Positions 1 to 64,000 of a stretch of DNA of 64,000 bases are shown in pieces. Under the pieces are notes generated by a model. That model did no database searches, was not told the origin of the DNA, and saw nothing but the letters and a program-made list of their open reading frames with translations. Both the position numbers and the translations under genes were made by a program. Positions within the stretch are counted from its first letter, which is position 1; each line of letters opens with the position of its first letter. The DNA lies in the NCBI GenBank assembly GCA_030698625.1, contig JAUYMS010000040.1, positions 21,499 to 85,498 on the forward strand, given 5' to 3'. Source of the stretch: Candidatus Omnitrophota bacterium. Its GTDB lineage: Bacteria; Omnitrophota; Omnitrophia; Omnitrophales; Aquincolibacteriaceae.

Positions 1-3000
1 CTGAAGGCGCTTCAATTCAAACCTGCAGGAGAGACGGGTAAGGACGCTAACGTTTTGCGCTTCGACGAAGCTGTCTACGATCCGGCCGCCAGAGCAAATT
101 GGCAGAATCTGCTCGTCAATCTCCGGGCCACCCTGAAGGCGGTTAATGAAAATTTTGACGAACAGCTCTCCCGGACGGCGGGTGCGGAGGACGAACATTA
201 CCACCCTCTGCGGCTTACCGATGCACGGCCGGTGCGCGTCCTTCAGAATTTTCTCTCTCAGTACAGCGACAGGATCAATCAGGTCGAGACCGCAAGGCTT
301 TTCATCTTCCTCTTCTCCCGCTATCCCAATGTTTCCGTAGGACGAGTCCGGGAGCTCCTCTTTCCCGGAGGTGAACGAGACCCGATCGAAACCGGGGAGG
401 TCGAACCTCCGAGTGTGGATCCGGCGCCGAGGATCCCAGGCGATGATACGGGCGCTCCGGCTGAGGACACAGGAGATGCTGATGCAGAGCGGAGCGCCCT
501 TGTGCGCGCCAAGATTCCGCCCGAGGCCGTTGAGATCACGGCAGCACTCAATATCGACCAGCGCGATGCCGACGCGAAAGAGCAGATGGAGCAGGTTGTC
601 AGGGAACTCGGCGCGAAGCATAGGGTAAGCGATGAGTACAGCATGCGCGTCCTTAAAGTTAAGGTGCAGGAATTTAACAATCTCGTCACGCACTACATTC
701 CCGAAAATGACGGGCCTCGCCAGGTCTATCTCGAGAGCCACGATGAGGGCAACCTCGAGATCGCTTTTCACAGGGATCCGCTCGAAGGCCCGAACGCGTT
801 GGTCCCGCTCGGGTTTCACATGCATCGCCGGGGCGCGGGTGGAATCGGCACTGAGTCGTGGACCTTTCCGCTGGGCGACCCCACAAATCTGGTGGGGGTC
901 CACATTGTGCCTGAGCCGGACTATAACGGTCACCGGAACATCTACCTGCATTTCCGTGAATTGACTCCGCCCATGATGGAAGTGATCCGGGAATTTGCCA
1001 GGGCACTCGCCTATCTTGAAAAGCGCCGCAGCATTCACACCAAGGACGGGGTTATCCAAATCGAAACTCTCTATACAACCTGGCATATTCTGGCAGACAA
1101 GACACCGGTTTGGAACCCTGAATCACGGCGTCCCGATTTCACGGTTACAGAAGGCTTCAGTCAGGCTCTGACCAAGGCATTGAAGAAACAAAAGGACACA
1201 TGGAAGCGAACGGAAAATAAGAATTCGTATGCTAAATATGTCCCTGAGGACCGTGGCCTGGAAGAAGGTAAAGGGCACTTCGAAGTGATGAAGGATTCCT
1301 GGCATGATGCGCAACTATTCCTTCCCGGATTGTTTTTTGACTTCACCAAGACTGAGAGCGCGACTCGGTTTGGAGCGACACCTGATAGCGGAATCCTTAA
1401 ATGGGAAGTTCGAAAAGAGGATATCCGCGGGGTCAGTCTCAAAAGGACCGATGCGGGCAAAGAGCGGCTGGAACTCTACTTTGATGCCGATGAATTTGAG
1501 ACGTACCGCATTGCGGCCCTGGCCGGCAAGGATTATGACGGCCGGTCGTACGACCGCACGAAGACCGCAGAACATACCGAGATCGACGAGAATGGCGTCA
1601 TCACGGTAACAAGCGATGACGGCGACGAGATCGTGTTTATATTTAATCAAAGTCACACACCAAGATCGGATCGGCGGCTCGCGCCTGTCAGGCGAGGCGG
1701 CCCGCTGCTGACGACACCGGACGAGCTACGGCGTGTGCTCGCACCCTTTGAGGGTTTCAGGGCCGCTGCTGATCTTTTGGAGATCGAGCCCAGTTTCGAA
1801 TACGGCCAGCTGAAGATGAAGCATCGGCTCGGTATTCCGCCACAGGTTGGCGCCACGATCGTGGCTGAAAACGGGAACGTGGTCGGCGGCGAGCTCATGC
1901 TGATTCAAGACGCCCGCGCCGGTGAAATCGTGGGGCCGGCCATTCACACTCAGGGCTTCAAAGGAATCCGCGTTCGCGTTGATGCGGATCCGGAAACGGG
2001 CATCCAGCACAAAGTCATCGAATTCCATTTCTCGGGCTATGTTCTTCCGAGCACCGAAGACCTCGTAAAAATACGCACTCATGCGGCCTTCAAACAGGCC
2101 CTGCTGCTTAAAGGCCAATTCCGCGAGGACGTGCATTATGAAATTCTGGCCGGCAACGATGTCGAATTCCTAAATACGCTTCGAGGCAATGCAGAACCGC
2201 GCGGAAACGAGTCCGTCTCGCCCGCATCTCAAGCGCTTGTCGGTGACCGGCTCGCTTCGGAAGCCGAACCGGCGGGAGAACCAAGAGAAGAATCGCCGCC
2301 TTCTGCGCTGGAACAAAGGGAGCTGCGCGCCGTTTTTGTGGCGGGACGATTTGACGAGTTCCTTGAGCGCGAGAATTCGCCCAAGTTATTGACCGGCCAG
2401 CAGGTGCTTAAAGCACTGCACAAGTTTGTTCGCTCGACCGAATACGAAATCGAACTTGAAGAAGCCGAGGCGATTCTTAAGCATCTCAATGATTCCTATG
2501 CTGCATATCAACTCGAGACAAAGATACTATCTGCCGAAGCGCAGATAGAAAGCGAATGGGCCCCTACTTTCACTGAGGCCCTCGGAGGCAACGCCCTATT
2601 TACTCGATTGAGGACACTGGACTTTTCTGCAACCCTCGATGGGTTGAAAAAATTCTTATCGGCATTCCGGGGTGCGGGCGAGGGCATTATCCAGGTTGAG
2701 GACATTGCCAACTTTGAGGTCTTTACGGGCAAGGTCCTATCGGTCGAGGTCATTAATGAGATCGCGGCCTACGTTAACACGGAAGGCGGATTTACCCTCG
2801 ACGCACAGTTCGCGGATGATGAATTAGATGATTTTGCCCGTGAGTTGAAAGAAACCCTTCAAGATGGCCGGCCTATAAGGCAAAAACTCTTAGTGTATCT
2901 CGATAGTCAGGATGAGTACGGGGAGAACGTAACGGGAACCTGGCCGGGCCCGAATGACCAAGGCACCTTCCGCGCTTATACCGTAACGCAGTTAATCGCG

Positions 3001-4629
3001 GCCCTCATCGAATTCGACCAAGCCAATGACCAATCACTTGACGATATTACTATCGAGGCGCTAGTGCGTGAGTTAAATGCACGAGGCGGGCAACATCGAT
3101 TGCTGCAAACGGCACGCACCCCCGGAGAACTCACCGAATGGGTCGAAGATATTACCACAGCGGTGATTGCGGCGGGCCGCGACAATGGCTTCAGCCCCTT
3201 TGATGATGCCTACGGCTTAGGCGAAGAAGATTTTAGAGTCTTTTGGGAGCAAATCTTTACGGGGTTACAGCGACTAAACTTGCGCACATTAATCGCGGAA
3301 ATCGTCCGCTTTGAAGCCTATACCGGCAATGAACTCCCGGATGAAGCGATCGAAGCTATTATCGCGGGCGCCAATGACCGGAACGGGCGGCTTTTCGTAC
3401 TTGAGCAAATTCTTGATGAACGGGGACTCGGACGCGCGGCGCAGAACGCCAAGCGCGATGTGAAACGGGCCCGGCTTAAGCGTCCGAACACAGACATGCG
3501 TTCCGAACTGAGGAGTGCCGTATTCGATAAGGATGAGCTCGACAGCATGTTCTTTGAAATGCAATACGGCACGGATCAGGGTTTCCTTAGTACGTACAAG
3601 CTGACAGATGCGGATGGCCTGATATTGAGACTGCTGGCTTTGCACGGAGACAAGCTCGACTGGTTTAGCGGAACTATCGAGGTTGTTCGCGGGCCTGTCA
3701 AAAAGGCGGGAGACAACATGTTCCTGCATCTTGATCTTGAGGAGATATTGCGGGAATTCACATTTCAGATAAACGGGAAGAACTCTCACTTCCTTCTGCG
3801 TCAGAGGGGTGAGAAATTTGACGTTGTTTTGAGAGAATCGCTGGTGAACTCTTTCTTGAATGGTTACGCGGCGGGTGACGTGACCGTCGTCGAGGCCTTG
3901 GCCGGCGCTCTTAATGTGGAGGGAACCGAAGCTGCCATTGCGAAGCGTCGATCAGCCCTCATTGAAAGTGCGCAATACGCCAACACCTTGTTCCGGGATC
4001 TTGTGCCGCATATGCGCGCGCGCACTCCCGAGAACCTTGGTGCCGAGCGCTACATGATCGTCTCACAAGACGTTGTGGCTAAGAATATGGGGTTTGCCCG
4101 TACGGCGCGCTTCCTGGCGGGTATGGGCTATCGCCTCTTTGTGCGGCTGAATGAGATGCCTCAGAATGAGCAGGCGATTGAGAACTTCCTTTCTATATAT
4201 CATCTCGAGGGGCTGGCGCGGGAAGACTTCATAACGCCTGTCTACGGTAACGCGGTACAAGTAACAGCGCAGATGCACCGCGCCGGTGTGCGATATCAAT
4301 TGACAGCAGAGAACCTGATCACACTAGGGTTCGATAGCGACGGACTCGCGAATGAATTTGCAGAATACAGCCACCTGGTCTTGGGCGATGAGATATTGGG
4401 CAAACGCCGCGATGCTCGTGCCGATGCACCCACGGCTTTAATCGCGGCATTAATTCTAGAGGCGCCCGTAAAAATCAGAGAACTCGGAGAGGAAATTGTT
4501 ACGGTTACGGATGCAACCCGCCGTTGGGACTTGCACCAATCCCCGGTGGCCTTCGACATGTCGGAGTTTCTGGCCGATGAGGTCGAAAACTATCATCGTT
4601 TGGCAAAGGCTCTCAGCGCTTCGGCGTAA
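1..4629 (+). CDS. Giant acidic hypothetical protein, 5'-partial (more than 1524 aa; the reading frame is open back to window position 1)
   Basis: 4.6-kb uninterrupted ORF. The track start at 55 is a TTG, and the same frame has no stop back to nt 1, so the N-terminus lies upstream of the window. D/E-rich. I see no Walker A, radical-SAM, GT or other motif. Confidence 0.55.
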   Translation: MKALQFKPAGETGKDANVLRFDEAVYDPAARANWQNLLVNLRATLKAVNENFDEQLSRTAGAEDEHYHPLRLTDARPVRVLQNFLSQYSDRINQVETARLFIFLFSRYPNVSVGRVRELLFPGGERDPIETGEVEPPSVDPAPRIPGDDTGAPAEDTGDADAERSALVRAKIPPEAVEITAALNIDQRDADAKEQMEQVVRELGAKHRVSDEYSMRVLKVKVQEFNNLVTHYIPENDGPRQVYLESHDEGNLEIAFHRDPLEGPNALVPLGFHMHRRGAGGIGTESWTFPLGDPTNLVGVHIVPEPDYNGHRNIYLHFRELTPPMMEVIREFARALAYLEKRRSIHTKDGVIQIETLYTTWHILADKTPVWNPESRRPDFTVTEGFSQALTKALKKQKDTWKRTENKNSYAKYVPEDRGLEEGKGHFEVMKDSWHDAQLFLPGLFFDFTKTESATRFGATPDSGILKWEVRKEDIRGVSLKRTDAGKERLELYFDADEFETYRIAALAGKDYDGRSYDRTKTAEHTEIDENGVITVTSDDGDEIVFIFNQSHTPRSDRRLAPVRRGGPLLTTPDELRRVLAPFEGFRAAADLLEIEPSFEYGQLKMKHRLGIPPQVGATIVAENGNVVGGELMLIQDARAGEIVGPAIHTQGFKGIRVRVDADPETGIQHKVIEFHFSGYVLPSTEDLVKIRTHAAFKQALLLKGQFREDVHYEILAGNDVEFLNTLRGNAEPRGNESVSPASQALVGDRLASEAEPAGEPREESPPSALEQRELRAVFVAGRFDEFLERENSPKLLTGQQVLKALHKFVRSTEYEIELEEAEAILKHLNDSYAAYQLETKILSAEAQIESEWAPTFTEALGGNALFTRLRTLDFSATLDGLKKFLSAFRGAGEGIIQVEDIANFEVFTGKVLSVEVINEIAAYVNTEGGFTLDAQFADDELDDFARELKETLQDGRPIRQKLLVYLDSQDEYGENVTGTWPGPNDQGTFRAYTVTQLIAALIEFDQANDQSLDDITIEALVRELNARGGQHRLLQTARTPGELTEWVEDITTAVIAAGRDNGFSPFDDAYGLGEEDFRVFWEQIFTGLQRLNLRTLIAEIVRFEAYTGNELPDEAIEAIIAGANDRNGRLFVLEQILDERGLGRAAQNAKRDVKRARLKRPNTDMRSELRSAVFDKDELDSMFFEMQYGTDQGFLSTYKLTDADGLILRLLALHGDKLDWFSGTIEVVRGPVKKAGDNMFLHLDLEEILREFTFQINGKNSHFLLRQRGEKFDVVLRESLVNSFLNGYAAGDVTVVEALAGALNVEGTEAAIAKRRSALIESAQYANTLFRDLVPHMRARTPENLGAERYMIVSQDVVAKNMGFARTARFLAGMGYRLFVRLNEMPQNEQAIENFLSIYHLEGLAREDFITPVYGNAVQVTAQMHRAGVRYQLTAENLITLGFDSDGLANEFAEYSHLVLGDEILGKRRDARADAPTALIAALILEAPVKIRELGEEIVTVTDATRRWDLHQSPVAFDMSEFLADEVENYHRLAKALSASA

Positions 4630-5479
4630 GCCTCTTGAGCAATTTCATTATTTTCCTGGGCATTTGTGTTTGAGCGGCCTTCCACTTCTTTTCCTCCGGT
4701 GTTGTCTCAACCCAAGCGACATGCCGCTGCATACCTTTATAATGCGGATTGGGGGTCCTGTTTAAGGCATAATAATAAACGGCCAATGAGTTCCTTCTCC
4801 GGCCTTCGGGACAGGTCAATGGCTGCGGGTGCCCATGGTAGGAATACGTTCCCGTATCAAAAATAACGCAGCGATTATAAATCGGCAGAATCCGTTTTTC
4901 GCACTGAGTCGCATCCCGGTTCCATAATTCAAGATGGCCGCCGTACTCTTCACGCCAATCTTTGTTCAAAAATAGAATCAAGTTATAACGCTGATGAATC
5001 ATATCGCCGCTTTTAATGGGATGCCGGTTCGTGTCGGTATGAATCATGAGCTTGCCGCCGCGGCCCGTCGAGTGAAGGCCGCAGCCATTAAAAGAGGGGT
5101 CGACCAGTAAGTCAGTAGCCCTTGTCAAAGACTTGAGGAAGCGAAGGAATGTGCTGGAAATGAGCTGGCCCATAAAATGACGCGTGAAAGGGCCGAATTT
5201 TGCATCATTCGCTACGCCCACCTTCTCAATATTCTTGTCGCCCGTATTTTCGGTCTCGCCGGGCCCCCAGAGTTTCCATTTGATTTGATTGATCGCTGGG
5301 AACTCATCGACGGCAATATCCAGTATTTCAGGAGGCATAAAGTTGTCGATAACGACATGCGGGAAGGGCTTGGCGGATGCGAATTCGTCTCGATACTTGT
5401 CCGCAACTTGCAGCAATTCTTGTGCGTCGAAATAAAAAGCCGGTATCTTTTCCGTAGGAATTGACGTGATTTCAGGCAT
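4613..5479 (-). CDS. 2OG-Fe(II) oxygenase (prolyl-4-hydroxylase-like)
   Basis: HxD...H iron triad: LMIHTDTNRH followed by the distal YSYHGHPQP. Length and layout fit the P4H/PF13640-type fold. It is convergent with ORF1 and overlaps it by 17 nt. Confidence 0.55.
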   Translation of the reverse strand: MPEITSIPTEKIPAFYFDAQELLQVADKYRDEFASAKPFPHVVIDNFMPPEILDIAVDEFPAINQIKWKLWGPGETENTGDKNIEKVGVANDAKFGPFTRHFMGQLISSTFLRFLKSLTRATDLLVDPSFNGCGLHSTGRGGKLMIHTDTNRHPIKSGDMIHQRYNLILFLNKDWREEYGGHLELWNRDATQCEKRILPIYNRCVIFDTGTYSYHGHPQPLTCPEGRRRNSLAVYYYALNRTPNPHYKGMQRHVAWVETTPEEKKWKAAQTQMPRKIMKLLKRLTPKR

Positions 5480-5499
5480 AATTCAGCTATATTACATCT

Positions 5500-6354
5500 A
5501 TGAAGATAAAGCGCAAAGCTCAAAAAATACTCAGAAACTCAGTCAAACAACTGTATAGCACCGCTTCTATTAGGCGGTCTCTCATTCGTTTTGCTGTTGC
5601 CAGGCTAAGCGGGGACTATAGAGCGCGTCTCTATGCGGAGGCATTAGAGCGCCCTCATTACGGGTATTGCGTCTACAATGCGGCACTTCTGGCTAAAAAG
5701 CTCGGGCATAAGCGGATAAGCATTTTAGAATTTGGGGTTGCCGGAGGGGAGGGGTTGCGGAGTCTGGAATATCACGCGACTCAAGTCAGCCGTCTCTTAT
5801 CCATAGAAATCGAGCTCTATGGTTTTGACACAGGCACCGGCTTACCGGACCCTGTGGATTACAGGGATCTTCCATACCACTGGCAGGAGGGGTTCTTTCG
5901 CATGGATGTGGAGAAATTAAAGGGGTCGTTGAAGCGCGCGAAACTAGTCGTCGGCGACATTGCGGATACAGTTAAAACTTTTACCGCGACTTATAACCCT
6001 GCGCCGATTGCCGCAATTATGTTCGATCTCGACTTTTATTCCTCAACGACCGCCTCTTTTGAGATATTCAACATCCCGCGATCTTACTATCTTCCCCGCG
6101 TGTTTTGCTATTTCGACGATGTTCTCGGCGGAAACGTGGAGCTTTACAACAGCTATACGGGAGTCCTTCTGGCGATCAAGGAATTCAACGAGGGCCGGGA
6201 TGAGAAAAAGATAGATCGGGCGCATTACTTGCTGGCTAAGCCGCTGCAGAGTAAATGGTATCGGCAGATCTATGTTTTTCATGATTTTGCGCACGAGTCC
6301 TATAATTCGTTCATTGGAAAGCGAAACCCGCAGCTTTCTCTAAAGCCCGTCTAA
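5500..6354 (+). CDS. TylF/MycF-family (macrocin-O-MT-like) SAM methyltransferase
   Basis: LEFGVAGGEG...YGFDTGTGLPD...FDLDFYSST...FDDV aligns with the tandem TylF-like ORFs at 22169 and 22912 (LEFGV..YGFDTFTGLPE..HIDCDLYSST..FDEY). Confidence 0.55.
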   Translation: MKIKRKAQKILRNSVKQLYSTASIRRSLIRFAVARLSGDYRARLYAEALERPHYGYCVYNAALLAKKLGHKRISILEFGVAGGEGLRSLEYHATQVSRLLSIEIELYGFDTGTGLPDPVDYRDLPYHWQEGFFRMDVEKLKGSLKRAKLVVGDIADTVKTFTATYNPAPIAAIMFDLDFYSSTTASFEIFNIPRSYYLPRVFCYFDDVLGGNVELYNSYTGVLLAIKEFNEGRDEKKIDRAHYLLAKPLQSKWYRQIYVFHDFAHESYNSFIGKRNPQLSLKPV

Positions 6355-6371
6355 TCAGCATACTAGGAGAG

Positions 6372-6391
6372 TTATCACCAGCTAGTGATAA
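6372..6391. promoter_or_regulatory. Perfect 7-bp inverted repeat TTATCAC-N6-GTGATAA upstream of gmd (candidate operator)
   Basis: ttatcac cagcta gtgataa, read directly. It lies in the 180-bp spacer upstream of the gmd start. There is no U-tract, so it does not look like a terminator. Confidence 0.25.
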
Positions 6392-6492
6392 GGCGCAATT
6401 CCTTTCATATATTCTCAGTTTTAACTGTGAATCTAACTCTCCAAAGGGGTTGTCCTCAAAGCATTTATAGCTTAAAATGGGCGCTTGCTGCA

Positions 6493-6519
6493 CATGTAGT
6501 CAAGTCGAGACTTGACCCC
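6493..6519 (+). repeat. REP-like hairpin element, copy 1 (catgtaGTCAAGTcgagACTTGACccc)
   Basis: 7-bp stem GTCAAGT/ACTTGAC with a 4-nt loop. The same 27-mer recurs at 15747, 22142 and inverted at 21080. Confidence 0.6.
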
Positions 6520-6532
6520 TTCGAAAGGATGT

Positions 6533-7633
6533 ATGAAGAAAGCGCTGATCACGGGTGTTACGGGGCAGGACGGGAGCTATCTGGCGGAATTTCTGCTCAG
6601 TATGGGCTATGAGGTTCATGGCTTAAACCGGCGGTCGAGTTCTATTAATACGCAGCGCATTGCGCATCTGATAGATGAAGAGGACACCACCAATGAGCGG
6701 TTCTTTCTTCACCACGGTGACCTCGGCGATTCAGGAAAGCTCCTCGATCTTGTCCATAATGTAAAGCCCGATGAGATTTATCATCTCGGGGCACAGAGCC
6801 ACGTCAAAGTCAGCTTTGAAATTCCGGAGTACACCCTCGATGCCAATATCCTGGGCACGGTGAGGTTGCTCGAAGCGGTACGGCGCAGCGGCCTCCAGAC
6901 AAAGATTTATCAGGCATCGTCCAGTGAAATGTTTGGAAGCACCCCGCCGCCGCAGAATGAACAAAGCCCTTTTCATCCCCGTAGTCCCTACGCCGTCTCC
7001 AAAGTTGCGGCGTACTGGATCATGGTGAACTATCGCGAAAGTTACGGCATGTTTGCCTCCAACGGAATTCTTTTTAACCATGAGTCTCCGCGCAGGGGAG
7101 AAACCTTCATCACCCGAAAGATTACCCGCGCCGTAGCCCGCATCAAAAAAGGGCTTCAAAAGAAACTCTATCTGGGAAACCTGGAAGCACGCCGCGACTG
7201 GGGCTTTGCTCCCGAGTATGTCGAAGGCATGTGGCGTATCCTGCAGTTGGACAAGCCCGATGACTTTGTCATAGGCTCCGGTGAGACGCACAGCGTGCGC
7301 GAATTCGCGGAGGCTGCCTTTTCTTACGCGGACATGGATTGGCAGGAGTACGTCGAGGTGGATCCGCGGTATTTTCGCCCGGCCGAGGTGAACAACCTCG
7401 CCACCGAAATGGCAAAGGCGCGGGACATGCTGCATTGGCAGCCGCGCATCAAGTTTCAGGATCTCGTTAAAATTATGGTCGACTACGACCTTGAGTCTCT
7501 TGGACTTACTGCCAAGGGCGAGGGCAAAAAAGTCCTCCGGAAAAAGATGCTCTGGCTTTCTGAAAAACAAAAGTTTGAAATCTTCCAAAAGGATCTCGAA
7601 GAGGCGCTCTCGACACACAAGAGAAAGTCTTAA
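6533..7633 (+). CDS. gmd: GDP-mannose 4,6-dehydratase
   Basis: [22 protein letters not shown], a YAVSK catalytic Y/K, ~366 aa. RBS aaagga sits 7 nt upstream of the ATG at 6533. The track start at 6512 is probably too far upstream. Confidence 0.9.
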
Positions 7634-7636
7634 ATT

Positions 7637-9622
7637 GTGAAGAAACTCACCATCCAAATGCTGCAACCCAACAGCGCGTACGGCAAGCAGCAGTACCTAC
7701 CTTACAGTGTTGGCATGTTGATATCCTACGTGCAGCAATATCCCGATCTCTACAAAAAGCTCGAATTCCGGCCTCTGCTTTACAAACGTGACAAGGTCGA
7801 ATCGATTGTCGGCCAGATCGGCGAGGTGGATGTGTTGTGTCTGTCGAGCTATATTTGGAATTTTCGTTTAAATATGGCAATCGCTTGTGAAGTGCGCAAG
7901 CGTCAGCCCGGTTGTCTTATTGTTGTGGGCGGACCTCATGTGCCTGACCAAATCGAAGGCTTCTTTGAGCAAAATCCCTTCCTTGATGCGGCCTGTCACC
8001 GCGAGGGGGAAAAGACGTTTTGTCATGTGCTAAAAGCCATTACCAAAGACCAACCCCTCAATAACATTGACGGCCTCTCTTATTACGACCGCGCAACCGG
8101 AGAAATTTTCAAGAACCCCATGCGGACGCGAATCGAACATCTTGACGAAATCCCGTCGCCCTATTTGACCGGAGTTTTTGACCACCTTTTCCGGCCTGAC
8201 AATGATGTCGAGTGGCAGGTGATGTGGGAAACAAACCGCGGATGCCCGTTTACGTGCACCTTTTGTGATTGGGGTTCTGCCATTGCAAGCAAGGTGCGGA
8301 AATTCGGCATGGACCGGCTGCTGGGCGAGATTCAGTGGTTTGCGGATCATCGTGTCAGCTGGGTATTCGGCTGTGACGCCAACTTTGGGATTCTCCCGAG
8401 AGATAAAGAACTTGCGGCGGCGCTAGCTGAAGCCAAAGAGAGAACCGGCTACCCCCACCAGTTCCGAGTGTGCTTCACGAAGAACAGTAACAATCGTGTT
8501 TTTGGCGTCGCCAAGATCCTGCATGACGCTCACATGTCAAAAGGGGTGTCGCTCAGTATGCAGTCTCTCGACAGCGAAACCCTGGCAAACGTGCGGCGCG
8601 ACAACATCAAGCTTGAGGTCTTCCATGAATTGCAGGCCCGTTATCTCGAAGAGGGCGTCGCTACATTCTCCGAGCTCATCATCGGGCTACCCGGCGAAAC
8701 TTATGAGAGCTTCAGAAACGGTCTGGATGTTTTACTCGACCAGGGGCAGCATAGCGGCATCAATATCTATAACTGTTCGGTCATGCCGAACGCCGAAATG
8801 GGAGATCCTGAATATCAGAAAAAATACAAATTACGAATGGTGGATCAGCCGATTTTTCAGGCGCATGCCGCCCGGCTCGCAGATGACGTCATGGTCGAAT
8901 ACGAACCGATTGTGATAGAGACTCACAGCATGACCGTCGCCGACTGGAGGCGCATCTATCACTTTGCTTGGGCGGTGCAGTGCTTTCACTTACTCGGAAG
9001 CCTTCAGGCCGTCAGTGTACTTTTAAGGAATAGGTACGGCGTGCGGTACAGCACTTTTTACGAAGCTGTTATTGAATTCGGGCAGAGAAATCCCGGCAGT
9101 GTTTTGAACAGCGAGATGGGGATACTCGACGGAGTGCTCGATAATATTCTTTCAGGCACGGGCTCAGATCAGTACCTGACGGAGTTTCTCGACATCACCT
9201 GGCCGCCGGAAGAAGCGTCCCATTTGCGTTTTGCAAAGGATATCGACGGCTTTTATCGCGAGTGCCGCCACTTTCTCGATGAGTTTCTCCTTGCGCAAAA
9301 AGTCGACATGCCTGAGGCTTTAAAAGATGATCTTATGCGCTACCAGCAAGCGACCTTAGTGCATTACGATCGCCGGAACGACGTTACTTTAAATCTTAGA
9401 TATAATCTTGATGAGTATATCAAGGGTTGCCGCAAGGGAAATTCTGTAGCCTTCGAAAAAGGAGATTTTAAATACAAAGTAACGGCCACGCATAAACTGG
9501 AGGGTGATGCCGAAAAGTTCGCCCGTGAGGTGGTTTGGTACGGAAGAAAAGGCGGGAAATTCATTTACCCCGTGGAGCGAGTTCATGCGGATGATTTTGC
9601 ATCCATTGGGAGAGGCGTGTAG
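7637..9622 (+). CDS. Cobalamin-binding radical SAM protein (class B, 661 aa)
   Basis: N-terminal B12-binding-like region (VLCLSSY...VVGGPHV), then the CxxxCxxC cluster [16 protein letters not shown] start. About 250 aa of C-terminal extension. Confidence 0.8.
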
Positions 9623-9624
9623 CC

Positions 9625-10062
9625 ATGGGCGCAGACCCAAAAACCGTGTATGTCGCGATGGCCGCGGACATTCTTCACCCCGGTCACATGAATGTGATCA
9701 AAGTTGCCCGGGAATACGGTGATATCGTAATCGGCTTACTCACGGACAAGGCGATCGAGGAATACAAACGGTCGCCATGGATGAAGTACGACGAGCGCAA
9801 AGCGGTCGTAGAAAATATTAAGGGAGTCAGCCGCATTATGGCGCAGGATTCACTGGACTATGTGGCCAACCTGCGGGCGCTCAAGCCCGACTATGTCGTG
9901 CACGGGGATGACTGGAGGAACGGCGTTCAAACTGAAACTCGGCAGAGGGTCATCGATGCGCTTAAGGAATGGGGCGGGAAACTTATCGAAACGCCCTATA
10001 CGGCGGGGATTTCTTCAACCGCCCTTATGGAAAGAATGCGAGCCCGGGCGTCGGCGCTTTAA
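9625..10062 (+). CDS. TagD-like cytidylyltransferase (HxGH nucleotidyltransferase, 145 aa)
   Basis: [10 protein letters not shown] (HxGH), GDDW and GISST resemble glycerol-3-phosphate cytidylyltransferase. The Fom1 cytidylyltransferase domain is of the same family. Confidence 0.7.
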
Positions 10063-11684
10063 TACTTCAGGGCACTCCACTTCTTTTCAGTATAGGCGCG
10101 CGTATCGTTCTTATTGAACTCGTAATTATACTTCGCAGCGAGCTCTGCAATTTCCGTTCCCCTCCACAGCCCCGGGACATCAATCAGGCCCTGTTTATAG
10201 GACATACGGAACAGATTCACTGAAGGATCAATGAACCCTTGGCGCACGCACTCCGTTAAAAGCTCCGAGCCTACGATCGGAACCGCAGCAAAGAAAGACG
10301 CACTGCTAAATTCACACTCCTGAGCAAAACGGTAGGTTGTTGCCATCTCTTCAAGGGTCTCGCCTTCATGCCCGAACATGGGCGGCATGCCGATGATGAA
10401 GTAGCCGTGCACGTGAAGACCGATCTGGCGGGCATATTTTATAAGGTGTTTAGTCTTCTCGAGATCAAGAGGCTTCTTTATGAGCTGGTCAAGGACACGC
10501 TGCACACCGCTCTCGATCGCGAACGTCAGCTGATAGGCACCGGAGGCCACCATCAAATCGAGTAGCTCTTCATCCATTCGCCAGAGCGCCGTGCCTTGCG
10601 GGGTTTGCCAAGGCAGGCCGATCTCCCGAAAAGAACGGAAAAGAATTTTCGCATGTTTCATGTCGTTGGTGATGTTGTCATCCTGAACATGGAACTCATT
10701 GATGCCGTACTGTTCCTTCAGCGCAATGATCTCTTCGACCACGTTCTCGGGACTGCGCCGCCTGAGTTTATTGCCCCAAAAATTGGTCGTGGTGCAAAAG
10801 GTGCAGTGTGCGCTGCATCCGCGGCTCGTGTAAATCTGTGCGACTCGGTCGCCCTTCGTGTAGGGAGACTGATAGGCGCGGTAATCAAAATATTTTTCCA
10901 TGTCATAAAGATGCCACGCGGGAAAGGGGATCTGATCCAATTCAGACCAATTATTCAAATCGTTCTTGGACCGTGAACTTATGAGCACGTTTTCGGAATT
11001 GATCTTGATTTCATCGCCCTGACGAAAAGCGATGCTCCCGATCTTTTCGACATCGTAGTTACCGTTAAGATGTTCGAGATATTGGAGAAACGTCAATTCC
11101 GACTCGCCCAAAAATACGACATCAAGATTAGGATCCGAGAGGCAGGCTTTGGGAAAGTAACGGGCATGAGCGCCGCCAATCGCCGTAACCACCCCGGGCT
11201 TGGCTTGTTTGGCAAGCTTCAGGAGGTTTTGGACATTGTCAGCTTGATTGCTGAAGATGCTTGAGACCCCAACGACGTCAGGGTTGAACTCGCGTATCGC
11301 CTCGATAACCCCTTCATCGTGAAGTCCGTAACTGATGAAGTTTCCCTCCGCATCAATGGGAATACCGTCATTGTAACCCTCAGCAAAAACATCAAGAATT
11401 TTGACGGTGTATTCATGATTCTCCAGCACGGCCGCGATGTAGCCGATGCCGAGGGGATAGGTGCATCTGGGGTAATCGTTTTTGAAGAGGGTCGCGGCCG
11501 GATTAAGAAGGAAGACGCGGTTAAACTTGCGGCGATGGGGGGAAGTTATAGCCTGGGGCATTGTGACCCATTTGCCGACTTTTGGGGTCCCCGGATCAAT
11601 CTCTTGCTTCCCGAGAGACCCCACCGTTAGACGTTGTTCATAACTCATGGTGGGCATTATAGGGATTCCTCGGCTCATTTCCAA
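10059..11684 (-). CDS. Cobalamin-binding radical SAM protein (541 aa)
   Basis: B12-domain-like N-terminus (VVGVSSIF...AIGGAHA), then [14 protein letters not shown] (CxxxCxxC). Its stop overlaps the cytidylyltransferase stop by 4 nt; the two genes are convergent. Confidence 0.8.
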
Positions 11685-11736
11685 GGAGTGTTTTGTAACA
11701 TATTGTTATGAAATGAGTTAGGGGTAGTTTTAAGGC

Positions 11737-11765
11737 TTTGACGGTGTCGCCTATATTCGCTATCA
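11737..11765 (+). promoter_or_regulatory. Sigma70-like promoter TTGACG-17-TATCAT for the pepM operon
   Basis: ttgacg (11737-11742), a 17-nt spacer, then tatcat (11760-11765), inside the 100-bp divergent spacer. Confidence 0.35.
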
Positions 11766-11784
11766 TAGGCACCTATTCCACCGA

Positions 11785-13500
11785 GTGCCGGAGAGGGGCT
11801 ATCGTCCTATAATGAACAGAAAAACCACCCAACTGCGCCAGCTCTTTTCGCGGGGCGGCATCATCCGCGTTATGGGAGCGCACGACGGTTTAGGTGCGCG
11901 CCTCATCGAGCGCAATGGTTTCGATGCCGTCTGGTCGAGCGGACTGGAAATCTCCACAGCGCATGCACTCCCCGACGCCAATCTCCTAACCATGACTGAG
12001 AATCTGGCTGCAGCACAAGGCATTAACGATGCCACCCATCTACCCGTCATCTGCGATTGCGATACCGGATACGGCAACTCAACCAATGTCATGCACATGG
12101 TTAAGAAATACGAAGCTGCCGGACTGGCGGCCGTCGTGATTGAAGATAAACGTTTTCCTAAAATAAACAGCTTTATTCCCGGCAGACAGGAACTTGCAGG
12201 GATCCATGAATTCGCAGGCAAACTTCAGGCGGCAAAGAGCGTTCAAAATGATCCTGATTTTATGGTCATTGCGCGCACCGAAGCGCTCATCGCCGGATGG
12301 GGAATGGATGAGGCATTGCGGCGCGCGATTGCCTACGAGCAGGCGGGCGCGGATGCGATTGTCATTCATTCCCGGTCCCGCATGCCGGACGAAGTCTATG
12401 AATTTGCTTCTAAGTGGAAGGGGTCGGTTCCCTTGATCGCCATCCCCACGATGTATCCCGATGTGACCGCAGCTCAACTTGAAGCCGCCGGTTACGGCAT
12501 GGTCATCTATGCCAATCACGGTCTACGGGCATCGATACGCGCCATGGATGAAGTCATGCGACTGATTGCGGAAACGGGATCTTTGACCGCCGTTGAGGGA
12601 AAGATCGCCGGGATGGATGAGGTTTTTGAAATTCAGCGTATGACTGCCATGCGGGAAGACGAGAAGAGATTTACGGGAAGGGAGTCGTTAAATGCTGTGA
12701 TCCCGGCGGCCGGCAATCACGCCCTCGAATCCGATTTGGGAGATGTCCTCGGAGACAAACCCGTTTGCATGCTGAATGTCGGCGCCAAAACACTCATTGA
12801 CCGGCAGACGGATCTATTGCGCTCGGCGGGAGTCAGCGACATTTGGATCGTGGGCGGTCATCAGCATGACAAAATCCGCTCCGATGGTTCTCATATCATT
12901 CACAATCCCCGATACGACACTTGTCATAATGCCTACTCACTGATGCAGGCCGAAGCGCATATGGGGACACGATGCGTCGTGGCTTATTCGGATATCATTT
13001 ATGATCGCCAAATTCTTAATCATCTGCTCATGAGTCCGCATGACATTACACTCGTTATGGATCGTGCGTATCAGACGCTTCCGGCGCGAGATAAAAAACA
13101 TGATTTGGTGATCGCAGAAAATTCATCCGTGGGGTTTGAGTCGCGGCGGCTCGACGCCAGTCTCTTCCTTCCGGTGCGCCGTATCGGAAAGGAACTCGAC
13201 AAGGCTCGGGCCAATTATGAATTCATCGGACTGGCCTTATTTCAGGGGCAGGGCATTCATGAACTGCGAGCGGCCTGGCGTGACGCACTATCGAAATTCC
13301 GGGACAAGCAGTTTAACGAGGCCCCCTCGGCCGAAAAGGCTAGTTTGCCGGACCTGATTCAGTATCTCATTGAACGCGGTGCCGGCGTGTATGGCATGCA
13401 GATTGAGCACGGCTGGTCCGAGATTCAATCGAAAGAGGACTACCGCCGCGTAGACTCTTATTTTCAGCCGTCTTCGGCTCAGCCGTCTCAAGTCGTATGA
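11785..13500 (+). CDS. pepM: Phosphoenolpyruvate phosphomutase fused to a C-terminal nucleotidyltransferase domain
   Basis: PepM signature VVIEDKRFPKINSF (EDKxxxxxNS) and the isocitrate-lyase/PEP-mutase fold motifs in aa 1-290. Aa ~300-571 has VIPAAG...GDKP...VGG, an NTP-transferase-like fold. An alternative start is the ATG at 11812 (MNRKTTQLRQLF). Confidence 0.85.
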   Translation: MPERGYRPIMNRKTTQLRQLFSRGGIIRVMGAHDGLGARLIERNGFDAVWSSGLEISTAHALPDANLLTMTENLAAAQGINDATHLPVICDCDTGYGNSTNVMHMVKKYEAAGLAAVVIEDKRFPKINSFIPGRQELAGIHEFAGKLQAAKSVQNDPDFMVIARTEALIAGWGMDEALRRAIAYEQAGADAIVIHSRSRMPDEVYEFASKWKGSVPLIAIPTMYPDVTAAQLEAAGYGMVIYANHGLRASIRAMDEVMRLIAETGSLTAVEGKIAGMDEVFEIQRMTAMREDEKRFTGRESLNAVIPAAGNHALESDLGDVLGDKPVCMLNVGAKTLIDRQTDLLRSAGVSDIWIVGGHQHDKIRSDGSHIIHNPRYDTCHNAYSLMQAEAHMGTRCVVAYSDIIYDRQILNHLLMSPHDITLVMDRAYQTLPARDKKHDLVIAENSSVGFESRRLDASLFLPVRRIGKELDKARANYEFIGLALFQGQGIHELRAAWRDALSKFRDKQFNEAPSAEKASLPDLIQYLIERGAGVYGMQIEHGWSEIQSKEDYRRVDSYFQPSSAQPSQVV

Positions 13501-14606
13501 TCGAATCCGGCACGTTCGTGCAACAACTCAAGAATGAAGGTTTTCGTTTTTTTACGGGCGTGCCTTGTTCCTTCTTTCAATCTGCGATCAACGCTGTGGT
13601 TGACGACAAGTCTTTGAAGTATGTCACCGTACCAAACGAAGGCGCGGCCTTGGCTGCGGCATCGGGCGCCATACTTGCCGGAGAACCCGCTGTAGTCCTA
13701 ATTCAGAACTCCGGTTTTGGCAATTTGATCAACCCGCTGACATCGCTGAATATGATTTATGGGCTGGGTGTTCTTATATTTATCAGCGGGCGCGCCTATG
13801 GCGTCGCCGATGAACCGCAACACGAAATTATCGGTAAGTCTATGGCAGGAATGCTCGACGCGATGGGTGTTGCTTTCGAAGACCTGCCTTCCGAGCCCGA
13901 GGCGCTACGGTCTGCTTTGGGACGTGCGCACCTGTGGATCCGGAACGAAAAGCAGCCCTTTGTTTTCTTTGTGCGCAAGGACACCCTTTTGGAATACGCC
14001 GGGCCATCCGGCAAAGACGTCTACCCGCTAAAACGAATTGATGCCATAAAGATCATTGCGGAATCGATAGGGGACAATGACTATGTCGTTGCGACCACGG
14101 GCAAGCCGTCACGCGAACTCTTCAAGATCAAGGATAGGGTCCGCAATTTTTACATGCAGGGTTCCATGGGGCATGCGGCGGCAATTGGTTTGGGGGCTGC
14201 ACTCAGTCGTCCGGATGAGAGGATTATCGTCCTGGACGGTGACGGCGCCATTTTGATGCACCTCGGTATCCTCTCTTCGATTGGGCATTACCGGCCAAAG
14301 AACTTCTATCATATTGTTCTCGACAACGAGGCTTACGAATCAACGGGCGGCCAAGATACGACCTCTGCCTCCTCCGATTTGTGCGCTGTGGCGCATGCAT
14401 GCGGCTATGTTTGGACTAAAGAAACGTCTACAGCAGATGAGTTAAAGCGCAGCCTTGAAGAGCTCAAAGGAATTGAAGGGCCGTGTTTTTTAAGAGTTAA
14501 GATCAACCGTATTGCTACACCCGATGTCCCGCGCATATCGGGAAAGCACAGTTCACGTGATATCGCCTCGCATTTCTCCGAAGAACTGGCCAGGGGGCGC
14601 ACTTGA
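13497..14606 (+). CDS. ppd: Phosphonopyruvate decarboxylase (ThDP-dependent)
   Basis: 369 aa. ThDP motif LDGDGAILMHLG...NEAYESTGGQ. ATGA overlap with pepM. pepM-ppd synteny is canonical. Confidence 0.8.
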   Translation: MIESGTFVQQLKNEGFRFFTGVPCSFFQSAINAVVDDKSLKYVTVPNEGAALAAASGAILAGEPAVVLIQNSGFGNLINPLTSLNMIYGLGVLIFISGRAYGVADEPQHEIIGKSMAGMLDAMGVAFEDLPSEPEALRSALGRAHLWIRNEKQPFVFFVRKDTLLEYAGPSGKDVYPLKRIDAIKIIAESIGDNDYVVATTGKPSRELFKIKDRVRNFYMQGSMGHAAAIGLGAALSRPDERIIVLDGDGAILMHLGILSSIGHYRPKNFYHIVLDNEAYESTGGQDTTSASSDLCAVAHACGYVWTKETSTADELKRSLEELKGIEGPCFLRVKINRIATPDVPRISGKHSSRDIASHFSEELARGRT

Positions 14607-15739
14607 GTTGCGCTTACTGGAATCCTACGCGCCGTCTCATAGAAGAAGGTGCCCTCGACAAACTGGCTGAAGAACTATCAGCTTCCGGTGCCGCAAAGGT
14701 ATTGGTCGTGCTCGGCGAAAAATCATTTCGTAAGTCGATTCGCTACACAAAACTGCGCGATACGTTGGAACACTTTTCCCTTGTCGAATCTGAGCCCGTC
14801 GTCAAAGACCCTTCACTGGTATTCGCACAGTCATTTGCCGAAAAGTATCGCGGCAAGGCTATTGATAGCGTCGTGGCAATTGGCGGGGGCAGCGTCATGG
14901 ATATGGCGAAACTGACGGCGCTCCTGCTCAATCAGCCGGATGACACGTGGAACACTTTTTGGCGTGATCCGGTGGTACCGATTGAGTTTCCAAATGCGTC
15001 ACTCCCGCTCGTCGCGGTTCCTACAACGGCGGGCACGGGGAGCGAAGTCACTCAATACGCCTCTTTTGAGGATCACCAGCATCAAAAGATGAGCTTTGCT
15101 CACCCTTATCTTTTCCCAAAGCTTGCGCTCGTGGATCCTGAATTGGCCGTTTCGATGCCGCCTGCGATTACGGCCTCGACAGGATTTGACGCACTATCGC
15201 AAGCGATCGAGGCCTATTGGTCCATCCATCATATGCCTTCCTCAGACACCCATGCACTGCGGGCTATCCCGTTGGTTTTAGAACAGCTTCAGCGTGCCGT
15301 CGAAAAACCTGCCGATAGGGATGCTCGTTTCGCCATGGCAATTGCAGGCAACGAGGGGGGCCTAGCCATCGCACAGACACGGACGACAGCAGTTCATTCG
15401 GTTTCTTATCCCATGACGACGATATTTCACGTGCCGCATGGCCACGCTTGCGCCTTGACGCTTGCCTCATTCGTACGGTTCAACCAGGATGCGATTGAGC
15501 ACGAGCGAGCCGCCGCACTTTGGAGAGCTCTCGGGGCGGAGAACGCTGAAATGGCCGCTAAGCACATTGAGGGCCTTATGGATAATGTCGGACTCGAGCG
15601 CCGACTGAGTCAAGTAGGCATTGATGAGGAAGGACTGGAGTCCATTGTAAAATATGGGTTTAGACCGGATCGTGTAAAGAATAACCCAAGAGAACTCAAT
15701 GCCTCTCAATTAAGAACAATGCTTGTGGAAATTCTTTGA
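14603..15739 (+). CDS. Iron-containing alcohol dehydrogenase (phosphonoacetaldehyde reductase candidate, FomC/PhpC-like)
   Basis: Fe-ADH family: GGGSVMDMAKL. Positioned directly after ppd. TTG start overlaps the ppd stop. Confidence 0.7.
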   Translation: MSCAYWNPTRRLIEEGALDKLAEELSASGAAKVLVVLGEKSFRKSIRYTKLRDTLEHFSLVESEPVVKDPSLVFAQSFAEKYRGKAIDSVVAIGGGSVMDMAKLTALLLNQPDDTWNTFWRDPVVPIEFPNASLPLVAVPTTAGTGSEVTQYASFEDHQHQKMSFAHPYLFPKLALVDPELAVSMPPAITASTGFDALSQAIEAYWSIHHMPSSDTHALRAIPLVLEQLQRAVEKPADRDARFAMAIAGNEGGLAIAQTRTTAVHSVSYPMTTIFHVPHGHACALTLASFVRFNQDAIEHERAAALWRALGAENAEMAAKHIEGLMDNVGLERRLSQVGIDEEGLESIVKYGFRPDRVKNNPRELNASQLRTMLVEIL

Positions 15740-15746
15740 CGCGAAA

Positions 15747-15773
15747 CATGTCTTCAAGTCGAGACTTGACCCC
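15747..15773 (+). repeat. REP-like hairpin element, copy 2
   Basis: catgtcttcaagtcgagacttgacccc, 8 nt after the ADH stop. Identical to the copy at 22142. Confidence 0.6.
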
Positions 15774-15838
15774 TCGTGATTTTTCGCTAGACTATACGAA
15801 ATCTTCAGTTATGGCGACTGGAACCGATATAAAGAGAT

Positions 15839-17377
15839 ATGACTAAGAGCGCTGAAAAACCTACGATTTGCCTGATTATACCCCCGTCGATTTTTCTGTT
15901 GGACGAGCGGGTCTTCATTAGCGTCGGCATTCTCAAGATTGCGGCGGTTCTAGAGAGGGAACATTACCCTGTGGACGTGCTAGACCTCTCGGGCGTTGAA
16001 AACTATGAAGCCGTTATTGAAGACCACATTAATAACAGCCCGGCCCGAATCTTTGGCGTTACGTCGACAACCCCGCAAATGCCGGCTACCGCGAGAATCG
16101 CAAGGCTAATTCGTAAGCTCGTTCCTGAAGGCAGATTGATTCTTGGCGGACCTCACGCAACGTTGGTCCATTCTGCTTTCAAGAAGGAAAGCATCGAAGG
16201 GAAAAAGGGGCGGGGAACAGTTGCTATGGATAGCATTCTAGCACTCTATGACGTTGCCGTAGTCGGTGACGGTGAAGACGCCATCTTTGAAGCCATTGCT
16301 GAAAATCCGTCGCAGATCGTGGACGCAAATGACCGCACATCCAGGCTTTTTTTGACTAACCAAAGATATGACAGCCTTCCGTTTCCCGCGCGCCATCTCA
16401 TCGATATCGACAGCTATCATTATTTTATAGAGGGACATCGCACGACAAGCCTTATTGCTCAGCTTGGCTGCCCCTTTGAATGCGGTTTCTGCGGGGGACG
16501 GCAATCGCCGATGTTGAGAAATATCCGTATGCGCAGTATGGACAGCATCATTGAAGAGATGCGGCACATCCATGTCACCTACGGGCATACCGGATTCATG
16601 TTTCACGATGACGAACTTAATGTGAATCCGAAAATGATCGAGCTTATGACCAAAATCGTTGACCTGCAAAAGGAACTCGGGGTTGATTTTCGGCTTCGCG
16701 GGTTTGTTAAAGCGGAACTCTTCAATGACCGGCAGGCGGAAGTGATGATGAAGGCCGGTTTCCGCTGGCTCCTGACCGGTTTTGAATCGGGAGACCGCAG
16801 GATCTTGACGAATATTAACAAAAAGGCGACCCGTGAAGACAATTCGCGCGCCGTACAGATCGCCAAAAAACAGGGCCTTAAAGTTAAAGCGCTTATGTCT
16901 ATCGGGCATCCCGGCGAAAGCGAAGAGTCCGTCATGGCCACACGCGACTGGCTACTTGAAGCAGAACCGGAGGATTTTGACGTCACCATTATTACCACTT
17001 ATCCGGGCACGCCTTATTATGATTTTGCCGTACCGCATCCGGAAAAACATGGGATCTGGGTCTACACCTACAAGAAAACAGGGGACAAGCTCTACAGCCT
17101 TGAAGTCGATTACAATGAAGTAGCCGATTACTACAAAGGAGATCCTGACGGCGGCTATAAATCGTATGTGTATACCGACCACTTGAGTCAGAATGACCTG
17201 GTCGATTTGCGTGATTTTGTAGAAAGAGATGTTCGGGATCGCCTTGAAATTCCTTTCTACGCTGGTTCGCCCAGCATCCGCTATGAGCACTCTATGGGCC
17301 AATTCGGCAAACAGCTCCCGCCCAATATCCTAAGGCGTTCCGGCGGGGGTGCCCATGAAAAGCTGCCCGTCAGTTAG
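15839..17377 (+). CDS. Cobalamin-binding radical SAM protein (512 aa; Fom3-like methyltransferase candidate)
   Basis: N-terminal B12-binding-like region (FGVTSTTP...ILGGPHA), then GCPFECGFCGG (CxxxCxxC). Size matches class B radical-SAM methyltransferases. Confidence 0.8.
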   Translation: MTKSAEKPTICLIIPPSIFLLDERVFISVGILKIAAVLEREHYPVDVLDLSGVENYEAVIEDHINNSPARIFGVTSTTPQMPATARIARLIRKLVPEGRLILGGPHATLVHSAFKKESIEGKKGRGTVAMDSILALYDVAVVGDGEDAIFEAIAENPSQIVDANDRTSRLFLTNQRYDSLPFPARHLIDIDSYHYFIEGHRTTSLIAQLGCPFECGFCGGRQSPMLRNIRMRSMDSIIEEMRHIHVTYGHTGFMFHDDELNVNPKMIELMTKIVDLQKELGVDFRLRGFVKAELFNDRQAEVMMKAGFRWLLTGFESGDRRILTNINKKATREDNSRAVQIAKKQGLKVKALMSIGHPGESEESVMATRDWLLEAEPEDFDVTIITTYPGTPYYDFAVPHPEKHGIWVYTYKKTGDKLYSLEVDYNEVADYYKGDPDGGYKSYVYTDHLSQNDLVDLRDFVERDVRDRLEIPFYAGSPSIRYEHSMGQFGKQLPPNILRRSGGGAHEKLPVS

Positions 17378-17388
17378 AATCTGCGACC

Positions 17389-18345
17389 GTGTTCCTGATT
17401 GATTCTTACATCCGAGACCGCCTTGTAAGAAAGGTGCGTGCAAAGAAAGAAAAAATCGCCCGTTTGGGAACTCCCTATACAGAGAATCCCAAAGTTTCAG
17501 CGGTTGTCACCTCGTACAATCACAGGGCCAACATCAAGCCGATTCTCGAAGCTTACAGAGCCGCAGACCTTGAGGAATTGATCGTTTGCGAAGATGGTTC
17601 CCTCGACGGCTCCCGCGACGAATGGCTCAAGCATCTGCTTAGGCCGAATGATTTCCTGATTGTCTCCAACGAACTGAATGAACTTCGGATCTACAATCGC
17701 GCCATCAGTCTCGCTCGCGGAGAAATAGTGATCGTCAATCAGGACGACGATATTCCCCCCCAAGACGCAAGTTGGATTCGTGATGCGGTACGCCTTTTCG
17801 ACAAGTATCCGCGGTTGGCGATTTTGGGTGCGTTGGAGGGCGCTCAACAGCCAATCTTTACCCTCGACAATTACTACCGCGTCAAATCTCTGGCTGAGCG
17901 TCTCGGGCAGGCAAAATTCAGAATACCCCGTAAAGAGATACAACATCGCGATCCCGAACTCGGAGTCGGTTTTATGTTCATCGATGTCGTCAATAACGGG
18001 CCGCTGATCTTCCGCAGACAGGCTTATCTCGAACTCGGAGGCCTGGATACGTCTCGTAGTAAGGCAGGGGAATCCATGATGTTTATGGATTACGATCTTT
18101 GTTATCGTGCTTGGCTTGCCGGTTGGCAGGTGGGGCTCTATGAGCACGCTCCGTTTGTGACCAATGCGGGCCAGCGAGCCTCGGTTCTTTTTGCCCATGG
18201 GGATCGTAAGAAGCGCGGGAAGGAAACTCGCGAATACCTGAATCAAGCTTATTCACACGTCTATGAGGATGTCGGGAGCCGGGCACGTCGGTTGAACGAG
18301 GAGTTTCTCACCTTGGCTGATCACAAAGAAACGGTGAATAGTTGA
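17389..18345 (+). CDS. GT-A fold glycosyltransferase (GT2-like)
   Basis: VVTSYNH...CEDGSLDGS...NQDDD. Paralog of the ORF at 28811. GTG start. Confidence 0.6.
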   Translation: MFLIDSYIRDRLVRKVRAKKEKIARLGTPYTENPKVSAVVTSYNHRANIKPILEAYRAADLEELIVCEDGSLDGSRDEWLKHLLRPNDFLIVSNELNELRIYNRAISLARGEIVIVNQDDDIPPQDASWIRDAVRLFDKYPRLAILGALEGAQQPIFTLDNYYRVKSLAERLGQAKFRIPRKEIQHRDPELGVGFMFIDVVNNGPLIFRRQAYLELGGLDTSRSKAGESMMFMDYDLCYRAWLAGWQVGLYEHAPFVTNAGQRASVLFAHGDRKKRGKETREYLNQAYSHVYEDVGSRARRLNEEFLTLADHKETVNS

Positions 18346-19691
18346 AACCTACGGTTCAGAGGAATGTCTCGGTTGTTGGGCTCGGAAAGCTCGGGTTTCC
18401 GTTCTCTGTTTGTCTTGCCAATAAGGGATTTAACGTCTGGGCCGTCGACAACGATGCCGTAAAATTACGCACCCTCAAGGCTGGGCATTCGATGCAGTAT
18501 GAACCGGGCTTGCGGGCGTTATGGCACAAGTCACGCAAGCGGGTGCACCTCACCGCAGATTACGCGGAAGCGATAGCGAATACTAATATTACATTCGTGG
18601 TAGTTCCTACCCCGAGCAAGAAGGACGGCAGCTTTACATCCCGTTATGTTCTGGACGCCTGCCGCAAAATCGGAAAAGTCCTGAAGGATAAAAAACGTTT
18701 TCATTTAGTCGTCATCACAAGCACCGTGGTTCCGGGCACGGTGGACACGAAAATCCGGTCTGCTCTCGAGGCCGAATCCCGCAAGAAGTGCGGTGCCGGA
18801 TTCGGCCTTTGCTACAATCCGGAGTTTATCGCATTAGGCAGCGTCATCCACGACCTGTACCACCCCGATTTCGTTCTCATCGGCGAGTCTGACAAAAAGT
18901 CGGGGGACCTTCTGTCTACCGTGTACGCGAAATTCTGCGGGAAGCATGTCCCGCTTGCCAGAATGAACTTCAGTAATGCGGAGCTGACAAAACTGACGCT
19001 GAATGCCTTCGTCACAATGAAGATATCCTACGCCAATATGATTAAACAGTTCTGCGAGGGACTTCCCGGCGGAAATGTGGATGTGGTGACCGGTGCCCTC
19101 GGACTCGACAGGCGCATCGGCTCCCGCTACTTGAAGGGCGGCCTCGGCTACGGGGGCCCATGCTTCCCAAGAGACAATCTGGCATTACTGCATACGGCCC
19201 ATAAGATGTCTGTGAGGGGGAGTCTTCCGGAGGCCACGCACGAATTCAACAAACGTGAGATTCACCGCCTAGCCAAGCTTGTGATCGAAAAGCTGCCGCG
19301 AGGAGGCAAGGTCGGAATTCTGGGTCTTTCTTACAAGCCGAACACGAATGTTGCCGATGAAGCCCAGGGCGTTTTGCTGGCACGTTTTCTGGCGCGCAAA
19401 CGTATTCCCGTAATTGTGTATGACCCCGTAGCCACCGATAACGCCCGTAAATTACTCACATCAAGAGTTGAATTTGCCTCATCAAAGGCCGAATGCTTGT
19501 CGCAGGCAGATATCGCTGTCATCACGACTCCGTGGGAAAGATTCAAGCGCTTGAGGGGCACGGACTTTAAGCGATCAAAGCGCAAGCCGATCGTGATTGA
19601 TTGCTGGCGTATTCTGGACACCGCCAAGCTCCGGAACCATGTGGAGTACTTGCCGCTCGGCGTCGGGCGAGAAATAACGGTTCACACATAG
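18342..19691 (+). CDS. NDP-sugar 6-dehydrogenase (UDP-glucose/GDP-mannose dehydrogenase family)
   Basis: VVGLGKLG Rossmann motif. Catalytic-Cys motif GYGGPCFPRDN (cf. GGSCFPKD). 449 aa. Confidence 0.8.
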   Translation: MKPTVQRNVSVVGLGKLGFPFSVCLANKGFNVWAVDNDAVKLRTLKAGHSMQYEPGLRALWHKSRKRVHLTADYAEAIANTNITFVVVPTPSKKDGSFTSRYVLDACRKIGKVLKDKKRFHLVVITSTVVPGTVDTKIRSALEAESRKKCGAGFGLCYNPEFIALGSVIHDLYHPDFVLIGESDKKSGDLLSTVYAKFCGKHVPLARMNFSNAELTKLTLNAFVTMKISYANMIKQFCEGLPGGNVDVVTGALGLDRRIGSRYLKGGLGYGGPCFPRDNLALLHTAHKMSVRGSLPEATHEFNKREIHRLAKLVIEKLPRGGKVGILGLSYKPNTNVADEAQGVLLARFLARKRIPVIVYDPVATDNARKLLTSRVEFASSKAECLSQADIAVITTPWERFKRLRGTDFKRSKRKPIVIDCWRILDTAKLRNHVEYLPLGVGREITVHT

Positions 19692-19692
19692 A

Positions 19693-20427
19693 ATGAACGC
19701 ACATGATCCGCTTTACATTTTCTTTCATATTCACAAAACAGCGGGCACAACGTTTGCGATGCATTTGCAGGAAAATCTGGCCGGGGATGAACGCCTAGCT
19801 GTTTATCTGAAATCGGTTGAAGTGGATGCCTTTAATGATTCGCTTGCGCAAATGCCACCGGCTCAAAAGGGTAGACTAAAAGTAATTTACGGGCATCGGG
19901 TCTACGACGGTATTCATAAACATTTTAACCGCGAGGCCCGGTATTTCACTTTTCTCCGCGACCCCGTCGCCCGCACCCTTTCACACTACAATGGGCAGAT
20001 GCAGTTACTGGAGAAACGACACTATAAGAAGACCCCGGGCTTACCCTTCCGGCCCCAACCTTTTAAAGAATGGCTCTTCTCGGACACATCGCAGTGGAAT
20101 GCAATGGCCCAGGAACTCATCCGAGTCTTTTTACAAACGCATGTAGTCCGTGAAGAAATGAACGAGACACATCTCAATACGGCAAAAGGAGTCCTCGACC
20201 GGTTCTTTTTTGTGGGAGCTACGGAGCATTACGAGGAAGATGCGTCTTATTTGTATAATCTGATGGGAATCACCAAGTTTGTGCCTGATTGCCGAGTCAC
20301 CCTAAAATCGTACTACGAGGGGGATCCGGAGGAGGCCAGGCAATGGATACGGCAGAAAGCCCCCCTAGATGTCGCCTTATACTCCCACGCCCTCCGGCTC
20401 AGGCGCAGGAGCCAAGTCACAACTTGA
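19693..20427 (+). CDS. Sulfotransferase (PAPS-dependent)
   Basis: 5'-PSB HIHKTAGTT and 3'-PB RDPVARTLSHY. Paralog of the ORF at 43439. Confidence 0.7.
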   Translation: MNAHDPLYIFFHIHKTAGTTFAMHLQENLAGDERLAVYLKSVEVDAFNDSLAQMPPAQKGRLKVIYGHRVYDGIHKHFNREARYFTFLRDPVARTLSHYNGQMQLLEKRHYKKTPGLPFRPQPFKEWLFSDTSQWNAMAQELIRVFLQTHVVREEMNETHLNTAKGVLDRFFFVGATEHYEEDASYLYNLMGITKFVPDCRVTLKSYYEGDPEEARQWIRQKAPLDVALYSHALRLRRRSQVTT

Positions 20428-20613
20428 ATATCATGCCTGCCATATCACATTTCCCGGTGGGCGCCATGAACAATTCTTGAATTCAACCATATTCCCAGGA
20501 TAGGCCCTCTTGATAAACCGTAGGGCGCGGCGAACATCGCCTTGCGACGTGTTGTCGAAATAAGCCTTACCGTCACAAGCAACGATTCTTATATTCGCAC
20601 TCATGTAAGTCGT

Positions 20614-20964
20614 CTATGAAATTAGAATCGAGATACTCCTTACAACGACGGCTTCCTTGCTTCTGTCGAATAAGCTGCAAATCAGGGAGTAGTACAAAAG
20701 GTTCCAAGACGGATAACCGATAGTGAGGCCGGTCTTTTTTACGGCACCCTCAATACTGCTGACACCTTTCTCCTGATCTGACAGATAGGAGTTGGGTAAT
20801 AATTCATGCCGATAATCAAAGACTCTTTTCTGCTTGTCGTTCGTTCCGCAATAATGCTGTTTGCTAATCATAAGATATTTGATGGCATTTAAAGGATAGA
20901 GGCAGGCGGGCAGAACCGTACCCCAGAGGAACTTAGGCAGACCCTTTGCCACGTTGATTTCCAC
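20614..20964 (-). CDS. Hypothetical ORF in a low-GC scar; possible gene remnant
   Basis: 116-aa ORF with no motif. A 57-aa ORF (MSANIRIVACDGKAYFDN...) follows on the same strand at 20604-20434. The region is AT-richer than the flanks and adjoins the RAYT. Confidence 0.2.
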   Translation of the reverse strand: MEINVAKGLPKFLWGTVLPACLYPLNAIKYLMISKQHYCGTNDKQKRVFDYRHELLPNSYLSDQEKGVSSIEGAVKKTGLTIGYPSWNLLYYSLICSLFDRSKEAVVVRSISILIS

Positions 20965-21059
20965 CAGTGATTTAATCCTTATATCTCATATTATGAATAA
21001 CGCGCGTGATAGCGCAGATTCTAATCAATTATGTCATTTTAGCCATCATTTAGTTGCCG

Positions 21060-21085
21060 GGGCTAAGGGGTCGGGCTAAGGGGTC
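21060..21085. repeat. 13-bp perfect tandem duplication GGGCTAAGGGGTC x2 abutting the inverted REP
   Basis: gggctaaggggtc gggctaaggggtc, read directly. The second copy runs into the REP stem. Confidence 0.5.
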
Positions 21086-21106
21086 AAGTCTCGACTTGAC
21101 TACATG
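21080..21106 (-). repeat. REP-like hairpin element, copy 3 (inverted orientation)
   Basis: ggggtcaagtctcgacttgactacatg is the reverse complement of the 6493 copy. It lies 70 nt upstream of the RAYT start. Confidence 0.6.
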
Positions 21107-21177
21107 TTGTTTCCTGCGTATCATGATATCTTCGTAACATCATTCCACAACGTAACATAACCTCTATTCACCAGCTC

Positions 21178-22164
21178 ATGGCTCGTCCACTCCGTATTGA
21201 ATTCGAAAATGCCTGGTATCACGTTATGAACCGGGGCCGGAATCACATGGACATCTTCCGGGGTGAGCACGATTACCGCGTATTTCTTGAGATTCTGACG
21301 GAGGCATGCGGCCTCTTTAACGTACAGATTGCGTCTTACTGCTTGATGTCCAATCATTACCATCTGCTGATTCATACCCCTGAGGCAAATCTTTCGCGTT
21401 TTATGCGGCATATCGACGGGGTCTATACGCAGAAATACAACCGGTCTTATCAAAAAGACGGATCTTTGTTTAAGGGGCGTTACCGTGCCGTTGTATTACA
21501 GGTTGAAAGCTATCTGTTGCGCGTCATGCGTTACATCCATCTGAATCCGGTGCAGGCGCGCATTGTCCATGATCCTACAGATTATCCCTGGTCGAGTCAT
21601 CGCGACTATATTTCAGTCAACGGCCACCCGAGTTGGCTGCTTGTAGGTTTTATCCTTAATCAATTCTCTTCGCAATCGCACCTAGCCGCAGAAGCTTACA
21701 ATCAATTCATTACGGCAGGCATTGACAGTGAGACAGAGAAATTTTACTCGCAGGTAAAACTAAAACCAATTTATGCGGATGCCACGCGAACGGCGGAAAT
21801 TAAAGAAAAGTATCTCGCTCCAAATACCCGTGAGGTGGCTGAAATCCCTGAGAGACGCAAGATCCGCGGAGAGCAAATGGCGAGCCATATCCTGCGGGCA
21901 GTTTCACAAAACTTCAGCGTAGCAGCTGCCGGCATCAAGTCATCACGGCGAGGTAAGGAAAACCTGCCGCGTCAGATGGCGATCGCCCTTGCAAGGGAGC
22001 TTTCAGGAATGACGCATCGCCAAATCGCCGATTTTTTTAATATTAACTCCTACAAAACCGTCAATAAACATTGCGATCGCTTTGCGAGCAAGATTCGCGT
22101 CAGCGACGAACTGAGTGAACAGTACAAGCAACTGAGATCAACATGTCTTCAAGTCGAGACTTGA
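21178..22164 (+). CDS. IS200/IS605-like Y1 (HuH) transposase, REP-associated (RAYT-type), with C-terminal DnaA-C-like HTH
   Basis: HuH motif SNHYHLLIH, then YIHLNPV...YPWSS (catalytic Y region). The C-terminal ~100 aa (MAIALARELSGMTHRQIADFFN...NKHCDRF) resembles the DnaA C-terminal DNA-binding domain. Confidence 0.75.
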   Translation: MARPLRIEFENAWYHVMNRGRNHMDIFRGEHDYRVFLEILTEACGLFNVQIASYCLMSNHYHLLIHTPEANLSRFMRHIDGVYTQKYNRSYQKDGSLFKGRYRAVVLQVESYLLRVMRYIHLNPVQARIVHDPTDYPWSSHRDYISVNGHPSWLLVGFILNQFSSQSHLAAEAYNQFITAGIDSETEKFYSQVKLKPIYADATRTAEIKEKYLAPNTREVAEIPERRKIRGEQMASHILRAVSQNFSVAAAGIKSSRRGKENLPRQMAIALARELSGMTHRQIADFFNINSYKTVNKHCDRFASKIRVSDELSEQYKQLRSTCLQVET

Positions 22165-22168
22165 CCCC
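22142..22168 (+). repeat. REP-like hairpin element, copy 4
   Basis: catgtcttcaagtcgagacttgacccc. It overlaps the last codons and stop of the RAYT. Confidence 0.6.
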
Positions 22169-22918
22169 ATGGACCTAACGCGGGTAAAGAAGGGGATTAA
22201 TGATATTGTTTTTCGGTGGCTGATACGGCCGCATGTCAAGAGGTTGGTGAAGTACAGTCTCAAGGATCAGCGGAAGCACTTCCTTAAGGACAGGAAGATG
22301 CATGAGCTGCTCAAGACCCGGCTTGAGTCAATTGACCTTGAGGAGCAGCTCTTCAAGGACGCCAAGCCTTGCGGCAAGCGATTTGAACTGCTTTCGCGTG
22401 CCGTGGAGCAGGCCAAACGCTTTGACGGCGGGGAGCTCTGGCTTGAGTTCGGGGTCGAGGCTGGCGCATCCATTAATCACATTGCAGGCGAAGTGCAATC
22501 GACGGTCTACGGATTTGACACCTTCACGGGTCTTCCTGAGGCATGGAAGACAGGCCTCTATCATCATGCGCGAAAGGGTAAGCGCAGTCTTGATGCCGTA
22601 CTGCCGAAGGTGGCGTCGAACGTTGAGTTGATTCCGGGGCTGTTTGAAGACACCTTACAGCCGTTCTTAGAAAAGCATGCGGAGCCCGTCGCTTTTGTCC
22701 ATATCGATTGTGACTTATACAGTTCAACAAAAACAGTGTTTCGTCAATTAAAGCTGCAAGTCGGGAGCGTGATCGCCTTCGATGAGTATTACAACTACCC
22801 AAATTGGAGAGAGGGGGAATACAAAGCCTTCCATGAGTTCTTGGCCGAAAGCCAGATGACAGCGAAGTGCCTCGGTTTTTGTCCGCGATCGGGACAGGCG
22901 GCGTTTATCCTATGCTAA
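22169..22918 (+). CDS. TylF/MycF-family SAM O-methyltransferase
   Basis: LEFGVEAG...YGFDTFTGLPE...VHIDCDLYSST...FDEY. First of a tandem pair. Confidence 0.7.
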   Translation: MDLTRVKKGINDIVFRWLIRPHVKRLVKYSLKDQRKHFLKDRKMHELLKTRLESIDLEEQLFKDAKPCGKRFELLSRAVEQAKRFDGGELWLEFGVEAGASINHIAGEVQSTVYGFDTFTGLPEAWKTGLYHHARKGKRSLDAVLPKVASNVELIPGLFEDTLQPFLEKHAEPVAFVHIDCDLYSSTKTVFRQLKLQVGSVIAFDEYYNYPNWREGEYKAFHEFLAESQMTAKCLGFCPRSGQAAFILC

Positions 22919-23676
22919 GTAAAATTTTACCGAGTTCAGTGAAACGATGGTTTCATGATTTTGTGTTCAGGATCGTCCGTTCCAATTCAAGGCGTATCGT
23001 CAAGTATATCCTTGAGGACCGCCACATCCAGGAGCAGCTCAAGGCCCGACTGGAATCCATTGAGCGCGAGGATGAATTGTTTGGTGATGGGGTAATTTTC
23101 AAGAACCGCACAGGCCTTATTGAGCATGCGCTGAAACAAGTACCCGAGAGATTACGAAACGGGCTTTACCTGGAGTTTGGTGTAGCCAACGGAAAATCCG
23201 TAAACCTCATCGCGAGGAATATTCAGACGAGGGTCTATGGTTTTGATTCCTTTGAGGGACTTCCCGAGAAGTGGGTCACCGGCAAGTACAGCAGTGCGGT
23301 CCAGGGAAAACACAACCGCAACAAAACATTGCCTAAAGTGGAGCTCAATGTCGAACTCGTTCGCGGATGGTTCCACGACACTGTCCCCGGTTTCTTGCGC
23401 GACCACCCGGGTCCTGTGGCGTTTGTGCATGTCGATAGCGACCTTTATGAATCAGCGCGATACATTTTCTCACAACTAAAATTAGAAAACGAGACCGTGA
23501 TCGTTTTCGACGAGTACTTCAACTTCCCGGCCTGGAAAGAGGGCGAATATAAGGCCTTTCAAGATTTTCTGACGGCACGCGGAGCAACCGCTCGATGCAT
23601 TGGCTACTGTCCGCGAAGTCAGCAGGCGGCTTTTGTGCTCTCACTTAATTCCGAAGGAGCTCCGGCTTTTGCATAG
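22912..23676 (+). CDS. TylF/MycF-family SAM O-methyltransferase (tandem paralog)
   Basis: LEFGVANG...YGFDSFEGLPE...VHVDSDLYES...FDEY. ATG at 22912 overlaps the upstream stop (ATGCTAA). Confidence 0.7.
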   Translation: MLSKILPSSVKRWFHDFVFRIVRSNSRRIVKYILEDRHIQEQLKARLESIEREDELFGDGVIFKNRTGLIEHALKQVPERLRNGLYLEFGVANGKSVNLIARNIQTRVYGFDSFEGLPEKWVTGKYSSAVQGKHNRNKTLPKVELNVELVRGWFHDTVPGFLRDHPGPVAFVHVDSDLYESARYIFSQLKLENETVIVFDEYFNFPAWKEGEYKAFQDFLTARGATARCIGYCPRSQQAAFVLSLNSEGAPAFA

Positions 23677-25483
23677 TATCCAAACAATAGACAAACCAAC
23701 CGAGTTTTATAGCGCCTTGGAGAAGGAGGAGACTGCCTGCGTACTCTGCGGTTCTCTGCAGCATGTGCTCGTGTCAAACAGGGACCGCTATCACATGGGC
23801 ATTCGCACCGTCATGTGTCGGCAATGTGGATTGGTCTTTACGAATCCGCGCCCAAGCCAGAAGGCCATGCGGCAGTTTTACAGAGATTCCTACGCCGAGT
23901 TCTACTTCAGCACTCCGCATCCCGCCATGGATTATAGACGGGGGTCGGATATTCATAAACGGGCAAAGAGGTTATTCGGATTTATCCGGCCTATACTTGA
24001 TGCCAAGGGAAAACGTGCTCCGACCGTGTTCGATGCAGGGTGCGGATCCGGCGTACTGCTGCATCTGTTTCGTAAAGTTTACCCCACCAGTATTCTCTAC
24101 GGCGCCGAATTGAATCCGGCGCTGGCGCGCTATGCCGCTAAGCGCAACGACGCCATTGTCTATGATGGGGGAATCGAAGAAGCGGTCAGCAGCGGCACCG
24201 CCAGGCGCGGATCCTTTGATGTCATTATTCTAAATCACGTCCTTGAGCACCTCCACGATCCAGTAGGGCAGCTCGGCACCTTGCGTGAGCTTCTGAAGCC
24301 AAACGGCCATCTTTTGGTCGAGCTTCCCGACATCACATCGCCGTACTGGCGCGATCCCTATGAGATGTTCCATATCGCTCATCTGTATCACTTTTCACCG
24401 ACCACCTTGCGGGGCGTTCTAAATCGCGGAGGCTTCAATGTAATTCGAGAATTTCCGGCAAAACTTTCAGTCAACCCTTGGGCGATCGCCGTTGCCTGCG
24501 AAAGCAAGCTCGATCTACTCGACAGCCGGGACCCGTTCGAAAGTCTCAGCCGTGACAGGTTCGAAGAACTCTTCGCCAAGATTCAGGCCGTTATTTGCGC
24601 GAAAGGTTTTTCTAAATCACTCAGGCGCGCCATGCGGGCGATCCCGCCCGTTCGTTTTGTGAGGCAAGCCTTTGCCTACTGTTGGGACTACGGATTTCGC
24701 ATGGCGTTCGCCAAGGCGTCACACGTGCTTGCGGATGCGTTAGCAACTGCGGCCTATCCGGTTTTATACCCGTTTCTACGCCTGCGTTGGCGTGTGGCAC
24801 GCATCGCTAATAATCCGGTTTACGAAAAGGCCCTCCGGTCTAAGCGCGTTCTTATTTTGGGCTCCGGCCCCTCAGCGGCCGAGCTTGAGACGATTCCGAA
24901 TGATGTGGTCGTCATGACCTGCAACCGGGGGCTTCGTCTGCTGGTGGAAAAGAGGATACCGCATGCCCTCGACATCTTCGTCTGTACCGAAAGCCGCATG
25001 CAGAGGCTCCCCATGATCACGGAATGGTTATCTGAGCTTAAAACCACCACGATCTTCATGGATCATCCGGGTTTCATCAGGAAGGACAAAAAACTTCGGG
25101 ATCACTACTCGGAGGTTCGCTACGAGGACGGTCGAGACAATTTTTTCCTGAGTGACATGATTGCCCCCGAAAGGGTGCGGAATCTGAGGGGTAAATCGCG
25201 CCATCCGTGGACATCCACGAGCATTCGACAAATGCTGATCGCTCTTCATTACCAGGCCAGGGAAGTCTACTTATGCGGCGTTGATTTAGGCCGCGAGGGC
25301 TATTTCTGGGGGGTCAGCGACGCGAGCTGGGACCACGATGACATCGACGAAAACGTCCTAAAGATTGCTTCGACCAAACACCGAAATCTTTACTGCCTCT
25401 CCAAGGCCAGCCCGATTACCCAGTATATTTCGCACAAAAGCTTTGATAGCCCAGCCTATGAAACGGAGGTTGCAAATTCATGA
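23669..25483 (+). CDS. Fusion: Zn-ribbon + class I SAM methyltransferase (N-terminal) and CstII/GT42- or DUF115-like glycosyltransferase domain (C-terminal)
   Basis: N-terminus has CxxC...CxxC, then VFDAGCGSGVL...ILNHVLEHL. The C-terminus (RVLILGSGPSA...VVMTCNRG...VYLCGVDLGREGYFWG...NLYCLS) follows the CstII pattern GNGPSL...FRCNQ...YLSGIDFY. Likely TTG start near 23669. Confidence 0.6.
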   Translation: MHSIQTIDKPTEFYSALEKEETACVLCGSLQHVLVSNRDRYHMGIRTVMCRQCGLVFTNPRPSQKAMRQFYRDSYAEFYFSTPHPAMDYRRGSDIHKRAKRLFGFIRPILDAKGKRAPTVFDAGCGSGVLLHLFRKVYPTSILYGAELNPALARYAAKRNDAIVYDGGIEEAVSSGTARRGSFDVIILNHVLEHLHDPVGQLGTLRELLKPNGHLLVELPDITSPYWRDPYEMFHIAHLYHFSPTTLRGVLNRGGFNVIREFPAKLSVNPWAIAVACESKLDLLDSRDPFESLSRDRFEELFAKIQAVICAKGFSKSLRRAMRAIPPVRFVRQAFAYCWDYGFRMAFAKASHVLADALATAAYPVLYPFLRLRWRVARIANNPVYEKALRSKRVLILGSGPSAAELETIPNDVVVMTCNRGLRLLVEKRIPHALDIFVCTESRMQRLPMITEWLSELKTTTIFMDHPGFIRKDKKLRDHYSEVRYEDGRDNFFLSDMIAPERVRNLRGKSRHPWTSTSIRQMLIALHYQAREVYLCGVDLGREGYFWGVSDASWDHDDIDENVLKIASTKHRNLYCLSKASPITQYISHKSFDSPAYETEVANS

Positions 25484-27747
25484 GGTCTGAAATCTGCCTC
25501 ATCCTCACGTCATCAATACAGCCTCTAAGCGATGAGTTCGTCCGGCGGAATGACCCCGCGTTGCGGCTCGCAGATTATAAACAGGCTTTCGAGCAATGGC
25601 TGTCGAAGCAAAGCGCCTTTCAAAAGATCGTTTACGCTGATAACTCAGGCCATTCCTTGTCCGAACTGGAGTCCGTCGCACGCAGATACCCCGCCAAACA
25701 GGTTGAATTTTTATCCTACAGAGACAGCGACTCTTCACGAGGCAAGGGCTATTGCGAACTGGGCTTGATTCGCTATGCCTTGGAGCATTCGAAGCTTATG
25801 TGCGAAACAGATTATTTCGCTAAGGCCAACGGTAGAATCTTCGTTGAAAACATAGAGGCTATTGCGCGGAGGTTACCGGCGCAATTTGACTGTGTTGCCA
25901 GTTTCAAGAAAAACCTCTGCGTTGTTCTTTCTCATTTCATTCTTTTCCGTAAGCATTCCTACCTCACGCATATCCAGCCGGCCGCGCTTCGGTTCGTCGA
26001 TGACACCCAACGGAAATATCTTGAAGAGGGGTTTGCTAAGGCGATCTTATCCGGAATCTCTCACGACATGAGGTGGTATCCCTTTCCGGCAGAGCCCCGC
26101 GTAAGCGGTATTCTCGCAACAAAGAGCAAGCGGTATGAGCAAAATGCCTGGTATTCGTTTTGGGGAACCCTCATCTCTGGTCTTTTCCATACTTTCTACG
26201 GGACCGCGAACTCCAAATCACGAATGCACGTGCTTGAGGCCCGGGCGCGGCGAGAACAGAATCAGCGCGAGAAGGGGACGACGATCTCGGTTGTTTTGAC
26301 GGTACACAATAAGGAAGGCCTCATCGAGCGGGTGATCACATCCATATTCAATAACGTCTCGCCGCTGGTCAAAGAGATCATCGTTGTTTTGGACGGCTGC
26401 ACGGACCGCTCAGAACAAATATTGAGAAAACATACCGAGTCTCAGCAAAAGAGCAAACGGATCATTTACGAATATACGCCTGACGTATTCGAAACCAAGG
26501 CGAATAATGCAGGACTCAAACGGTGCTCCTCGGACTACGCCCTGCTAATCCAGGACGATATGGTTATCGAGGAGAAGCACTTTGACCGGCGGCTGCTGCA
26601 GCCGTTCCTGCATTTTGACGATGTGTTTGCGGTTACTGCCAAAAATGCCGTCAATGATGTCATCCGCAATGGACGCGTAGTTTCTGAGGACCGAGTGAGT
26701 CCGCGCTATTTGCCGCGCAATGTCTTTGCCGTTCGCGACGTGGTCAACCGCGGTCCTCTCATGATTAAGAGGTCATGCCTGGAACAACTCGATTACCTGG
26801 ATGAGTGGTTTGCGCCTCAGGATTACGACGAGCACGATCTCTGCCTGCGCGCCTACCGCGATTTTGGCTGGGTGTGCGGTGCGTATTCCGTCCGGTATAC
26901 GTCGAAACGCGGGTGGCATTCATCCATTGTCGGAAAAAATGCGGACTTCATTACACGGGCAAAACTGCAAAATGAACAGAAAATCATCGCACGACACCGC
27001 GATCTTTTGGCGGCACCGAAGCACACTGAGGATCGGATTATAGAGTATCAGGAGTACGCGCCGCCTAGGATGTCCAAGCGACTATCGAAGGGCTGGAAAC
27101 GAATGAATCCGCTTTCCCGGACCGCCAAGCAGTCGTACAAGAAGCCCTCATCATACCCTACTTATGAATCGTATCTCGATCATCAACGGGAAAAAACATC
27201 GCATGCAGGCCGGCGTAAAAAGTGGGCCGGAAAAATCGGAGTCAAGCGGAAAGCGGCTTTCCTGGCCGCCTTTGCCCGGCATAAAGATATTCTCAGCCGC
27301 TGCAGAAATGCCGCCTGTCTTGGAGCGAGGCTCGGACAAGAAGTTGAGGTCTTGCGTGAACTGGGGCTCGATGCCATAGGGATCGATCTCGTACCCCACG
27401 AACCGCTTGTCATAAGGGGGGATTTTCACCATTTGCCCTTCGAGAATCAGTCGCAAGACTTTGTCTTCACAAACTCATACGATCATGCCCTTCGGCCGCA
27501 GCAATTTCTTGCGGAAATCGAAAGAGTATTGAAACCCGGCGGGTACGTTGTGTTTCATCTGCAAATGGGCAGAGGATTAGGAAAGTACGACGTCACTCAG
27601 ATAAGCAGCAGCAGCGAAATCATAAGTCGTTTCGACCGCGTGAGCGTCGAGAGCGACGGCCGGATGGAAGACTGTTGCGCTATGAATTGGGAGATCGTTC
27701 TTCGGAAAGAGCCATCGGAGAATCTTGTGGGGCACGGAAAATCGTGA
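25480..27747 (+). CDS. Three-domain protein: unknown N-terminal domain + GT2 glycosyltransferase + class I SAM methyltransferase
   Basis: Middle domain: ISVVLTVHNKEG...VVLDGCTDRS (GT2). C-terminus: LGARLGQEVEVLRELG...GDFHHLPFENQSQDFVF...LKPGGYVV (Methyltransf_11-like). ATGA overlap with the upstream gene. Confidence 0.65.
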   Translation: MRSEICLILTSSIQPLSDEFVRRNDPALRLADYKQAFEQWLSKQSAFQKIVYADNSGHSLSELESVARRYPAKQVEFLSYRDSDSSRGKGYCELGLIRYALEHSKLMCETDYFAKANGRIFVENIEAIARRLPAQFDCVASFKKNLCVVLSHFILFRKHSYLTHIQPAALRFVDDTQRKYLEEGFAKAILSGISHDMRWYPFPAEPRVSGILATKSKRYEQNAWYSFWGTLISGLFHTFYGTANSKSRMHVLEARARREQNQREKGTTISVVLTVHNKEGLIERVITSIFNNVSPLVKEIIVVLDGCTDRSEQILRKHTESQQKSKRIIYEYTPDVFETKANNAGLKRCSSDYALLIQDDMVIEEKHFDRRLLQPFLHFDDVFAVTAKNAVNDVIRNGRVVSEDRVSPRYLPRNVFAVRDVVNRGPLMIKRSCLEQLDYLDEWFAPQDYDEHDLCLRAYRDFGWVCGAYSVRYTSKRGWHSSIVGKNADFITRAKLQNEQKIIARHRDLLAAPKHTEDRIIEYQEYAPPRMSKRLSKGWKRMNPLSRTAKQSYKKPSSYPTYESYLDHQREKTSHAGRRKKWAGKIGVKRKAAFLAAFARHKDILSRCRNAACLGARLGQEVEVLRELGLDAIGIDLVPHEPLVIRGDFHHLPFENQSQDFVFTNSYDHALRPQQFLAEIERVLKPGGYVVFHLQMGRGLGKYDVTQISSSSEIISRFDRVSVESDGRMEDCCAMNWEIVLRKEPSENLVGHGKS

Positions 27748-28814
27748 AGCTCATCTATTTCTCGCAATCTCTTGGGAAGTCGGGATCGTATCAGCGAGCC
27801 GCCGCCGATGAGCTTGCGCGTCAGCATGACGTTCATTTTTACGGGCCGGGATACGACGGGTTTGATAAACGGGCCGAGGTAGCCGATGTTATTGCCGCTG
27901 CCCCATGGGGCAGCCCGGACTTACTCCTTATCGGACACAACTGGTTGTCCGACAAACCCGGAGAGGCGCGCAGTGCCTCAGCCGCCATACACTTTGCCGA
28001 CACTTCTCTTCCGAAGGTTGCAATACTTAATAAAGAATACGTCAATCTTGATGCCAAGCTGCGGTATATGTCAGACAACAAAATCGATTTGGCTTTCACG
28101 CATCACCATGACACCAGGGCATACGAGAAGCGCACGGGAATCCCTTTCTCGTTCTTCCCGTTTGCGGTAGACCCCGAGAAATTTTCAGCGAACGGTAAGC
28201 GAAAGGATATCGATCTCTTTTTTACCGGAATCCTCAGGAATCCGTCTTGCCCTGAAACTCAGACAGATGCCCGTGCCGAAGCCCAGCATAAGTTGTTTTA
28301 CCACTGGGGGCTCACGCGACTAGCCAAGCGCATCCCGTATTGGAAGTACCGTTTTCAATGGCGGACGTACGACCAAAAGCATTTATCGGCGTTGTCACTT
28401 TTTAGGAACGGCAGTTTCTTCGCCGATGACGCTCGTTTCGGGATCGCAGAGTATGGCTGTGCCATGGCGCGCAGCCGTGTCTGTTTTACGGGGCTCTCGC
28501 CCCTCGGTTTAGTCGGCTCGCGATACTACGAAGCCATGGCGGCCGGGTCTCTGGTGATATGCCCGCGCGAGACTGTTTATGACGGACTCTTTGAGGACGG
28601 TAAGCACTGTGTAATGTTCCGGCCGGACTTCAGCGACTTCGAGGAGAAATTACGTTATTACCTTGATCACGAATCGGAACGCCGCGCCATTGCCGATACT
28701 GCTTATCGACATGTCATCACTCACCACACATGGGAAAAGCGCATCGATGTCATGGCGAAGGAAATAAAAACGCGACTACTGCCAAGCAACGTGCCGATCG
28801 GGGGTAAAGCGTGA
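27744..28814 (+). CDS. GT-B fold glycosyltransferase (GT4-like)
   Basis: C-terminal YYEAMAAGSLVICP is typical of GT-B donor-binding domains. GTG at 27744 overlaps the upstream stop (GTGA). The track start at 27675 is probably spurious. Confidence 0.5.
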   Translation: MKLIYFSQSLGKSGSYQRAAADELARQHDVHFYGPGYDGFDKRAEVADVIAAAPWGSPDLLLIGHNWLSDKPGEARSASAAIHFADTSLPKVAILNKEYVNLDAKLRYMSDNKIDLAFTHHHDTRAYEKRTGIPFSFFPFAVDPEKFSANGKRKDIDLFFTGILRNPSCPETQTDARAEAQHKLFYHWGLTRLAKRIPYWKYRFQWRTYDQKHLSALSLFRNGSFFADDARFGIAEYGCAMARSRVCFTGLSPLGLVGSRYYEAMAAGSLVICPRETVYDGLFEDGKHCVMFRPDFSDFEEKLRYYLDHESERRAIADTAYRHVITHHTWEKRIDVMAKEIKTRLLPSNVPIGGKA

Positions 28815-29737
28815 AGATAAAGTGGCCGTGGCTCAAAGAGGCGACCCGCAAAAAGGCACAACACGCCGGGCTTCGAAATCGTGTCGCTGAGATGAAAATG
28901 GCGCGAGCGGCCAGGGGGCTAATTCATAAGGACAACCCGAGTCTCTCTGTCATTATTCACTCGTTCAATCACAGGGAGAATATTGTCCCTATGATACGAA
29001 GCCTGGAGCGCATTCCGACCATTGAAGAGCTCATTATCTCTGAAGACGGCTCTCTCGACGGATCCCTGGAGGAATGGCTTCGCCACCTTGAAAAACCAAA
29101 TCATTTTTTAATCCGCTCCAACGATATTCACGAAATGCGTTCTTATGATCGGGCCATCGGACTCGCTCGTGCTCCCATATTTTGCCTGCTTCAAGATGAT
29201 GATGTCTTCTGCGGCACCCCCTGGGTAGAGCCTGTGCTTGCCCTTTTCGCAAAATATCCAAAACTCGCCATAGTGGGCGGCAACCTTGCGTCAGGGCGAA
29301 TTAGTCCCCATTTCCCCGACGGCCTTTATGGCAAGGACATCACGTCTCGTGATCCCGAAATCGATATCCCATTCCGGTTCGTCGAGAGTGCGGCGTTCGG
29401 GCCCTTCTTCATGAGGAAGGACGTGTACCGAGAGCTTGGTGGTTTTGATTACAGCATGTCACAGCCGGGACACAACTGCATCAACACAGACTCCGAAATT
29501 TGTTATCGTGCTTGGGACCGTGGCTACGCGGTGGGGCTCGCACACATACCCTTTGACCGCAGCAGCATTAAAGGCGGCAGCCATATTTTCAGCAAAGACT
29601 CGCGTGACATTGACGCTACAATTCGCACGCGAAAAATTATCAGCGATAAGTATGACAGCAGCTTCAAGGACATTCACGACAAAGTGTGCCGCGCCAACGA
29701 GCGGCTCGTTCCCATAGCTGAGGCACAACTCTTGTGA
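28811..29737 (+). CDS. GT-A fold glycosyltransferase (GT2-like), paralog of the ORF at 17389
   Basis: SVIIHSFNH...ISEDGSLDGS...LQDDD. GTGA overlap with the upstream gene. Confidence 0.6.
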   Translation: MKIKWPWLKEATRKKAQHAGLRNRVAEMKMARAARGLIHKDNPSLSVIIHSFNHRENIVPMIRSLERIPTIEELIISEDGSLDGSLEEWLRHLEKPNHFLIRSNDIHEMRSYDRAIGLARAPIFCLLQDDDVFCGTPWVEPVLALFAKYPKLAIVGGNLASGRISPHFPDGLYGKDITSRDPEIDIPFRFVESAAFGPFFMRKDVYRELGGFDYSMSQPGHNCINTDSEICYRAWDRGYAVGLAHIPFDRSSIKGGSHIFSKDSRDIDATIRTRKIISDKYDSSFKDIHDKVCRANERLVPIAEAQLL

Positions 29738-29843
29738 ACTGGTTTAAGAAATTTTGGTGCGGCGTTAAAAAATGGTTTTCACAGCGCAAAGAAAAGCAAG
29801 CGGGGGATGTCCCTGACGACATCTACCCGTTATTCTAAAAATC

Positions 29844-30869
29844 ATGAGCCTTTTTCTGAACTATCTTGCAGCATTAATCGGAGTTTTCCTGGTTGCCGAA
29901 GTGGCCGTGCGCCTCTTTGGGCAGCGTCCCTGGAAACCCTCCCGGGGAAAACGGGCCTGGCGCATTGAGCCGGAGGATACGCTCTATGCCAAGGATGCGA
30001 AACTCGGCCACACTCACTTGGCAGGCAAGCACCGCGCCGTGAGCAACCGCGATCCGAGCCATTCTTTTATCTTAACTCACGGCTCAGATACGCTGCGGGT
30101 TACCTCACCGCCCGAAAGGACGCCGCAGCATGACACCCGTTCTGAAATATGGATTTTTGGTTGCTCTTACACGCATGGGTGGGGTATCAACGATTGGGAA
30201 ACCTATCCTTGGCTATTGCAGGAGCGCTATCCCGAATATCATGTGATTAACTTTGGGGTAACGGCATACGGCACCATTCACTCGCTGATCCAGTTTGAAC
30301 AGCGGATCGCCAGCGGGCGTAAGCCTGCCTGCGTTGTCCTGGCATACAGCGGACGCCATGACATGCGCAACACAATGTCGCGTCACATGAGCAAGAAGAT
30401 AACGGCCGTCAATGCCCTCGGGGCCCTTGTCGAGCCCCATGCGTATTTTTCTGCCGACGGAAAACTTTCGTATGAGGCTCGCTTGGTGGAATATAAGCCC
30501 TGGCCGTTGATGAGGTATTCGGCATTCATACATACCCTTGAGGAGATGTTTACGCGCTGGGAGATGAGTCTTCATAGGAATCACGAAGTAACTCTCGCCG
30601 CAATCCGGCGATTCCGCGAAATTGCAACGCATCTGGGATCTCCATTTGTTATCGCGGGCATTTACCGTGTCCGGGCGAATATGCGCCGAACGCTTGAATC
30701 GGACCGGTTTCTCAAAGTCAATATTTCGGTCGACCTGGGAGATCCGAAAAATAACTGCCGGCCCTATGACCCGCATCCGAGCGCGGCGGCCAATCGGGTT
30801 TATGCCGATAAGCTTTCGGCTTTTCTAGATGCGAACGTCTTTGGCAATTTACCCGCGGAGGTGTCATGA
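29844..30869 (+). CDS. SGNH/GDSL-like hydrolase or acyltransferase with N-terminal TM helix
   Basis: N-terminal hydrophobic helix (LFLNYLAALIGVFLVAEVAV), then block I IWIFGCSYTHGWG (GDS-like). Paralog of the ORF at 46206. Confidence 0.5.
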   Translation: MSLFLNYLAALIGVFLVAEVAVRLFGQRPWKPSRGKRAWRIEPEDTLYAKDAKLGHTHLAGKHRAVSNRDPSHSFILTHGSDTLRVTSPPERTPQHDTRSEIWIFGCSYTHGWGINDWETYPWLLQERYPEYHVINFGVTAYGTIHSLIQFEQRIASGRKPACVVLAYSGRHDMRNTMSRHMSKKITAVNALGALVEPHAYFSADGKLSYEARLVEYKPWPLMRYSAFIHTLEEMFTRWEMSLHRNHEVTLAAIRRFREIATHLGSPFVIAGIYRVRANMRRTLESDRFLKVNISVDLGDPKNNCRPYDPHPSAAANRVYADKLSAFLDANVFGNLPAEVS

Positions 30870-31843
30870 TGCCCAAATGCCTCGTGCTTGGTGCCGACGG
30901 ATTCATGGGAAGTCACCTTAGCGAAAAGCTCGTGGAGGCGGGTCATGAGGTCGTCTGTTTTGACCGCTTCCGAAACGGAGAACCCAGGCACATCAAAGGC
31001 CTGTCGTTCAGGACCGAGGTCGTTCACGGTGATATCCGAGCCACATCGGCACTGGACAAAGCTTTGACGGGCTGTGATATCGTTTTCCATTTTGCTTCTG
31101 CAATCAAGCCTTACTCGGATAGCGTGGCCCCCGGCAAAGTTATTGAGGAAGAATCCGATGCCGCAATTCAGCTCTTCGATCTGTGCGTACGGCATAAAAT
31201 CAAAAAGATCATCTTCCCTTCAACAGGCGGTGCGGTGTACGGGGGAATGCCCTTATCAAAATCAACGATTTCCGAAACTCATGCTGCCAGGCCCGAACTC
31301 GCCTACGCTATTCACAAGCGCGGGCTCGAAAAGGTGCTAGCCCAATACGCCTCGGAGAAAAAGCTCAATTCTTGTGTATTGCGAATCTCGAACTGCTATG
31401 GCCCCCGCGCTCCTTTACGCGGCACTCAGGGGGTTATCAGTATTTTTATGCGGCACCTTGCGGACGGCGAACCTCCTTTGATCTACGGTGATGGCCGGTC
31501 CGTTCGAGATTATGTGTACGTGACCGACGTCATCTCGGCCATAATCCTGAGTGCGATGAATCCAACGCGCCACGCGATCTACAATATCGGAGCTGCGGAA
31601 GGTTACAGTGTCATAGAAATATTCGAAAAAATAAGAGAGATTGCGGAGCGCGATATCCGCCCCGTATTTCGTGAAGCAAGACAGAATGAGATACCCCGAA
31701 TCGTCTTGAACACCGACAGGTTTCGCCGAGAGTTCCTCTGGCGACCGCGGGTCGACTTTGAGACCGGCCTACGCCAGGTGTGGCAATGGATCGTTAATGA
31801 AACTCAGACCTCATCACTAAAGCAAATCGCGGAGAAAGCATAA
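30866..31843 (+). CDS. NAD-dependent epimerase/dehydratase (extended SDR)
   Basis: GADGFMGSHL Rossmann motif, YAIHK (YxxxK), 325 aa. Confidence 0.8.
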   Translation: MMPKCLVLGADGFMGSHLSEKLVEAGHEVVCFDRFRNGEPRHIKGLSFRTEVVHGDIRATSALDKALTGCDIVFHFASAIKPYSDSVAPGKVIEEESDAAIQLFDLCVRHKIKKIIFPSTGGAVYGGMPLSKSTISETHAARPELAYAIHKRGLEKVLAQYASEKKLNSCVLRISNCYGPRAPLRGTQGVISIFMRHLADGEPPLIYGDGRSVRDYVYVTDVISAIILSAMNPTRHAIYNIGAAEGYSVIEIFEKIREIAERDIRPVFREARQNEIPRIVLNTDRFRREFLWRPRVDFETGLRQVWQWIVNETQTSSLKQIAEKA

Positions 31844-31845
31844 AC

Positions 31846-33543
31846 ATGATAGAAGTAACCACCAGAGAGTTGTCAAAGCAGCCCTCGACTGAAAAGCCCA
31901 ATGCCGTGATCTGGTACCTGGCAGTCCGGCCGTCTATAATCGACAGTTTGCGAGGGCTCTATGAGCACTTCAATAACCAGTACAAGTACCCGGTCATCAT
32001 CTTCACTTTCGGGCAGCCCTACTCAAAGGCCTTCATTAGCAAAATTCATCGAACCATTGACCCCGCGATTCGCTTTGTCAAAGTAAAGCCGCGCATTCCG
32101 GCGAATGTGCCTGAAAGCGAGCTCTTCTATAACCGCAAAGACATTCGCTATGTGCGCAAGAATTTCCCCGAAACCCGTATCGGATATCTCCATATGTGCC
32201 ACTTTATGGCAGGCGGTTTTCTCGACACAAAAGAGTTAGATGGCTACGACTGGGGCATGCGCCTCGATGACGACTCCTTCTTTTTGGAAGACATCTCCTT
32301 TGATTTCTTCCGCGTCATGCGCGATGGGCGATATCTCTATGGCACGGGGTATGAAAATGACCGCGAGCTTGCGCCGAAGCGAAGCGTCAATGATTGCACG
32401 AGCGGACTCTGGGAATTTACGGATGCCTATATGAAGAAAAACAGTATTGAGTCTGACTGGATTCAGCGTCACAGGCGCTCAGACGGAAGCTTTCACTATG
32501 TAGTCGGTGCAGGAAACATGACGCTGTGGAATCTTAACCTGTTCCGCAGCCCAGAGTGGCGTAGTTGGTGGAAGACGCTGCTCGAATCCGGCGGAATCTA
32601 TAAGTATCGTTGGGGCGATCAAGAAATCCACCGCCTCTTTATGCAAATGCAGTTCAAAGAGTCCGAGTGGAAATCATTCGCCCCCGAGCTCCTTGATTGC
32701 CGCTACAAGCATGAGTCGGTTCCGGAAAAACGCAAGTACTGGCACGGCGGGTTGGGGATGTGGCACACAAAACCTCATCGCTCTGCCGCACTCGCAGAGC
32801 ATCTGCGCGGCTACATGCGCAACCTTGCCCGGGCGTTATCCCCGAGAAAGTTCCTCGCTAGCCTTCGCCCGAAGCAACAGATGAACCTCACCGAAATGGG
32901 CAGACGCTTTCATGCGGAAAAGGCAGACCCGACAAGGCAGTATTTTGGCAAGTGTCTTACCGAGATTTACGAGCCCTATTTGACGGCATTTTGCGGGAAA
33001 CCCATTAAGTTGCTTGAGATTGGCGTGGCACGTGGGAAATCGCTGAGGATGTGGGCGAAATATTTCCCGCAGGCAAAGATCTTCGGGCTCGACATTAACC
33101 CTATAACTAGGAAATACGAGCGCGGAAGAATTCGGATTATTATCGGGTCCCAAAACGATCCGAACGTACTAGATGGAGTGAGCCGGGAAGCGGGCACACT
33201 TGACATCATCATCGACGACGGCAGTCACGTCAACACCCACATCCTTCAGTCCTTTGAAACCCTGTTCCCAAAACTGAATTCCGGCGGCGTTTATATCATC
33301 GAGGCTCTCCACTGTTCGTATCAAGATCTCGAAACAGCCGGGGGCATCGGGGTGCGTGAGGGATCGCGTCAAGGCTTGGGGTGGAGCGGCATGCATCTCA
33401 ATCCCGAGTCGGAATCTTTCACTAATCACCGCGAAGACATGGATCGTTTCTTTCTTGAGCGCATCAAACAACTGGATCACAAAGAAGGCAGTATTCAAAG
33501 CATCCACTTCTGGTCACGGACCTGTATCATCACAAAGGTATAA
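31846..33543 (+). CDS. Fusion: GT15 (Kre2/Mnt1-type alpha-1,2-mannosyltransferase) domain + CmcI/Methyltransf_24-like SAM methyltransferase
   Basis: The N-terminus aligns by eye to yeast Mnt1: YKYPVIIF..., YLHMCHFMAGGF..DGYDWGMRLDDDSFF (cf. YRHMCRFQSGFF..EYDWYWRVEPD) and NLNLFRSPEWRSW...GGIYKYRWGDQEIH (cf. NLNLWRSPAYREY..GGFFYERWGDAPVH). The C-terminus has LLEIGVARGKS...IIDDGSH...GGVYIIE. Confidence 0.7.
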   Translation: MIEVTTRELSKQPSTEKPNAVIWYLAVRPSIIDSLRGLYEHFNNQYKYPVIIFTFGQPYSKAFISKIHRTIDPAIRFVKVKPRIPANVPESELFYNRKDIRYVRKNFPETRIGYLHMCHFMAGGFLDTKELDGYDWGMRLDDDSFFLEDISFDFFRVMRDGRYLYGTGYENDRELAPKRSVNDCTSGLWEFTDAYMKKNSIESDWIQRHRRSDGSFHYVVGAGNMTLWNLNLFRSPEWRSWWKTLLESGGIYKYRWGDQEIHRLFMQMQFKESEWKSFAPELLDCRYKHESVPEKRKYWHGGLGMWHTKPHRSAALAEHLRGYMRNLARALSPRKFLASLRPKQQMNLTEMGRRFHAEKADPTRQYFGKCLTEIYEPYLTAFCGKPIKLLEIGVARGKSLRMWAKYFPQAKIFGLDINPITRKYERGRIRIIIGSQNDPNVLDGVSREAGTLDIIIDDGSHVNTHILQSFETLFPKLNSGGVYIIEALHCSYQDLETAGGIGVREGSRQGLGWSGMHLNPESESFTNHREDMDRFFLERIKQLDHKEGSIQSIHFWSRTCIITKV

Positions 33544-33546
33544 ACG

Positions 33547-34284
33547 ATGGCAAACTCCCTACTCACAATTATCGGGTTAGGCGGTGTTGAACGATGGGCG
33601 AGAAGCAGGCTGCACAACCATCGTATCCATAAGTACTTTGCCGCAAAAAGACCCGGGGACAATAACTCCCAGTTTGCGATGCAGGAGCTCCTTTTCCACG
33701 CTGCCGACGTGCTGGAGAAGCATCGGATTCCTTATTGGCTGGACTGCGGAACGCTCCTCGGGGCCTGGCGTCAGGGAAATAATCTTCCTCAAGACGCCGA
33801 TGTGGATATTGGAATTCTGGAAGAGGACGCTGACCGCGTTGTCGACCACCTCAAAGGCGATTTGAAACCGCCCTATGAAATTGTGGCCGAAGGCCTTTGC
33901 CCGCGTGTCTATAACCGTCTCATTAAGTTCCCTAAGAAAACCCGGCACTACCTGCCGAAAATGAAGTGGCCCATCCACGTTGATTTACGAATCTTCAAAC
34001 TCGAAGACGGTTTTGTTAAATGCAGCGATAGAATGGGTTACGACCAGAAGCGAAAATATCAATCCGGGGCGATCACCCCTGAGGGGTGGTCCATGGGAAA
34101 ACCGAAACCGGTGCCGGCAGAATGGGTCTTCCCACTTGCTAAATGCAGGGTTCGCGGCAGGGAATTTTCGGCTCCTCGAGAGACTGAGACATATCTCGAA
34201 TTCAAATACGGATGCATCGGTGAAATCGGCAAAGAATGCGTGTGGAATCCCGACACCCAAAAACTGGAGAAGATAAAGCAATGA
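33547..34284 (+). CDS. LicD-family phosphotransferase (phosphocholine/phosphonate headgroup transferase-like)
   Basis: YWLDCGTLLGAWRQG followed by DADVDIGI, the LicD/fukutin nucleotidyltransferase-fold motifs. 245 aa. Confidence 0.8.
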   Translation: MANSLLTIIGLGGVERWARSRLHNHRIHKYFAAKRPGDNNSQFAMQELLFHAADVLEKHRIPYWLDCGTLLGAWRQGNNLPQDADVDIGILEEDADRVVDHLKGDLKPPYEIVAEGLCPRVYNRLIKFPKKTRHYLPKMKWPIHVDLRIFKLEDGFVKCSDRMGYDQKRKYQSGAITPEGWSMGKPKPVPAEWVFPLAKCRVRGREFSAPRETETYLEFKYGCIGEIGKECVWNPDTQKLEKIKQ

Positions 34285-35900
34285 AGAAACTGACTTTTAA
34301 TATTTGGATATCGGGAGAGGGCTATGCCAAGATATTTCTCGGGCCCCTGCTCCAAAGCATTGACGAGGTTTATCGCGGCACTGTGGGCTTGACCGTATGC
34401 TACGAAAACCTGAGTGATGATTTTCGTCTGGATTACAGCCGGCGGCTCCCATCCATTTACTGGCTCCCCGCCGGTGTCGCAGAGATGAAGCGTGACCATC
34501 TTCATGAGGGCTCCAAGCAACACTTGTGCAATTACACCTGGCTCAAAATGCTGGAGAAGGCCGATGACGGCTGGCATGCATTTATAGACGCAGACATGAT
34601 CCTGCTTCGCGATATACGCCACTTCTTTGAGGCGGACTTTGACGTAGCCTATACCTACTTTGACAGGACACACTTTTCTCCCGGAGGAGATATATCGCGG
34701 TCGGCTTCGGGCAAATATGATCGTATCAACCTGGGGGTCGTGCTCGTGAAGAACGTGGTCCACGGTTTGAGGTTTTTCCGAAAATGGGCAGAAGTGAGCG
34801 ACAAGTACTTGAGTGAACCTAAAAAATACGCCGACCTCACATGGGAGTGGGGTTCACCCGACCAAGCGGCATTCGTGAGTCTGCTAGCTACCGAGGATCA
34901 CACAAGACCCTATGAGCGTAACGGAATCAAATTACAGCCTTATTTAGCGCAGGATCTTAATGAGCCTGCGGGTCTGCCTATCACCGAAAGACAGCATGCG
35001 ATTCACCTCAAAAACTGGTGGCCGGTACTGCCGGACGGGAAGTGGGAGAACATCCGCTCTCCGAAGGCAAAGCAAGGTCGCAACGCTCGTGTTTGCGGCG
35101 AACAGTACCGCGCATGGCGGGGCTTCTATCACCGCTGGAATCGCCGCGGGGAATCCGGCTTGACTCACATCACGAGAAAGGTCGGAACGTTGATTCGTGA
35201 AGGTCGATTGCCCAATAGTTGGACGGCTTCGGTCCAGTCGTTCTTTAAGAAGCGCGGACTTGATAAACGCCTCACAAAATGGAAGAACGTGCTTGCTGCG
35301 GGTTTTTTCACAGCCAGAGCCTATGTCTGTTATAGGTTAAAGCGTCCTTTACCCGGACGGGAAGATTTGCCTTACCTCTTGCGAGTCTTGAAACTGGACG
35401 GCGAGGGAGTGGAGGTCGGAGTGCAAGGCGGCGGCTATTCCAAAAGATTGTTGCGTCACAGCGGCTTAGCGAAGCTCCATTCAGTGGATCCCTGGCAATC
35501 TTTTGAGGAGCACGAATATGTCAGCAGCGCCAACGTTTCACAGCAAGAACAGGATTGGCTCTACGCCAAGACACAAAGGAAACTGAACAGCTTCGGGGAC
35601 CGCAGCCAAATCTTGCGCATGGCGTCTACCCAGGCGGCGCCGCAATTCGCGGATGAAAGCCTGGACTTCGTATTCATCGATGCCAACCACGCCTATTCGG
35701 CGGTTAAAGAAGACATTGAGCACTGGTGGCCGAAAGTCAAAAAAGGCGGGCTCTTTGCAGGGCATGACTATCTCGATGGTGACCTCCCAACGGGCGATTA
35801 CGGGGTCAAACAAGCGGTAAATGAATTAATCAAGGAGCACGGGCAGGAACTCTTCGTCATCCCGCAAGAGTTCCCAACCTGGTATGTGATCAAGAAATGA
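34281..35900 (+). CDS. Fusion: GT-A (GT8-related) glycosyltransferase domain + class I SAM methyltransferase (Methyltransf_24-like)
   Basis: N-terminus: AFIDADMILL (DxD)...INLGVVLVK. C-terminus: VEVGVQGGGYS...FVFIDANHAYSAV...GGLFAGHDY. ATG at 34281 overlaps the upstream stop. Paralog of the ORF at 49258. Confidence 0.6.
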   Translation: MKKLTFNIWISGEGYAKIFLGPLLQSIDEVYRGTVGLTVCYENLSDDFRLDYSRRLPSIYWLPAGVAEMKRDHLHEGSKQHLCNYTWLKMLEKADDGWHAFIDADMILLRDIRHFFEADFDVAYTYFDRTHFSPGGDISRSASGKYDRINLGVVLVKNVVHGLRFFRKWAEVSDKYLSEPKKYADLTWEWGSPDQAAFVSLLATEDHTRPYERNGIKLQPYLAQDLNEPAGLPITERQHAIHLKNWWPVLPDGKWENIRSPKAKQGRNARVCGEQYRAWRGFYHRWNRRGESGLTHITRKVGTLIREGRLPNSWTASVQSFFKKRGLDKRLTKWKNVLAAGFFTARAYVCYRLKRPLPGREDLPYLLRVLKLDGEGVEVGVQGGGYSKRLLRHSGLAKLHSVDPWQSFEEHEYVSSANVSQQEQDWLYAKTQRKLNSFGDRSQILRMASTQAAPQFADESLDFVFIDANHAYSAVKEDIEHWWPKVKKGGLFAGHDYLDGDLPTGDYGVKQAVNELIKEHGQELFVIPQEFPTWYVIKK

Positions 35901-36535
35901 AACTCTTCCCCTGGCAAAAGAATAACATCGATCAGATCATCGATTTTCATCACCGCAATGACTCCGGATTCGCGCGGCATCATTTGGCACTTTACTCGGT
36001 AGTTTTGGGGCTCGAAACCAAAAGCGCATTTGAGTTTGGCTGCGGCCGTTCCACGCTTACGATACTTCGCGCCCTGCGTCAGACAGGGGGCAGGCTCATT
36101 TCCTGCGACCTGCGCGATCTTCCCGATACCGGTGTCGACGCAAACGATCTCTATCGCTTCAGGGATATATGGGATTACCTGCAGGGGGATTCGCTCGGGA
36201 TTGCTTCTGAGGTTGGGAATGAGATATTCGATTTCGTCTTACATGACGGCTCACACGAAGCGGATATCGTCCAGTCGGACCTCAGTAAGATCGTCCCCCG
36301 AATGATGAGAAACAGCATCCTCTTGCTTCATGACACCGACCACCCGACCCAGGACTATGGCCTGCAAGCTGCCGCAGAAAGAGCCCTGGCACCGTATCGC
36401 CACAGCCTGGTAACCCTTCCCTACGGTTATGGCCTCACCATCGTCAGGATCGATGAGGACTTCGGGCATGGGACAGTTCGGGTTGAGTGGAGAAAAACAA
36501 AATCCGGGAAGCCGAAGGTCAAGAAGAGAAAATGA
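35897..36535 (+). CDS. Class I SAM methyltransferase (CmcI/Methyltransf_24-like)
   Basis: FEFGCGRST...FVLHDGSHE...LLLHDTD. Confidence 0.6.
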   Translation: MKLFPWQKNNIDQIIDFHHRNDSGFARHHLALYSVVLGLETKSAFEFGCGRSTLTILRALRQTGGRLISCDLRDLPDTGVDANDLYRFRDIWDYLQGDSLGIASEVGNEIFDFVLHDGSHEADIVQSDLSKIVPRMMRNSILLLHDTDHPTQDYGLQAAAERALAPYRHSLVTLPYGYGLTIVRIDEDFGHGTVRVEWRKTKSGKPKVKKRK

Positions 36536-38181
36536 AATTATCAATCGTCATCACGACATTCAATAGGGCTGAGTGCCTCAAGGCAAATCTCCTTGAATTT
36601 GCTAAGCAGACGGACACTGACTTCGAAGTGATCGTGGCTATGGATGGGTGCACCGACAAAACCGAGGACATGCTCTCAGAACTCCTGCCGGCTCTGCCTT
36701 ATGAACTCCGTTGGGTCGATACGGGCGAAACCGGCAAATACTGCTTGGGCAAAGCAAGAAACATGGGCATCCTGGAATCAACCGGCGAAGCGGTCGTCAT
36801 CCTCGACGATGACACCTTTCCCACTCCCGAATTTGTCCAAGAGCACAAGAGGACCGCTCGCCCCAGGACGATTACATGCGGCTATCGGAATTCTCATGAT
36901 CCGGCCGATGAGCTTCACGCCAAGATGAAAAGTCAAATGCAAAAACTCAAGCAGGGGAAACTCAACCGCATCAAAGGGGTAGAGAACAATGCCTGCATGT
37001 ATCGTGAGGATTGGATCGGATGCGGGCTCTTTTCTGAGAGAATCGAGGGCTACGGCGGCGTCGGGCAGGAGTTCATGCCCCGCCTAAGGTTTCAGGGATT
37101 CGGTTACCAATTTAACCCAAAGGCCATGGCCTATCATCACCGTGAATACGAAGGCGTCAACGGCCTGACGCGTGACAAAAAAAGCGAACAGCACACCGCA
37201 AATCTGGCGCAGCTCAGAAAATTCTTCCCCAAAGATCAGGGCGATGCCGTGCCGCAGAGCTTTGATGATCTCGCTGCCGTTCCTACTGCAAAGCTCTCCG
37301 GAATCCAGAAAACAATTGAAGAGATGAGATATTCCTACGCATTGCACCATGCCCGGTCCAGGAGGGCGTTGATCCTAGCTCCGTACGGACAGGAGTACTT
37401 CGATGACGGGCTAAAACACCTCACGGCATCCCGGGCGGTACGTGCGCTCGTGGCCCAAGGGAAACTGGACGTGCTGATATTCACCTCGAAACGCACGAAG
37501 ATTTCCCGTATTCCCGAGGGCTATCAAGTGCTTGCCATCTCAGACGTGCCGCGCTGGCCGCCTGCTCCCGCGCTGCAGAATCGCTTCATCAAATGGGCTA
37601 TCCCTTTACTTTTTCCTAATATAGGCTCAAGCATTTATCTCGACACCGATTTGCGGATCACCCACAGCAGCGAAAGATTGTCACAAATCTTTGCGACAAT
37701 CGAGGATAAGAAATTCATCCTATCTTTACACCCGCGTTCGGGGTGGCAGACGGAATATGAAAAAATAGTCCGCAAGGGGGCACATGATAATCGCGAGCTG
37801 CTCGAACAACAGCGGCGCTTATTTCTCGCCCTCGGTATCCCGGAGCAGATCGCTTTTTACCAATGCAATTTTATCGGCCGCCGCCACGATGCTCTGGAGA
37901 ACAACCCCTTTTATCTAAATGTCTTACAGCAATTAAACTGCTACAGCGGACGGGACCAGTTAGCGGTCGCTTACGCGCTCTTCGTCACAGATATTAAGCC
38001 GTACAGTCTCCCGGTTGGGGAAGATCTATTCGCTTATGCACCGAAACTGCAAAACAATATGCCATGTTTCGTTGATGAAAAGGCGTGGCCTCGATTCAAA
38101 CAGCTTGCGCTCAAGGACGAGAGGCGGAAGAAATCTCCCGTTCAAAGGATACTCTCATGGTCACGAAATCCGGATTGGTAA
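36532..38181 (+). CDS. GT2 glycosyltransferase with ~300-aa C-terminal domain of unknown function
   Basis: MKLSIVITTFNRAE...VAMDGCTDKT...ILDDD. ATG at 36532 overlaps the upstream stop (ATGA). The C-terminal half has no motif I recognise. Confidence 0.65.
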   Translation: MKLSIVITTFNRAECLKANLLEFAKQTDTDFEVIVAMDGCTDKTEDMLSELLPALPYELRWVDTGETGKYCLGKARNMGILESTGEAVVILDDDTFPTPEFVQEHKRTARPRTITCGYRNSHDPADELHAKMKSQMQKLKQGKLNRIKGVENNACMYREDWIGCGLFSERIEGYGGVGQEFMPRLRFQGFGYQFNPKAMAYHHREYEGVNGLTRDKKSEQHTANLAQLRKFFPKDQGDAVPQSFDDLAAVPTAKLSGIQKTIEEMRYSYALHHARSRRALILAPYGQEYFDDGLKHLTASRAVRALVAQGKLDVLIFTSKRTKISRIPEGYQVLAISDVPRWPPAPALQNRFIKWAIPLLFPNIGSSIYLDTDLRITHSSERLSQIFATIEDKKFILSLHPRSGWQTEYEKIVRKGAHDNRELLEQQRRLFLALGIPEQIAFYQCNFIGRRHDALENNPFYLNVLQQLNCYSGRDQLAVAYALFVTDIKPYSLPVGEDLFAYAPKLQNNMPCFVDEKAWPRFKQLALKDERRKKSPVQRILSWSRNPDW

Positions 38182-38957
38182 TGAAAACAGCGAGATTACG
38201 GTCCGCTCTGGCGGACATTCGCGGAAGCGTCAGTTACAGAGTGCACCTAGCGAGCATACGCATGAAGAGTCTCTGTGCTCCTCGCGGGAAAAAAGAAGAT
38301 TTCAATTTTGACCGGCTGCTTTCGCGTCTCTGGGATAATTACAGCACAGACGACCACCCCAAAGACCGCAGAATGCGTATATTGCGCGACAAACGGGTCG
38401 CCGGCATGGGGGTTGAGAATATCCGTTATCTGACCAATGAAATGGTTAGACGGGTTGCGCAGAATGGAGTGTATCTCGAGGTCGGGACCTACCGCGGAAG
38501 CAGCCTTCTGAGTGCCGCACTCTTCAATGACACTACGCGGTGTATCGGTATTGATAATTTTTCCCAATTTAACAAAAGAGAGAAAAACGAGTATGCCTTG
38601 AAGAGAAATTTGGCAAAATTCGGGAGGCTCCGAAATATTGAGTTCTACAACAAAGATTACCGGGAAGCGCTGCGCGAACTCTTCGAGAGAGAGCCGCATT
38701 TGAAAGTGAACGTCTATTATTATGATGGGAAACACTCTTACCGCGACCAACTCGAGGGGCTTGAAGTCATGCTGCCGCATTACGCCGAGCGGTGCATAAT
38801 TCTGGTTGATGACATCAACTGGCCGGATCCTGAGCGCGCATCCGAAGATTTTCTAAGGAAGAACCCGTCATTTCGAACGCTTCTAAAAATAAAGACATCC
38901 GCGACTCCCGCGCCGAACTGGTGGAACGGATTTCAGGTGATAGCCCGTGGCATTTAA
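38181..38957 (+). CDS. Class I SAM methyltransferase (Methyltransf_24-like)
   Basis: YLEVGTYRGSS...YYYDGKHSY...LVDDINW. ATG at 38181 overlaps the upstream stop (TAATG). The track start at 38085 lies inside the upstream gene. Confidence 0.6.
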   Translation: MKTARLRSALADIRGSVSYRVHLASIRMKSLCAPRGKKEDFNFDRLLSRLWDNYSTDDHPKDRRMRILRDKRVAGMGVENIRYLTNEMVRRVAQNGVYLEVGTYRGSSLLSAALFNDTTRCIGIDNFSQFNKREKNEYALKRNLAKFGRLRNIEFYNKDYREALRELFEREPHLKVNVYYYDGKHSYRDQLEGLEVMLPHYAERCIILVDDINWPDPERASEDFLRKNPSFRTLLKIKTSATPAPNWWNGFQVIARGI

Positions 38958-39699
38958 CGTTAAAGTAACTATTCAAGAAACTCTCGTCGAACTTTGCCGG
39001 GGTATCAGCACGGGCGCTAACCGGATTGTTGCGCGCTGGGAACCCGCACGCAAACAGCGAGAGCGAAAGCGCCTGGCCGAGCAGCTTAAGGGACAGAGTC
39101 GAATTCATGTTGGCTGCGGAGAAATTTTTGTCCCGGGTTGGTTGAATATCGGACTACTGCCGAGTGATCGCTTTCCATACGCCGAGATGGTGCGGGCCCA
39201 AAACGGTGCCTTGGCACTTAGTTTCGACGTCTCAGACCTTTTGCCCATCGAGAACGATTCGCTTCATTACATCTATGCCAGCCATTTCATTGAGCATTTA
39301 AAATTGGAGACAGGAATCACATTTCTCAAGCGTTGCTACAAAATGCTGAACGCCGACGGGGTTCTACGACTTACGTTCCCAGACATGGAATTGTGGGTGA
39401 ATAAATACTACGAGAACGATGCCGCTTTTTTTGAGGGGTACAAGTCCATCTACCTCACGCCGAAGCGGGCGCGTCATGCCCAAACTAAGGGGCAGATCTT
39501 CATGTCGCAGGTTCATGGCTTCGGACATCGGTGGAATTACGACTTTGATTCCATGCGGAATATTCTGGAGAAAATCGGCTTCAGTCATATTACACGCAAA
39601 GGTGTTTGGGAAAGTGAGCTCCCGGACATAGATCGACTCGAGCCGAAGGAAGCCGGACGCATCATGGAAACAGCCTATGTTGAGGCCCATAAGGTTTAA
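38947..39699 (+). CDS. Class I SAM methyltransferase (Methyltransf_11-like)
   Basis: IHVGCGEIFVPGW...IYASHFIEHL...LNADGVLRLTFP. GTG start. Confidence 0.6.
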   Translation: MAFNVKVTIQETLVELCRGISTGANRIVARWEPARKQRERKRLAEQLKGQSRIHVGCGEIFVPGWLNIGLLPSDRFPYAEMVRAQNGALALSFDVSDLLPIENDSLHYIYASHFIEHLKLETGITFLKRCYKMLNADGVLRLTFPDMELWVNKYYENDAAFFEGYKSIYLTPKRARHAQTKGQIFMSQVHGFGHRWNYDFDSMRNILEKIGFSHITRKGVWESELPDIDRLEPKEAGRIMETAYVEAHKV

Positions 39700-39701
39700 A
39701 T

Positions 39702-40538
39702 ATGGATAAACTTAGCGTTGTAATCACATGCTACAAACCGGGCGAAAAACTGGCGGAGGCTTTCGCCAGCTTGCGGGCACAAACGGATAATGACTTTGAG
39801 ATTATCATTGTCAATGACGCCTCGCCGAGTGAGGATCTTAATCAAGCTTGCCGGCAACTTGAGACGGATGAGGCCGTTGGCGTGATTTGGCGGAGAAAAA
39901 ACGGGGGCGCGGCCGCGGCCCGAAATGACGGCTGCCGAGCCATTGCCGGCAACATCTATATACCCCTGGACGCAGATGACGTATTACCGCCGGATGCCGT
40001 TGCTACCATTCGGCACACTTTTGACGAATGGCCCGCCGCTGACTTCGTGTTCGGCGATTATCTTTACCGTCCTGATGGAGGTGCCGAAAAAGTTATGAAT
40101 GCCGGGGCTATGTGCGGTAGTGACGGCTGGCTAAGACCGCAGTCGCTAGCCAAGAGATTTGGAATCTACGGGGGAAGCCCCTTCCGAAAAATCGCGTGGG
40201 AACGAGTCAGCGGCTATGATGAAAGCGTTCCGTCAGGACATGAAGACGTCGATTTCTGGCTGCGCATGGTCAACTCCGGAGCGCGGGGCCGGTACGTGAA
40301 CCATTTGCTCTATATCTGGCAGCGCTCAGAACGGGGGATGGGAAGTCTCGTCCCCAAGGCGAAAAAGATGCGCATCAAGTGGGTAAAGAACGCCCCGTTT
40401 TATGACCGCTACGCCCATCCGATCGGATGGAGAAAAAAGGTGATACGCGAGGCCCTCAAGGAAAGTGATTACGGCTTGGCGGTAAGACTTTTTTTCGGGC
40501 TCATTCTATCGAAATTGAAATTAAGGGAGAAGGTATGA
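39702..40538 (+). CDS. GT2 glycosyltransferase
   Basis: LSVVITCYKPGE...IIVNDAS...PLDADD (DxD). Confidence 0.7.
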   Translation: MDKLSVVITCYKPGEKLAEAFASLRAQTDNDFEIIIVNDASPSEDLNQACRQLETDEAVGVIWRRKNGGAAAARNDGCRAIAGNIYIPLDADDVLPPDAVATIRHTFDEWPAADFVFGDYLYRPDGGAEKVMNAGAMCGSDGWLRPQSLAKRFGIYGGSPFRKIAWERVSGYDESVPSGHEDVDFWLRMVNSGARGRYVNHLLYIWQRSERGMGSLVPKAKKMRIKWVKNAPFYDRYAHPIGWRKKVIREALKESDYGLAVRLFFGLILSKLKLREKV

Positions 40539-41509
40539 AATCTGTTGTTACAGGAGCCGGGGGTTTTGTCGGCCATCACCTCGTCAGCTATTTAAAGAAA
40601 AAGGGGCATGAAGTCATTGCAATCGACATCAAGGAGCCGGAGTTTGCCCGTTCGGAGGCTAGTAAGTTCATACTTCAGGATCTGCGCGAGCCCGTAAAGA
40701 AAATTCAGCCGCTTTTTGAGGGCGCTGATCAAGTGTGGGCCCTGGCTGCGGATATGGGGGGAATGGGCTTTATTTCTCAGAACCACGCCTATTGCATGAG
40801 CAATAACGTCACGATTAATATTCAGACCCTCGAGGCAGCTCGAAACGCCCGCGTAAAGCGCTATCTCTACACGTCAACAGCCTGCGTTTATCCGCATCAT
40901 CTGCAGTTGACTCCGGATGTGACACCCCTCGCCGAATACATGGCCTATCCGGCAGGACCGCAAGACGGGTATGGCTGGGAGAAACTCTACACGGAGAAAC
41001 TTTGCCAGTATTACCGACTCGAATACGGCCTGGAAACCCGTATTGTGCGATTTCACACCATGTACGGTCCGCTGGGCACCTGGACGGGCGGCAAAGAAAA
41101 ATCGCCGGCTGCGCTCTGTCGCAAAGTTGCCGAGGCTGTTCTCACCGGGGGCAATTCCATTGAGATATGGGGTGACGGCGAGCAGACGAGAACCTTTTGC
41201 TATGTGGACGACACACTTAAAGGCCTGGACGGCATTATGAATTCCGATTATTCCGACCCCATCAATTTGGGGCGTGACGAGATGGTGACCATTAATGAAT
41301 TGGCGGATGTCATTATGAAGGTGGCCGGCGTTAAGCTAAAGAAGACCTATGTGGAGGGCCCGCAGGGAGTTCGGGGGCGTAATTCGGACAACACTCTTTG
41401 CCGCGAGATTCTCGCTTGGAGTCCTGAAATCGATTTGGAAACGGGCCTTCGCCTGACGTATCCGTGGATCCTTAAAGAGGTTCGCCAAGCATTAGAAATT
41501 AAGAAATAA
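40535..41509 (+). CDS. GDP-mannose 3,5-epimerase-like SDR (tandem copy 1)
   Basis: TGAGGFVGHHL, then ADMGGMGFISQNHA...YTSTACVYP matches the GME signature (DMGGMGFIQSNHS...YASSACIYP), and YGWEK (YxxxK). Confidence 0.7.
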   Translation: MKSVVTGAGGFVGHHLVSYLKKKGHEVIAIDIKEPEFARSEASKFILQDLREPVKKIQPLFEGADQVWALAADMGGMGFISQNHAYCMSNNVTINIQTLEAARNARVKRYLYTSTACVYPHHLQLTPDVTPLAEYMAYPAGPQDGYGWEKLYTEKLCQYYRLEYGLETRIVRFHTMYGPLGTWTGGKEKSPAALCRKVAEAVLTGGNSIEIWGDGEQTRTFCYVDDTLKGLDGIMNSDYSDPINLGRDEMVTINELADVIMKVAGVKLKKTYVEGPQGVRGRNSDNTLCREILAWSPEIDLETGLRLTYPWILKEVRQALEIKK

Positions 41510-41523
41510 GGGAGGAGCGTTAC

Positions 41524-42498
41524 GTGAAATTTATCGTTACAGGCGCCGGTGGTTTTATTGGGCACCACCTTGTGAGCCACTTGAAAAAATCTGGCGCGGA
41601 AGTTATCGGCATCGACATCAAGCATCCCGAATTCGAGCAGTCAAAGGCCGACCGCTTTGAGATACAGGACCTGCGCGAACCCATAACGACATGGAAGCAT
41701 CTCTTTGAGGGCGTTGACGACGTTTGGGCACTCGCGGCAGACATGGGGGGCATGGGATTCATCTCTCAGAATCATGCCCAAATTATGACGAGTAATGTCA
41801 TGATTAACATCCACACGCTTGAGGCCGCCAAGCTGGCTAAAGTGAAGCGCTATCTCTACACATCCTCAGCCTGCGTGTACCCCACACACCTGCAGTCGAA
41901 AACAAATGTCAAGCCGCTAGCCGAGGATATGGCGTATCCCGCAGACCCTCAAGACGGTTACGGCTGGGAAAAAATCTACACCGAGAAAATGTGCCAGTAC
42001 TATCATGCGGAATACGCGCTGGATACACGTATCGTGCGATTTCACAATATCTACGGACCTGCGGGTACTTGGAGGGGCGGCCGTGAAAAGGCCCCCGCCG
42101 CCTTATGCCGGAAGGTTGCCGAGGCCATCGAGACCGGGACAGATGCCATCGAGATCTGGGGCGACGGAGAGCAAACGCGAACCTTCTGTTATATCGATGA
42201 CTGCGTAACGGGTCTTCAGAAAATCATGGATTCCGGATACAACGAGCCGCTCAATCTTGGCCGAGACGAGATGGTTTCCATCAATGAGCTTGCCGATGTC
42301 GTGGCAGAAGTCGCTGGAGTAAAACTAAAAAAAGTTCATGTGGACGGACCTCAGGGCGTTCGAGGAAGAAACTCGGACAACGCTTTATTTCAAAGACTCA
42401 TGGGTTGGAGCCCGGCAATTGATCTCAAAACCGGCATAGCCCAAACCTATCCTTGGATACAGCAACAGGTACGCATGGGGTCAAAGTCCCCCACTTGA
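41524..42498 (+). CDS. GDP-mannose 3,5-epimerase-like SDR (tandem copy 2)
   Basis: Same motifs as the upstream paralog (ADMGGMGFISQNHA, YGWEK). GTG start with RBS gggaggag. Confidence 0.7.
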   Translation: MKFIVTGAGGFIGHHLVSHLKKSGAEVIGIDIKHPEFEQSKADRFEIQDLREPITTWKHLFEGVDDVWALAADMGGMGFISQNHAQIMTSNVMINIHTLEAAKLAKVKRYLYTSSACVYPTHLQSKTNVKPLAEDMAYPADPQDGYGWEKIYTEKMCQYYHAEYALDTRIVRFHNIYGPAGTWRGGREKAPAALCRKVAEAIETGTDAIEIWGDGEQTRTFCYIDDCVTGLQKIMDSGYNEPLNLGRDEMVSINELADVVAEVAGVKLKKVHVDGPQGVRGRNSDNALFQRLMGWSPAIDLKTGIAQTYPWIQQQVRMGSKSPT

Positions 42499-42509
42499 TT
42501 TGGAACCCT

Positions 42510-43442
42510 ATGGAAAAAATACAAAATAACTTGAAGAACGCTGAGACGGCCAAATTCCAGCCGAATCTCTTTATCCTCGGGGCAGCCAAATGCGGCACCA
42601 CGACCCTGCATTTTTATCTCGACACCATGCCTGAAATTTGCATGTCCATGCCCAAGGAACCTCACTTTTTTGAAAAGGAATATGATAAGGGGATTACGTT
42701 CTATAGGGACAAGTATTTTGCGCATTGGAACGGGGAAGCCATCATTGGTGAGGCGCGCCACAGAAATCTCTTTCTGCCTTATGTCGCCGAGCGAATCTAC
42801 AGGACAAATCCACAGGCCAAGTTAGTGGCGATATTGCGAAACCCGGTAGCCCGTGCCTATTCTCACTGGTGGCACTTTTATTCGCGCGGACACACCAAGC
42901 TTTCTTTCAGCAAAACGATTCGGGCCAATCGGGAGCGTCTGGAAGCGAGACTCGAAATTCGGAGACCGGATGACTACTTCAAGAGGGGCCTGAAGCCGTA
43001 TGTGAACAAAGACACATGCATCGAATCGGGCTATTACTTTGAACAGATTCAACGCTACCGCGCCTATTTCTCGGACAGCCAAATTAAGCTTATCCTTTTT
43101 GAGGATCTGGTCCAAAACCCGCAGCAAGTATTGGCCGATCTGAGAGCGTTACTGGGGCTGGAACCAGAGAGCAAAATTATTTCGCCTCTCACGAACATGA
43201 ATCCTCACAAACTCAAGCAGGTTTCTCTGCCATTGCGTCGCATTCAGAAAAAGTTTCGCCTCCGGGAAATTCTTCCTGATTTCGCTTACGAGTATCTCAA
43301 GCATTTCTTTAAGCTAAGTCTACGGCGCCCGAGAATGCCCGGACATACGCATCGCTGGCTTATTCAGCATTATGAAGTTCACAACGAAATGCTTGCCAGC
43401 TACATGAATCGTGACTTATCACACTGGAACCGGATGTCATGA
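42510..43442 (+). CDS. Sulfotransferase (PAPS-dependent)
   Basis: 5'-PSB LGAAKCGTTTL and 3'-PB ILRNPVARAYSHW. ATG at 42510; the track start at 42453 overlaps the upstream gene. Confidence 0.7.
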   Translation: MEKIQNNLKNAETAKFQPNLFILGAAKCGTTTLHFYLDTMPEICMSMPKEPHFFEKEYDKGITFYRDKYFAHWNGEAIIGEARHRNLFLPYVAERIYRTNPQAKLVAILRNPVARAYSHWWHFYSRGHTKLSFSKTIRANRERLEARLEIRRPDDYFKRGLKPYVNKDTCIESGYYFEQIQRYRAYFSDSQIKLILFEDLVQNPQQVLADLRALLGLEPESKIISPLTNMNPHKLKQVSLPLRRIQKKFRLREILPDFAYEYLKHFFKLSLRRPRMPGHTHRWLIQHYEVHNEMLASYMNRDLSHWNRMS

Positions 43443-44422
43443 ACCCCGTCTACGTCTTCCTCCATCTTCGCAAAACCGCCGGCAGTACGCTAAAGTACCA
43501 TCTGAGAAAGAATTTCCGGCCCGGCGAAATCATTTTCATAAACCCCAAAAGTGATACGCATGTAAGCGTCTACTTTGAGGATTGGCAGAAAGAAATGACT
43601 CGGGAAGAGTTGGCCGCCTATCTCGGCGGGTTACCCCAAAATAAGAAGGATCGCCTCAGGATGATCTTCGGGCATAGGGTGTATTCAGGGATCCACGAAC
43701 CTCTGGGTCGTCCGGCACGATACATTACGTTTCTTCGTAATCCCGAAACCAGAACGCTTTCCCACTACAACTGGTATCTCGAAAAGAAGATCCGCCAAAA
43801 CGGGAGTAGCACAAAAGCGCGTTTGACCGATGATCACTTCCGCGCCTGGCTTCAAGCCCCTGAATCACCGGACAATTTCATGACTCGTGTCCTCATCGAA
43901 TCCTTTCAATCGAAGCCGTCCACGAAGAGAGAGCTTGCGTCCAACGACCTCGAAAGGGCTAAGACGCTGCTCAAGTCCTTCTATTTTGTAGGTATTACCG
44001 AACAGTATGACCGCGACGCGGCATTTCTCTACGAGCAATTCAGCATCATTCGTTTTTTTTCAAATCAAAAGATCTCAACTAAATATTACGTCCCTGAAGA
44101 TCGCGAGGCCGTCGCAAAACTGATTCGAGACAAGTGTTGGATCGACTGTGACCTTTATGCCTACGCCAATCATTTAAACCAACGCTTTCGAGAGGCAAAC
44201 AAAGAGTTTGCCCGCTGCGTCGGACAGGCGAGACGGGTCAAGCGCGTTGCCGCCAGAATGGGTACGGTCATGCGGTGTGCGGGTACTCTCAAACGACTGC
44301 CATACGCGGTCCTGCCGGAACGCACCAAGCGCCGAGAAGCCTATGATGAAATTTGTCAACAGATACGCGACGCCGTAAAGCGGGTGTTTTTTCGCAAGTT
44401 GGCCCGGAGGGAGTCACGGTAA
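43439..44422 (+). CDS. Sulfotransferase (PAPS-dependent), paralog of the ORF at 19693
   Basis: LHLRKTAGST...FLRNPETRTLSHY. Confidence 0.7.
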   Translation: MNPVYVFLHLRKTAGSTLKYHLRKNFRPGEIIFINPKSDTHVSVYFEDWQKEMTREELAAYLGGLPQNKKDRLRMIFGHRVYSGIHEPLGRPARYITFLRNPETRTLSHYNWYLEKKIRQNGSSTKARLTDDHFRAWLQAPESPDNFMTRVLIESFQSKPSTKRELASNDLERAKTLLKSFYFVGITEQYDRDAAFLYEQFSIIRFFSNQKISTKYYVPEDREAVAKLIRDKCWIDCDLYAYANHLNQRFREANKEFARCVGQARRVKRVAARMGTVMRCAGTLKRLPYAVLPERTKRREAYDEICQQIRDAVKRVFFRKLARRESR

Positions 44423-44425
44423 GTC

Positions 44426-45355
44426 ATGAAACCAACCGTGTTCATAACGGGGAAACGGGAATATTTGATCACCATGAAGGTATCCGAGTATTCCTTGAAG
44501 AGAAACTCGAAGCATCCTGAGAGTTTTGACGTTAGATTGCTCTACCTGCAGGACTTCCCTTATCTGACGTCTCGGCAAGGCCGGCGCTACAAGCGGGAGC
44601 CTGGCATTTTAAAATGGCACAATGAAGACCCGCAAGCCTTTACACTCCTGCGTTTCCTTCCGCCTCAGCTCATGAACTATGAAAACCGTGCCGTGGTTAT
44701 CGACCCCGACATTTTTGCCGTGGGTGATGTCTATTCGCTCTTAACACGTGACATGCGAGGTAAGGTCATTCTGTGCAAAAAAAAGGATTACACGAACAGC
44801 AAGAAGCCCAACCGTCGATCCCATTTTGCATCGAGTGTAATGCTTCTGGATTGCGCACACCTTAAACATTGGGAGTGGGAAAAGCAGCTCGATGCCATGT
44901 TTCGCATGGAGCGGCATTACAATAACTGGATGAATATGCGTTTAGAACCCGAGGAGACAATCGGCGCTCTCGAGGATGAGTGGAATCACTACGACACCCT
45001 AACGCCCGACACGAAACTCTTGCACAACACCAACCGCAGTACGCAGCCCTGGTTGACAGGTCTGCCCTACGACCGCCGTCTTAAGAAGCATGTTGAAAAG
45101 ATGTTTGGCGTCTTTCCTGCCGCGTGGAGAGAGGGGATATGCTCTCTTTTACGCGGTGAAGGTTACTTGCCATACGGCCGCCACGAACGCCATCCGGACG
45201 CAAATCAGGAAAAGCTATGGTTTTCTCTCCTTAAAGGCGCCCTTCGCGACGGCTTTATTAGTGAGTCTGATCTACGTAACGAGATCGAAAAAAAGCATGT
45301 CAGGTCTGACGCCTTGGCAATTCTCGAGACCGCGGAGGAACCTGCACTCGCATGA
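44426..45355 (+). CDS. Putative GT-A (GT8-related) glycosyltransferase
   Basis: VVIDPDIF (DxD-like), then LLHNTNRSTQPW resembling the GT8 HxxGxxKPW tail. Weak call. Confidence 0.35.
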   Translation: MKPTVFITGKREYLITMKVSEYSLKRNSKHPESFDVRLLYLQDFPYLTSRQGRRYKREPGILKWHNEDPQAFTLLRFLPPQLMNYENRAVVIDPDIFAVGDVYSLLTRDMRGKVILCKKKDYTNSKKPNRRSHFASSVMLLDCAHLKHWEWEKQLDAMFRMERHYNNWMNMRLEPEETIGALEDEWNHYDTLTPDTKLLHNTNRSTQPWLTGLPYDRRLKKHVEKMFGVFPAAWREGICSLLRGEGYLPYGRHERHPDANQEKLWFSLLKGALRDGFISESDLRNEIEKKHVRSDALAILETAEEPALA

Positions 45356-46209
45356 TTACATTCGTAATCTTTCATGTAGATAATACGGGTAAGCGCAAGA
45401 AAAAGGGTGGGGATCCGCGACGGATGATGTACCTGCTGTTTCGATCCGCCGAACTTCACCACCCCCATTGCCGTAAGGTCGTAATCTCCGACCTCCGCAC
45501 CGACCTATCCTATCTGGCACCGGATATTGAGATCAAACGCTATGACGTTGATCCGACACAAATAGCGCTGAGCCGTTGGAACTCGCGCAATCAATTCCTT
45601 GCCGATCAGGATTTTTCATCTCATTTTGTCTTGCTTGATTACGATATTCTCGTGAACGCAAATCTCCTGCCCCTTTTCGATCAACCTTTTGACGTCGCAT
45701 TAACTTACCGCCATCGCACCGAAGCGGACAAAAGGCCAAAACTCAAGATTAACGGCGGCATCTTGTTTCTAAAGGCAAACAGAAAAGCGGCATCCATGTC
45801 ATTTTTGAACCGCGTTTTTACTACCTACAAAGAAAAATTCATTTCCCGTCCCGATTGGTGGGGAGGACAGTACTCAATGAACGAGGTTGTCGGCCATGCG
45901 AACGTGCCTGAGTCAGGGACCCGCACTGTTAAAACCGGAGATTCTACGATCCTGCTTCTGCCTTGCGACCAGTATAATTTTTCGCCCTCTAACCGCTATC
46001 GTTCGATCGCTGCGGAGTTTCAAACCCAGAAAATCCTCCATTTCAAGGCAAGATGTAGGCGACTCATGAATTTATATTGGGATATTTACTTTACAAGACG
46101 CATCACAAAGAATCCAGGGGTTGCACTGCAATCCCTTTTAAAACGATTGCACTTGCTGTGGCTCATCATCTATGAGCGGGCATTTCCCAAAAGGTCCATA
46201 AAATCATGA
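45352..46209 (+). CDS. Putative GT-A (GT8-related) glycosyltransferase
   Basis: FDVALTYRHRT...INGGILFLK aligns with the N-terminal domain of the ORF at 34281 (FDVAYTYFDRT...INLGVVLVK). Confidence 0.4.
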   Translation: MITFVIFHVDNTGKRKKKGGDPRRMMYLLFRSAELHHPHCRKVVISDLRTDLSYLAPDIEIKRYDVDPTQIALSRWNSRNQFLADQDFSSHFVLLDYDILVNANLLPLFDQPFDVALTYRHRTEADKRPKLKINGGILFLKANRKAASMSFLNRVFTTYKEKFISRPDWWGGQYSMNEVVGHANVPESGTRTVKTGDSTILLLPCDQYNFSPSNRYRSIAAEFQTQKILHFKARCRRLMNLYWDIYFTRRITKNPGVALQSLLKRLHLLWLIIYERAFPKRSIKS

Positions 46210-47342
46210 AAACGCTGCTGAGACTTGACGGAAAGCGTCTCGCCCTGAATCTTACACTCTTAGCGACGGTATTAGTCATGATCGGCTCCGTTCTAGAGGT
46301 CGGCGTATTCCGCATGAATATGCACCGTATCCCCATGAGGTTTCACGGCCATATCGACCGCTACTTCTACGCGTTTGCTCAGAGTTCTAAGGCCGTGGTT
46401 ATGCCAAAGAATTATATTGCTATTGCGGGAGATTCCTACGCTCAGGGAGAGGGGGACTGGCGGATCGAGGCGAACGTCTGGAAAAACCCGCCATTTGCCT
46501 CACAGCACGTTCTCCAGGAACTCACAGGCCAGGACGTCATTAATAGCGGCGCGGGCGGCGGAGACAGCCTTCGAACGCTCGCTGTACGCCCGGTTGCCCA
46601 ATACCGTTTTCTAAACTCGACCCTTCTTTATCGTATCAAGAAGCCTGACATCATCTTATCTTACGTCTATGAGGGAGGGCTAAACCGCAGCCTAGCCTTC
46701 CTTGAGCAGAACTATTTACCACGGTACGATCCTGCGCGAATCTACGACCGGGCCTATTTCCGGCAATTTATCGATGATATCGTGACGCAAAGCATCCCGA
46801 CGGCGATCGCACGGCGTTTTGTTTTGCCTCGATTTCTCTTACGCCTGTGGAACAATTTTCGTGTCCGGCTCGCAAAGCTTTTCCCGCCCATATCGCCCTT
46901 TTATGGTAAACGTACGCGGACAGACTCGGGGGCAAAGGAGGTTGCTAAGTCTTTCCCTGATTACAATAGTGAAGAGGGCCTCAAGCTTTCGTTGTACGTT
47001 ATTCAGCAATCGCTCACCTATCTGACGGATTTTTTTCCAGAAGCGCGTCACTACATCGTTTATATTCCCGATATCCATACCTCCTATGAAATGCCGGTTG
47101 ACGGGACGGCTCGGGACAATCTTCTGCCCGAGTTCCTACGGAGCGACGAAATCAGCGATGCTCTAAAAATAATCTCTGTAGCCGTCGGTTCAACTTATAT
47201 TGATTCACGCCCTGCCATCAGGGCTGCTTCGCAGGCAGGCCGCGTCCACGGCGTGATTGATAAGGCACACTTTAACCGCAAGGGTTACACCGTACTTGCG
47301 GAGACAATACTACCTTACCTGGAAGGGGATAAAACCCAATGA
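46206..47342 (+). CDS. SGNH/GDSL-like hydrolase or acyltransferase with N-terminal TM helix
   Basis: N-terminal hydrophobic segment LALNLTLLATVLVMIGSVL. IAIAGDSYAQGEG (GDS block I). Paralog of the ORF at 29844. Confidence 0.55.
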   Translation: MKTLLRLDGKRLALNLTLLATVLVMIGSVLEVGVFRMNMHRIPMRFHGHIDRYFYAFAQSSKAVVMPKNYIAIAGDSYAQGEGDWRIEANVWKNPPFASQHVLQELTGQDVINSGAGGGDSLRTLAVRPVAQYRFLNSTLLYRIKKPDIILSYVYEGGLNRSLAFLEQNYLPRYDPARIYDRAYFRQFIDDIVTQSIPTAIARRFVLPRFLLRLWNNFRVRLAKLFPPISPFYGKRTRTDSGAKEVAKSFPDYNSEEGLKLSLYVIQQSLTYLTDFFPEARHYIVYIPDIHTSYEMPVDGTARDNLLPEFLRSDEISDALKIISVAVGSTYIDSRPAIRAASQAGRVHGVIDKAHFNRKGYTVLAETILPYLEGDKTQ

Positions 47343-49261
47343 AATTTGATGCAAAGAAACTTAAAGTAAATCCTCAGCAGGTCTACGAGCATATGCAAAA
47401 GGAAAGCGTCCCGTGTAATATCTGCGGGGCTGAGAACCTCATCGATGTCCTCGATCGCGACCGATACGGGATGGGCATTAAAACAGTAATTTGCGAATCC
47501 TGTGGTTTTCTCTTCACGAGCCCGCGGCCGGTTCCCGCCGCGATGAGCGAATTCTACCGAACGACTTACCGGAAATTTTATACGGGAACGAAGAACCCCA
47601 AAAAGGAGTACGAGGATAAGCTCCATGTGCAAAAGAGGGAATGGCTGTACGAGCGCGTTAAGGGGCATATCGAGAAGCGCGGAAAGAAAAACCCGAAAAT
47701 CCTTGATGTCGGATGCGGTGCAGGTGCACTGCTTAACGTCTTCCGCAGAAATCTTCCCGACAGTGAACTCCATGGTGTGGAACCGACCCCTGAGTTTGCG
47801 CGTTATGCCCAGGAAAGGAATGGCGCCACGGTCTATAATGGAGGTGTCGCCGAGTTCTTCCATGAGCACCGGGGACTGCAAGGCTCGTTCGATGTCATTA
47901 CGCTTTATCACGTCCTTGAGCATCTTTATAACCCTGCGGATTTTCTCATCACCCTCAGAGATTTTCTTGTGCCCGGAGGCCTTTTGCTCATCCAGGTCCC
48001 GAATGCACTTTCTCCCCACTGGCAGAACGCCATTCAAATGTTCCACATCGCTCATATCAGCCACTTTAGCCTCTCGACACTCCGGCATGCCTACCAAGTA
48101 GCCGGTTTTCGCGTCCTTTACGAATTCGATGGGCCGCATCCCGGCAATCCGCGCGCGTTAACCCTTTTGGGCGAAAAGACGGACTCGCTATTACCGAAAG
48201 CAGACATCCCGCGGTTGACTGCGGACCGGGTTCAATCAATCACCAAATCAATTCGGGAAAGCGCCGCACCTCTCGAAGGTGTCAGTTTTGCCCGCCAATT
48301 TCTTCTCACTTATAAACGAAAGGGCGTCACGGAGGCTTTACGCGGACTCGCAGGTTACGCCAAACACAAAGTGCGGAAGTTCGCCATGAAGATGGAAGAA
48401 CTTTTTGGAAATTTCAAGCACCGCGGCATCAAGTACGGATTCGAAAAGCTTTGTTTCTATTTCGCGCAAAACGCCCTAAAAATCGCAAGGCTCGCGAAAA
48501 AGGCAGTCGTGTTCACCTACGGTTCGGCTCGAATTTCTGCAGCTTGGTCTTTACACCATCTTACCAATGACGCTCCGCTCCGAAAACTCATCCGGGGTAG
48601 GCGTGTCCTCATCCTTGGTTCAGGCCCGTCAGCGAAAGAGCTCGGCGATATCCCTGATGACGTGCTTATTTTTACCTGCAACGCAGGATTGCGCCTCTTG
48701 CGCGAGCGCGGCATAGACCGTCCGGTAGATCTCTACCTATGCCGCAAGAAGGCCATGACCGCCGATTATCCGGATATTGAGGGCCTCCTTGCCGAACAGA
48801 AAGCGAACGTCTACGTCATGGACGATGCCCGTTATGTCAAAACCAAAAAATCCTTAAAAGGGGCTTATGAGATCTTACTCCCGGACCATCAGAAAGATAA
48901 TTTTTACCTCAATAAACTCATGAAGCCGGATTCGATGCGCTTTATCCGCGAAGATGAGGTAACCTGGACCTCGGCAGGCATAAGGCTGCTCCAGTATGCC
49001 CTCTACTTCAAAGCAAGCGGCATCTTCATGATTGGGATCGACCTCAGCAACAATGGGTATTTCTGGGGCCCTGACTATGCCCACAGATTACCGACTGAGA
49101 AGAAAGGGCATAAGCACTCCATCGATTTCAATTTTCTGCGCTTCATGGCAAGGCGACATCCCAATCTATACTCGCTGTCGCCCTCGAGCCCTGTCTCGAG
49201 CCATCTCCCGTGCAGAAACTTCGATATGACAAGCCCGACCCTGGCAGGCTCGATTCTATGA
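47339..49261 (+). CDS. Fusion: Zn-ribbon + class I SAM methyltransferase (N-terminal) and CstII/GT42- or DUF115-like glycosyltransferase domain (C-terminal); paralog of the ORF at 23669
   Basis: CNICGA...CESCG, ILDVGCGAGAL...LYHVLEHL. C-terminus: RVLILGSGPSA...LIFTCNAG...IFMIGIDLSNNGYFWG...NLYSLS. Confidence 0.6.
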   Translation: MKFDAKKLKVNPQQVYEHMQKESVPCNICGAENLIDVLDRDRYGMGIKTVICESCGFLFTSPRPVPAAMSEFYRTTYRKFYTGTKNPKKEYEDKLHVQKREWLYERVKGHIEKRGKKNPKILDVGCGAGALLNVFRRNLPDSELHGVEPTPEFARYAQERNGATVYNGGVAEFFHEHRGLQGSFDVITLYHVLEHLYNPADFLITLRDFLVPGGLLLIQVPNALSPHWQNAIQMFHIAHISHFSLSTLRHAYQVAGFRVLYEFDGPHPGNPRALTLLGEKTDSLLPKADIPRLTADRVQSITKSIRESAAPLEGVSFARQFLLTYKRKGVTEALRGLAGYAKHKVRKFAMKMEELFGNFKHRGIKYGFEKLCFYFAQNALKIARLAKKAVVFTYGSARISAAWSLHHLTNDAPLRKLIRGRRVLILGSGPSAKELGDIPDDVLIFTCNAGLRLLRERGIDRPVDLYLCRKKAMTADYPDIEGLLAEQKANVYVMDDARYVKTKKSLKGAYEILLPDHQKDNFYLNKLMKPDSMRFIREDEVTWTSAGIRLLQYALYFKASGIFMIGIDLSNNGYFWGPDYAHRLPTEKKGHKHSIDFNFLRFMARRHPNLYSLSPSSPVSSHLPCRNFDMTSPTLAGSIL

Positions 49262-50763
49262 AATTTGTCACCCTCGTAACGCAGGATTATCTCCCAGGGT
49301 TCTATGCGTTAATGCAAAGCATCGCAGACCACGGCGGGCTCGAGCCCTCGGCTAAATTCCTGGTGCTTTACGCCGACGGGCAAGTTCTTCGGCACGCCCC
49401 GCAAATTCGCAAGTTTGGTTTTCAGTTTGAATTTCTGGATATCCACACCCTGGGAAAGGCCCACGCACCGCTTGCCGAACGGGGAAGAAATAAATTCCAA
49501 ATCGCCCTTCAGAAGCTTCTGATTTTTAAGATCCCGTCCGAGGAGAAGCTGTGTTTCATTGATTCCGATATGCTATGCCTCAACTCGCTCGATGGCGTCT
49601 ACGCGATGGAGCACTTTTCCATTGCTCCCGACAAACCCAAAAAGTATCTCCGTGATCGACTGCCCGTTCTAAACACCGGATTCATGGTCTTTAGCCCCTC
49701 GTCGGCCCTTTATGATGAAATCACGGAGTACATCAATCAATCATCGGAGACTTTTGATTGGGGCGATAACGGGGTCTTAAACCACTTCTTCTACGACCGG
49801 AGACCTGAGGAGATACACCTAGTCGATCGCAATTGGAACATGCGTAAAAAGGCAATGATCCATCAGCCTAAAAGCTTCGATCTTAAAAAGATTCGGCTGC
49901 TCCATTTTGTCGGCAACAACCCCTGGACTCACTTCGCCGGATTTCTGGCTGTTATGGCCTATGAGCGCGACTATCTCTCGCTCAATATACTCTGGTGGAA
50001 CTACTATCTTCGGTCTCAACTTGCGGCAGGCTTTCTGCCCGCATCCAAAGCGCTTATCGCCAGCATCCCTGCCGGCTTTATTGGGGCGGCAGTTAGCTTT
50101 CTCGATTTTTTTAAATTCGCGGCGGGAAACCGTATCAGCTCTTGGCTTGAGGCGAATCTAAAGAGTCTCTGGGCCAATACTGTCAAATATGCCCGGATTA
50201 AGTATACTCGCAAGATTCCCGCCAGGCAGGATTTTCCGCTGCTTTTGAGATCACTCAAGGCACAGGGGAAGGGCGTAGAGATCGGTGTGGCTCAGGGACG
50301 TTTTTCAGAATTCCTCCTAAAAAGCGGTGAGATTTCCCATCTCGTGTGCATCGACCCATGGAAGGAACAATCCCCGGACGTCTATCAGGATGTGAATCAC
50401 GTCTCAGATGAGGAATATGAACGCCGCTACTGGAATGTCTCGCAGCGCCTAAAGAAGTACGGAGAGAAAAGCCGGGTCATGCGCATGACATCTGAAGAGG
50501 CCGCGCCTCATTTTGACCGCGAAACCCTCGACTTTGCCTATATCGATGCCAATCACTCGTATGAGGCGGTCAAGCAGGACCTAGAGCTGTGGTGGGACAA
50601 GGTCAAGCCCGGAGGAATTTTCGCCGGTCATGATTACCTGAACGGAAAGTTGCCTGAAGGAAATTTCGGGGTCAGAAGAGCGGTCGACGAATTCGTAGAA
50701 GACCGCAACCTTCAATTGCACGTGACTCGCGAGCGCTGGCCCACGTGGTACGTGATTAAATGA
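49258..50763 (+). CDS. Fusion: GT8 glycosyltransferase domain + class I SAM methyltransferase (Methyltransf_24-like)
   Basis: N-terminus: FVTLVTQDY...CFIDSDM (DxD)...LLHFVGNNPW (GT8 HxxGxxKPW). C-terminus: VEIGVAQGRFS...FAYIDANHSYEAV...GGIFAGHDY. ATG at 49258 overlaps the upstream stop. Confidence 0.65.
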   Translation: MKFVTLVTQDYLPGFYALMQSIADHGGLEPSAKFLVLYADGQVLRHAPQIRKFGFQFEFLDIHTLGKAHAPLAERGRNKFQIALQKLLIFKIPSEEKLCFIDSDMLCLNSLDGVYAMEHFSIAPDKPKKYLRDRLPVLNTGFMVFSPSSALYDEITEYINQSSETFDWGDNGVLNHFFYDRRPEEIHLVDRNWNMRKKAMIHQPKSFDLKKIRLLHFVGNNPWTHFAGFLAVMAYERDYLSLNILWWNYYLRSQLAAGFLPASKALIASIPAGFIGAAVSFLDFFKFAAGNRISSWLEANLKSLWANTVKYARIKYTRKIPARQDFPLLLRSLKAQGKGVEIGVAQGRFSEFLLKSGEISHLVCIDPWKEQSPDVYQDVNHVSDEEYERRYWNVSQRLKKYGEKSRVMRMTSEEAAPHFDRETLDFAYIDANHSYEAVKQDLELWWDKVKPGGIFAGHDYLNGKLPEGNFGVRRAVDEFVEDRNLQLHVTRERWPTWYVIK

Positions 50764-51617
50764 ACCAGGCCACCATCGAAGAAGTGGCATCCTTCTGGAA
50801 CCGTCGTCCGTGCAATGTCCGCCATTCGCCAAAGCCGCGGGGAACTCGCGAATATTTTGAGGAGGTCGAGGCGCGGAAATACTTCGTCGAACCGCATATC
50901 CCTCGTTTTGCAAAATTTGACGAATGGAAGGGTAAAACGGTACTCGAGATCGGCTGCGGCCTGGGGACTGACACCGTCCATTTTGCCAGAGCCGGAGCCA
51001 GGGTGACGGCAGTGGATATTTCCGATCAATCCCTGGAACTCGCTAGGAAGCATGTAGACGTCTTCGGGCTTTCTGATCGCGTGTCTTTTTATCACGCGGA
51101 TGCCGAGAAACTCACGGATGTAATTTCGCCCCAACCTTTTGATTTGGTCTACTCCTTCGGCGTCATTCATCACACGCCCAATCCCGAACGGGTGATTCAG
51201 CAAATCAGAGAAAATTACGTAGAACCGGCGAGCGTGCTGAAGCTGATGGTGTATTACCGCTATGCCTACAAGGTTATTATGATTCTATTGAAGGAGGGCA
51301 GAGGGGCCTTCTGGCGACTGGACGAGCTCGTGGCCCGTCATTCTGAAGCCCAGACTGGCAGCCCCGTCACTTATCTCTATTCACGCCGCCAAATGCGACA
51401 CCTCTTAGAGGGCTTTCGAATCGAAGAAATGGGGGTGGAACACATTTTCCCTTACCGTGTCGCCGAGTATAAGAATTACCGCTACGTCAAATCCTGGCCC
51501 TTTAACTTTCTGTCGAGCGGCGTCACTCGCTGGATCGAGAGTGTTCTGGGTTGGCACCTTTGCGTAACTGCCCGGCCTTGCGCTTCAAACGACTCCAGAG
51601 CGTCAGCTTCTTTTTAG
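50760..51617 (+). CDS. Class I SAM methyltransferase (Methyltransf_11/25-like)
   Basis: VLEIGCGLGTD...VDISDQSL...FDLVYSFGVIHH. The 3' end overlaps the convergent gene by ~95 nt, so it may be over-extended. Confidence 0.65.
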   Translation: MNQATIEEVASFWNRRPCNVRHSPKPRGTREYFEEVEARKYFVEPHIPRFAKFDEWKGKTVLEIGCGLGTDTVHFARAGARVTAVDISDQSLELARKHVDVFGLSDRVSFYHADAEKLTDVISPQPFDLVYSFGVIHHTPNPERVIQQIRENYVEPASVLKLMVYYRYAYKVIMILLKEGRGAFWRLDELVARHSEAQTGSPVTYLYSRRQMRHLLEGFRIEEMGVEHIFPYRVAEYKNYRYVKSWPFNFLSSGVTRWIESVLGWHLCVTARPCASNDSRASASF

Positions 51618-52572
51618 CCGGCGCATCCTTCGTTTTATTTACCCGAAGTACAAACTTCTTCTTCACGACGTCATAGATCGCTTCAAATTCGTTCGCGGTC
51701 AAGAAAGGGAAGGGTCTTTCTCCTGATAGCCGCACGTTTTTTCTTGCCGCAAACGTCATGGCGTGACGCTTTCCCGGCGCGTAAGTGTCTGTAAATTCAT
51801 CCAAAACCTCAAAGCCAGCCTGCGTCAGAGCCCGCCGTAAGGTGCTAGGAATAAACTGGCTCACGTGGTCTATGTGCACTTTCTTTATGGGAGCGTCACA
51901 ATCGCGATGAAGAATATTCGGAACTTCGACAACAAGCAGACCTCCATCGGTCAAAAATTCACCGATTTCGCGCAGTTTTTGGACCGGATTATACATGTGT
52001 TCCAGGACGTGTACCAACGTGACAACATCCATCCGCCTATTGAGTGGCGTCTTGTAATGATTTAGTGCATGACATTGACCGCTAAAAATTTTGGCCCTGG
52101 TGTTTTCCCGTGCATAAGCCGCAAACGAATCCGTAGGCTCGATACCATACAGCTCCGCGGCAGGGAGCGATTGTCCAAGTAGATTGAGGAGAATTCCGGA
52201 AGCACAGCCGACATCCAGAATACGTATGTCTTCTGCCTGTCTGCCCCTGAGGTGCCGCAACGTAAAGTCACATATCCACTTTGCGCGCTTGTACACGCGA
52301 GAATCGGGGTTATAGTCCTTTGCCGGATCGCTAGCGCCTGTATAGAAGCCGCGATATGTTGTGCGGTAAAATGCGAGCATTTCCTTTTCAGTGGGGCGGG
52401 GATTGGTAAATATGAATCCGCATCTGCCGCAGATCACCGTTCTCAGAGGCATCCCGTTCTTGTCTAGATCAAGAATTTCTACCTGCTGGCGCGAGTCGCA
52501 GAGACTACAAGGAACGTCTTCCTTTTGCATTTGTTCATACAAACTTCGATGTTCTTCGCGCGTAAGCTTCAT
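51523..52572 (-). CDS. Zn-ribbon + class I SAM methyltransferase (paralog of the N-terminal domains of the ORFs at 23669 and 47339)
   Basis: CSLCDS...CGRCG, ILDVGCASGIL...LVHVLEHM. Confidence 0.65.
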   Translation of the reverse strand: MKLTREEHRSLYEQMQKEDVPCSLCDSRQQVEILDLDKNGMPLRTVICGRCGFIFTNPRPTEKEMLAFYRTTYRGFYTGASDPAKDYNPDSRVYKRAKWICDFTLRHLRGRQAEDIRILDVGCASGILLNLLGQSLPAAELYGIEPTDSFAAYARENTRAKIFSGQCHALNHYKTPLNRRMDVVTLVHVLEHMYNPVQKLREIGEFLTDGGLLVVEVPNILHRDCDAPIKKVHIDHVSQFIPSTLRRALTQAGFEVLDEFTDTYAPGKRHAMTFAARKNVRLSGERPFPFLTANEFEAIYDVVKKKFVLRVNKTKDAPAKKKLTLWSRLKRKAGQLRKGANPEHSRSSE

Positions 52573-53642
52573 ATAGCAAGCAGCCTTTGCAATCCCGACT
52601 TGATGGCGGGCCGGTCATCTAGCAGAGCCGTATGTGCCCTTCCATGGTAAAAGTCGCGAACTCGGATTGCGATATCATGAATAGGCACAAGCTCAATGTT
52701 TCCCTTAGACTGCAGATTGTGGAGGAAGGCGCGGTGTTTTTCATGAACAAAATGTTCCTCATCAAAAACAATGACATGCGCGCCTGACGAAGCTGCTTCT
52801 GAGACCATGTTGACGCTCTCCGGTGAAACAATCACAATGTCTGATAGACCGAGGATGCCGGCAACTGCGCCAGGGGGATTATACTCTTCCGGAATGACCA
52901 AAAGGCGACAGCGCGGATAGGGCCGCAATTCACTTTTCAGTAAGTCGATAACCGTTGTCGGGGTACGCCGTGAGGCTGTAACCATCATTTCAGCATCCAA
53001 ATTCTCGCACGCTTCCTTGACCTCCGACAAGACTCGAGCGATCATCTCTTCGCTCATGCGGAAGTGCTTATAATCTCCGCCAAGAAGTAAAGCAACTTTG
53101 AAAAGCCGCATCGGGCCAATTTCACGCGCGAGTTGAGCTGCTGATTCTAAAACCCTCTGAGGACTCATGAAATTAATAGAGCCTTCCGTACGAATAACAT
53201 TCGGCAGGTCTTCGACACGGTCGTGGCGGGGGATAATGGCAAGGTCAAATTTACTCAGACCTCGGCGCGGCGTCATCACGACGACAGATTTGGCCCCCAG
53301 GCGGCTCGCCAGCCAACGATTTACATCTGCTGTTCGCTTCCCAAACGCCGAGATAATGATATCTGCAGTCAGTCCGGAAAGTTCGGCATAATCTCGGTCT
53401 GAAACCTGATAGCGAATACATCGGTTGCAGCCGTTACAACGTTTTGCCTGCGGGTGTAGTGCGTAATAAAGGATCTTTGCCGCGAGGGATCGTTTGAACT
53501 TAACGTCTACTTTGTAATCGGTTTGCAGGATGGAGGCGGGTGGATGGCCGGATTCCACGCATGAGTCCTTGAGCATCTGAGCTACGGCTTCGCATTGACG
53601 CGCATGCCCCATGACTCCGTCACCTAAGACAAGAATCTTCAC
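52569..53642 (-). CDS. GT-B-like glycosyltransferase (possibly ELM1/DUF1022 family)
   Basis: Two-domain Rossmann-like layout with LLLGGDYKHFRMSEE in the second half. Weak recognition. Confidence 0.35.
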   Translation of the reverse strand: MKILVLGDGVMGHARQCEAVAQMLKDSCVESGHPPASILQTDYKVDVKFKRSLAAKILYYALHPQAKRCNGCNRCIRYQVSDRDYAELSGLTADIIISAFGKRTADVNRWLASRLGAKSVVVMTPRRGLSKFDLAIIPRHDRVEDLPNVIRTEGSINFMSPQRVLESAAQLAREIGPMRLFKVALLLGGDYKHFRMSEEMIARVLSEVKEACENLDAEMMVTASRRTPTTVIDLLKSELRPYPRCRLLVIPEEYNPPGAVAGILGLSDIVIVSPESVNMVSEAASSGAHVIVFDEEHFVHEKHRAFLHNLQSKGNIELVPIHDIAIRVRDFYHGRAHTALLDDRPAIKSGLQRLLAI

Positions 53643-55585
53643 GCTTTCAAAACACCCTCTTCCTCTTGCGTTTCAACAGCGGTATTACGCTGTCCGTCGA
53701 GCACCTTTTGCGCATCCCAGTACTCGTAGAATGCCCCCTTTTTAGCCAGCAACTTAGTCCACGTCCCTTCCTCGACTACGCAGCCGTCTTCGAGTACGAT
53801 AATCTTGTCGGCACTTGCAACTGTAGACAGGCGGTGCGCTATGACCACACAGGTCTCGTGCTCAGTAAGCTTGTCGATGTCCTGTTGGATCTTCCGCTCG
53901 GTTTTTGTGTCGAGCGCGCTCGTTGCTTCGTCCAGGATCACTAAATCCGCCTTTTTAAGGAAGACGCGCGCTATGGCAATACGCTGTTTCTCACCGCCTG
54001 AAAACTTGGCGCCTTTCTCCCCGACAAGAGTATCCACTCCCTGCGGAAGCCTCTTGGCAAATTCACTGAGTTGGGCATATTCGAGCGCTAGGTTCAACTC
54101 TGCATCCGAAATCTCATGGCGCAGGCCGTACGTTACATTTTCCCTGAGAGTGCCCTGAATGATCATCGGCTCCTGTGTGACAATTGCGATATGTTCGGCC
54201 AGCGAGCGCAGACTGAAGTCGCGTATGTCGACACCGTCCATAAATATAGAGCCCGGTGGGCAGTCATAGAAACGCGCAAGCAGGTGAGCAATAGTCGTTT
54301 TGCCCGCGCCGGTTTTACCCACAATCGCCGTCATTTTCCCTTTTTCAACCACCAAATTTACATTGTGCAGGACCGGACGACCTTTATCGTATCCAAATTG
54401 CAAATTCCGGAACTCGATCGATTTCTGCAGCCCTTCAAAGTTCCGATCGCCGGCTTGTACAAAATATTTGCCTTCATCACTGAGCATCGCCGTTATCCTC
54501 TCCAGACGGCCCGCGCTGCGAGCAATGGAGAGGTTGAGTGTCGCGAATAATGCGAAATTGGGCATTGCGCGCTTAATCAAATAAAAAAGCATCAGGTATT
54601 TCGTGACTTGCGCGGGCCCGTAATTCGGCGCCATCGCAGCCATGACGAAGGCCATTATCAGAAGAAAAGCGATCGTGCTAATGTCCTGAATCGGGCTGAG
54701 CAACAGTTGAAGTTTTTGCGCCTCAAAAGCATCTCTGAGCTCCGTCTCATTTAGTCTCGTAACCTCATCCCGCTCCATGTCTTCTGCCGCATAGGACTTA
54801 ACCAAGGCGATACAACTGACGGCATTATGCAATCGCTGCATAAGATCCAAACGGGAATTCTCGAACCTGATAGAGGCTTCGCGAATCTTACTCGACAAAA
54901 TGTCGGTGATGTAATGGCGCAGGGGGAAAAGCACCAGAGCAACGAGCGTGAGCTGCCATGACAACCAGAACATGATCGCGAGATACACCAAAAGCGAAAG
55001 AGCCTGCGTCAAAAGCTTTACAATCGGCTGCAATTGACCCGTGATCGCCTCAGCCCCCGCGATCACCGTTTGATTAACTTCAACTACCCGGAAACCATCG
55101 AAGTATTGTTTTCCGAAACCGAAAACGCGTTCGACCACCATATGACGCATACGCCCGTTGGCACGCCTCATCTGTTGGCCGATACTCAACGATGAAAAGT
55201 AAGTCATAGCATTCTTGATGACTGTGGCTAAGACAATCATTCCGAGCAGGAGAATAAAATAAGATGTGTTCGATTCAAAAACACCGGGAAACTTGGCTGT
55301 CAGAAATTTTGAGACACCGAGGCGGTCTCCAACCTTAGTGAAGTCTCCCTCGATCAAACCGCGACAAAGCGGGAACAAAAGCGCTATGCCGACCATATTG
55401 AAAAAAACCGAAAACGAAGAGCAGGCAATAGCGAGGAAAAAGTAGCCTGGGATTATCTGCATTTTTTTGAAGAATAAAACAATTAGCTTGAAATGGTCGA
55501 GAAGCCCGGGCGCCTTTATGGACTTGGCCTTATCGATTATTACGCGCGTTTTCAGGTGCGTTAACTCGTGATCGTTAAGTCGCAT
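53639..55585 (-). CDS. Half-type ABC exporter, fused TMD-NBD (MsbA/PglK-like flippase candidate)
   Basis: N-terminal multi-helix TMD. Walker A GKTGAGKTT, signature LSGGEKQRIAIAR, Walker B LVILDEATSALD. 648 aa. Confidence 0.85.
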   Translation of the reverse strand: MRLNDHELTHLKTRVIIDKAKSIKAPGLLDHFKLIVLFFKKMQIIPGYFFLAIACSSFSVFFNMVGIALLFPLCRGLIEGDFTKVGDRLGVSKFLTAKFPGVFESNTSYFILLLGMIVLATVIKNAMTYFSSLSIGQQMRRANGRMRHMVVERVFGFGKQYFDGFRVVEVNQTVIAGAEAITGQLQPIVKLLTQALSLLVYLAIMFWLSWQLTLVALVLFPLRHYITDILSSKIREASIRFENSRLDLMQRLHNAVSCIALVKSYAAEDMERDEVTRLNETELRDAFEAQKLQLLLSPIQDISTIAFLLIMAFVMAAMAPNYGPAQVTKYLMLFYLIKRAMPNFALFATLNLSIARSAGRLERITAMLSDEGKYFVQAGDRNFEGLQKSIEFRNLQFGYDKGRPVLHNVNLVVEKGKMTAIVGKTGAGKTTIAHLLARFYDCPPGSIFMDGVDIRDFSLRSLAEHIAIVTQEPMIIQGTLRENVTYGLRHEISDAELNLALEYAQLSEFAKRLPQGVDTLVGEKGAKFSGGEKQRIAIARVFLKKADLVILDEATSALDTKTERKIQQDIDKLTEHETCVVIAHRLSTVASADKIIVLEDGCVVEEGTWTKLLAKKGAFYEYWDAQKVLDGQRNTAVETQEEEGVLKA

Positions 55586-56687
55586 AAGCTTTCTCCTGCA
55601 TCGCGCATTTTTCTTTAATCACATGCAGGATTCGAGAGAGAACAGGCTCCGGCATTAGGACAGCGCGCACGAAATCCTGAGACTTTCGGATCAGGGCCCG
55701 TCTTTGAATCTCGATCCGTGTGCCACGAACAAACAAGAACCAGTCATCCGCCCTCTTCAGCATAGTAAGAGGTGAATAATTGTCCAGAATGAGCTTCTCA
55801 GCAAACAACGCCACAGGAAGCCCCGCCCGTGCCGCGTCCAACGCGACCGTCGATGGCGTTGTTATGACGGCGTCCGATATTGCCAGAAGACCGGTGGCCG
55901 TAAACGGCTCCCACTGTTTGCGTTTCGGATGGGCAATCACCAGATTCTTTAGACCTCTCAATTCATCATGCGGTTGCCGAACAATCCAGCACTCGTCATG
56001 ATGCGGCTTCACAATAATAGTGGTGTCCGTAAACTTCATTGCCATGCTGCGCAAATGGCACAAAAAAAGGCTGCGCTGTTCAGCATCGAACCGGGTCCAG
56101 TGCAGGTTTTCAAAAACAGAGACAACGTACGGACGATCCGCGGGGTTCTCAAACTTAGGCGGCGAAACCATAATATCCTTCGGACAGCCGACAGGGATGC
56201 AGCGTGCCTTCACGCCGGCTTTCACACTGGGGTGAAGGCGTTCCAAACTCCCCCAAGTAAGAATATGTTGGGAAGCAAAATCGGTTGTTTCCGCGGGGAA
56301 ATCATTATCAAAATAGGTCAGGCCGATATTTTCGTAACCATGTTGCAGCGTGAAAGTGGCGATTCCGGACTGGTTCGCTCGGGCGACCAGACGATGCGGA
56401 GCCAGATGGGCACTTGCCGTCGACTCACAAGCAACTACCAAGGCCATAACATTGTCAAGGGGCGGGGCAAAGCCAACGAGAATGTCGCGGCGAGGGACTT
56501 TAGTAAGCGGAAGGTCTAGCGCTTTAAGGCTCTTTCCAACCCGAGGAGAATGCTGGAGCAGGCGGTCTGTGACGCAGACTACGGGGGAAAGGCTCTTCTC
56601 AAACCGGGTTTCACGGACCAGGGGAAGGAGCAAATCGAGGTCTTGCACTAGATCAAATAGATACAATATGTTACGCGAATGGTTCAC
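55575..56687 (-). CDS. Hypothetical protein (possible glycosyl- or phosphotransferase), first gene of the minus-strand sub-operon
   Basis: 370-aa ORF with no confident motif. 11-nt overlap with the downstream ABC gene. Confidence 0.3.
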   Translation of the reverse strand: MNHSRNILYLFDLVQDLDLLLPLVRETRFEKSLSPVVCVTDRLLQHSPRVGKSLKALDLPLTKVPRRDILVGFAPPLDNVMALVVACESTASAHLAPHRLVARANQSGIATFTLQHGYENIGLTYFDNDFPAETTDFASQHILTWGSLERLHPSVKAGVKARCIPVGCPKDIMVSPPKFENPADRPYVVSVFENLHWTRFDAEQRSLFLCHLRSMAMKFTDTTIIVKPHHDECWIVRQPHDELRGLKNLVIAHPKRKQWEPFTATGLLAISDAVITTPSTVALDAARAGLPVALFAEKLILDNYSPLTMLKRADDWFLFVRGTRIEIQRRALIRKSQDFVRAVLMPEPVLSRILHVIKEKCAMQEKAYAT

Positions 56688-56739
56688 GGCGGTTATCGAA
56701 TCAAGCGCTCCTATTCAAGCTAGGAATTTATCATAAAGT

Positions 56740-56748
56740 TGGTATAAT
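56740..56748 (+). promoter_or_regulatory. Extended -10 element TGgTATAAT in the divergent spacer
   Basis: ttggtataat, read directly. The -35 is weak (ctagga). RBS aagagga precedes the ATG at 56807. Confidence 0.3.
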
Positions 56749-56806
56749 ATCACGGAATTGGGCATTTCACAACTTGTGATAAATAAAGAGGATTCGCTAA
56801 AATTTG

Positions 56807-57853
56807 ATGTTTACGAGAGACCTTACCAGCCCCCCTATTAAGCTCAGCATCGTTCTGGTCCATTTCAAGACGGTCAGTCTCACGCTGACCTGCATTGAGT
56901 CCATCTACACACATGCCCCTGACTGTTCCTTTGAAATTATCGTCGTAGATAACGGTTCAAATGACGATATCGAGGCCGTTATTTCCGATCGTTATCCGGA
57001 AGTCCGGTTTATTGAGAGCGGAGACAACCTGGGATTTACCCGGGGAAATAATCTTGGGATTCATAATTCGCACGGGGAGTATGTCGTCCTACTCAACACG
57101 GATACGGAGCTGATTGATCGCAGTTTCGATGCCATGATCACTTACATGGAAAGCCACACTGAGGTGGGCATCTTGGGCCCGCGCCATGTTGACGGGCAGG
57201 GAAACTTCCAGCTGTCTTTCGGCCATTTCCCTACTTTTTTTTCTGAAATTGTGCGCAAGCTGGCTCATTATCGGCTTCAAATTAACGACCTCCGGATCCG
57301 CGATTACTTCGAAGAAAAATATTCCGGCTCCAGCGTACTCGATTGGGTATCGGGCTCCTGCTTGATGATCCGCCGTGATGTCCTGCACGATATCGGTCTG
57401 CTGGACGAACGTTATTTCATGTACTTTGAGGACATCGACCTTTGCACTCGAGCTCGCAGGCGCGGCTGGTACGTCCATTACTTTCCCCAAACAAGCATCG
57501 TGCATTACGGGGGCCAATCGGTAAAAAGAAATCTTTTGGCCGCCCTCATCGCTTATCGCCTGAGTCAAGCCTACTTCGCGAGGAAGTATTACGGATTTTT
57601 CGGACTATTGGCAGTTCGACTCCTCCTACTTGCGAAATATGGCGTGAATTTTGCCAAGTGGGCCGTCCAATGGCTCTTCACCCGCCTCATGCGCAAAGAC
57701 ACGCGCCGAATCTACACCATGCTACTTCTCGGCAAAAAGGTCATTACCCAGGTTGCACTCGGAAGTATTTCCAAACCTGCGCCCGAACCGGCACTTCATC
57801 GGCCTGAACGTTTATGCGAGCCCGCCGCGACACGCCCTGTCGCAGTTCGATAA
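56807..57853 (+). CDS. GT2 glycosyltransferase
   Basis: LSIVLVHFKT...IIVVDNGSND...LLNTDTE, the WbbL/rhamnosyltransferase-like GT2 pattern. Confidence 0.7.
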   Translation: MFTRDLTSPPIKLSIVLVHFKTVSLTLTCIESIYTHAPDCSFEIIVVDNGSNDDIEAVISDRYPEVRFIESGDNLGFTRGNNLGIHNSHGEYVVLLNTDTELIDRSFDAMITYMESHTEVGILGPRHVDGQGNFQLSFGHFPTFFSEIVRKLAHYRLQINDLRIRDYFEEKYSGSSVLDWVSGSCLMIRRDVLHDIGLLDERYFMYFEDIDLCTRARRRGWYVHYFPQTSIVHYGGQSVKRNLLAALIAYRLSQAYFARKYYGFFGLLAVRLLLLAKYGVNFAKWAVQWLFTRLMRKDTRRIYTMLLLGKKVITQVALGSISKPAPEPALHRPERLCEPAATRPVAVR

Positions 57854-57862
57854 CCGGCGGCT

Positions 57863-59077
57863 ATGCTTCTGCTCAATCGCATTGCATTAGGGGCAATTCT
57901 CGGCATTGTTTTTTTTATTCCAATTTCATCGGCCGCAATCGAGAGTTTTTTCGGCGTCCTGGGTATTTGCGCAGCCCTCCGTCTTTTGCACGTCAGGCCC
58001 TGTCTGGCTGACGTAAAATCTTTTTTTTGGAATCCGCTCCACGCCACTCTAACTGTATTTTATGTACTTCTCGGTATTTCCATTCTTGCCGCTGGCCCGC
58101 TCTGGCCCAAGAGCCTCGAGGCTTGGCTTACCAAGTGGGGGGAGTGGCTTCTCTTGTTCTGCTTAATTCGTCTATTCGTGCAACGGGAACATTTAAAGTG
58201 GATCTCCTACATCCTTGTCTTCACGGCTGCCCTGATTTGTGTCGACGGAATCTTTCAGAAAATAACGGGGTACGATTTCATTCGCGGTTTTGAGATCGTA
58301 CCGGCAAATTATTTTTTGCCGGTACGGGCCAGCTTACACCATTACAACCACTTCGGCGGCTATCTGGCTGTGATCTTTTTTATGATCACAGCGGTGCTCA
58401 TCAACGTGAAAGATCGCGCCAAATGTATCGCTTTAATTGGGCTACTTGGCTTAATCTTCGTCAATCTTCTCTTGTCTTATTCACGCGGCGCCTGGCTCGC
58501 CTTTGCTTCGGGTTGCCTCTGGTTTTTTGCCACTAGCCCCAAGCAAAAATTCAGCTACGCTATCCTAAGTCTGCTAGGCGCGTTGCTCGGCCTCATTTTT
58601 TTACATCCCGGATTAAGAGAACGGGCTGTTTACCTATTCACGAGCGGTGGAGACGAACAGAGATTTGAGGTCTGGAAGGCAGCCCTTCGTGTTTGGATGG
58701 AGTCACCGTATATCGGGCGCGGCCTGGGGCTGCTGATGGACTATCTCCCCGAGTACCTGAGCCAGACCCGAATTAAGGAGGTGTTCTGGGCCCAGTACGC
58801 CCACAACAGCTATCTGCAAATCCTCGTCGAATCAGGCCCCCTGGCCCTATTGAGCTTCTTGCTGGCGGCCCTCGGTATTCTCCTGAGAGGGTTCAGGGCC
58901 GCTAAAGGCTATAGCCCGGCTCATGCTCTAGTCGCCGCCTATGTGGTGCTTCTCGTGCACTGTTTTTTCGAGAATCATCTCTATTCACTCCAGTTATCAG
59001 CGCTGTTTTGGGTCTCTGCCGCGTTCGTCAGCCGGATACCCGAGCTTGGCCTTGGGGAGGGGCAAAAGAGCCATTAA
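57863..59077 (+). CDS. O-antigen ligase/polymerase-like polytopic membrane protein (WaaL/Wzy_C family)
   Basis: About 10 predicted TM helices with a periplasmic loop containing YSRGAWLAF, an O-antigen-ligase-domain-like motif. Confidence 0.55.
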   Translation: MLLLNRIALGAILGIVFFIPISSAAIESFFGVLGICAALRLLHVRPCLADVKSFFWNPLHATLTVFYVLLGISILAAGPLWPKSLEAWLTKWGEWLLLFCLIRLFVQREHLKWISYILVFTAALICVDGIFQKITGYDFIRGFEIVPANYFLPVRASLHHYNHFGGYLAVIFFMITAVLINVKDRAKCIALIGLLGLIFVNLLLSYSRGAWLAFASGCLWFFATSPKQKFSYAILSLLGALLGLIFLHPGLRERAVYLFTSGGDEQRFEVWKAALRVWMESPYIGRGLGLLMDYLPEYLSQTRIKEVFWAQYAHNSYLQILVESGPLALLSFLLAALGILLRGFRAAKGYSPAHALVAAYVVLLVHCFFENHLYSLQLSALFWVSAAFVSRIPELGLGEGQKSH

Positions 59078-59083
59078 TTAGCG

Positions 59084-59111
59084 TTGATTTTTTCTCGTAA
59101 CTCGTTATAAT
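59084..59111 (+). promoter_or_regulatory. Sigma70-like promoter TTGATT-16-TATAAT for the acyltransferase-wzm-wzt operon
   Basis: ttgatt (59084-59089), a 16-nt spacer, then tataat (59106-59111), in the 88-bp AT-rich spacer. Confidence 0.4.
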
Positions 59112-59165
59112 AATTGGGCTAATAAAAATTTCGCCAACGCTCATCTTAACCCCTATCGGAAGCGC

Positions 59166-59675
59166 ATGAGTTCCGCATACGCCGCCTCGCCGCTACAAAA
59201 AATTGCGCCTGACGTACGCTTCGGTCGTGACGTGATCGTTCGTGATTTCGTCAATCTCTACGGCTGCGAGATCGGTGACGAATCGCAGATCGGCCCCTTT
59301 GTCGAAGTGCAGAAAAACGCACGCATAGGTAAGCGCTGCAAAATCTCCAGTCATTCCTTTATCTGTGAAGGAGTGACCATTGAGGATGGTGTCTTTTTAG
59401 GCCATGGCGTCATGTTCACCAATGGGAAATACCCTAGCGCCACCAATCCGGACGGCAGTTTGCAAACCGAGAAAGACTGGATCTGTGAGAAAACCCTTGT
59501 GAAAAAGGGTGCCTCGATCGGATCTGGGTCCTCGATTCTCTGCGGGATTACGATTGGCGAGAACGCGCTTATCGGTGCCGGCAGTGTGGTCACCCGCGAC
59601 ATTCCCGACGGCGCTCGTGCTTGCGGCAATCCCGCGCGTCTCATGCAAGGCGCCTCCGACATCGAAGGCCGCTGA
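59166..59675 (+). CDS. Left-handed beta-helix (hexapeptide-repeat) acyltransferase, probably a sugar N-acetyltransferase
   Basis: Repeating [LIV]G-x4 hexapeptides: IGKRCKI, IEDGVFLG, IGSGSSI, IGENALIGAGSVV. 169 aa. Confidence 0.75.
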   Translation: MSSAYAASPLQKIAPDVRFGRDVIVRDFVNLYGCEIGDESQIGPFVEVQKNARIGKRCKISSHSFICEGVTIEDGVFLGHGVMFTNGKYPSATNPDGSLQTEKDWICEKTLVKKGASIGSGSSILCGITIGENALIGAGSVVTRDIPDGARACGNPARLMQGASDIEGR

Positions 59676-60478
59676 TGCTTCGGGATCTTTTTTCCTATCT
59701 CGGGAATCTTGTCAAAGAGAGGAGAATCATTTTCGAGCTGGCGAAGCGTGATTTCCGCGTACGCTACCTCGGCTCGTATCTTGGCATTCTGTGGGCATTT
59801 CTGCAGCCGGCCGTCTTTGTGTTCCTCCTCTGGTTCATTTTTCACCTCGGCTTTAGGAGCGCGCCGGTCAAGAACATGCCGTACATCCTCTGGCTGCTTC
59901 CCGCACTCATCCCGTGGTTCTTTTTCTCCGAAAGCTTGAGCAGCGCCACCAATGCCCTCATCGACAACAGCCACATCGTCAAGAAGGTAGTCTTTCAGGT
60001 CAATATCCTGCCGGTGATCAAGATCGTCTCTTCGCTGTACGTACACCTAGTCTTCGTCGGAATCCTCTTTGTGGTCTATGCCGCATCAGGCCGCTTTTCC
60101 TTGCCCGTCTTTATCCATGTTGCCTACTATCTGAGCGCCACAATTCTATTAGTTCTTGGGTTGTCATTTTTCACCGCTTCACTCGTGGTTTTTATTCGTG
60201 ACGTCACTCAGGTGATCGCGATTCTCCTGAATTTCGGCTTTTGGATGACCCCCATATTCTGGCATGTCGACCTTCTGCCCGAGAAGTACCAGAGCCTCAT
60301 GCGGCTAAACCCCGTCTATTACATCACGGAAGGATACCGCAATAGTTTTATGCAGCATGCGCCGACCGCGGCAGAACCTCTGTGGACACTTTACTTCTGG
60401 GCTGTGGTCCTCATAACATTCGTGACCGGTGCGATGTTTTTCAAGAGGCTTAAACCGCATTTCGCCGACGTGCTTTAG
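59675..60478 (+). CDS. wzm: ABC-2 type polysaccharide exporter permease
   Basis: RDFRVRYLGSYLGILWAFLQP is a characteristic ABC-2 N-terminal motif. Six TM helices. ATG at 59675 overlaps the upstream stop. Confidence 0.75.
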   Translation: MLRDLFSYLGNLVKERRIIFELAKRDFRVRYLGSYLGILWAFLQPAVFVFLLWFIFHLGFRSAPVKNMPYILWLLPALIPWFFFSESLSSATNALIDNSHIVKKVVFQVNILPVIKIVSSLYVHLVFVGILFVVYAASGRFSLPVFIHVAYYLSATILLVLGLSFFTASLVVFIRDVTQVIAILLNFGFWMTPIFWHVDLLPEKYQSLMRLNPVYYITEGYRNSFMQHAPTAAEPLWTLYFWAVVLITFVTGAMFFKRLKPHFADVL

Positions 60479-60488
60479 GAACGTGACG

Positions 60489-61838
60489 ATGACTGACAAC
60501 ACAGCCATTCGGGTGGAGGGGCTTTCAAAGATATACCGCCTCTATGACAAGCCCATAGACCGTCTGAAAGAGGCCCTTCACATTTTTCGCCGAAAATATC
60601 ACCGTGACTTCTTTGCCCTACAGGACGTCTCGTTTGAAATAAGAAAAGGGGAGAGCATCGGTATCATTGGGAGAAACGGCGCGGGAAAATCAACGCTTCT
60701 AAAAATTCTCACGGGCGTTCTGACTGCCAGCTCCGGCCGGGTCGATGTCACCGGAAAAGTTTCGGCCCTCCTGGAATTGGGGCTGGGCTTCAACCCCGAA
60801 ATGACTGGCATCGAAAACGTTCGCTTTGGCGGCGCGATCATGGGTTACTCAAAGGAGGCGTTTGAAGCGAAAATCGATGAGATCCTGTCTTTCGCCGATA
60901 TCGGGGAGTTTGTCCATCAACCCGTCAAGACGTATTCAAGCGGAATGTATGTACGACTCGCCTTTGCGTTGCAGATGTCCGTTGATCCCGACATCCTGAT
61001 CGTGGACGAAGCTCTGGCCGTGGGGGATGTCTTTTTCCAGGCGAAGTGCATGACCCGTCTGCGCCACATTATCGACAAGGGAGTAACGGTGCTGTTCGTA
61101 AGTCATGATACCAGTGTCGTCAAAAGCCTTTGCAGCAAAGCCCTGCTGCTCGACCGCGGCCGCTTACTTACCTTCGACCGCCCCGGTGCTGTTGCTGAAA
61201 CTTATTTCCGCATGAAAACACAGGCCGAGCAGCCCATACTCAGCCAGTTAGCTGGGGAGCCACGAAAGTTCGTGCCGACCGGCGAAGCCACGGGTGACGA
61301 ACTCTGGGATTCTTTTACGGCTGCCACGCAACCGTTTGAAGAGCGGGCCCGGTATGAGCGGATCAGCAACGGAAAAGCCTCATTCCGAAAAGTCGCTATT
61401 CTTGATGCTGCAGGGCAGGAGATCGAAGAGGCAAATTTCGGGCAGGAGATCACGCTTCGCATGGCCGTTGAAGCGCATGAAGACGTGCCTCAACTCGGAT
61501 ACAGTTACTGCATCGCAGACAGAAACATGCACAGAATCATTTATTCCGATAGCTATATTGAAAACGGCTCCCTTGAGAATGTCCGGGCGGGCGAACGTTT
61601 TATCGTCGATTGGAACTTCAAACTGCCACTACAGGCGGGGTCTTACAACGTCCTCGCGGCTCTGTCCATTCCTGTCAATCTCGAATTGCAGAAAGTGGTA
61701 TTTTGCGACCGTATCCCTATCGCCTGTCAATTTTTGCTCAACCGCGATCCTGCCTTTCACCTATATGCACCGGTAAAATTCGAACATCGCTTACGCATTC
61801 AGCGCATGACGGCGCAAGCGGCAACGGCTGGGAATTAA
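60489..61838 (+). CDS. wzt: ABC polysaccharide exporter ATPase with C-terminal glycan-binding extension
   Basis: Walker A GRNGAGKST, signature SSGMYVRLAFA, Walker B ILIVDEA. About 200 extra C-terminal residues, Wzt_C-like. Confidence 0.8.
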   Translation: MTDNTAIRVEGLSKIYRLYDKPIDRLKEALHIFRRKYHRDFFALQDVSFEIRKGESIGIIGRNGAGKSTLLKILTGVLTASSGRVDVTGKVSALLELGLGFNPEMTGIENVRFGGAIMGYSKEAFEAKIDEILSFADIGEFVHQPVKTYSSGMYVRLAFALQMSVDPDILIVDEALAVGDVFFQAKCMTRLRHIIDKGVTVLFVSHDTSVVKSLCSKALLLDRGRLLTFDRPGAVAETYFRMKTQAEQPILSQLAGEPRKFVPTGEATGDELWDSFTAATQPFEERARYERISNGKASFRKVAILDAAGQEIEEANFGQEITLRMAVEAHEDVPQLGYSYCIADRNMHRIIYSDSYIENGSLENVRAGERFIVDWNFKLPLQAGSYNVLAALSIPVNLELQKVVFCDRIPIACQFLLNRDPAFHLYAPVKFEHRLRIQRMTAQAATAGN

Positions 61839-61839
61839 A

Positions 61840-62670
61840 ATGAGCCGACCCATGTTTCTTATTATAGGCGCGCAGCGATCCGGTACATCGGCCTTACACA
61901 CATGCCTGTCCAGGCACCCCCTTCTTTTCGGGGCACCCGTTAAGGAGATCGGTTATTTTGCTTATAACTGCAAGTACGGTAGGGGTGACGAGTGGTATGA
62001 GCGCGAACTTGAACCTGGTAATATTGACGCCGCTCGTATGACTTTCGAAACTACCCCTGAGTATGCGTATTTCCCGTGGTGCGCAGAGAGAATCCACGTG
62101 TTTGATCCCAATATCCGGTTGATCATGCTGGTCCGTGATCCGGTAGACCGCGCCTATTCGGCGTGGCAGATGTTTCTCAACGCTTTCCGGCAGAGAGCTG
62201 CATGGCTCGTCGAATATCTTTCCGGCATTGACTCAAGCATCAGCGAACCCTTTTACCGCCTATTGGAGGCCCCCGAGCCACCTGACTTTGAGACCGCCGT
62301 CGCCGCCGAACTTTCAGGAGAGAACAACCTCCCGATAGAGCCCAGTTATATTCGCAGGGGACTTTACGGGCAGCAAATCGAGAGATACCTGGGACGATTC
62401 GGCCGCGACGCTATATTGATTCTGGATGCCGCACAATTCGCAACCCGTCCGGCCGAGACCCTTCACCGTGCGTGCCGTTTTCTCGAGATCCCGTATGACT
62501 CAAGCCTCTGCGAGCCGGTATCCCTTGTCAATCGGGGTGAGTACTCACAGCCCGTTCCTGTCGAGGCACAGGAGCAGCTCCGCGAATACTACCGCCCGCA
62601 TAACGAGGTCTTCTTCAACCTCATTGGGCAAGACTTCAGCTGGGCAAAGTCAGAGGCGGTTCGGCCGTGA
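61840..62670 (+). CDS. Sulfotransferase (PAPS-dependent)
   Basis: 5'-PSB IIGAQRSGTSAL and 3'-PB LVRDPVDRAYSAW. Confidence 0.7.
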   Translation: MSRPMFLIIGAQRSGTSALHTCLSRHPLLFGAPVKEIGYFAYNCKYGRGDEWYERELEPGNIDAARMTFETTPEYAYFPWCAERIHVFDPNIRLIMLVRDPVDRAYSAWQMFLNAFRQRAAWLVEYLSGIDSSISEPFYRLLEAPEPPDFETAVAAELSGENNLPIEPSYIRRGLYGQQIERYLGRFGRDAILILDAAQFATRPAETLHRACRFLEIPYDSSLCEPVSLVNRGEYSQPVPVEAQEQLREYYRPHNEVFFNLIGQDFSWAKSEAVRP

Positions 62671-63416
62671 AGACATTGGATCTGCTCGACTATTGGAACA
62701 ACGCTGCAACGCAATCGATGTACGACAAGCATCTAGTTCGTGCAGAGTCAGACCTGACCATGAAGCATTTCCCCAAGATCATCTCACCCAAAATTCTGGA
62801 TGCGGGCTGCGGCGAAGGAGAAGGAACAGAAACCTATGCCTCCGTGAGGGGTGCGACCGTGCACGGCGTTGACTTCTCGGCCAGGCGTCTCGATCTCGCC
62901 CGGGCACGACTCTCGGAAAAATCTAACGTAACACTTTTCCGGCAGGACCTCACCGAAGCGGTTGGTCTTGTGCCCGACTACGACATTGTGATTTCACAAC
63001 GGTTTCTGATTAATATCCCCGAATGGGAGTTGCAGATGAAGGTGCTTAGACAACTCATGGGCCTACTCGCTCATCACGGCAGACTGCTCCTCCTTGAGGG
63101 GCATCAGGAAGGCGCCGCAGCACTTAACGAGTTTCGCGCTGCCGCGGGACTCGAACCGATCCCGGTAAAATGGCATAACGTCTTTCTGAGCGACACCCGA
63201 CTCAAGCGCTTCATGAAAGCGGAAGGGTATCGCCTGACGGCAGAGGATTCACTGGGCGCCTATTTTTTAATGACGCGCGGCATTCGTCCTATGCTGGACT
63301 CGAACCTTGACTGGGACTGCGACTTCAACCGCATTGCTTCCTCGCCTGAAATGATGCGCATGCTTACCGGCTGCGACCGGTACTCGCGATTAAAACTGTG
63401 GGTATATGAAAAATAA
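62667..63416 (+). CDS. Class I SAM methyltransferase
   Basis: ILDAGCGEGEG...VDFSARRL...IVISQRFLI. GTGA overlap with the upstream gene. Confidence 0.65.
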   Translation: MKTLDLLDYWNNAATQSMYDKHLVRAESDLTMKHFPKIISPKILDAGCGEGEGTETYASVRGATVHGVDFSARRLDLARARLSEKSNVTLFRQDLTEAVGLVPDYDIVISQRFLINIPEWELQMKVLRQLMGLLAHHGRLLLLEGHQEGAAALNEFRAAAGLEPIPVKWHNVFLSDTRLKRFMKAEGYRLTAEDSLGAYFLMTRGIRPMLDSNLDWDCDFNRIASSPEMMRMLTGCDRYSRLKLWVYEK

Positions 63417-64000
63417 CCCCCTATACGTAACAAGGCCCTTTTGTGCGCCTCCCGAAGAATTCGCGGAAGAATATCGCCGAATGTCTGAAGCCGCCCGCTT
63501 CACGAATCACGGCAACTGCCATGAACGCCTTGAAAGAGAGCTCGCCGGGTATCTCGGAGTGCCGTATTTTTCACTAGTCAATAATGCAACGACGGGGCTC
63601 ATGATTGCATGCAAGGCGCTGAATCTCCGCGGCGAAGTCATCGTCAGCCCCTTCACGTTCCCCGCAACCGTTAATGCCCTCACGTGGTGCGGCCTCACAC
63701 CCGTCTTTGCTGACATCGCAGAGAAGAGCTTCAATCTTGATCCCCGGCGGGCCGAGGAAGCCGTCACGACTCGGACGAGTGCCATCCTTCCGGTTCATCT
63801 CTACGGTAACGTGTGCGACACGCGCGCCTTCGACGAGATCGCCCGCCGCCGCAAGCTCCGTCTTCTCTACGACGCAGCACACGCTTTCGGCGTAACTCGC
63901 GGTGACCTTCCCGTCGGCCGCTATGGTGACATATCGGTATTCAGTTTTCATGCGACAAAGCTCTTTCACACCGGCGAAGGCGGCGGCCTCAGCTGTAGGA
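63406..64000 (+). CDS. DegT/DnrJ/EryC1/StrS-family PLP-dependent sugar aminotransferase (3'-partial, runs off the window)
   Basis: Translated by hand from the ATG at 63406: MKNNPLYVTRPF...SFHATKLFHTGEGGGLS (PLP-lysine motif SFHxxKxxxxGEGG). Not in the ORF track because no stop falls inside the window. Confidence 0.85.
   Translation, partial: MKNNPLYVTRPFCAPPEEFAEEYRRMSEAARFTNHGNCHERLERELAGYLGVPYFSLVNNATTGLMIACKALNLRGEVIVSPFTFPATVNALTWCGLTPVFADIAEKSFNLDPRRAEEAVTTRTSAILPVHLYGNVCDTRAFDEIARRRKLRLLYDAAHAFGVTRGDLPVGRYGDISVFSFHATKLFHTGEGGGLSCR

Follow-up and report, generated by a model that had tools for sequence, protein, structure and literature searches.

The 64-kb stretch of DNA analysed here (the window), from an uncultured Omnitrophota bacterium, is occupied from about 6.5 kb onward by a single glycan locus, a very large surface-polysaccharide gene cluster in which a Wzm/Wzt polymer exporter and a WaaL-type ligase are accompanied by a second, glycan-associated ABC exporter. 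We hypothesise that these genes would form the export and ligation centre of an O-antigen-type locus, in which a second lipid-linked glycan, flipped by the additional ABC exporter, would feed the same ligase as a second donor, and we give this reading a probability of roughly 0.45.

Two divergent operons of one glycan locus

The first-pass annotation had placed a Wzm/Wzt exporter, an MsbA/PglK-type half-transporter and a WaaL/Wzy_C-like protein together at 53639-61838. All of these are present according to Pfam, within a functional unit that proved larger, comprising a minus-strand operon of four genes (51523-56687), with overlapping start and stop codons and the half-transporter gene in second position, and a plus-strand operon that runs past the window end. 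The latter can be followed on L001, an independent assembly of the same sequence, where its 3' extension encodes DegT, a 1053-aa three-domain glycosyltransferase, AsnB, a methyltransferase and a GT2. The starts of Wzm and Wzt are those of the genes called on the same assembly. The genes and spacer of this region are the following.

51523-52572, minus strand: SAM-dependent methyltransferase (Methyltransf_23, E 9e-20), last gene of the minus operon, overlapping the upstream gene by 4 nt
52569-53642, minus strand: PF06258 (ELM1/GtrOC1-type) protein of the GT-B clan, a putative glycosyltransferase (Mito_fiss_Elm1, 182.3 bits)
53639-55585, minus strand: type IV (B-family) ABC half-transporter, 648 aa (Pfam ABC_membrane 72.1 bits and ABC_tran 104.3 bits)
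55575-56687, minus strand: GTB370, a conserved GT-B-fold enzyme outside any Pfam family, first gene of the minus operon
56688-56803: divergent intergenic region between both operons, 116 nt, with back-to-back promoter-like matches
56804-57853, plus strand: GT2 glycosyltransferase (Glycos_transf_2, E 1.5e-18), directly 5' of the ligase gene
57863-59077, plus strand: WaaL-family (Wzy_C) 12-helix membrane protein, most likely a glycan ligase, 404 aa (Wzy_C PF04932, 69.9 bits, gathering score 31.7)
59166-59675, plus strand: hexapeptide-repeat sugar acetyltransferase (Hexapep, E 2.3e-22; NeuD/PglB/VioB family, 86 bits)
59675-60478, plus strand: Wzm, ABC-2 permease, 267 aa (ABC2_membrane, 55.9 bits, E 5.7e-15), with six hydrophobic segments
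60489-61838, plus strand: Wzt, nucleotide-binding subunit with a C-terminal glycan-binding domain, 449 aa (ABC_tran and Wzt_C)
61840-62670, plus strand: cytoplasmic sulfotransferase (Sulfotransfer_1, E 7.4e-15; hydrophobic segment absent), directly 3' of wzt, candidate chain modifier or terminator
62667-63416, plus strand: SAM-dependent methyltransferase (Methyltransf_25, E 4.1e-12), whose gene shares 4 nt with that of the sulfotransferase, likewise a candidate for modifying or terminating the chain

The promoter-like matches on both strands of the divergent spacer are, overall, not above chance. The region's best promoter-like match lies in an 88-nt gap separating the GT2-WaaL pair from acetyltransferase-wzm-wzt. 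The scanned open reading frames of the window and of the 8 kb downstream of it on L001 include no Wzx of the MOP family, no Wzz/Wzc and no Wza. An initiating phosphoglycosyltransferase (Bac_transf or WecA) is likewise missing from the 64-kb window and the next 8 kb, so a second polyprenyl-linked donor pathway would not be self-contained here, and neither would the Wzm/Wzt pathway.

The Wzm/Wzt exporter and the WaaL-type ligase

The wzm gene adjoins the gene for a nucleotide-binding subunit of the Wzt/TagH type, whose top NCBIfam matches are TagH and galactan Wzt. Besides ABC_tran (E 3.3e-23, 83.2 bits), this subunit carries the C-terminal extension that the first reading of the sequence had supposed, since comparison with PF14524 gave 77.7 bits against a gathering score of 30.4, covering residues 310-435 of the long Wzt open reading frame and positions 3-127 of the 143 in the profile. 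The nearest solved structure for the nucleotide-binding domain is Aquifex aeolicus Wzt (8DKU/7K2T, 243 bits), while the C-terminal domain has diverged too far for a sequence alignment with solved Wzt chains, which match residues 7-247 only. Adjacent wzm and wzt and a carbohydrate-binding domain on Wzt are shared with the systems of E. coli O8/O9a, K. pneumoniae O12/R. terrigena and A. aeolicus. The gene order of O8/O9a is wzm-wzt-wbdD-wbdA, and the locus resembles it in having genes for small modifying enzymes after wzt and, beyond these, one for a large multi-domain glycosyltransferase. This also matches Aeromonas salmonicida, for which the order wzt, sulfotransferase domain, multidomain glycosyltransferase (WbbB) was reported (PMC4483657). 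The modifying enzymes differ, being a sulfotransferase and a methyltransferase here, as opposed to the WbdD kinase/methyltransferase or the beta-Kdo transferase of known systems. The exported polymer is most likely capped, methylated, sulfated and O-antigen-like. Glycosyltransferases, methyltransferases and sulfotransferases of the window would assemble and decorate it on a polyprenyl carrier on the cytoplasmic side, and, judging from the mechanism of the family, the C-terminal domain of Wzt would read the modified end before export through Wzm-Wzt.

The Wzy_C protein had been described as having 10 transmembrane segments, whereas its confident AlphaFold2 model (pLDDT 88.9) contains 12 long membrane helices, the ninth and tenth of which are connected by a large periplasmic loop, as in WaaL. 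The WaaL/Wzy_C assignment itself held, both in the domain score and in the fold of the model. The sole significant solved match found by Foldseek is 7tpg_B (E 1e-7, TM 0.60), and a profile of homologs retrieves only WaaL 7TPG (E 1.6e-12), which phmmer with the single sequence did not match directly. With the WaaL of Cupriavidus metallidurans (PDB 7TPG/7TPJ) the protein thus shares the Wzy_C domain and the 12-helix fold, but at 16% identity. Its residues R208, R267 and H314, invariant in 20 homologs, align with R191, R265 and H313 of 7TPG. An older WaaL motif, from work on V. cholerae WaaL, is H[NSQ]X9GXX[GTY]; the protein fits it up to the glycine (H314-N-X9-G325) and has Ala328 at the last position. 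O-oligosaccharyltransferases share the Arg/His active site of WaaL (PMC12800693), so that the Arg/Arg/His residues are necessary and insufficient for identity as WaaL, which leaves room for an O-oligosaccharyltransferase role.

Gene context points in the direction of a ligase. The comparison covered 36 metagenomic loci, each 8 kb or longer, with a gene for a relative of the Wzy_C protein. Of these loci, 32 have an initiating transferase of the Bac_transf family, in most cases immediately upstream, and eight have genes of the GT9 heptosyltransferase family, of LPS-core type, which flank the closest relatives; Wzc is found in none. The absence of Bac_transf sets the present locus apart from these relatives, and the contexts taken together argue for a ligase rather than a polymerase. 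We therefore consider the protein most likely to be a WaaL-type glycan ligase, judging from sequence and model. It would transfer lipid-diphosphate-linked glycan en bloc onto an acceptor at the outer face of the inner membrane. Polymerisation of the Wzx/Wzy-dependent type is unlikely, as the Wzy_C protein is accompanied by neither a MOP-family Wzx nor Wzz/Wzc among the scanned open reading frames of the window and L001, and the loci of the 36 relatives lack Wzc.

The half-transporter and its relatives

The half-transporter scores best against HepA (NF045513, 463 bits, cutoff 725), which it matches over its full length (7-609 of 610), followed among curated families by MsbA (TIGR02203, 385.3 bits, cutoff 602; NF008381, also MsbA, 301.1, cutoff 867) and by the glucan exporter NdvA (315 bits). 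All drug pumps score below these three (SmdB 245.9, cutoff 746; SmdA 217.1, cutoff 845; Tet(46) 208, cutoff 1250), and PglK (NF050066) gives 183.6 with a cutoff of 1000. The protein thus ranks with exporters of glycans and lipids and not with multidrug exporters, in agreement with the first-pass annotation. It reaches no curated NCBIfam threshold, whereas control proteins exceed their own cutoffs (HepA P0076, 971.7; MsbA P0102, 774.2), and its substrate is accordingly read from gene context only. All tested relatives show the same ranking, HepA over MsbA over NdvA over drug pumps. The half-transporter architecture is common to HepA, which serves the heterocyst polysaccharide of Anabaena, to MsbA, which handles lipid A-core, and to PglK of C. 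jejuni and Wzk of H. pylori, which flip lipid-linked oligosaccharides. Unlike HepA, MsbA and PglK, the protein belongs to an unnamed clade found in Omnitrophota, Peregrinibacteria and metagenome contigs without a taxon.

The six contexts of relatives that were examined all lie inside glycan loci. One relative is encoded in a Wza-Wzc-Wzy_C locus without Wzm/Wzt (L004), where the Pfam families recorded over 21.8 kb include no MOP/Wzx-family flippase; another lies between two phosphoglycosyltransferases and GT4s (L005); a third, also without Wzm/Wzt, adjoins a Wzy_C gene and a 45%-identical homolog of the window's GT2 at 56804-57853 (L008). The relatives from Peregrinibacteria are 35-37% identical, and one of the loci, from a genome of this group, is of the nonulosonic-acid/Capsule_synth type (L173); Peregrinibacteria are a lineage of the candidate phyla radiation generally regarded as lacking LPS. 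Two relatives (P0046 and P0057) are fused to GT4 domains. Within the window, the half-transporter gene is translationally coupled to genes for GT-B enzymes on both sides.

The first-pass annotation had offered two glycans as one of its options, and this is slightly favoured, since relatives of the half-transporter adjoin phosphoglycosyltransferases, Wza/Wzc/Wzy_C or Wzy_C alone, without Wzm/Wzt. Most likely, the divergent operon, with its two GT-B enzymes, methyltransferase and HepA/MsbA-like exporter, would build and flip a second, smaller lipid-linked glycan. By analogy with PglK in Campylobacter and Wzk in H. pylori, we favour a second donor over an acceptor as its role; it would reach the same ligase, so that two ABC exporters would supply one enzyme where a Wzx flippase is absent. 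The proposal that the half-transporter flips a lipid-linked modification donor found no support, as neither the window nor the 8 kb after it encodes a periplasmic GT-C enzyme (ArnT/PMT type) for which such a donor would be the substrate.

Alternative readings and precedents

A less probable, but possible, reading is that of a single classical LPS-type pathway, in which the exporter takes the role of MsbA, its operon makes and flips the acceptor (lipid A-core or a core-like glycolipid) and WaaL attaches the Wzm/Wzt polymer to it. MsbA being the second-best curated family is compatible with this, as are the GT9 neighbours of the closest Wzy_C relatives, the lack of a phosphoglycosyltransferase in the exporter's operon, the divergent promoter region common to both operons, and the PF06258 gene. 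Members of this last family, which have no known function in bacteria, are encoded in the lipooligosaccharide outer-core loci of Acinetobacter (PMC10327509), and the gene would suit a role on the acceptor (core) side no less than one in a second donor pathway. Moreover, a Calothrix homolog of GTB370 lies in a Wzm/Wzt locus without a type IV exporter, suggesting that both operons may serve one glycan. The literature reports LPS-type genes and secretins in Omnitrophota genomes, and describes an Omnitrophota polysaccharide cassette with O-antigen ligase, LPS exporter and heptosyltransferase II. Against a single pathway stand the MsbA score, far under the equivalog cutoff that the true MsbA control surpasses, the Peregrinibacteria relatives in their nonulosonic-acid glycan locus, and those other relatives that adjoin initiating phosphoglycosyltransferases. 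This bears on the suggestion, made from the sequence, that the polymer is built on a separately flipped core: a separately flipped acceptor is possible, whereas "built on" is wrong for this type of pathway, because polymer and acceptor are both exported first, and only then does a WaaL-type enzyme link the completed polymer to the acceptor.

It seems unlikely that the two systems are wholly independent, with the exporter flipping repeat units for a Wzy_C protein that acts as polymerase (Wzy) or protein transferase (PglL/PglS-type), and with the Wzm/Wzt polymer passed to another ligase or lipid-anchored. The Wzy_C gene beside the type IV exporter in L004 and L008, the 88-nt gap in the plus operon and the active site shared with O-oligosaccharyltransferases would agree with such a separation; the missing Wzz/Wzc co-polymerase in the window and in the 36 loci, WaaL as sole solved structural match and the core-type GT9 neighbours argue against it. 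In addition, the 404-aa protein lacks the extra periplasmic C-terminal domain described for PglS (PMC12800693). That the half-transporter exports drugs, peptides or lipids unrelated to glycans and sits in the locus by chance is very improbable, given its coupling to GT-B genes, the glycan contexts and GT4 fusions of its relatives and the low rank of drug-pump models, even if sequence scores against solved structures do not separate MsbA (260 bits), BmrA (258) and Sav1866 (256).

Returning to the two-donor reading, its parts are well known, and what would be new is their combination, not the kind of system. Even the combination is less unusual than the first-pass annotation implied, since classical LPS assembly already requires MsbA, WaaL and Wzm/Wzt. 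Tentatively, we propose that the unnamed exporter clade replaces Wzx for lipid-linked glycans, that one WaaL-type ligase is fed by two ABC exporters of different mechanism and that a sulfate and/or methyl cap is read by the Wzt domain, a proposal that we regard as doubtful as a whole; if true, a widespread clade of type IV ABC exporters would be a substitute for Wzx. There are known precedents for the second glycan both as donor and as acceptor, namely MsbA with WaaL and Wzm/Wzt, Wzk with WaaL in H. pylori, and two O-antigens with one ligase in Pseudomonas aeruginosa. The half-transporter resembles Wzk, which in H. pylori occurs with WaaL, in lying within glycan loci and in having relatives that sometimes stand beside a Wzy_C gene. 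In the LPS of P. aeruginosa, CPA is exported via Wzm/Wzt and OSA via Wzx/Wzy, and both are joined by one WaaL. The present locus would be alike in that a single ligase receives lipid-linked glycans by two export routes, Wzm/Wzt being one, and unlike in that the second route would be a type IV ABC exporter and not Wzx/Wzy/Wzz. The parts also lie within about 10 kb of one another here, whereas in P. aeruginosa they are in separate loci.

Gene content and layout of the locus

Pfam and NCBIfam scans of open reading frames (ORFs) showed that nearly the entire window is one glycan locus, comprising sugar-nucleotide enzymes, more than 10 glycosyltransferases (several with fused methyltransferase domains), more than 12 methyltransferases, 4-5 sulfotransferases, a LicD-family transferase and a phosphonate pathway. 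GC content is about 0.51 throughout, and protein sequences of the window are also present on Logan assemblies of run SRR13727534. Rfam had no family matching any part of the window, and a 1524-aa ORF (55-4629) has no Pfam or NCBIfam match. Every part named in the first-pass annotation (Wzm, Wzt, the Wzy_C protein and the half-transporter) was recovered with Pfam and lies within 53639-61838, as had been proposed, but the functional unit reaches beyond these coordinates on both sides:

51523-52572, minus strand, methyltransferase
52569-53642, minus strand, PF06258 protein
53639-55585, minus strand, half-transporter (the exporter), 648 aa, ABC_membrane and ABC_tran domains
55575-56687, minus strand, GT-B-fold protein, 370 aa
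57863-59077, plus strand, Wzy_C protein, 404 aa, Wzy_C domain at 69.9 bits against 31.7
59675-60478, plus strand, Wzm, ABC2_membrane domain
60489-61838, plus strand, Wzt, ABC_tran and Wzt_C (PF14524) domains, the latter scoring 77.7 bits (gathering threshold 30.4)

The minus-strand genes form a four-gene operon with overlaps of 11, 4 and 4 nt, running from the GT-B-fold protein through the exporter (gene 2) and the PF06258 protein to the methyltransferase. A 116-nt spacer separates it from a plus-strand run in which a GT2 gene and the Wzy_C gene are followed, after an 88-nt gap, by genes for an acetyltransferase, Wzm, Wzt, a sulfotransferase and a methyltransferase. In an independent assembly of the same sequence, this run goes on past the window end with DegT, a 1053-aa GT2-GT2-GT4 protein, AsnB, a methyltransferase and a GT2. 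Neither the 64-kb window nor the next 8 kb holds Wzx, Wzz/Wzc, Wza, Bac_transf or GT9 genes, and a promoter and terminator scan gave no excess over chance (14 promoter-like sites, expectation 10.1 +/- 3.2).

The WaaL-type protein and its Wzm-Wzt neighbours

A word-indexed search returned only 20 homologs of the Wzy_C protein, and in the alignment built on these S207, R208, R267, H314 and E323 are invariant. Single-sequence phmmer against the PDB gave no match; with the homolog profile, the sole solved match was WaaL of Cupriavidus metallidurans (7TPG, E 1.6e-12), whose R191/R265/H313 align with R208/R267/H314. The AlphaFold2 model is confident (pLDDT 88.9, pTM 0.90), and Foldseek against the PDB again gave this structure as the single significant match (7tpg_B, E 1e-7, TM 0.60). 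The model has 12 helices and not the 10 of the first-pass annotation, whose assignment of the protein as WaaL/Wzy_C-like holds on the domain score. In the alignment, the Arg/Arg/His residues fall on the diphosphate-binding and catalytic residues of WaaL. Since the same Arg/His residues are common to O-oligosaccharyltransferases (PMC12800693), they identify a transferase acting on an undecaprenyl-diphosphate-linked glycan but not the acceptor it serves.

A metagenome profile scan yielded 80 relatives with 29-43% identity, and their context was counted in the 36 loci that were 8 kb or longer. A Bac_transf phosphoglycosyltransferase was found in 32 of these, mostly directly upstream, and GT9 heptosyltransferase-family genes in 8, while Wzm/Wzt or Wzc occurred in none of the 36. 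The two long loci closest to the window's protein read DegT, Bac_transf, Wzy_C, two GT9, two GT2 and PMT_2 (L093), and DegT, Bac_transf, two small genes, Wzy_C, one GT9, further glycosyltransferase and sugar-modification genes and PMT_2 (L097). These surroundings are LPS-core-like, which speaks for a ligase rather than a polymerase; a Wzy polymerase was set aside on these neighbours and on the lack of Wzx and Wzz/Wzc. Bac_transf and Wzy_C are a highly conserved gene pair in the ligase clade (L093-L172), and the window's copy has lost this partner, being preceded by the GT2 gene instead.

The glycan-binding extension proposed for the C-terminus of Wzt was borne out by its Wzt_C score, and the best match of the nucleotide-binding domain is the Wzt of Aquifex aeolicus. 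In the independent assembly, the genes for Wzm and Wzt are called from starts further downstream than the first start codon in frame; read from its first GTG, Wzt had no exact match in the look-up, the real start being 60489. In E. coli O8/O9a, the gene order is wzm, wzt, a small modifying enzyme and a large multi-domain glycosyltransferase, which the locus parallels. In Aeromonas salmonicida, a sulfotransferase-domain gene is reported right after wzt and before the three-domain WbbB, in a species whose O-antigen carries no sulfate (PMC4483657). The locus (61840-63416 in the window) has in common with it the order wzt, sulfotransferase-domain gene, multi-domain glycosyltransferase, and the function of sulfotransferase-like genes beside wzt appears unexplained.

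An exporter clade associated with glycan loci

The half-transporter scored below the cutoff of every NCBIfam model listed here.

NCBIfam scores of the half-transporter (bits; cutoff)
HepA family, full-length match: 463; 725
MsbA: 385; 602
Glucan exporter NdvA: 315; 733
SmdB (drug pump): 246; 746
SmdA (drug pump): 217; 845
Tet(46) (drug pump): 208; 1250
PglK: 184; 1000

From this order of scores, with HepA, MsbA and NdvA above the drug pumps, we therefore place it among glycan and lipid exporters, as proposed earlier, rather than with multidrug exporters, and it belongs to none of the named families. Six relatives have the same score profile, and controls pass their own models (true HepA 972 bits, true MsbA 774 bits). 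A sequence search of solved structures was dropped as a classifier, since it could not separate MsbA from BmrA or Sav1866. The closest relative (47% identity) comes from another Omnitrophica genome, followed by unnamed metagenome proteins, Peregrinibacteria (about 36-38%) and cyanobacterial HepA (about 32%); some relatives carry fused GT4 domains. In a profile search of genome contigs, which used generic NBD patterns, the relatives among the matches listed had identities of about 30-35%, in a few cases up to 41%, and tblastn of the other window proteins against those loci found only scattered weak neighbour matches, NBD cross-hits aside.

All contexts of half-transporter relatives that we looked at are glycan loci:

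L003, many methyltransferase genes and a GT-B-fold protein homolog
L004, Wza-Wzc-Wzy_C locus; its Pfam families on record (21.8 kb) include no MOP/Wzx-family flippase
L005, between two phosphoglycosyltransferases and GT4s
L008, next to Wzy_C and to a GT2 gene homologous to that of the window (45% identity)
L173, nonulosonic-acid/Capsule_synth locus of Peregrinibacteria

From gene context alone, the exporter's substrate would be a lipid-linked glycan. In L173 (8691-20706), the relative is flanked by a GT4, two Capsule_synth genes (KpsC/KpsS-like) and a complete nonulosonic-acid pathway (NeuB, CMP-sugar synthetase, DegT, dehydratase), which suggests export of a lipid-anchored glycan in Peregrinibacteria, a lineage generally regarded as having no outer membrane.

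As for the operon partners, the PF06258 protein is one of a GT-B-clan family that includes GtrOC1, 14, 19 and 22 from the LOS outer-core loci of Acinetobacter, for which no function is known (PMC10327509). The GT-B-fold protein represents a conserved family without a Pfam model (410 matches, 35-46% identity) that is frequent among heterocystous cyanobacteria. Its homolog in Calothrix PCC 7507 (L011, 10001-11131) lies in a Wzm/Wzt(Wzt_C) locus with two more Pfam-less proteins of similar size.

A proposed second glycan and a predicted decorated surface polymer

Classical LPS assembly combines MsbA, WaaL and Wzm/Wzt. In H. pylori, the PglK-like ABC exporter Wzk works with WaaL, and in P. aeruginosa one WaaL ligates a Wzm/Wzt polymer and a second O-antigen. 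Given these precedents, together with O8/O9a and A. salmonicida, the window's combination is one of known modules recombined and does not challenge current glycan-export models; what is new, and modestly so, is limited to the unnamed exporter clade and to how closely the parts are packed together in Omnitrophota. We propose that the decorated polymer would be finished in the cytoplasm and then capped, that the Wzt domain would recognise the capped polymer for export by Wzm-Wzt, and that the WaaL-type enzyme would ligate it. The divergent operon would make and flip a second lipid-linked glycan, which we favour, with a probability of about 45%, as a second donor for the same ligase, because relatives of the exporter are found beside initiating transferases or Wzy_C, in the absence of Wzm/Wzt. 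The chief rival, an MsbA-like exporter that flips the acceptor, draws on the PF06258 gene in the exporter operon and on the core-type neighbours of the ligase clade, and we consider it possible though rather doubtful. It is improbable that the operon serves an independent second pathway with the Wzy_C protein as polymerase or O-oligosaccharyltransferase, and an exporter unrelated to glycans is very improbable. The first-pass suggestion that it flips a lipid-linked modification donor was rejected, as the window holds no GT-C enzyme.

As a candidate general substitute for Wzx, the exporter clade would merit characterisation. The literature on LPS or an outer membrane in Omnitrophota yielded only indirect statements, by which the phylum would be diderm, with LPS-type genes. 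Since members of the Omnitrophota have not been cultured, are often ultra-small and may be predators or depend on hosts, their surface chemistry likely matters for cell-cell contact, and the locus supplies concrete genes for how a decorated polymer reaches the surface.

The gene content predicts that this polymer is unusually decorated: methylated, sulfated and probably phosphonate-bearing. A phosphonate pathway at 7637-17377 comprises a PEP mutase-nucleotidyltransferase fusion (11785-13500), whose PEP_mutase score of 314 bits falls slightly short of the 319.55 cutoff, as well as three B12-radical-SAM enzymes, a TPP decarboxylase and an Fe-alcohol dehydrogenase. Together with the LicD-family transferase further along (33547-34284), it suggests that the glycan bears a (possibly methylated) hydroxyethylphosphonate group. 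Moreover, a Glyco_transf_15 domain (95 bits), of the fungal Kre2/Mnt1-type alpha-1,2-mannosyltransferase family, is fused to Methyltransf_24 at 31846-33543. This and the GT8-methyltransferase (49210-50763) and GT2-methyltransferase (25480-27747) fusions suggest glycosyl transfer coupled to O-methylation, of the kind seen with polymethylated polysaccharides. Midway through the glycan locus, where the long plus-strand gene run begins, an IS200-like Y1 transposase domain is fused to a DnaA C-terminal helix-turn-helix domain (21178-22164).
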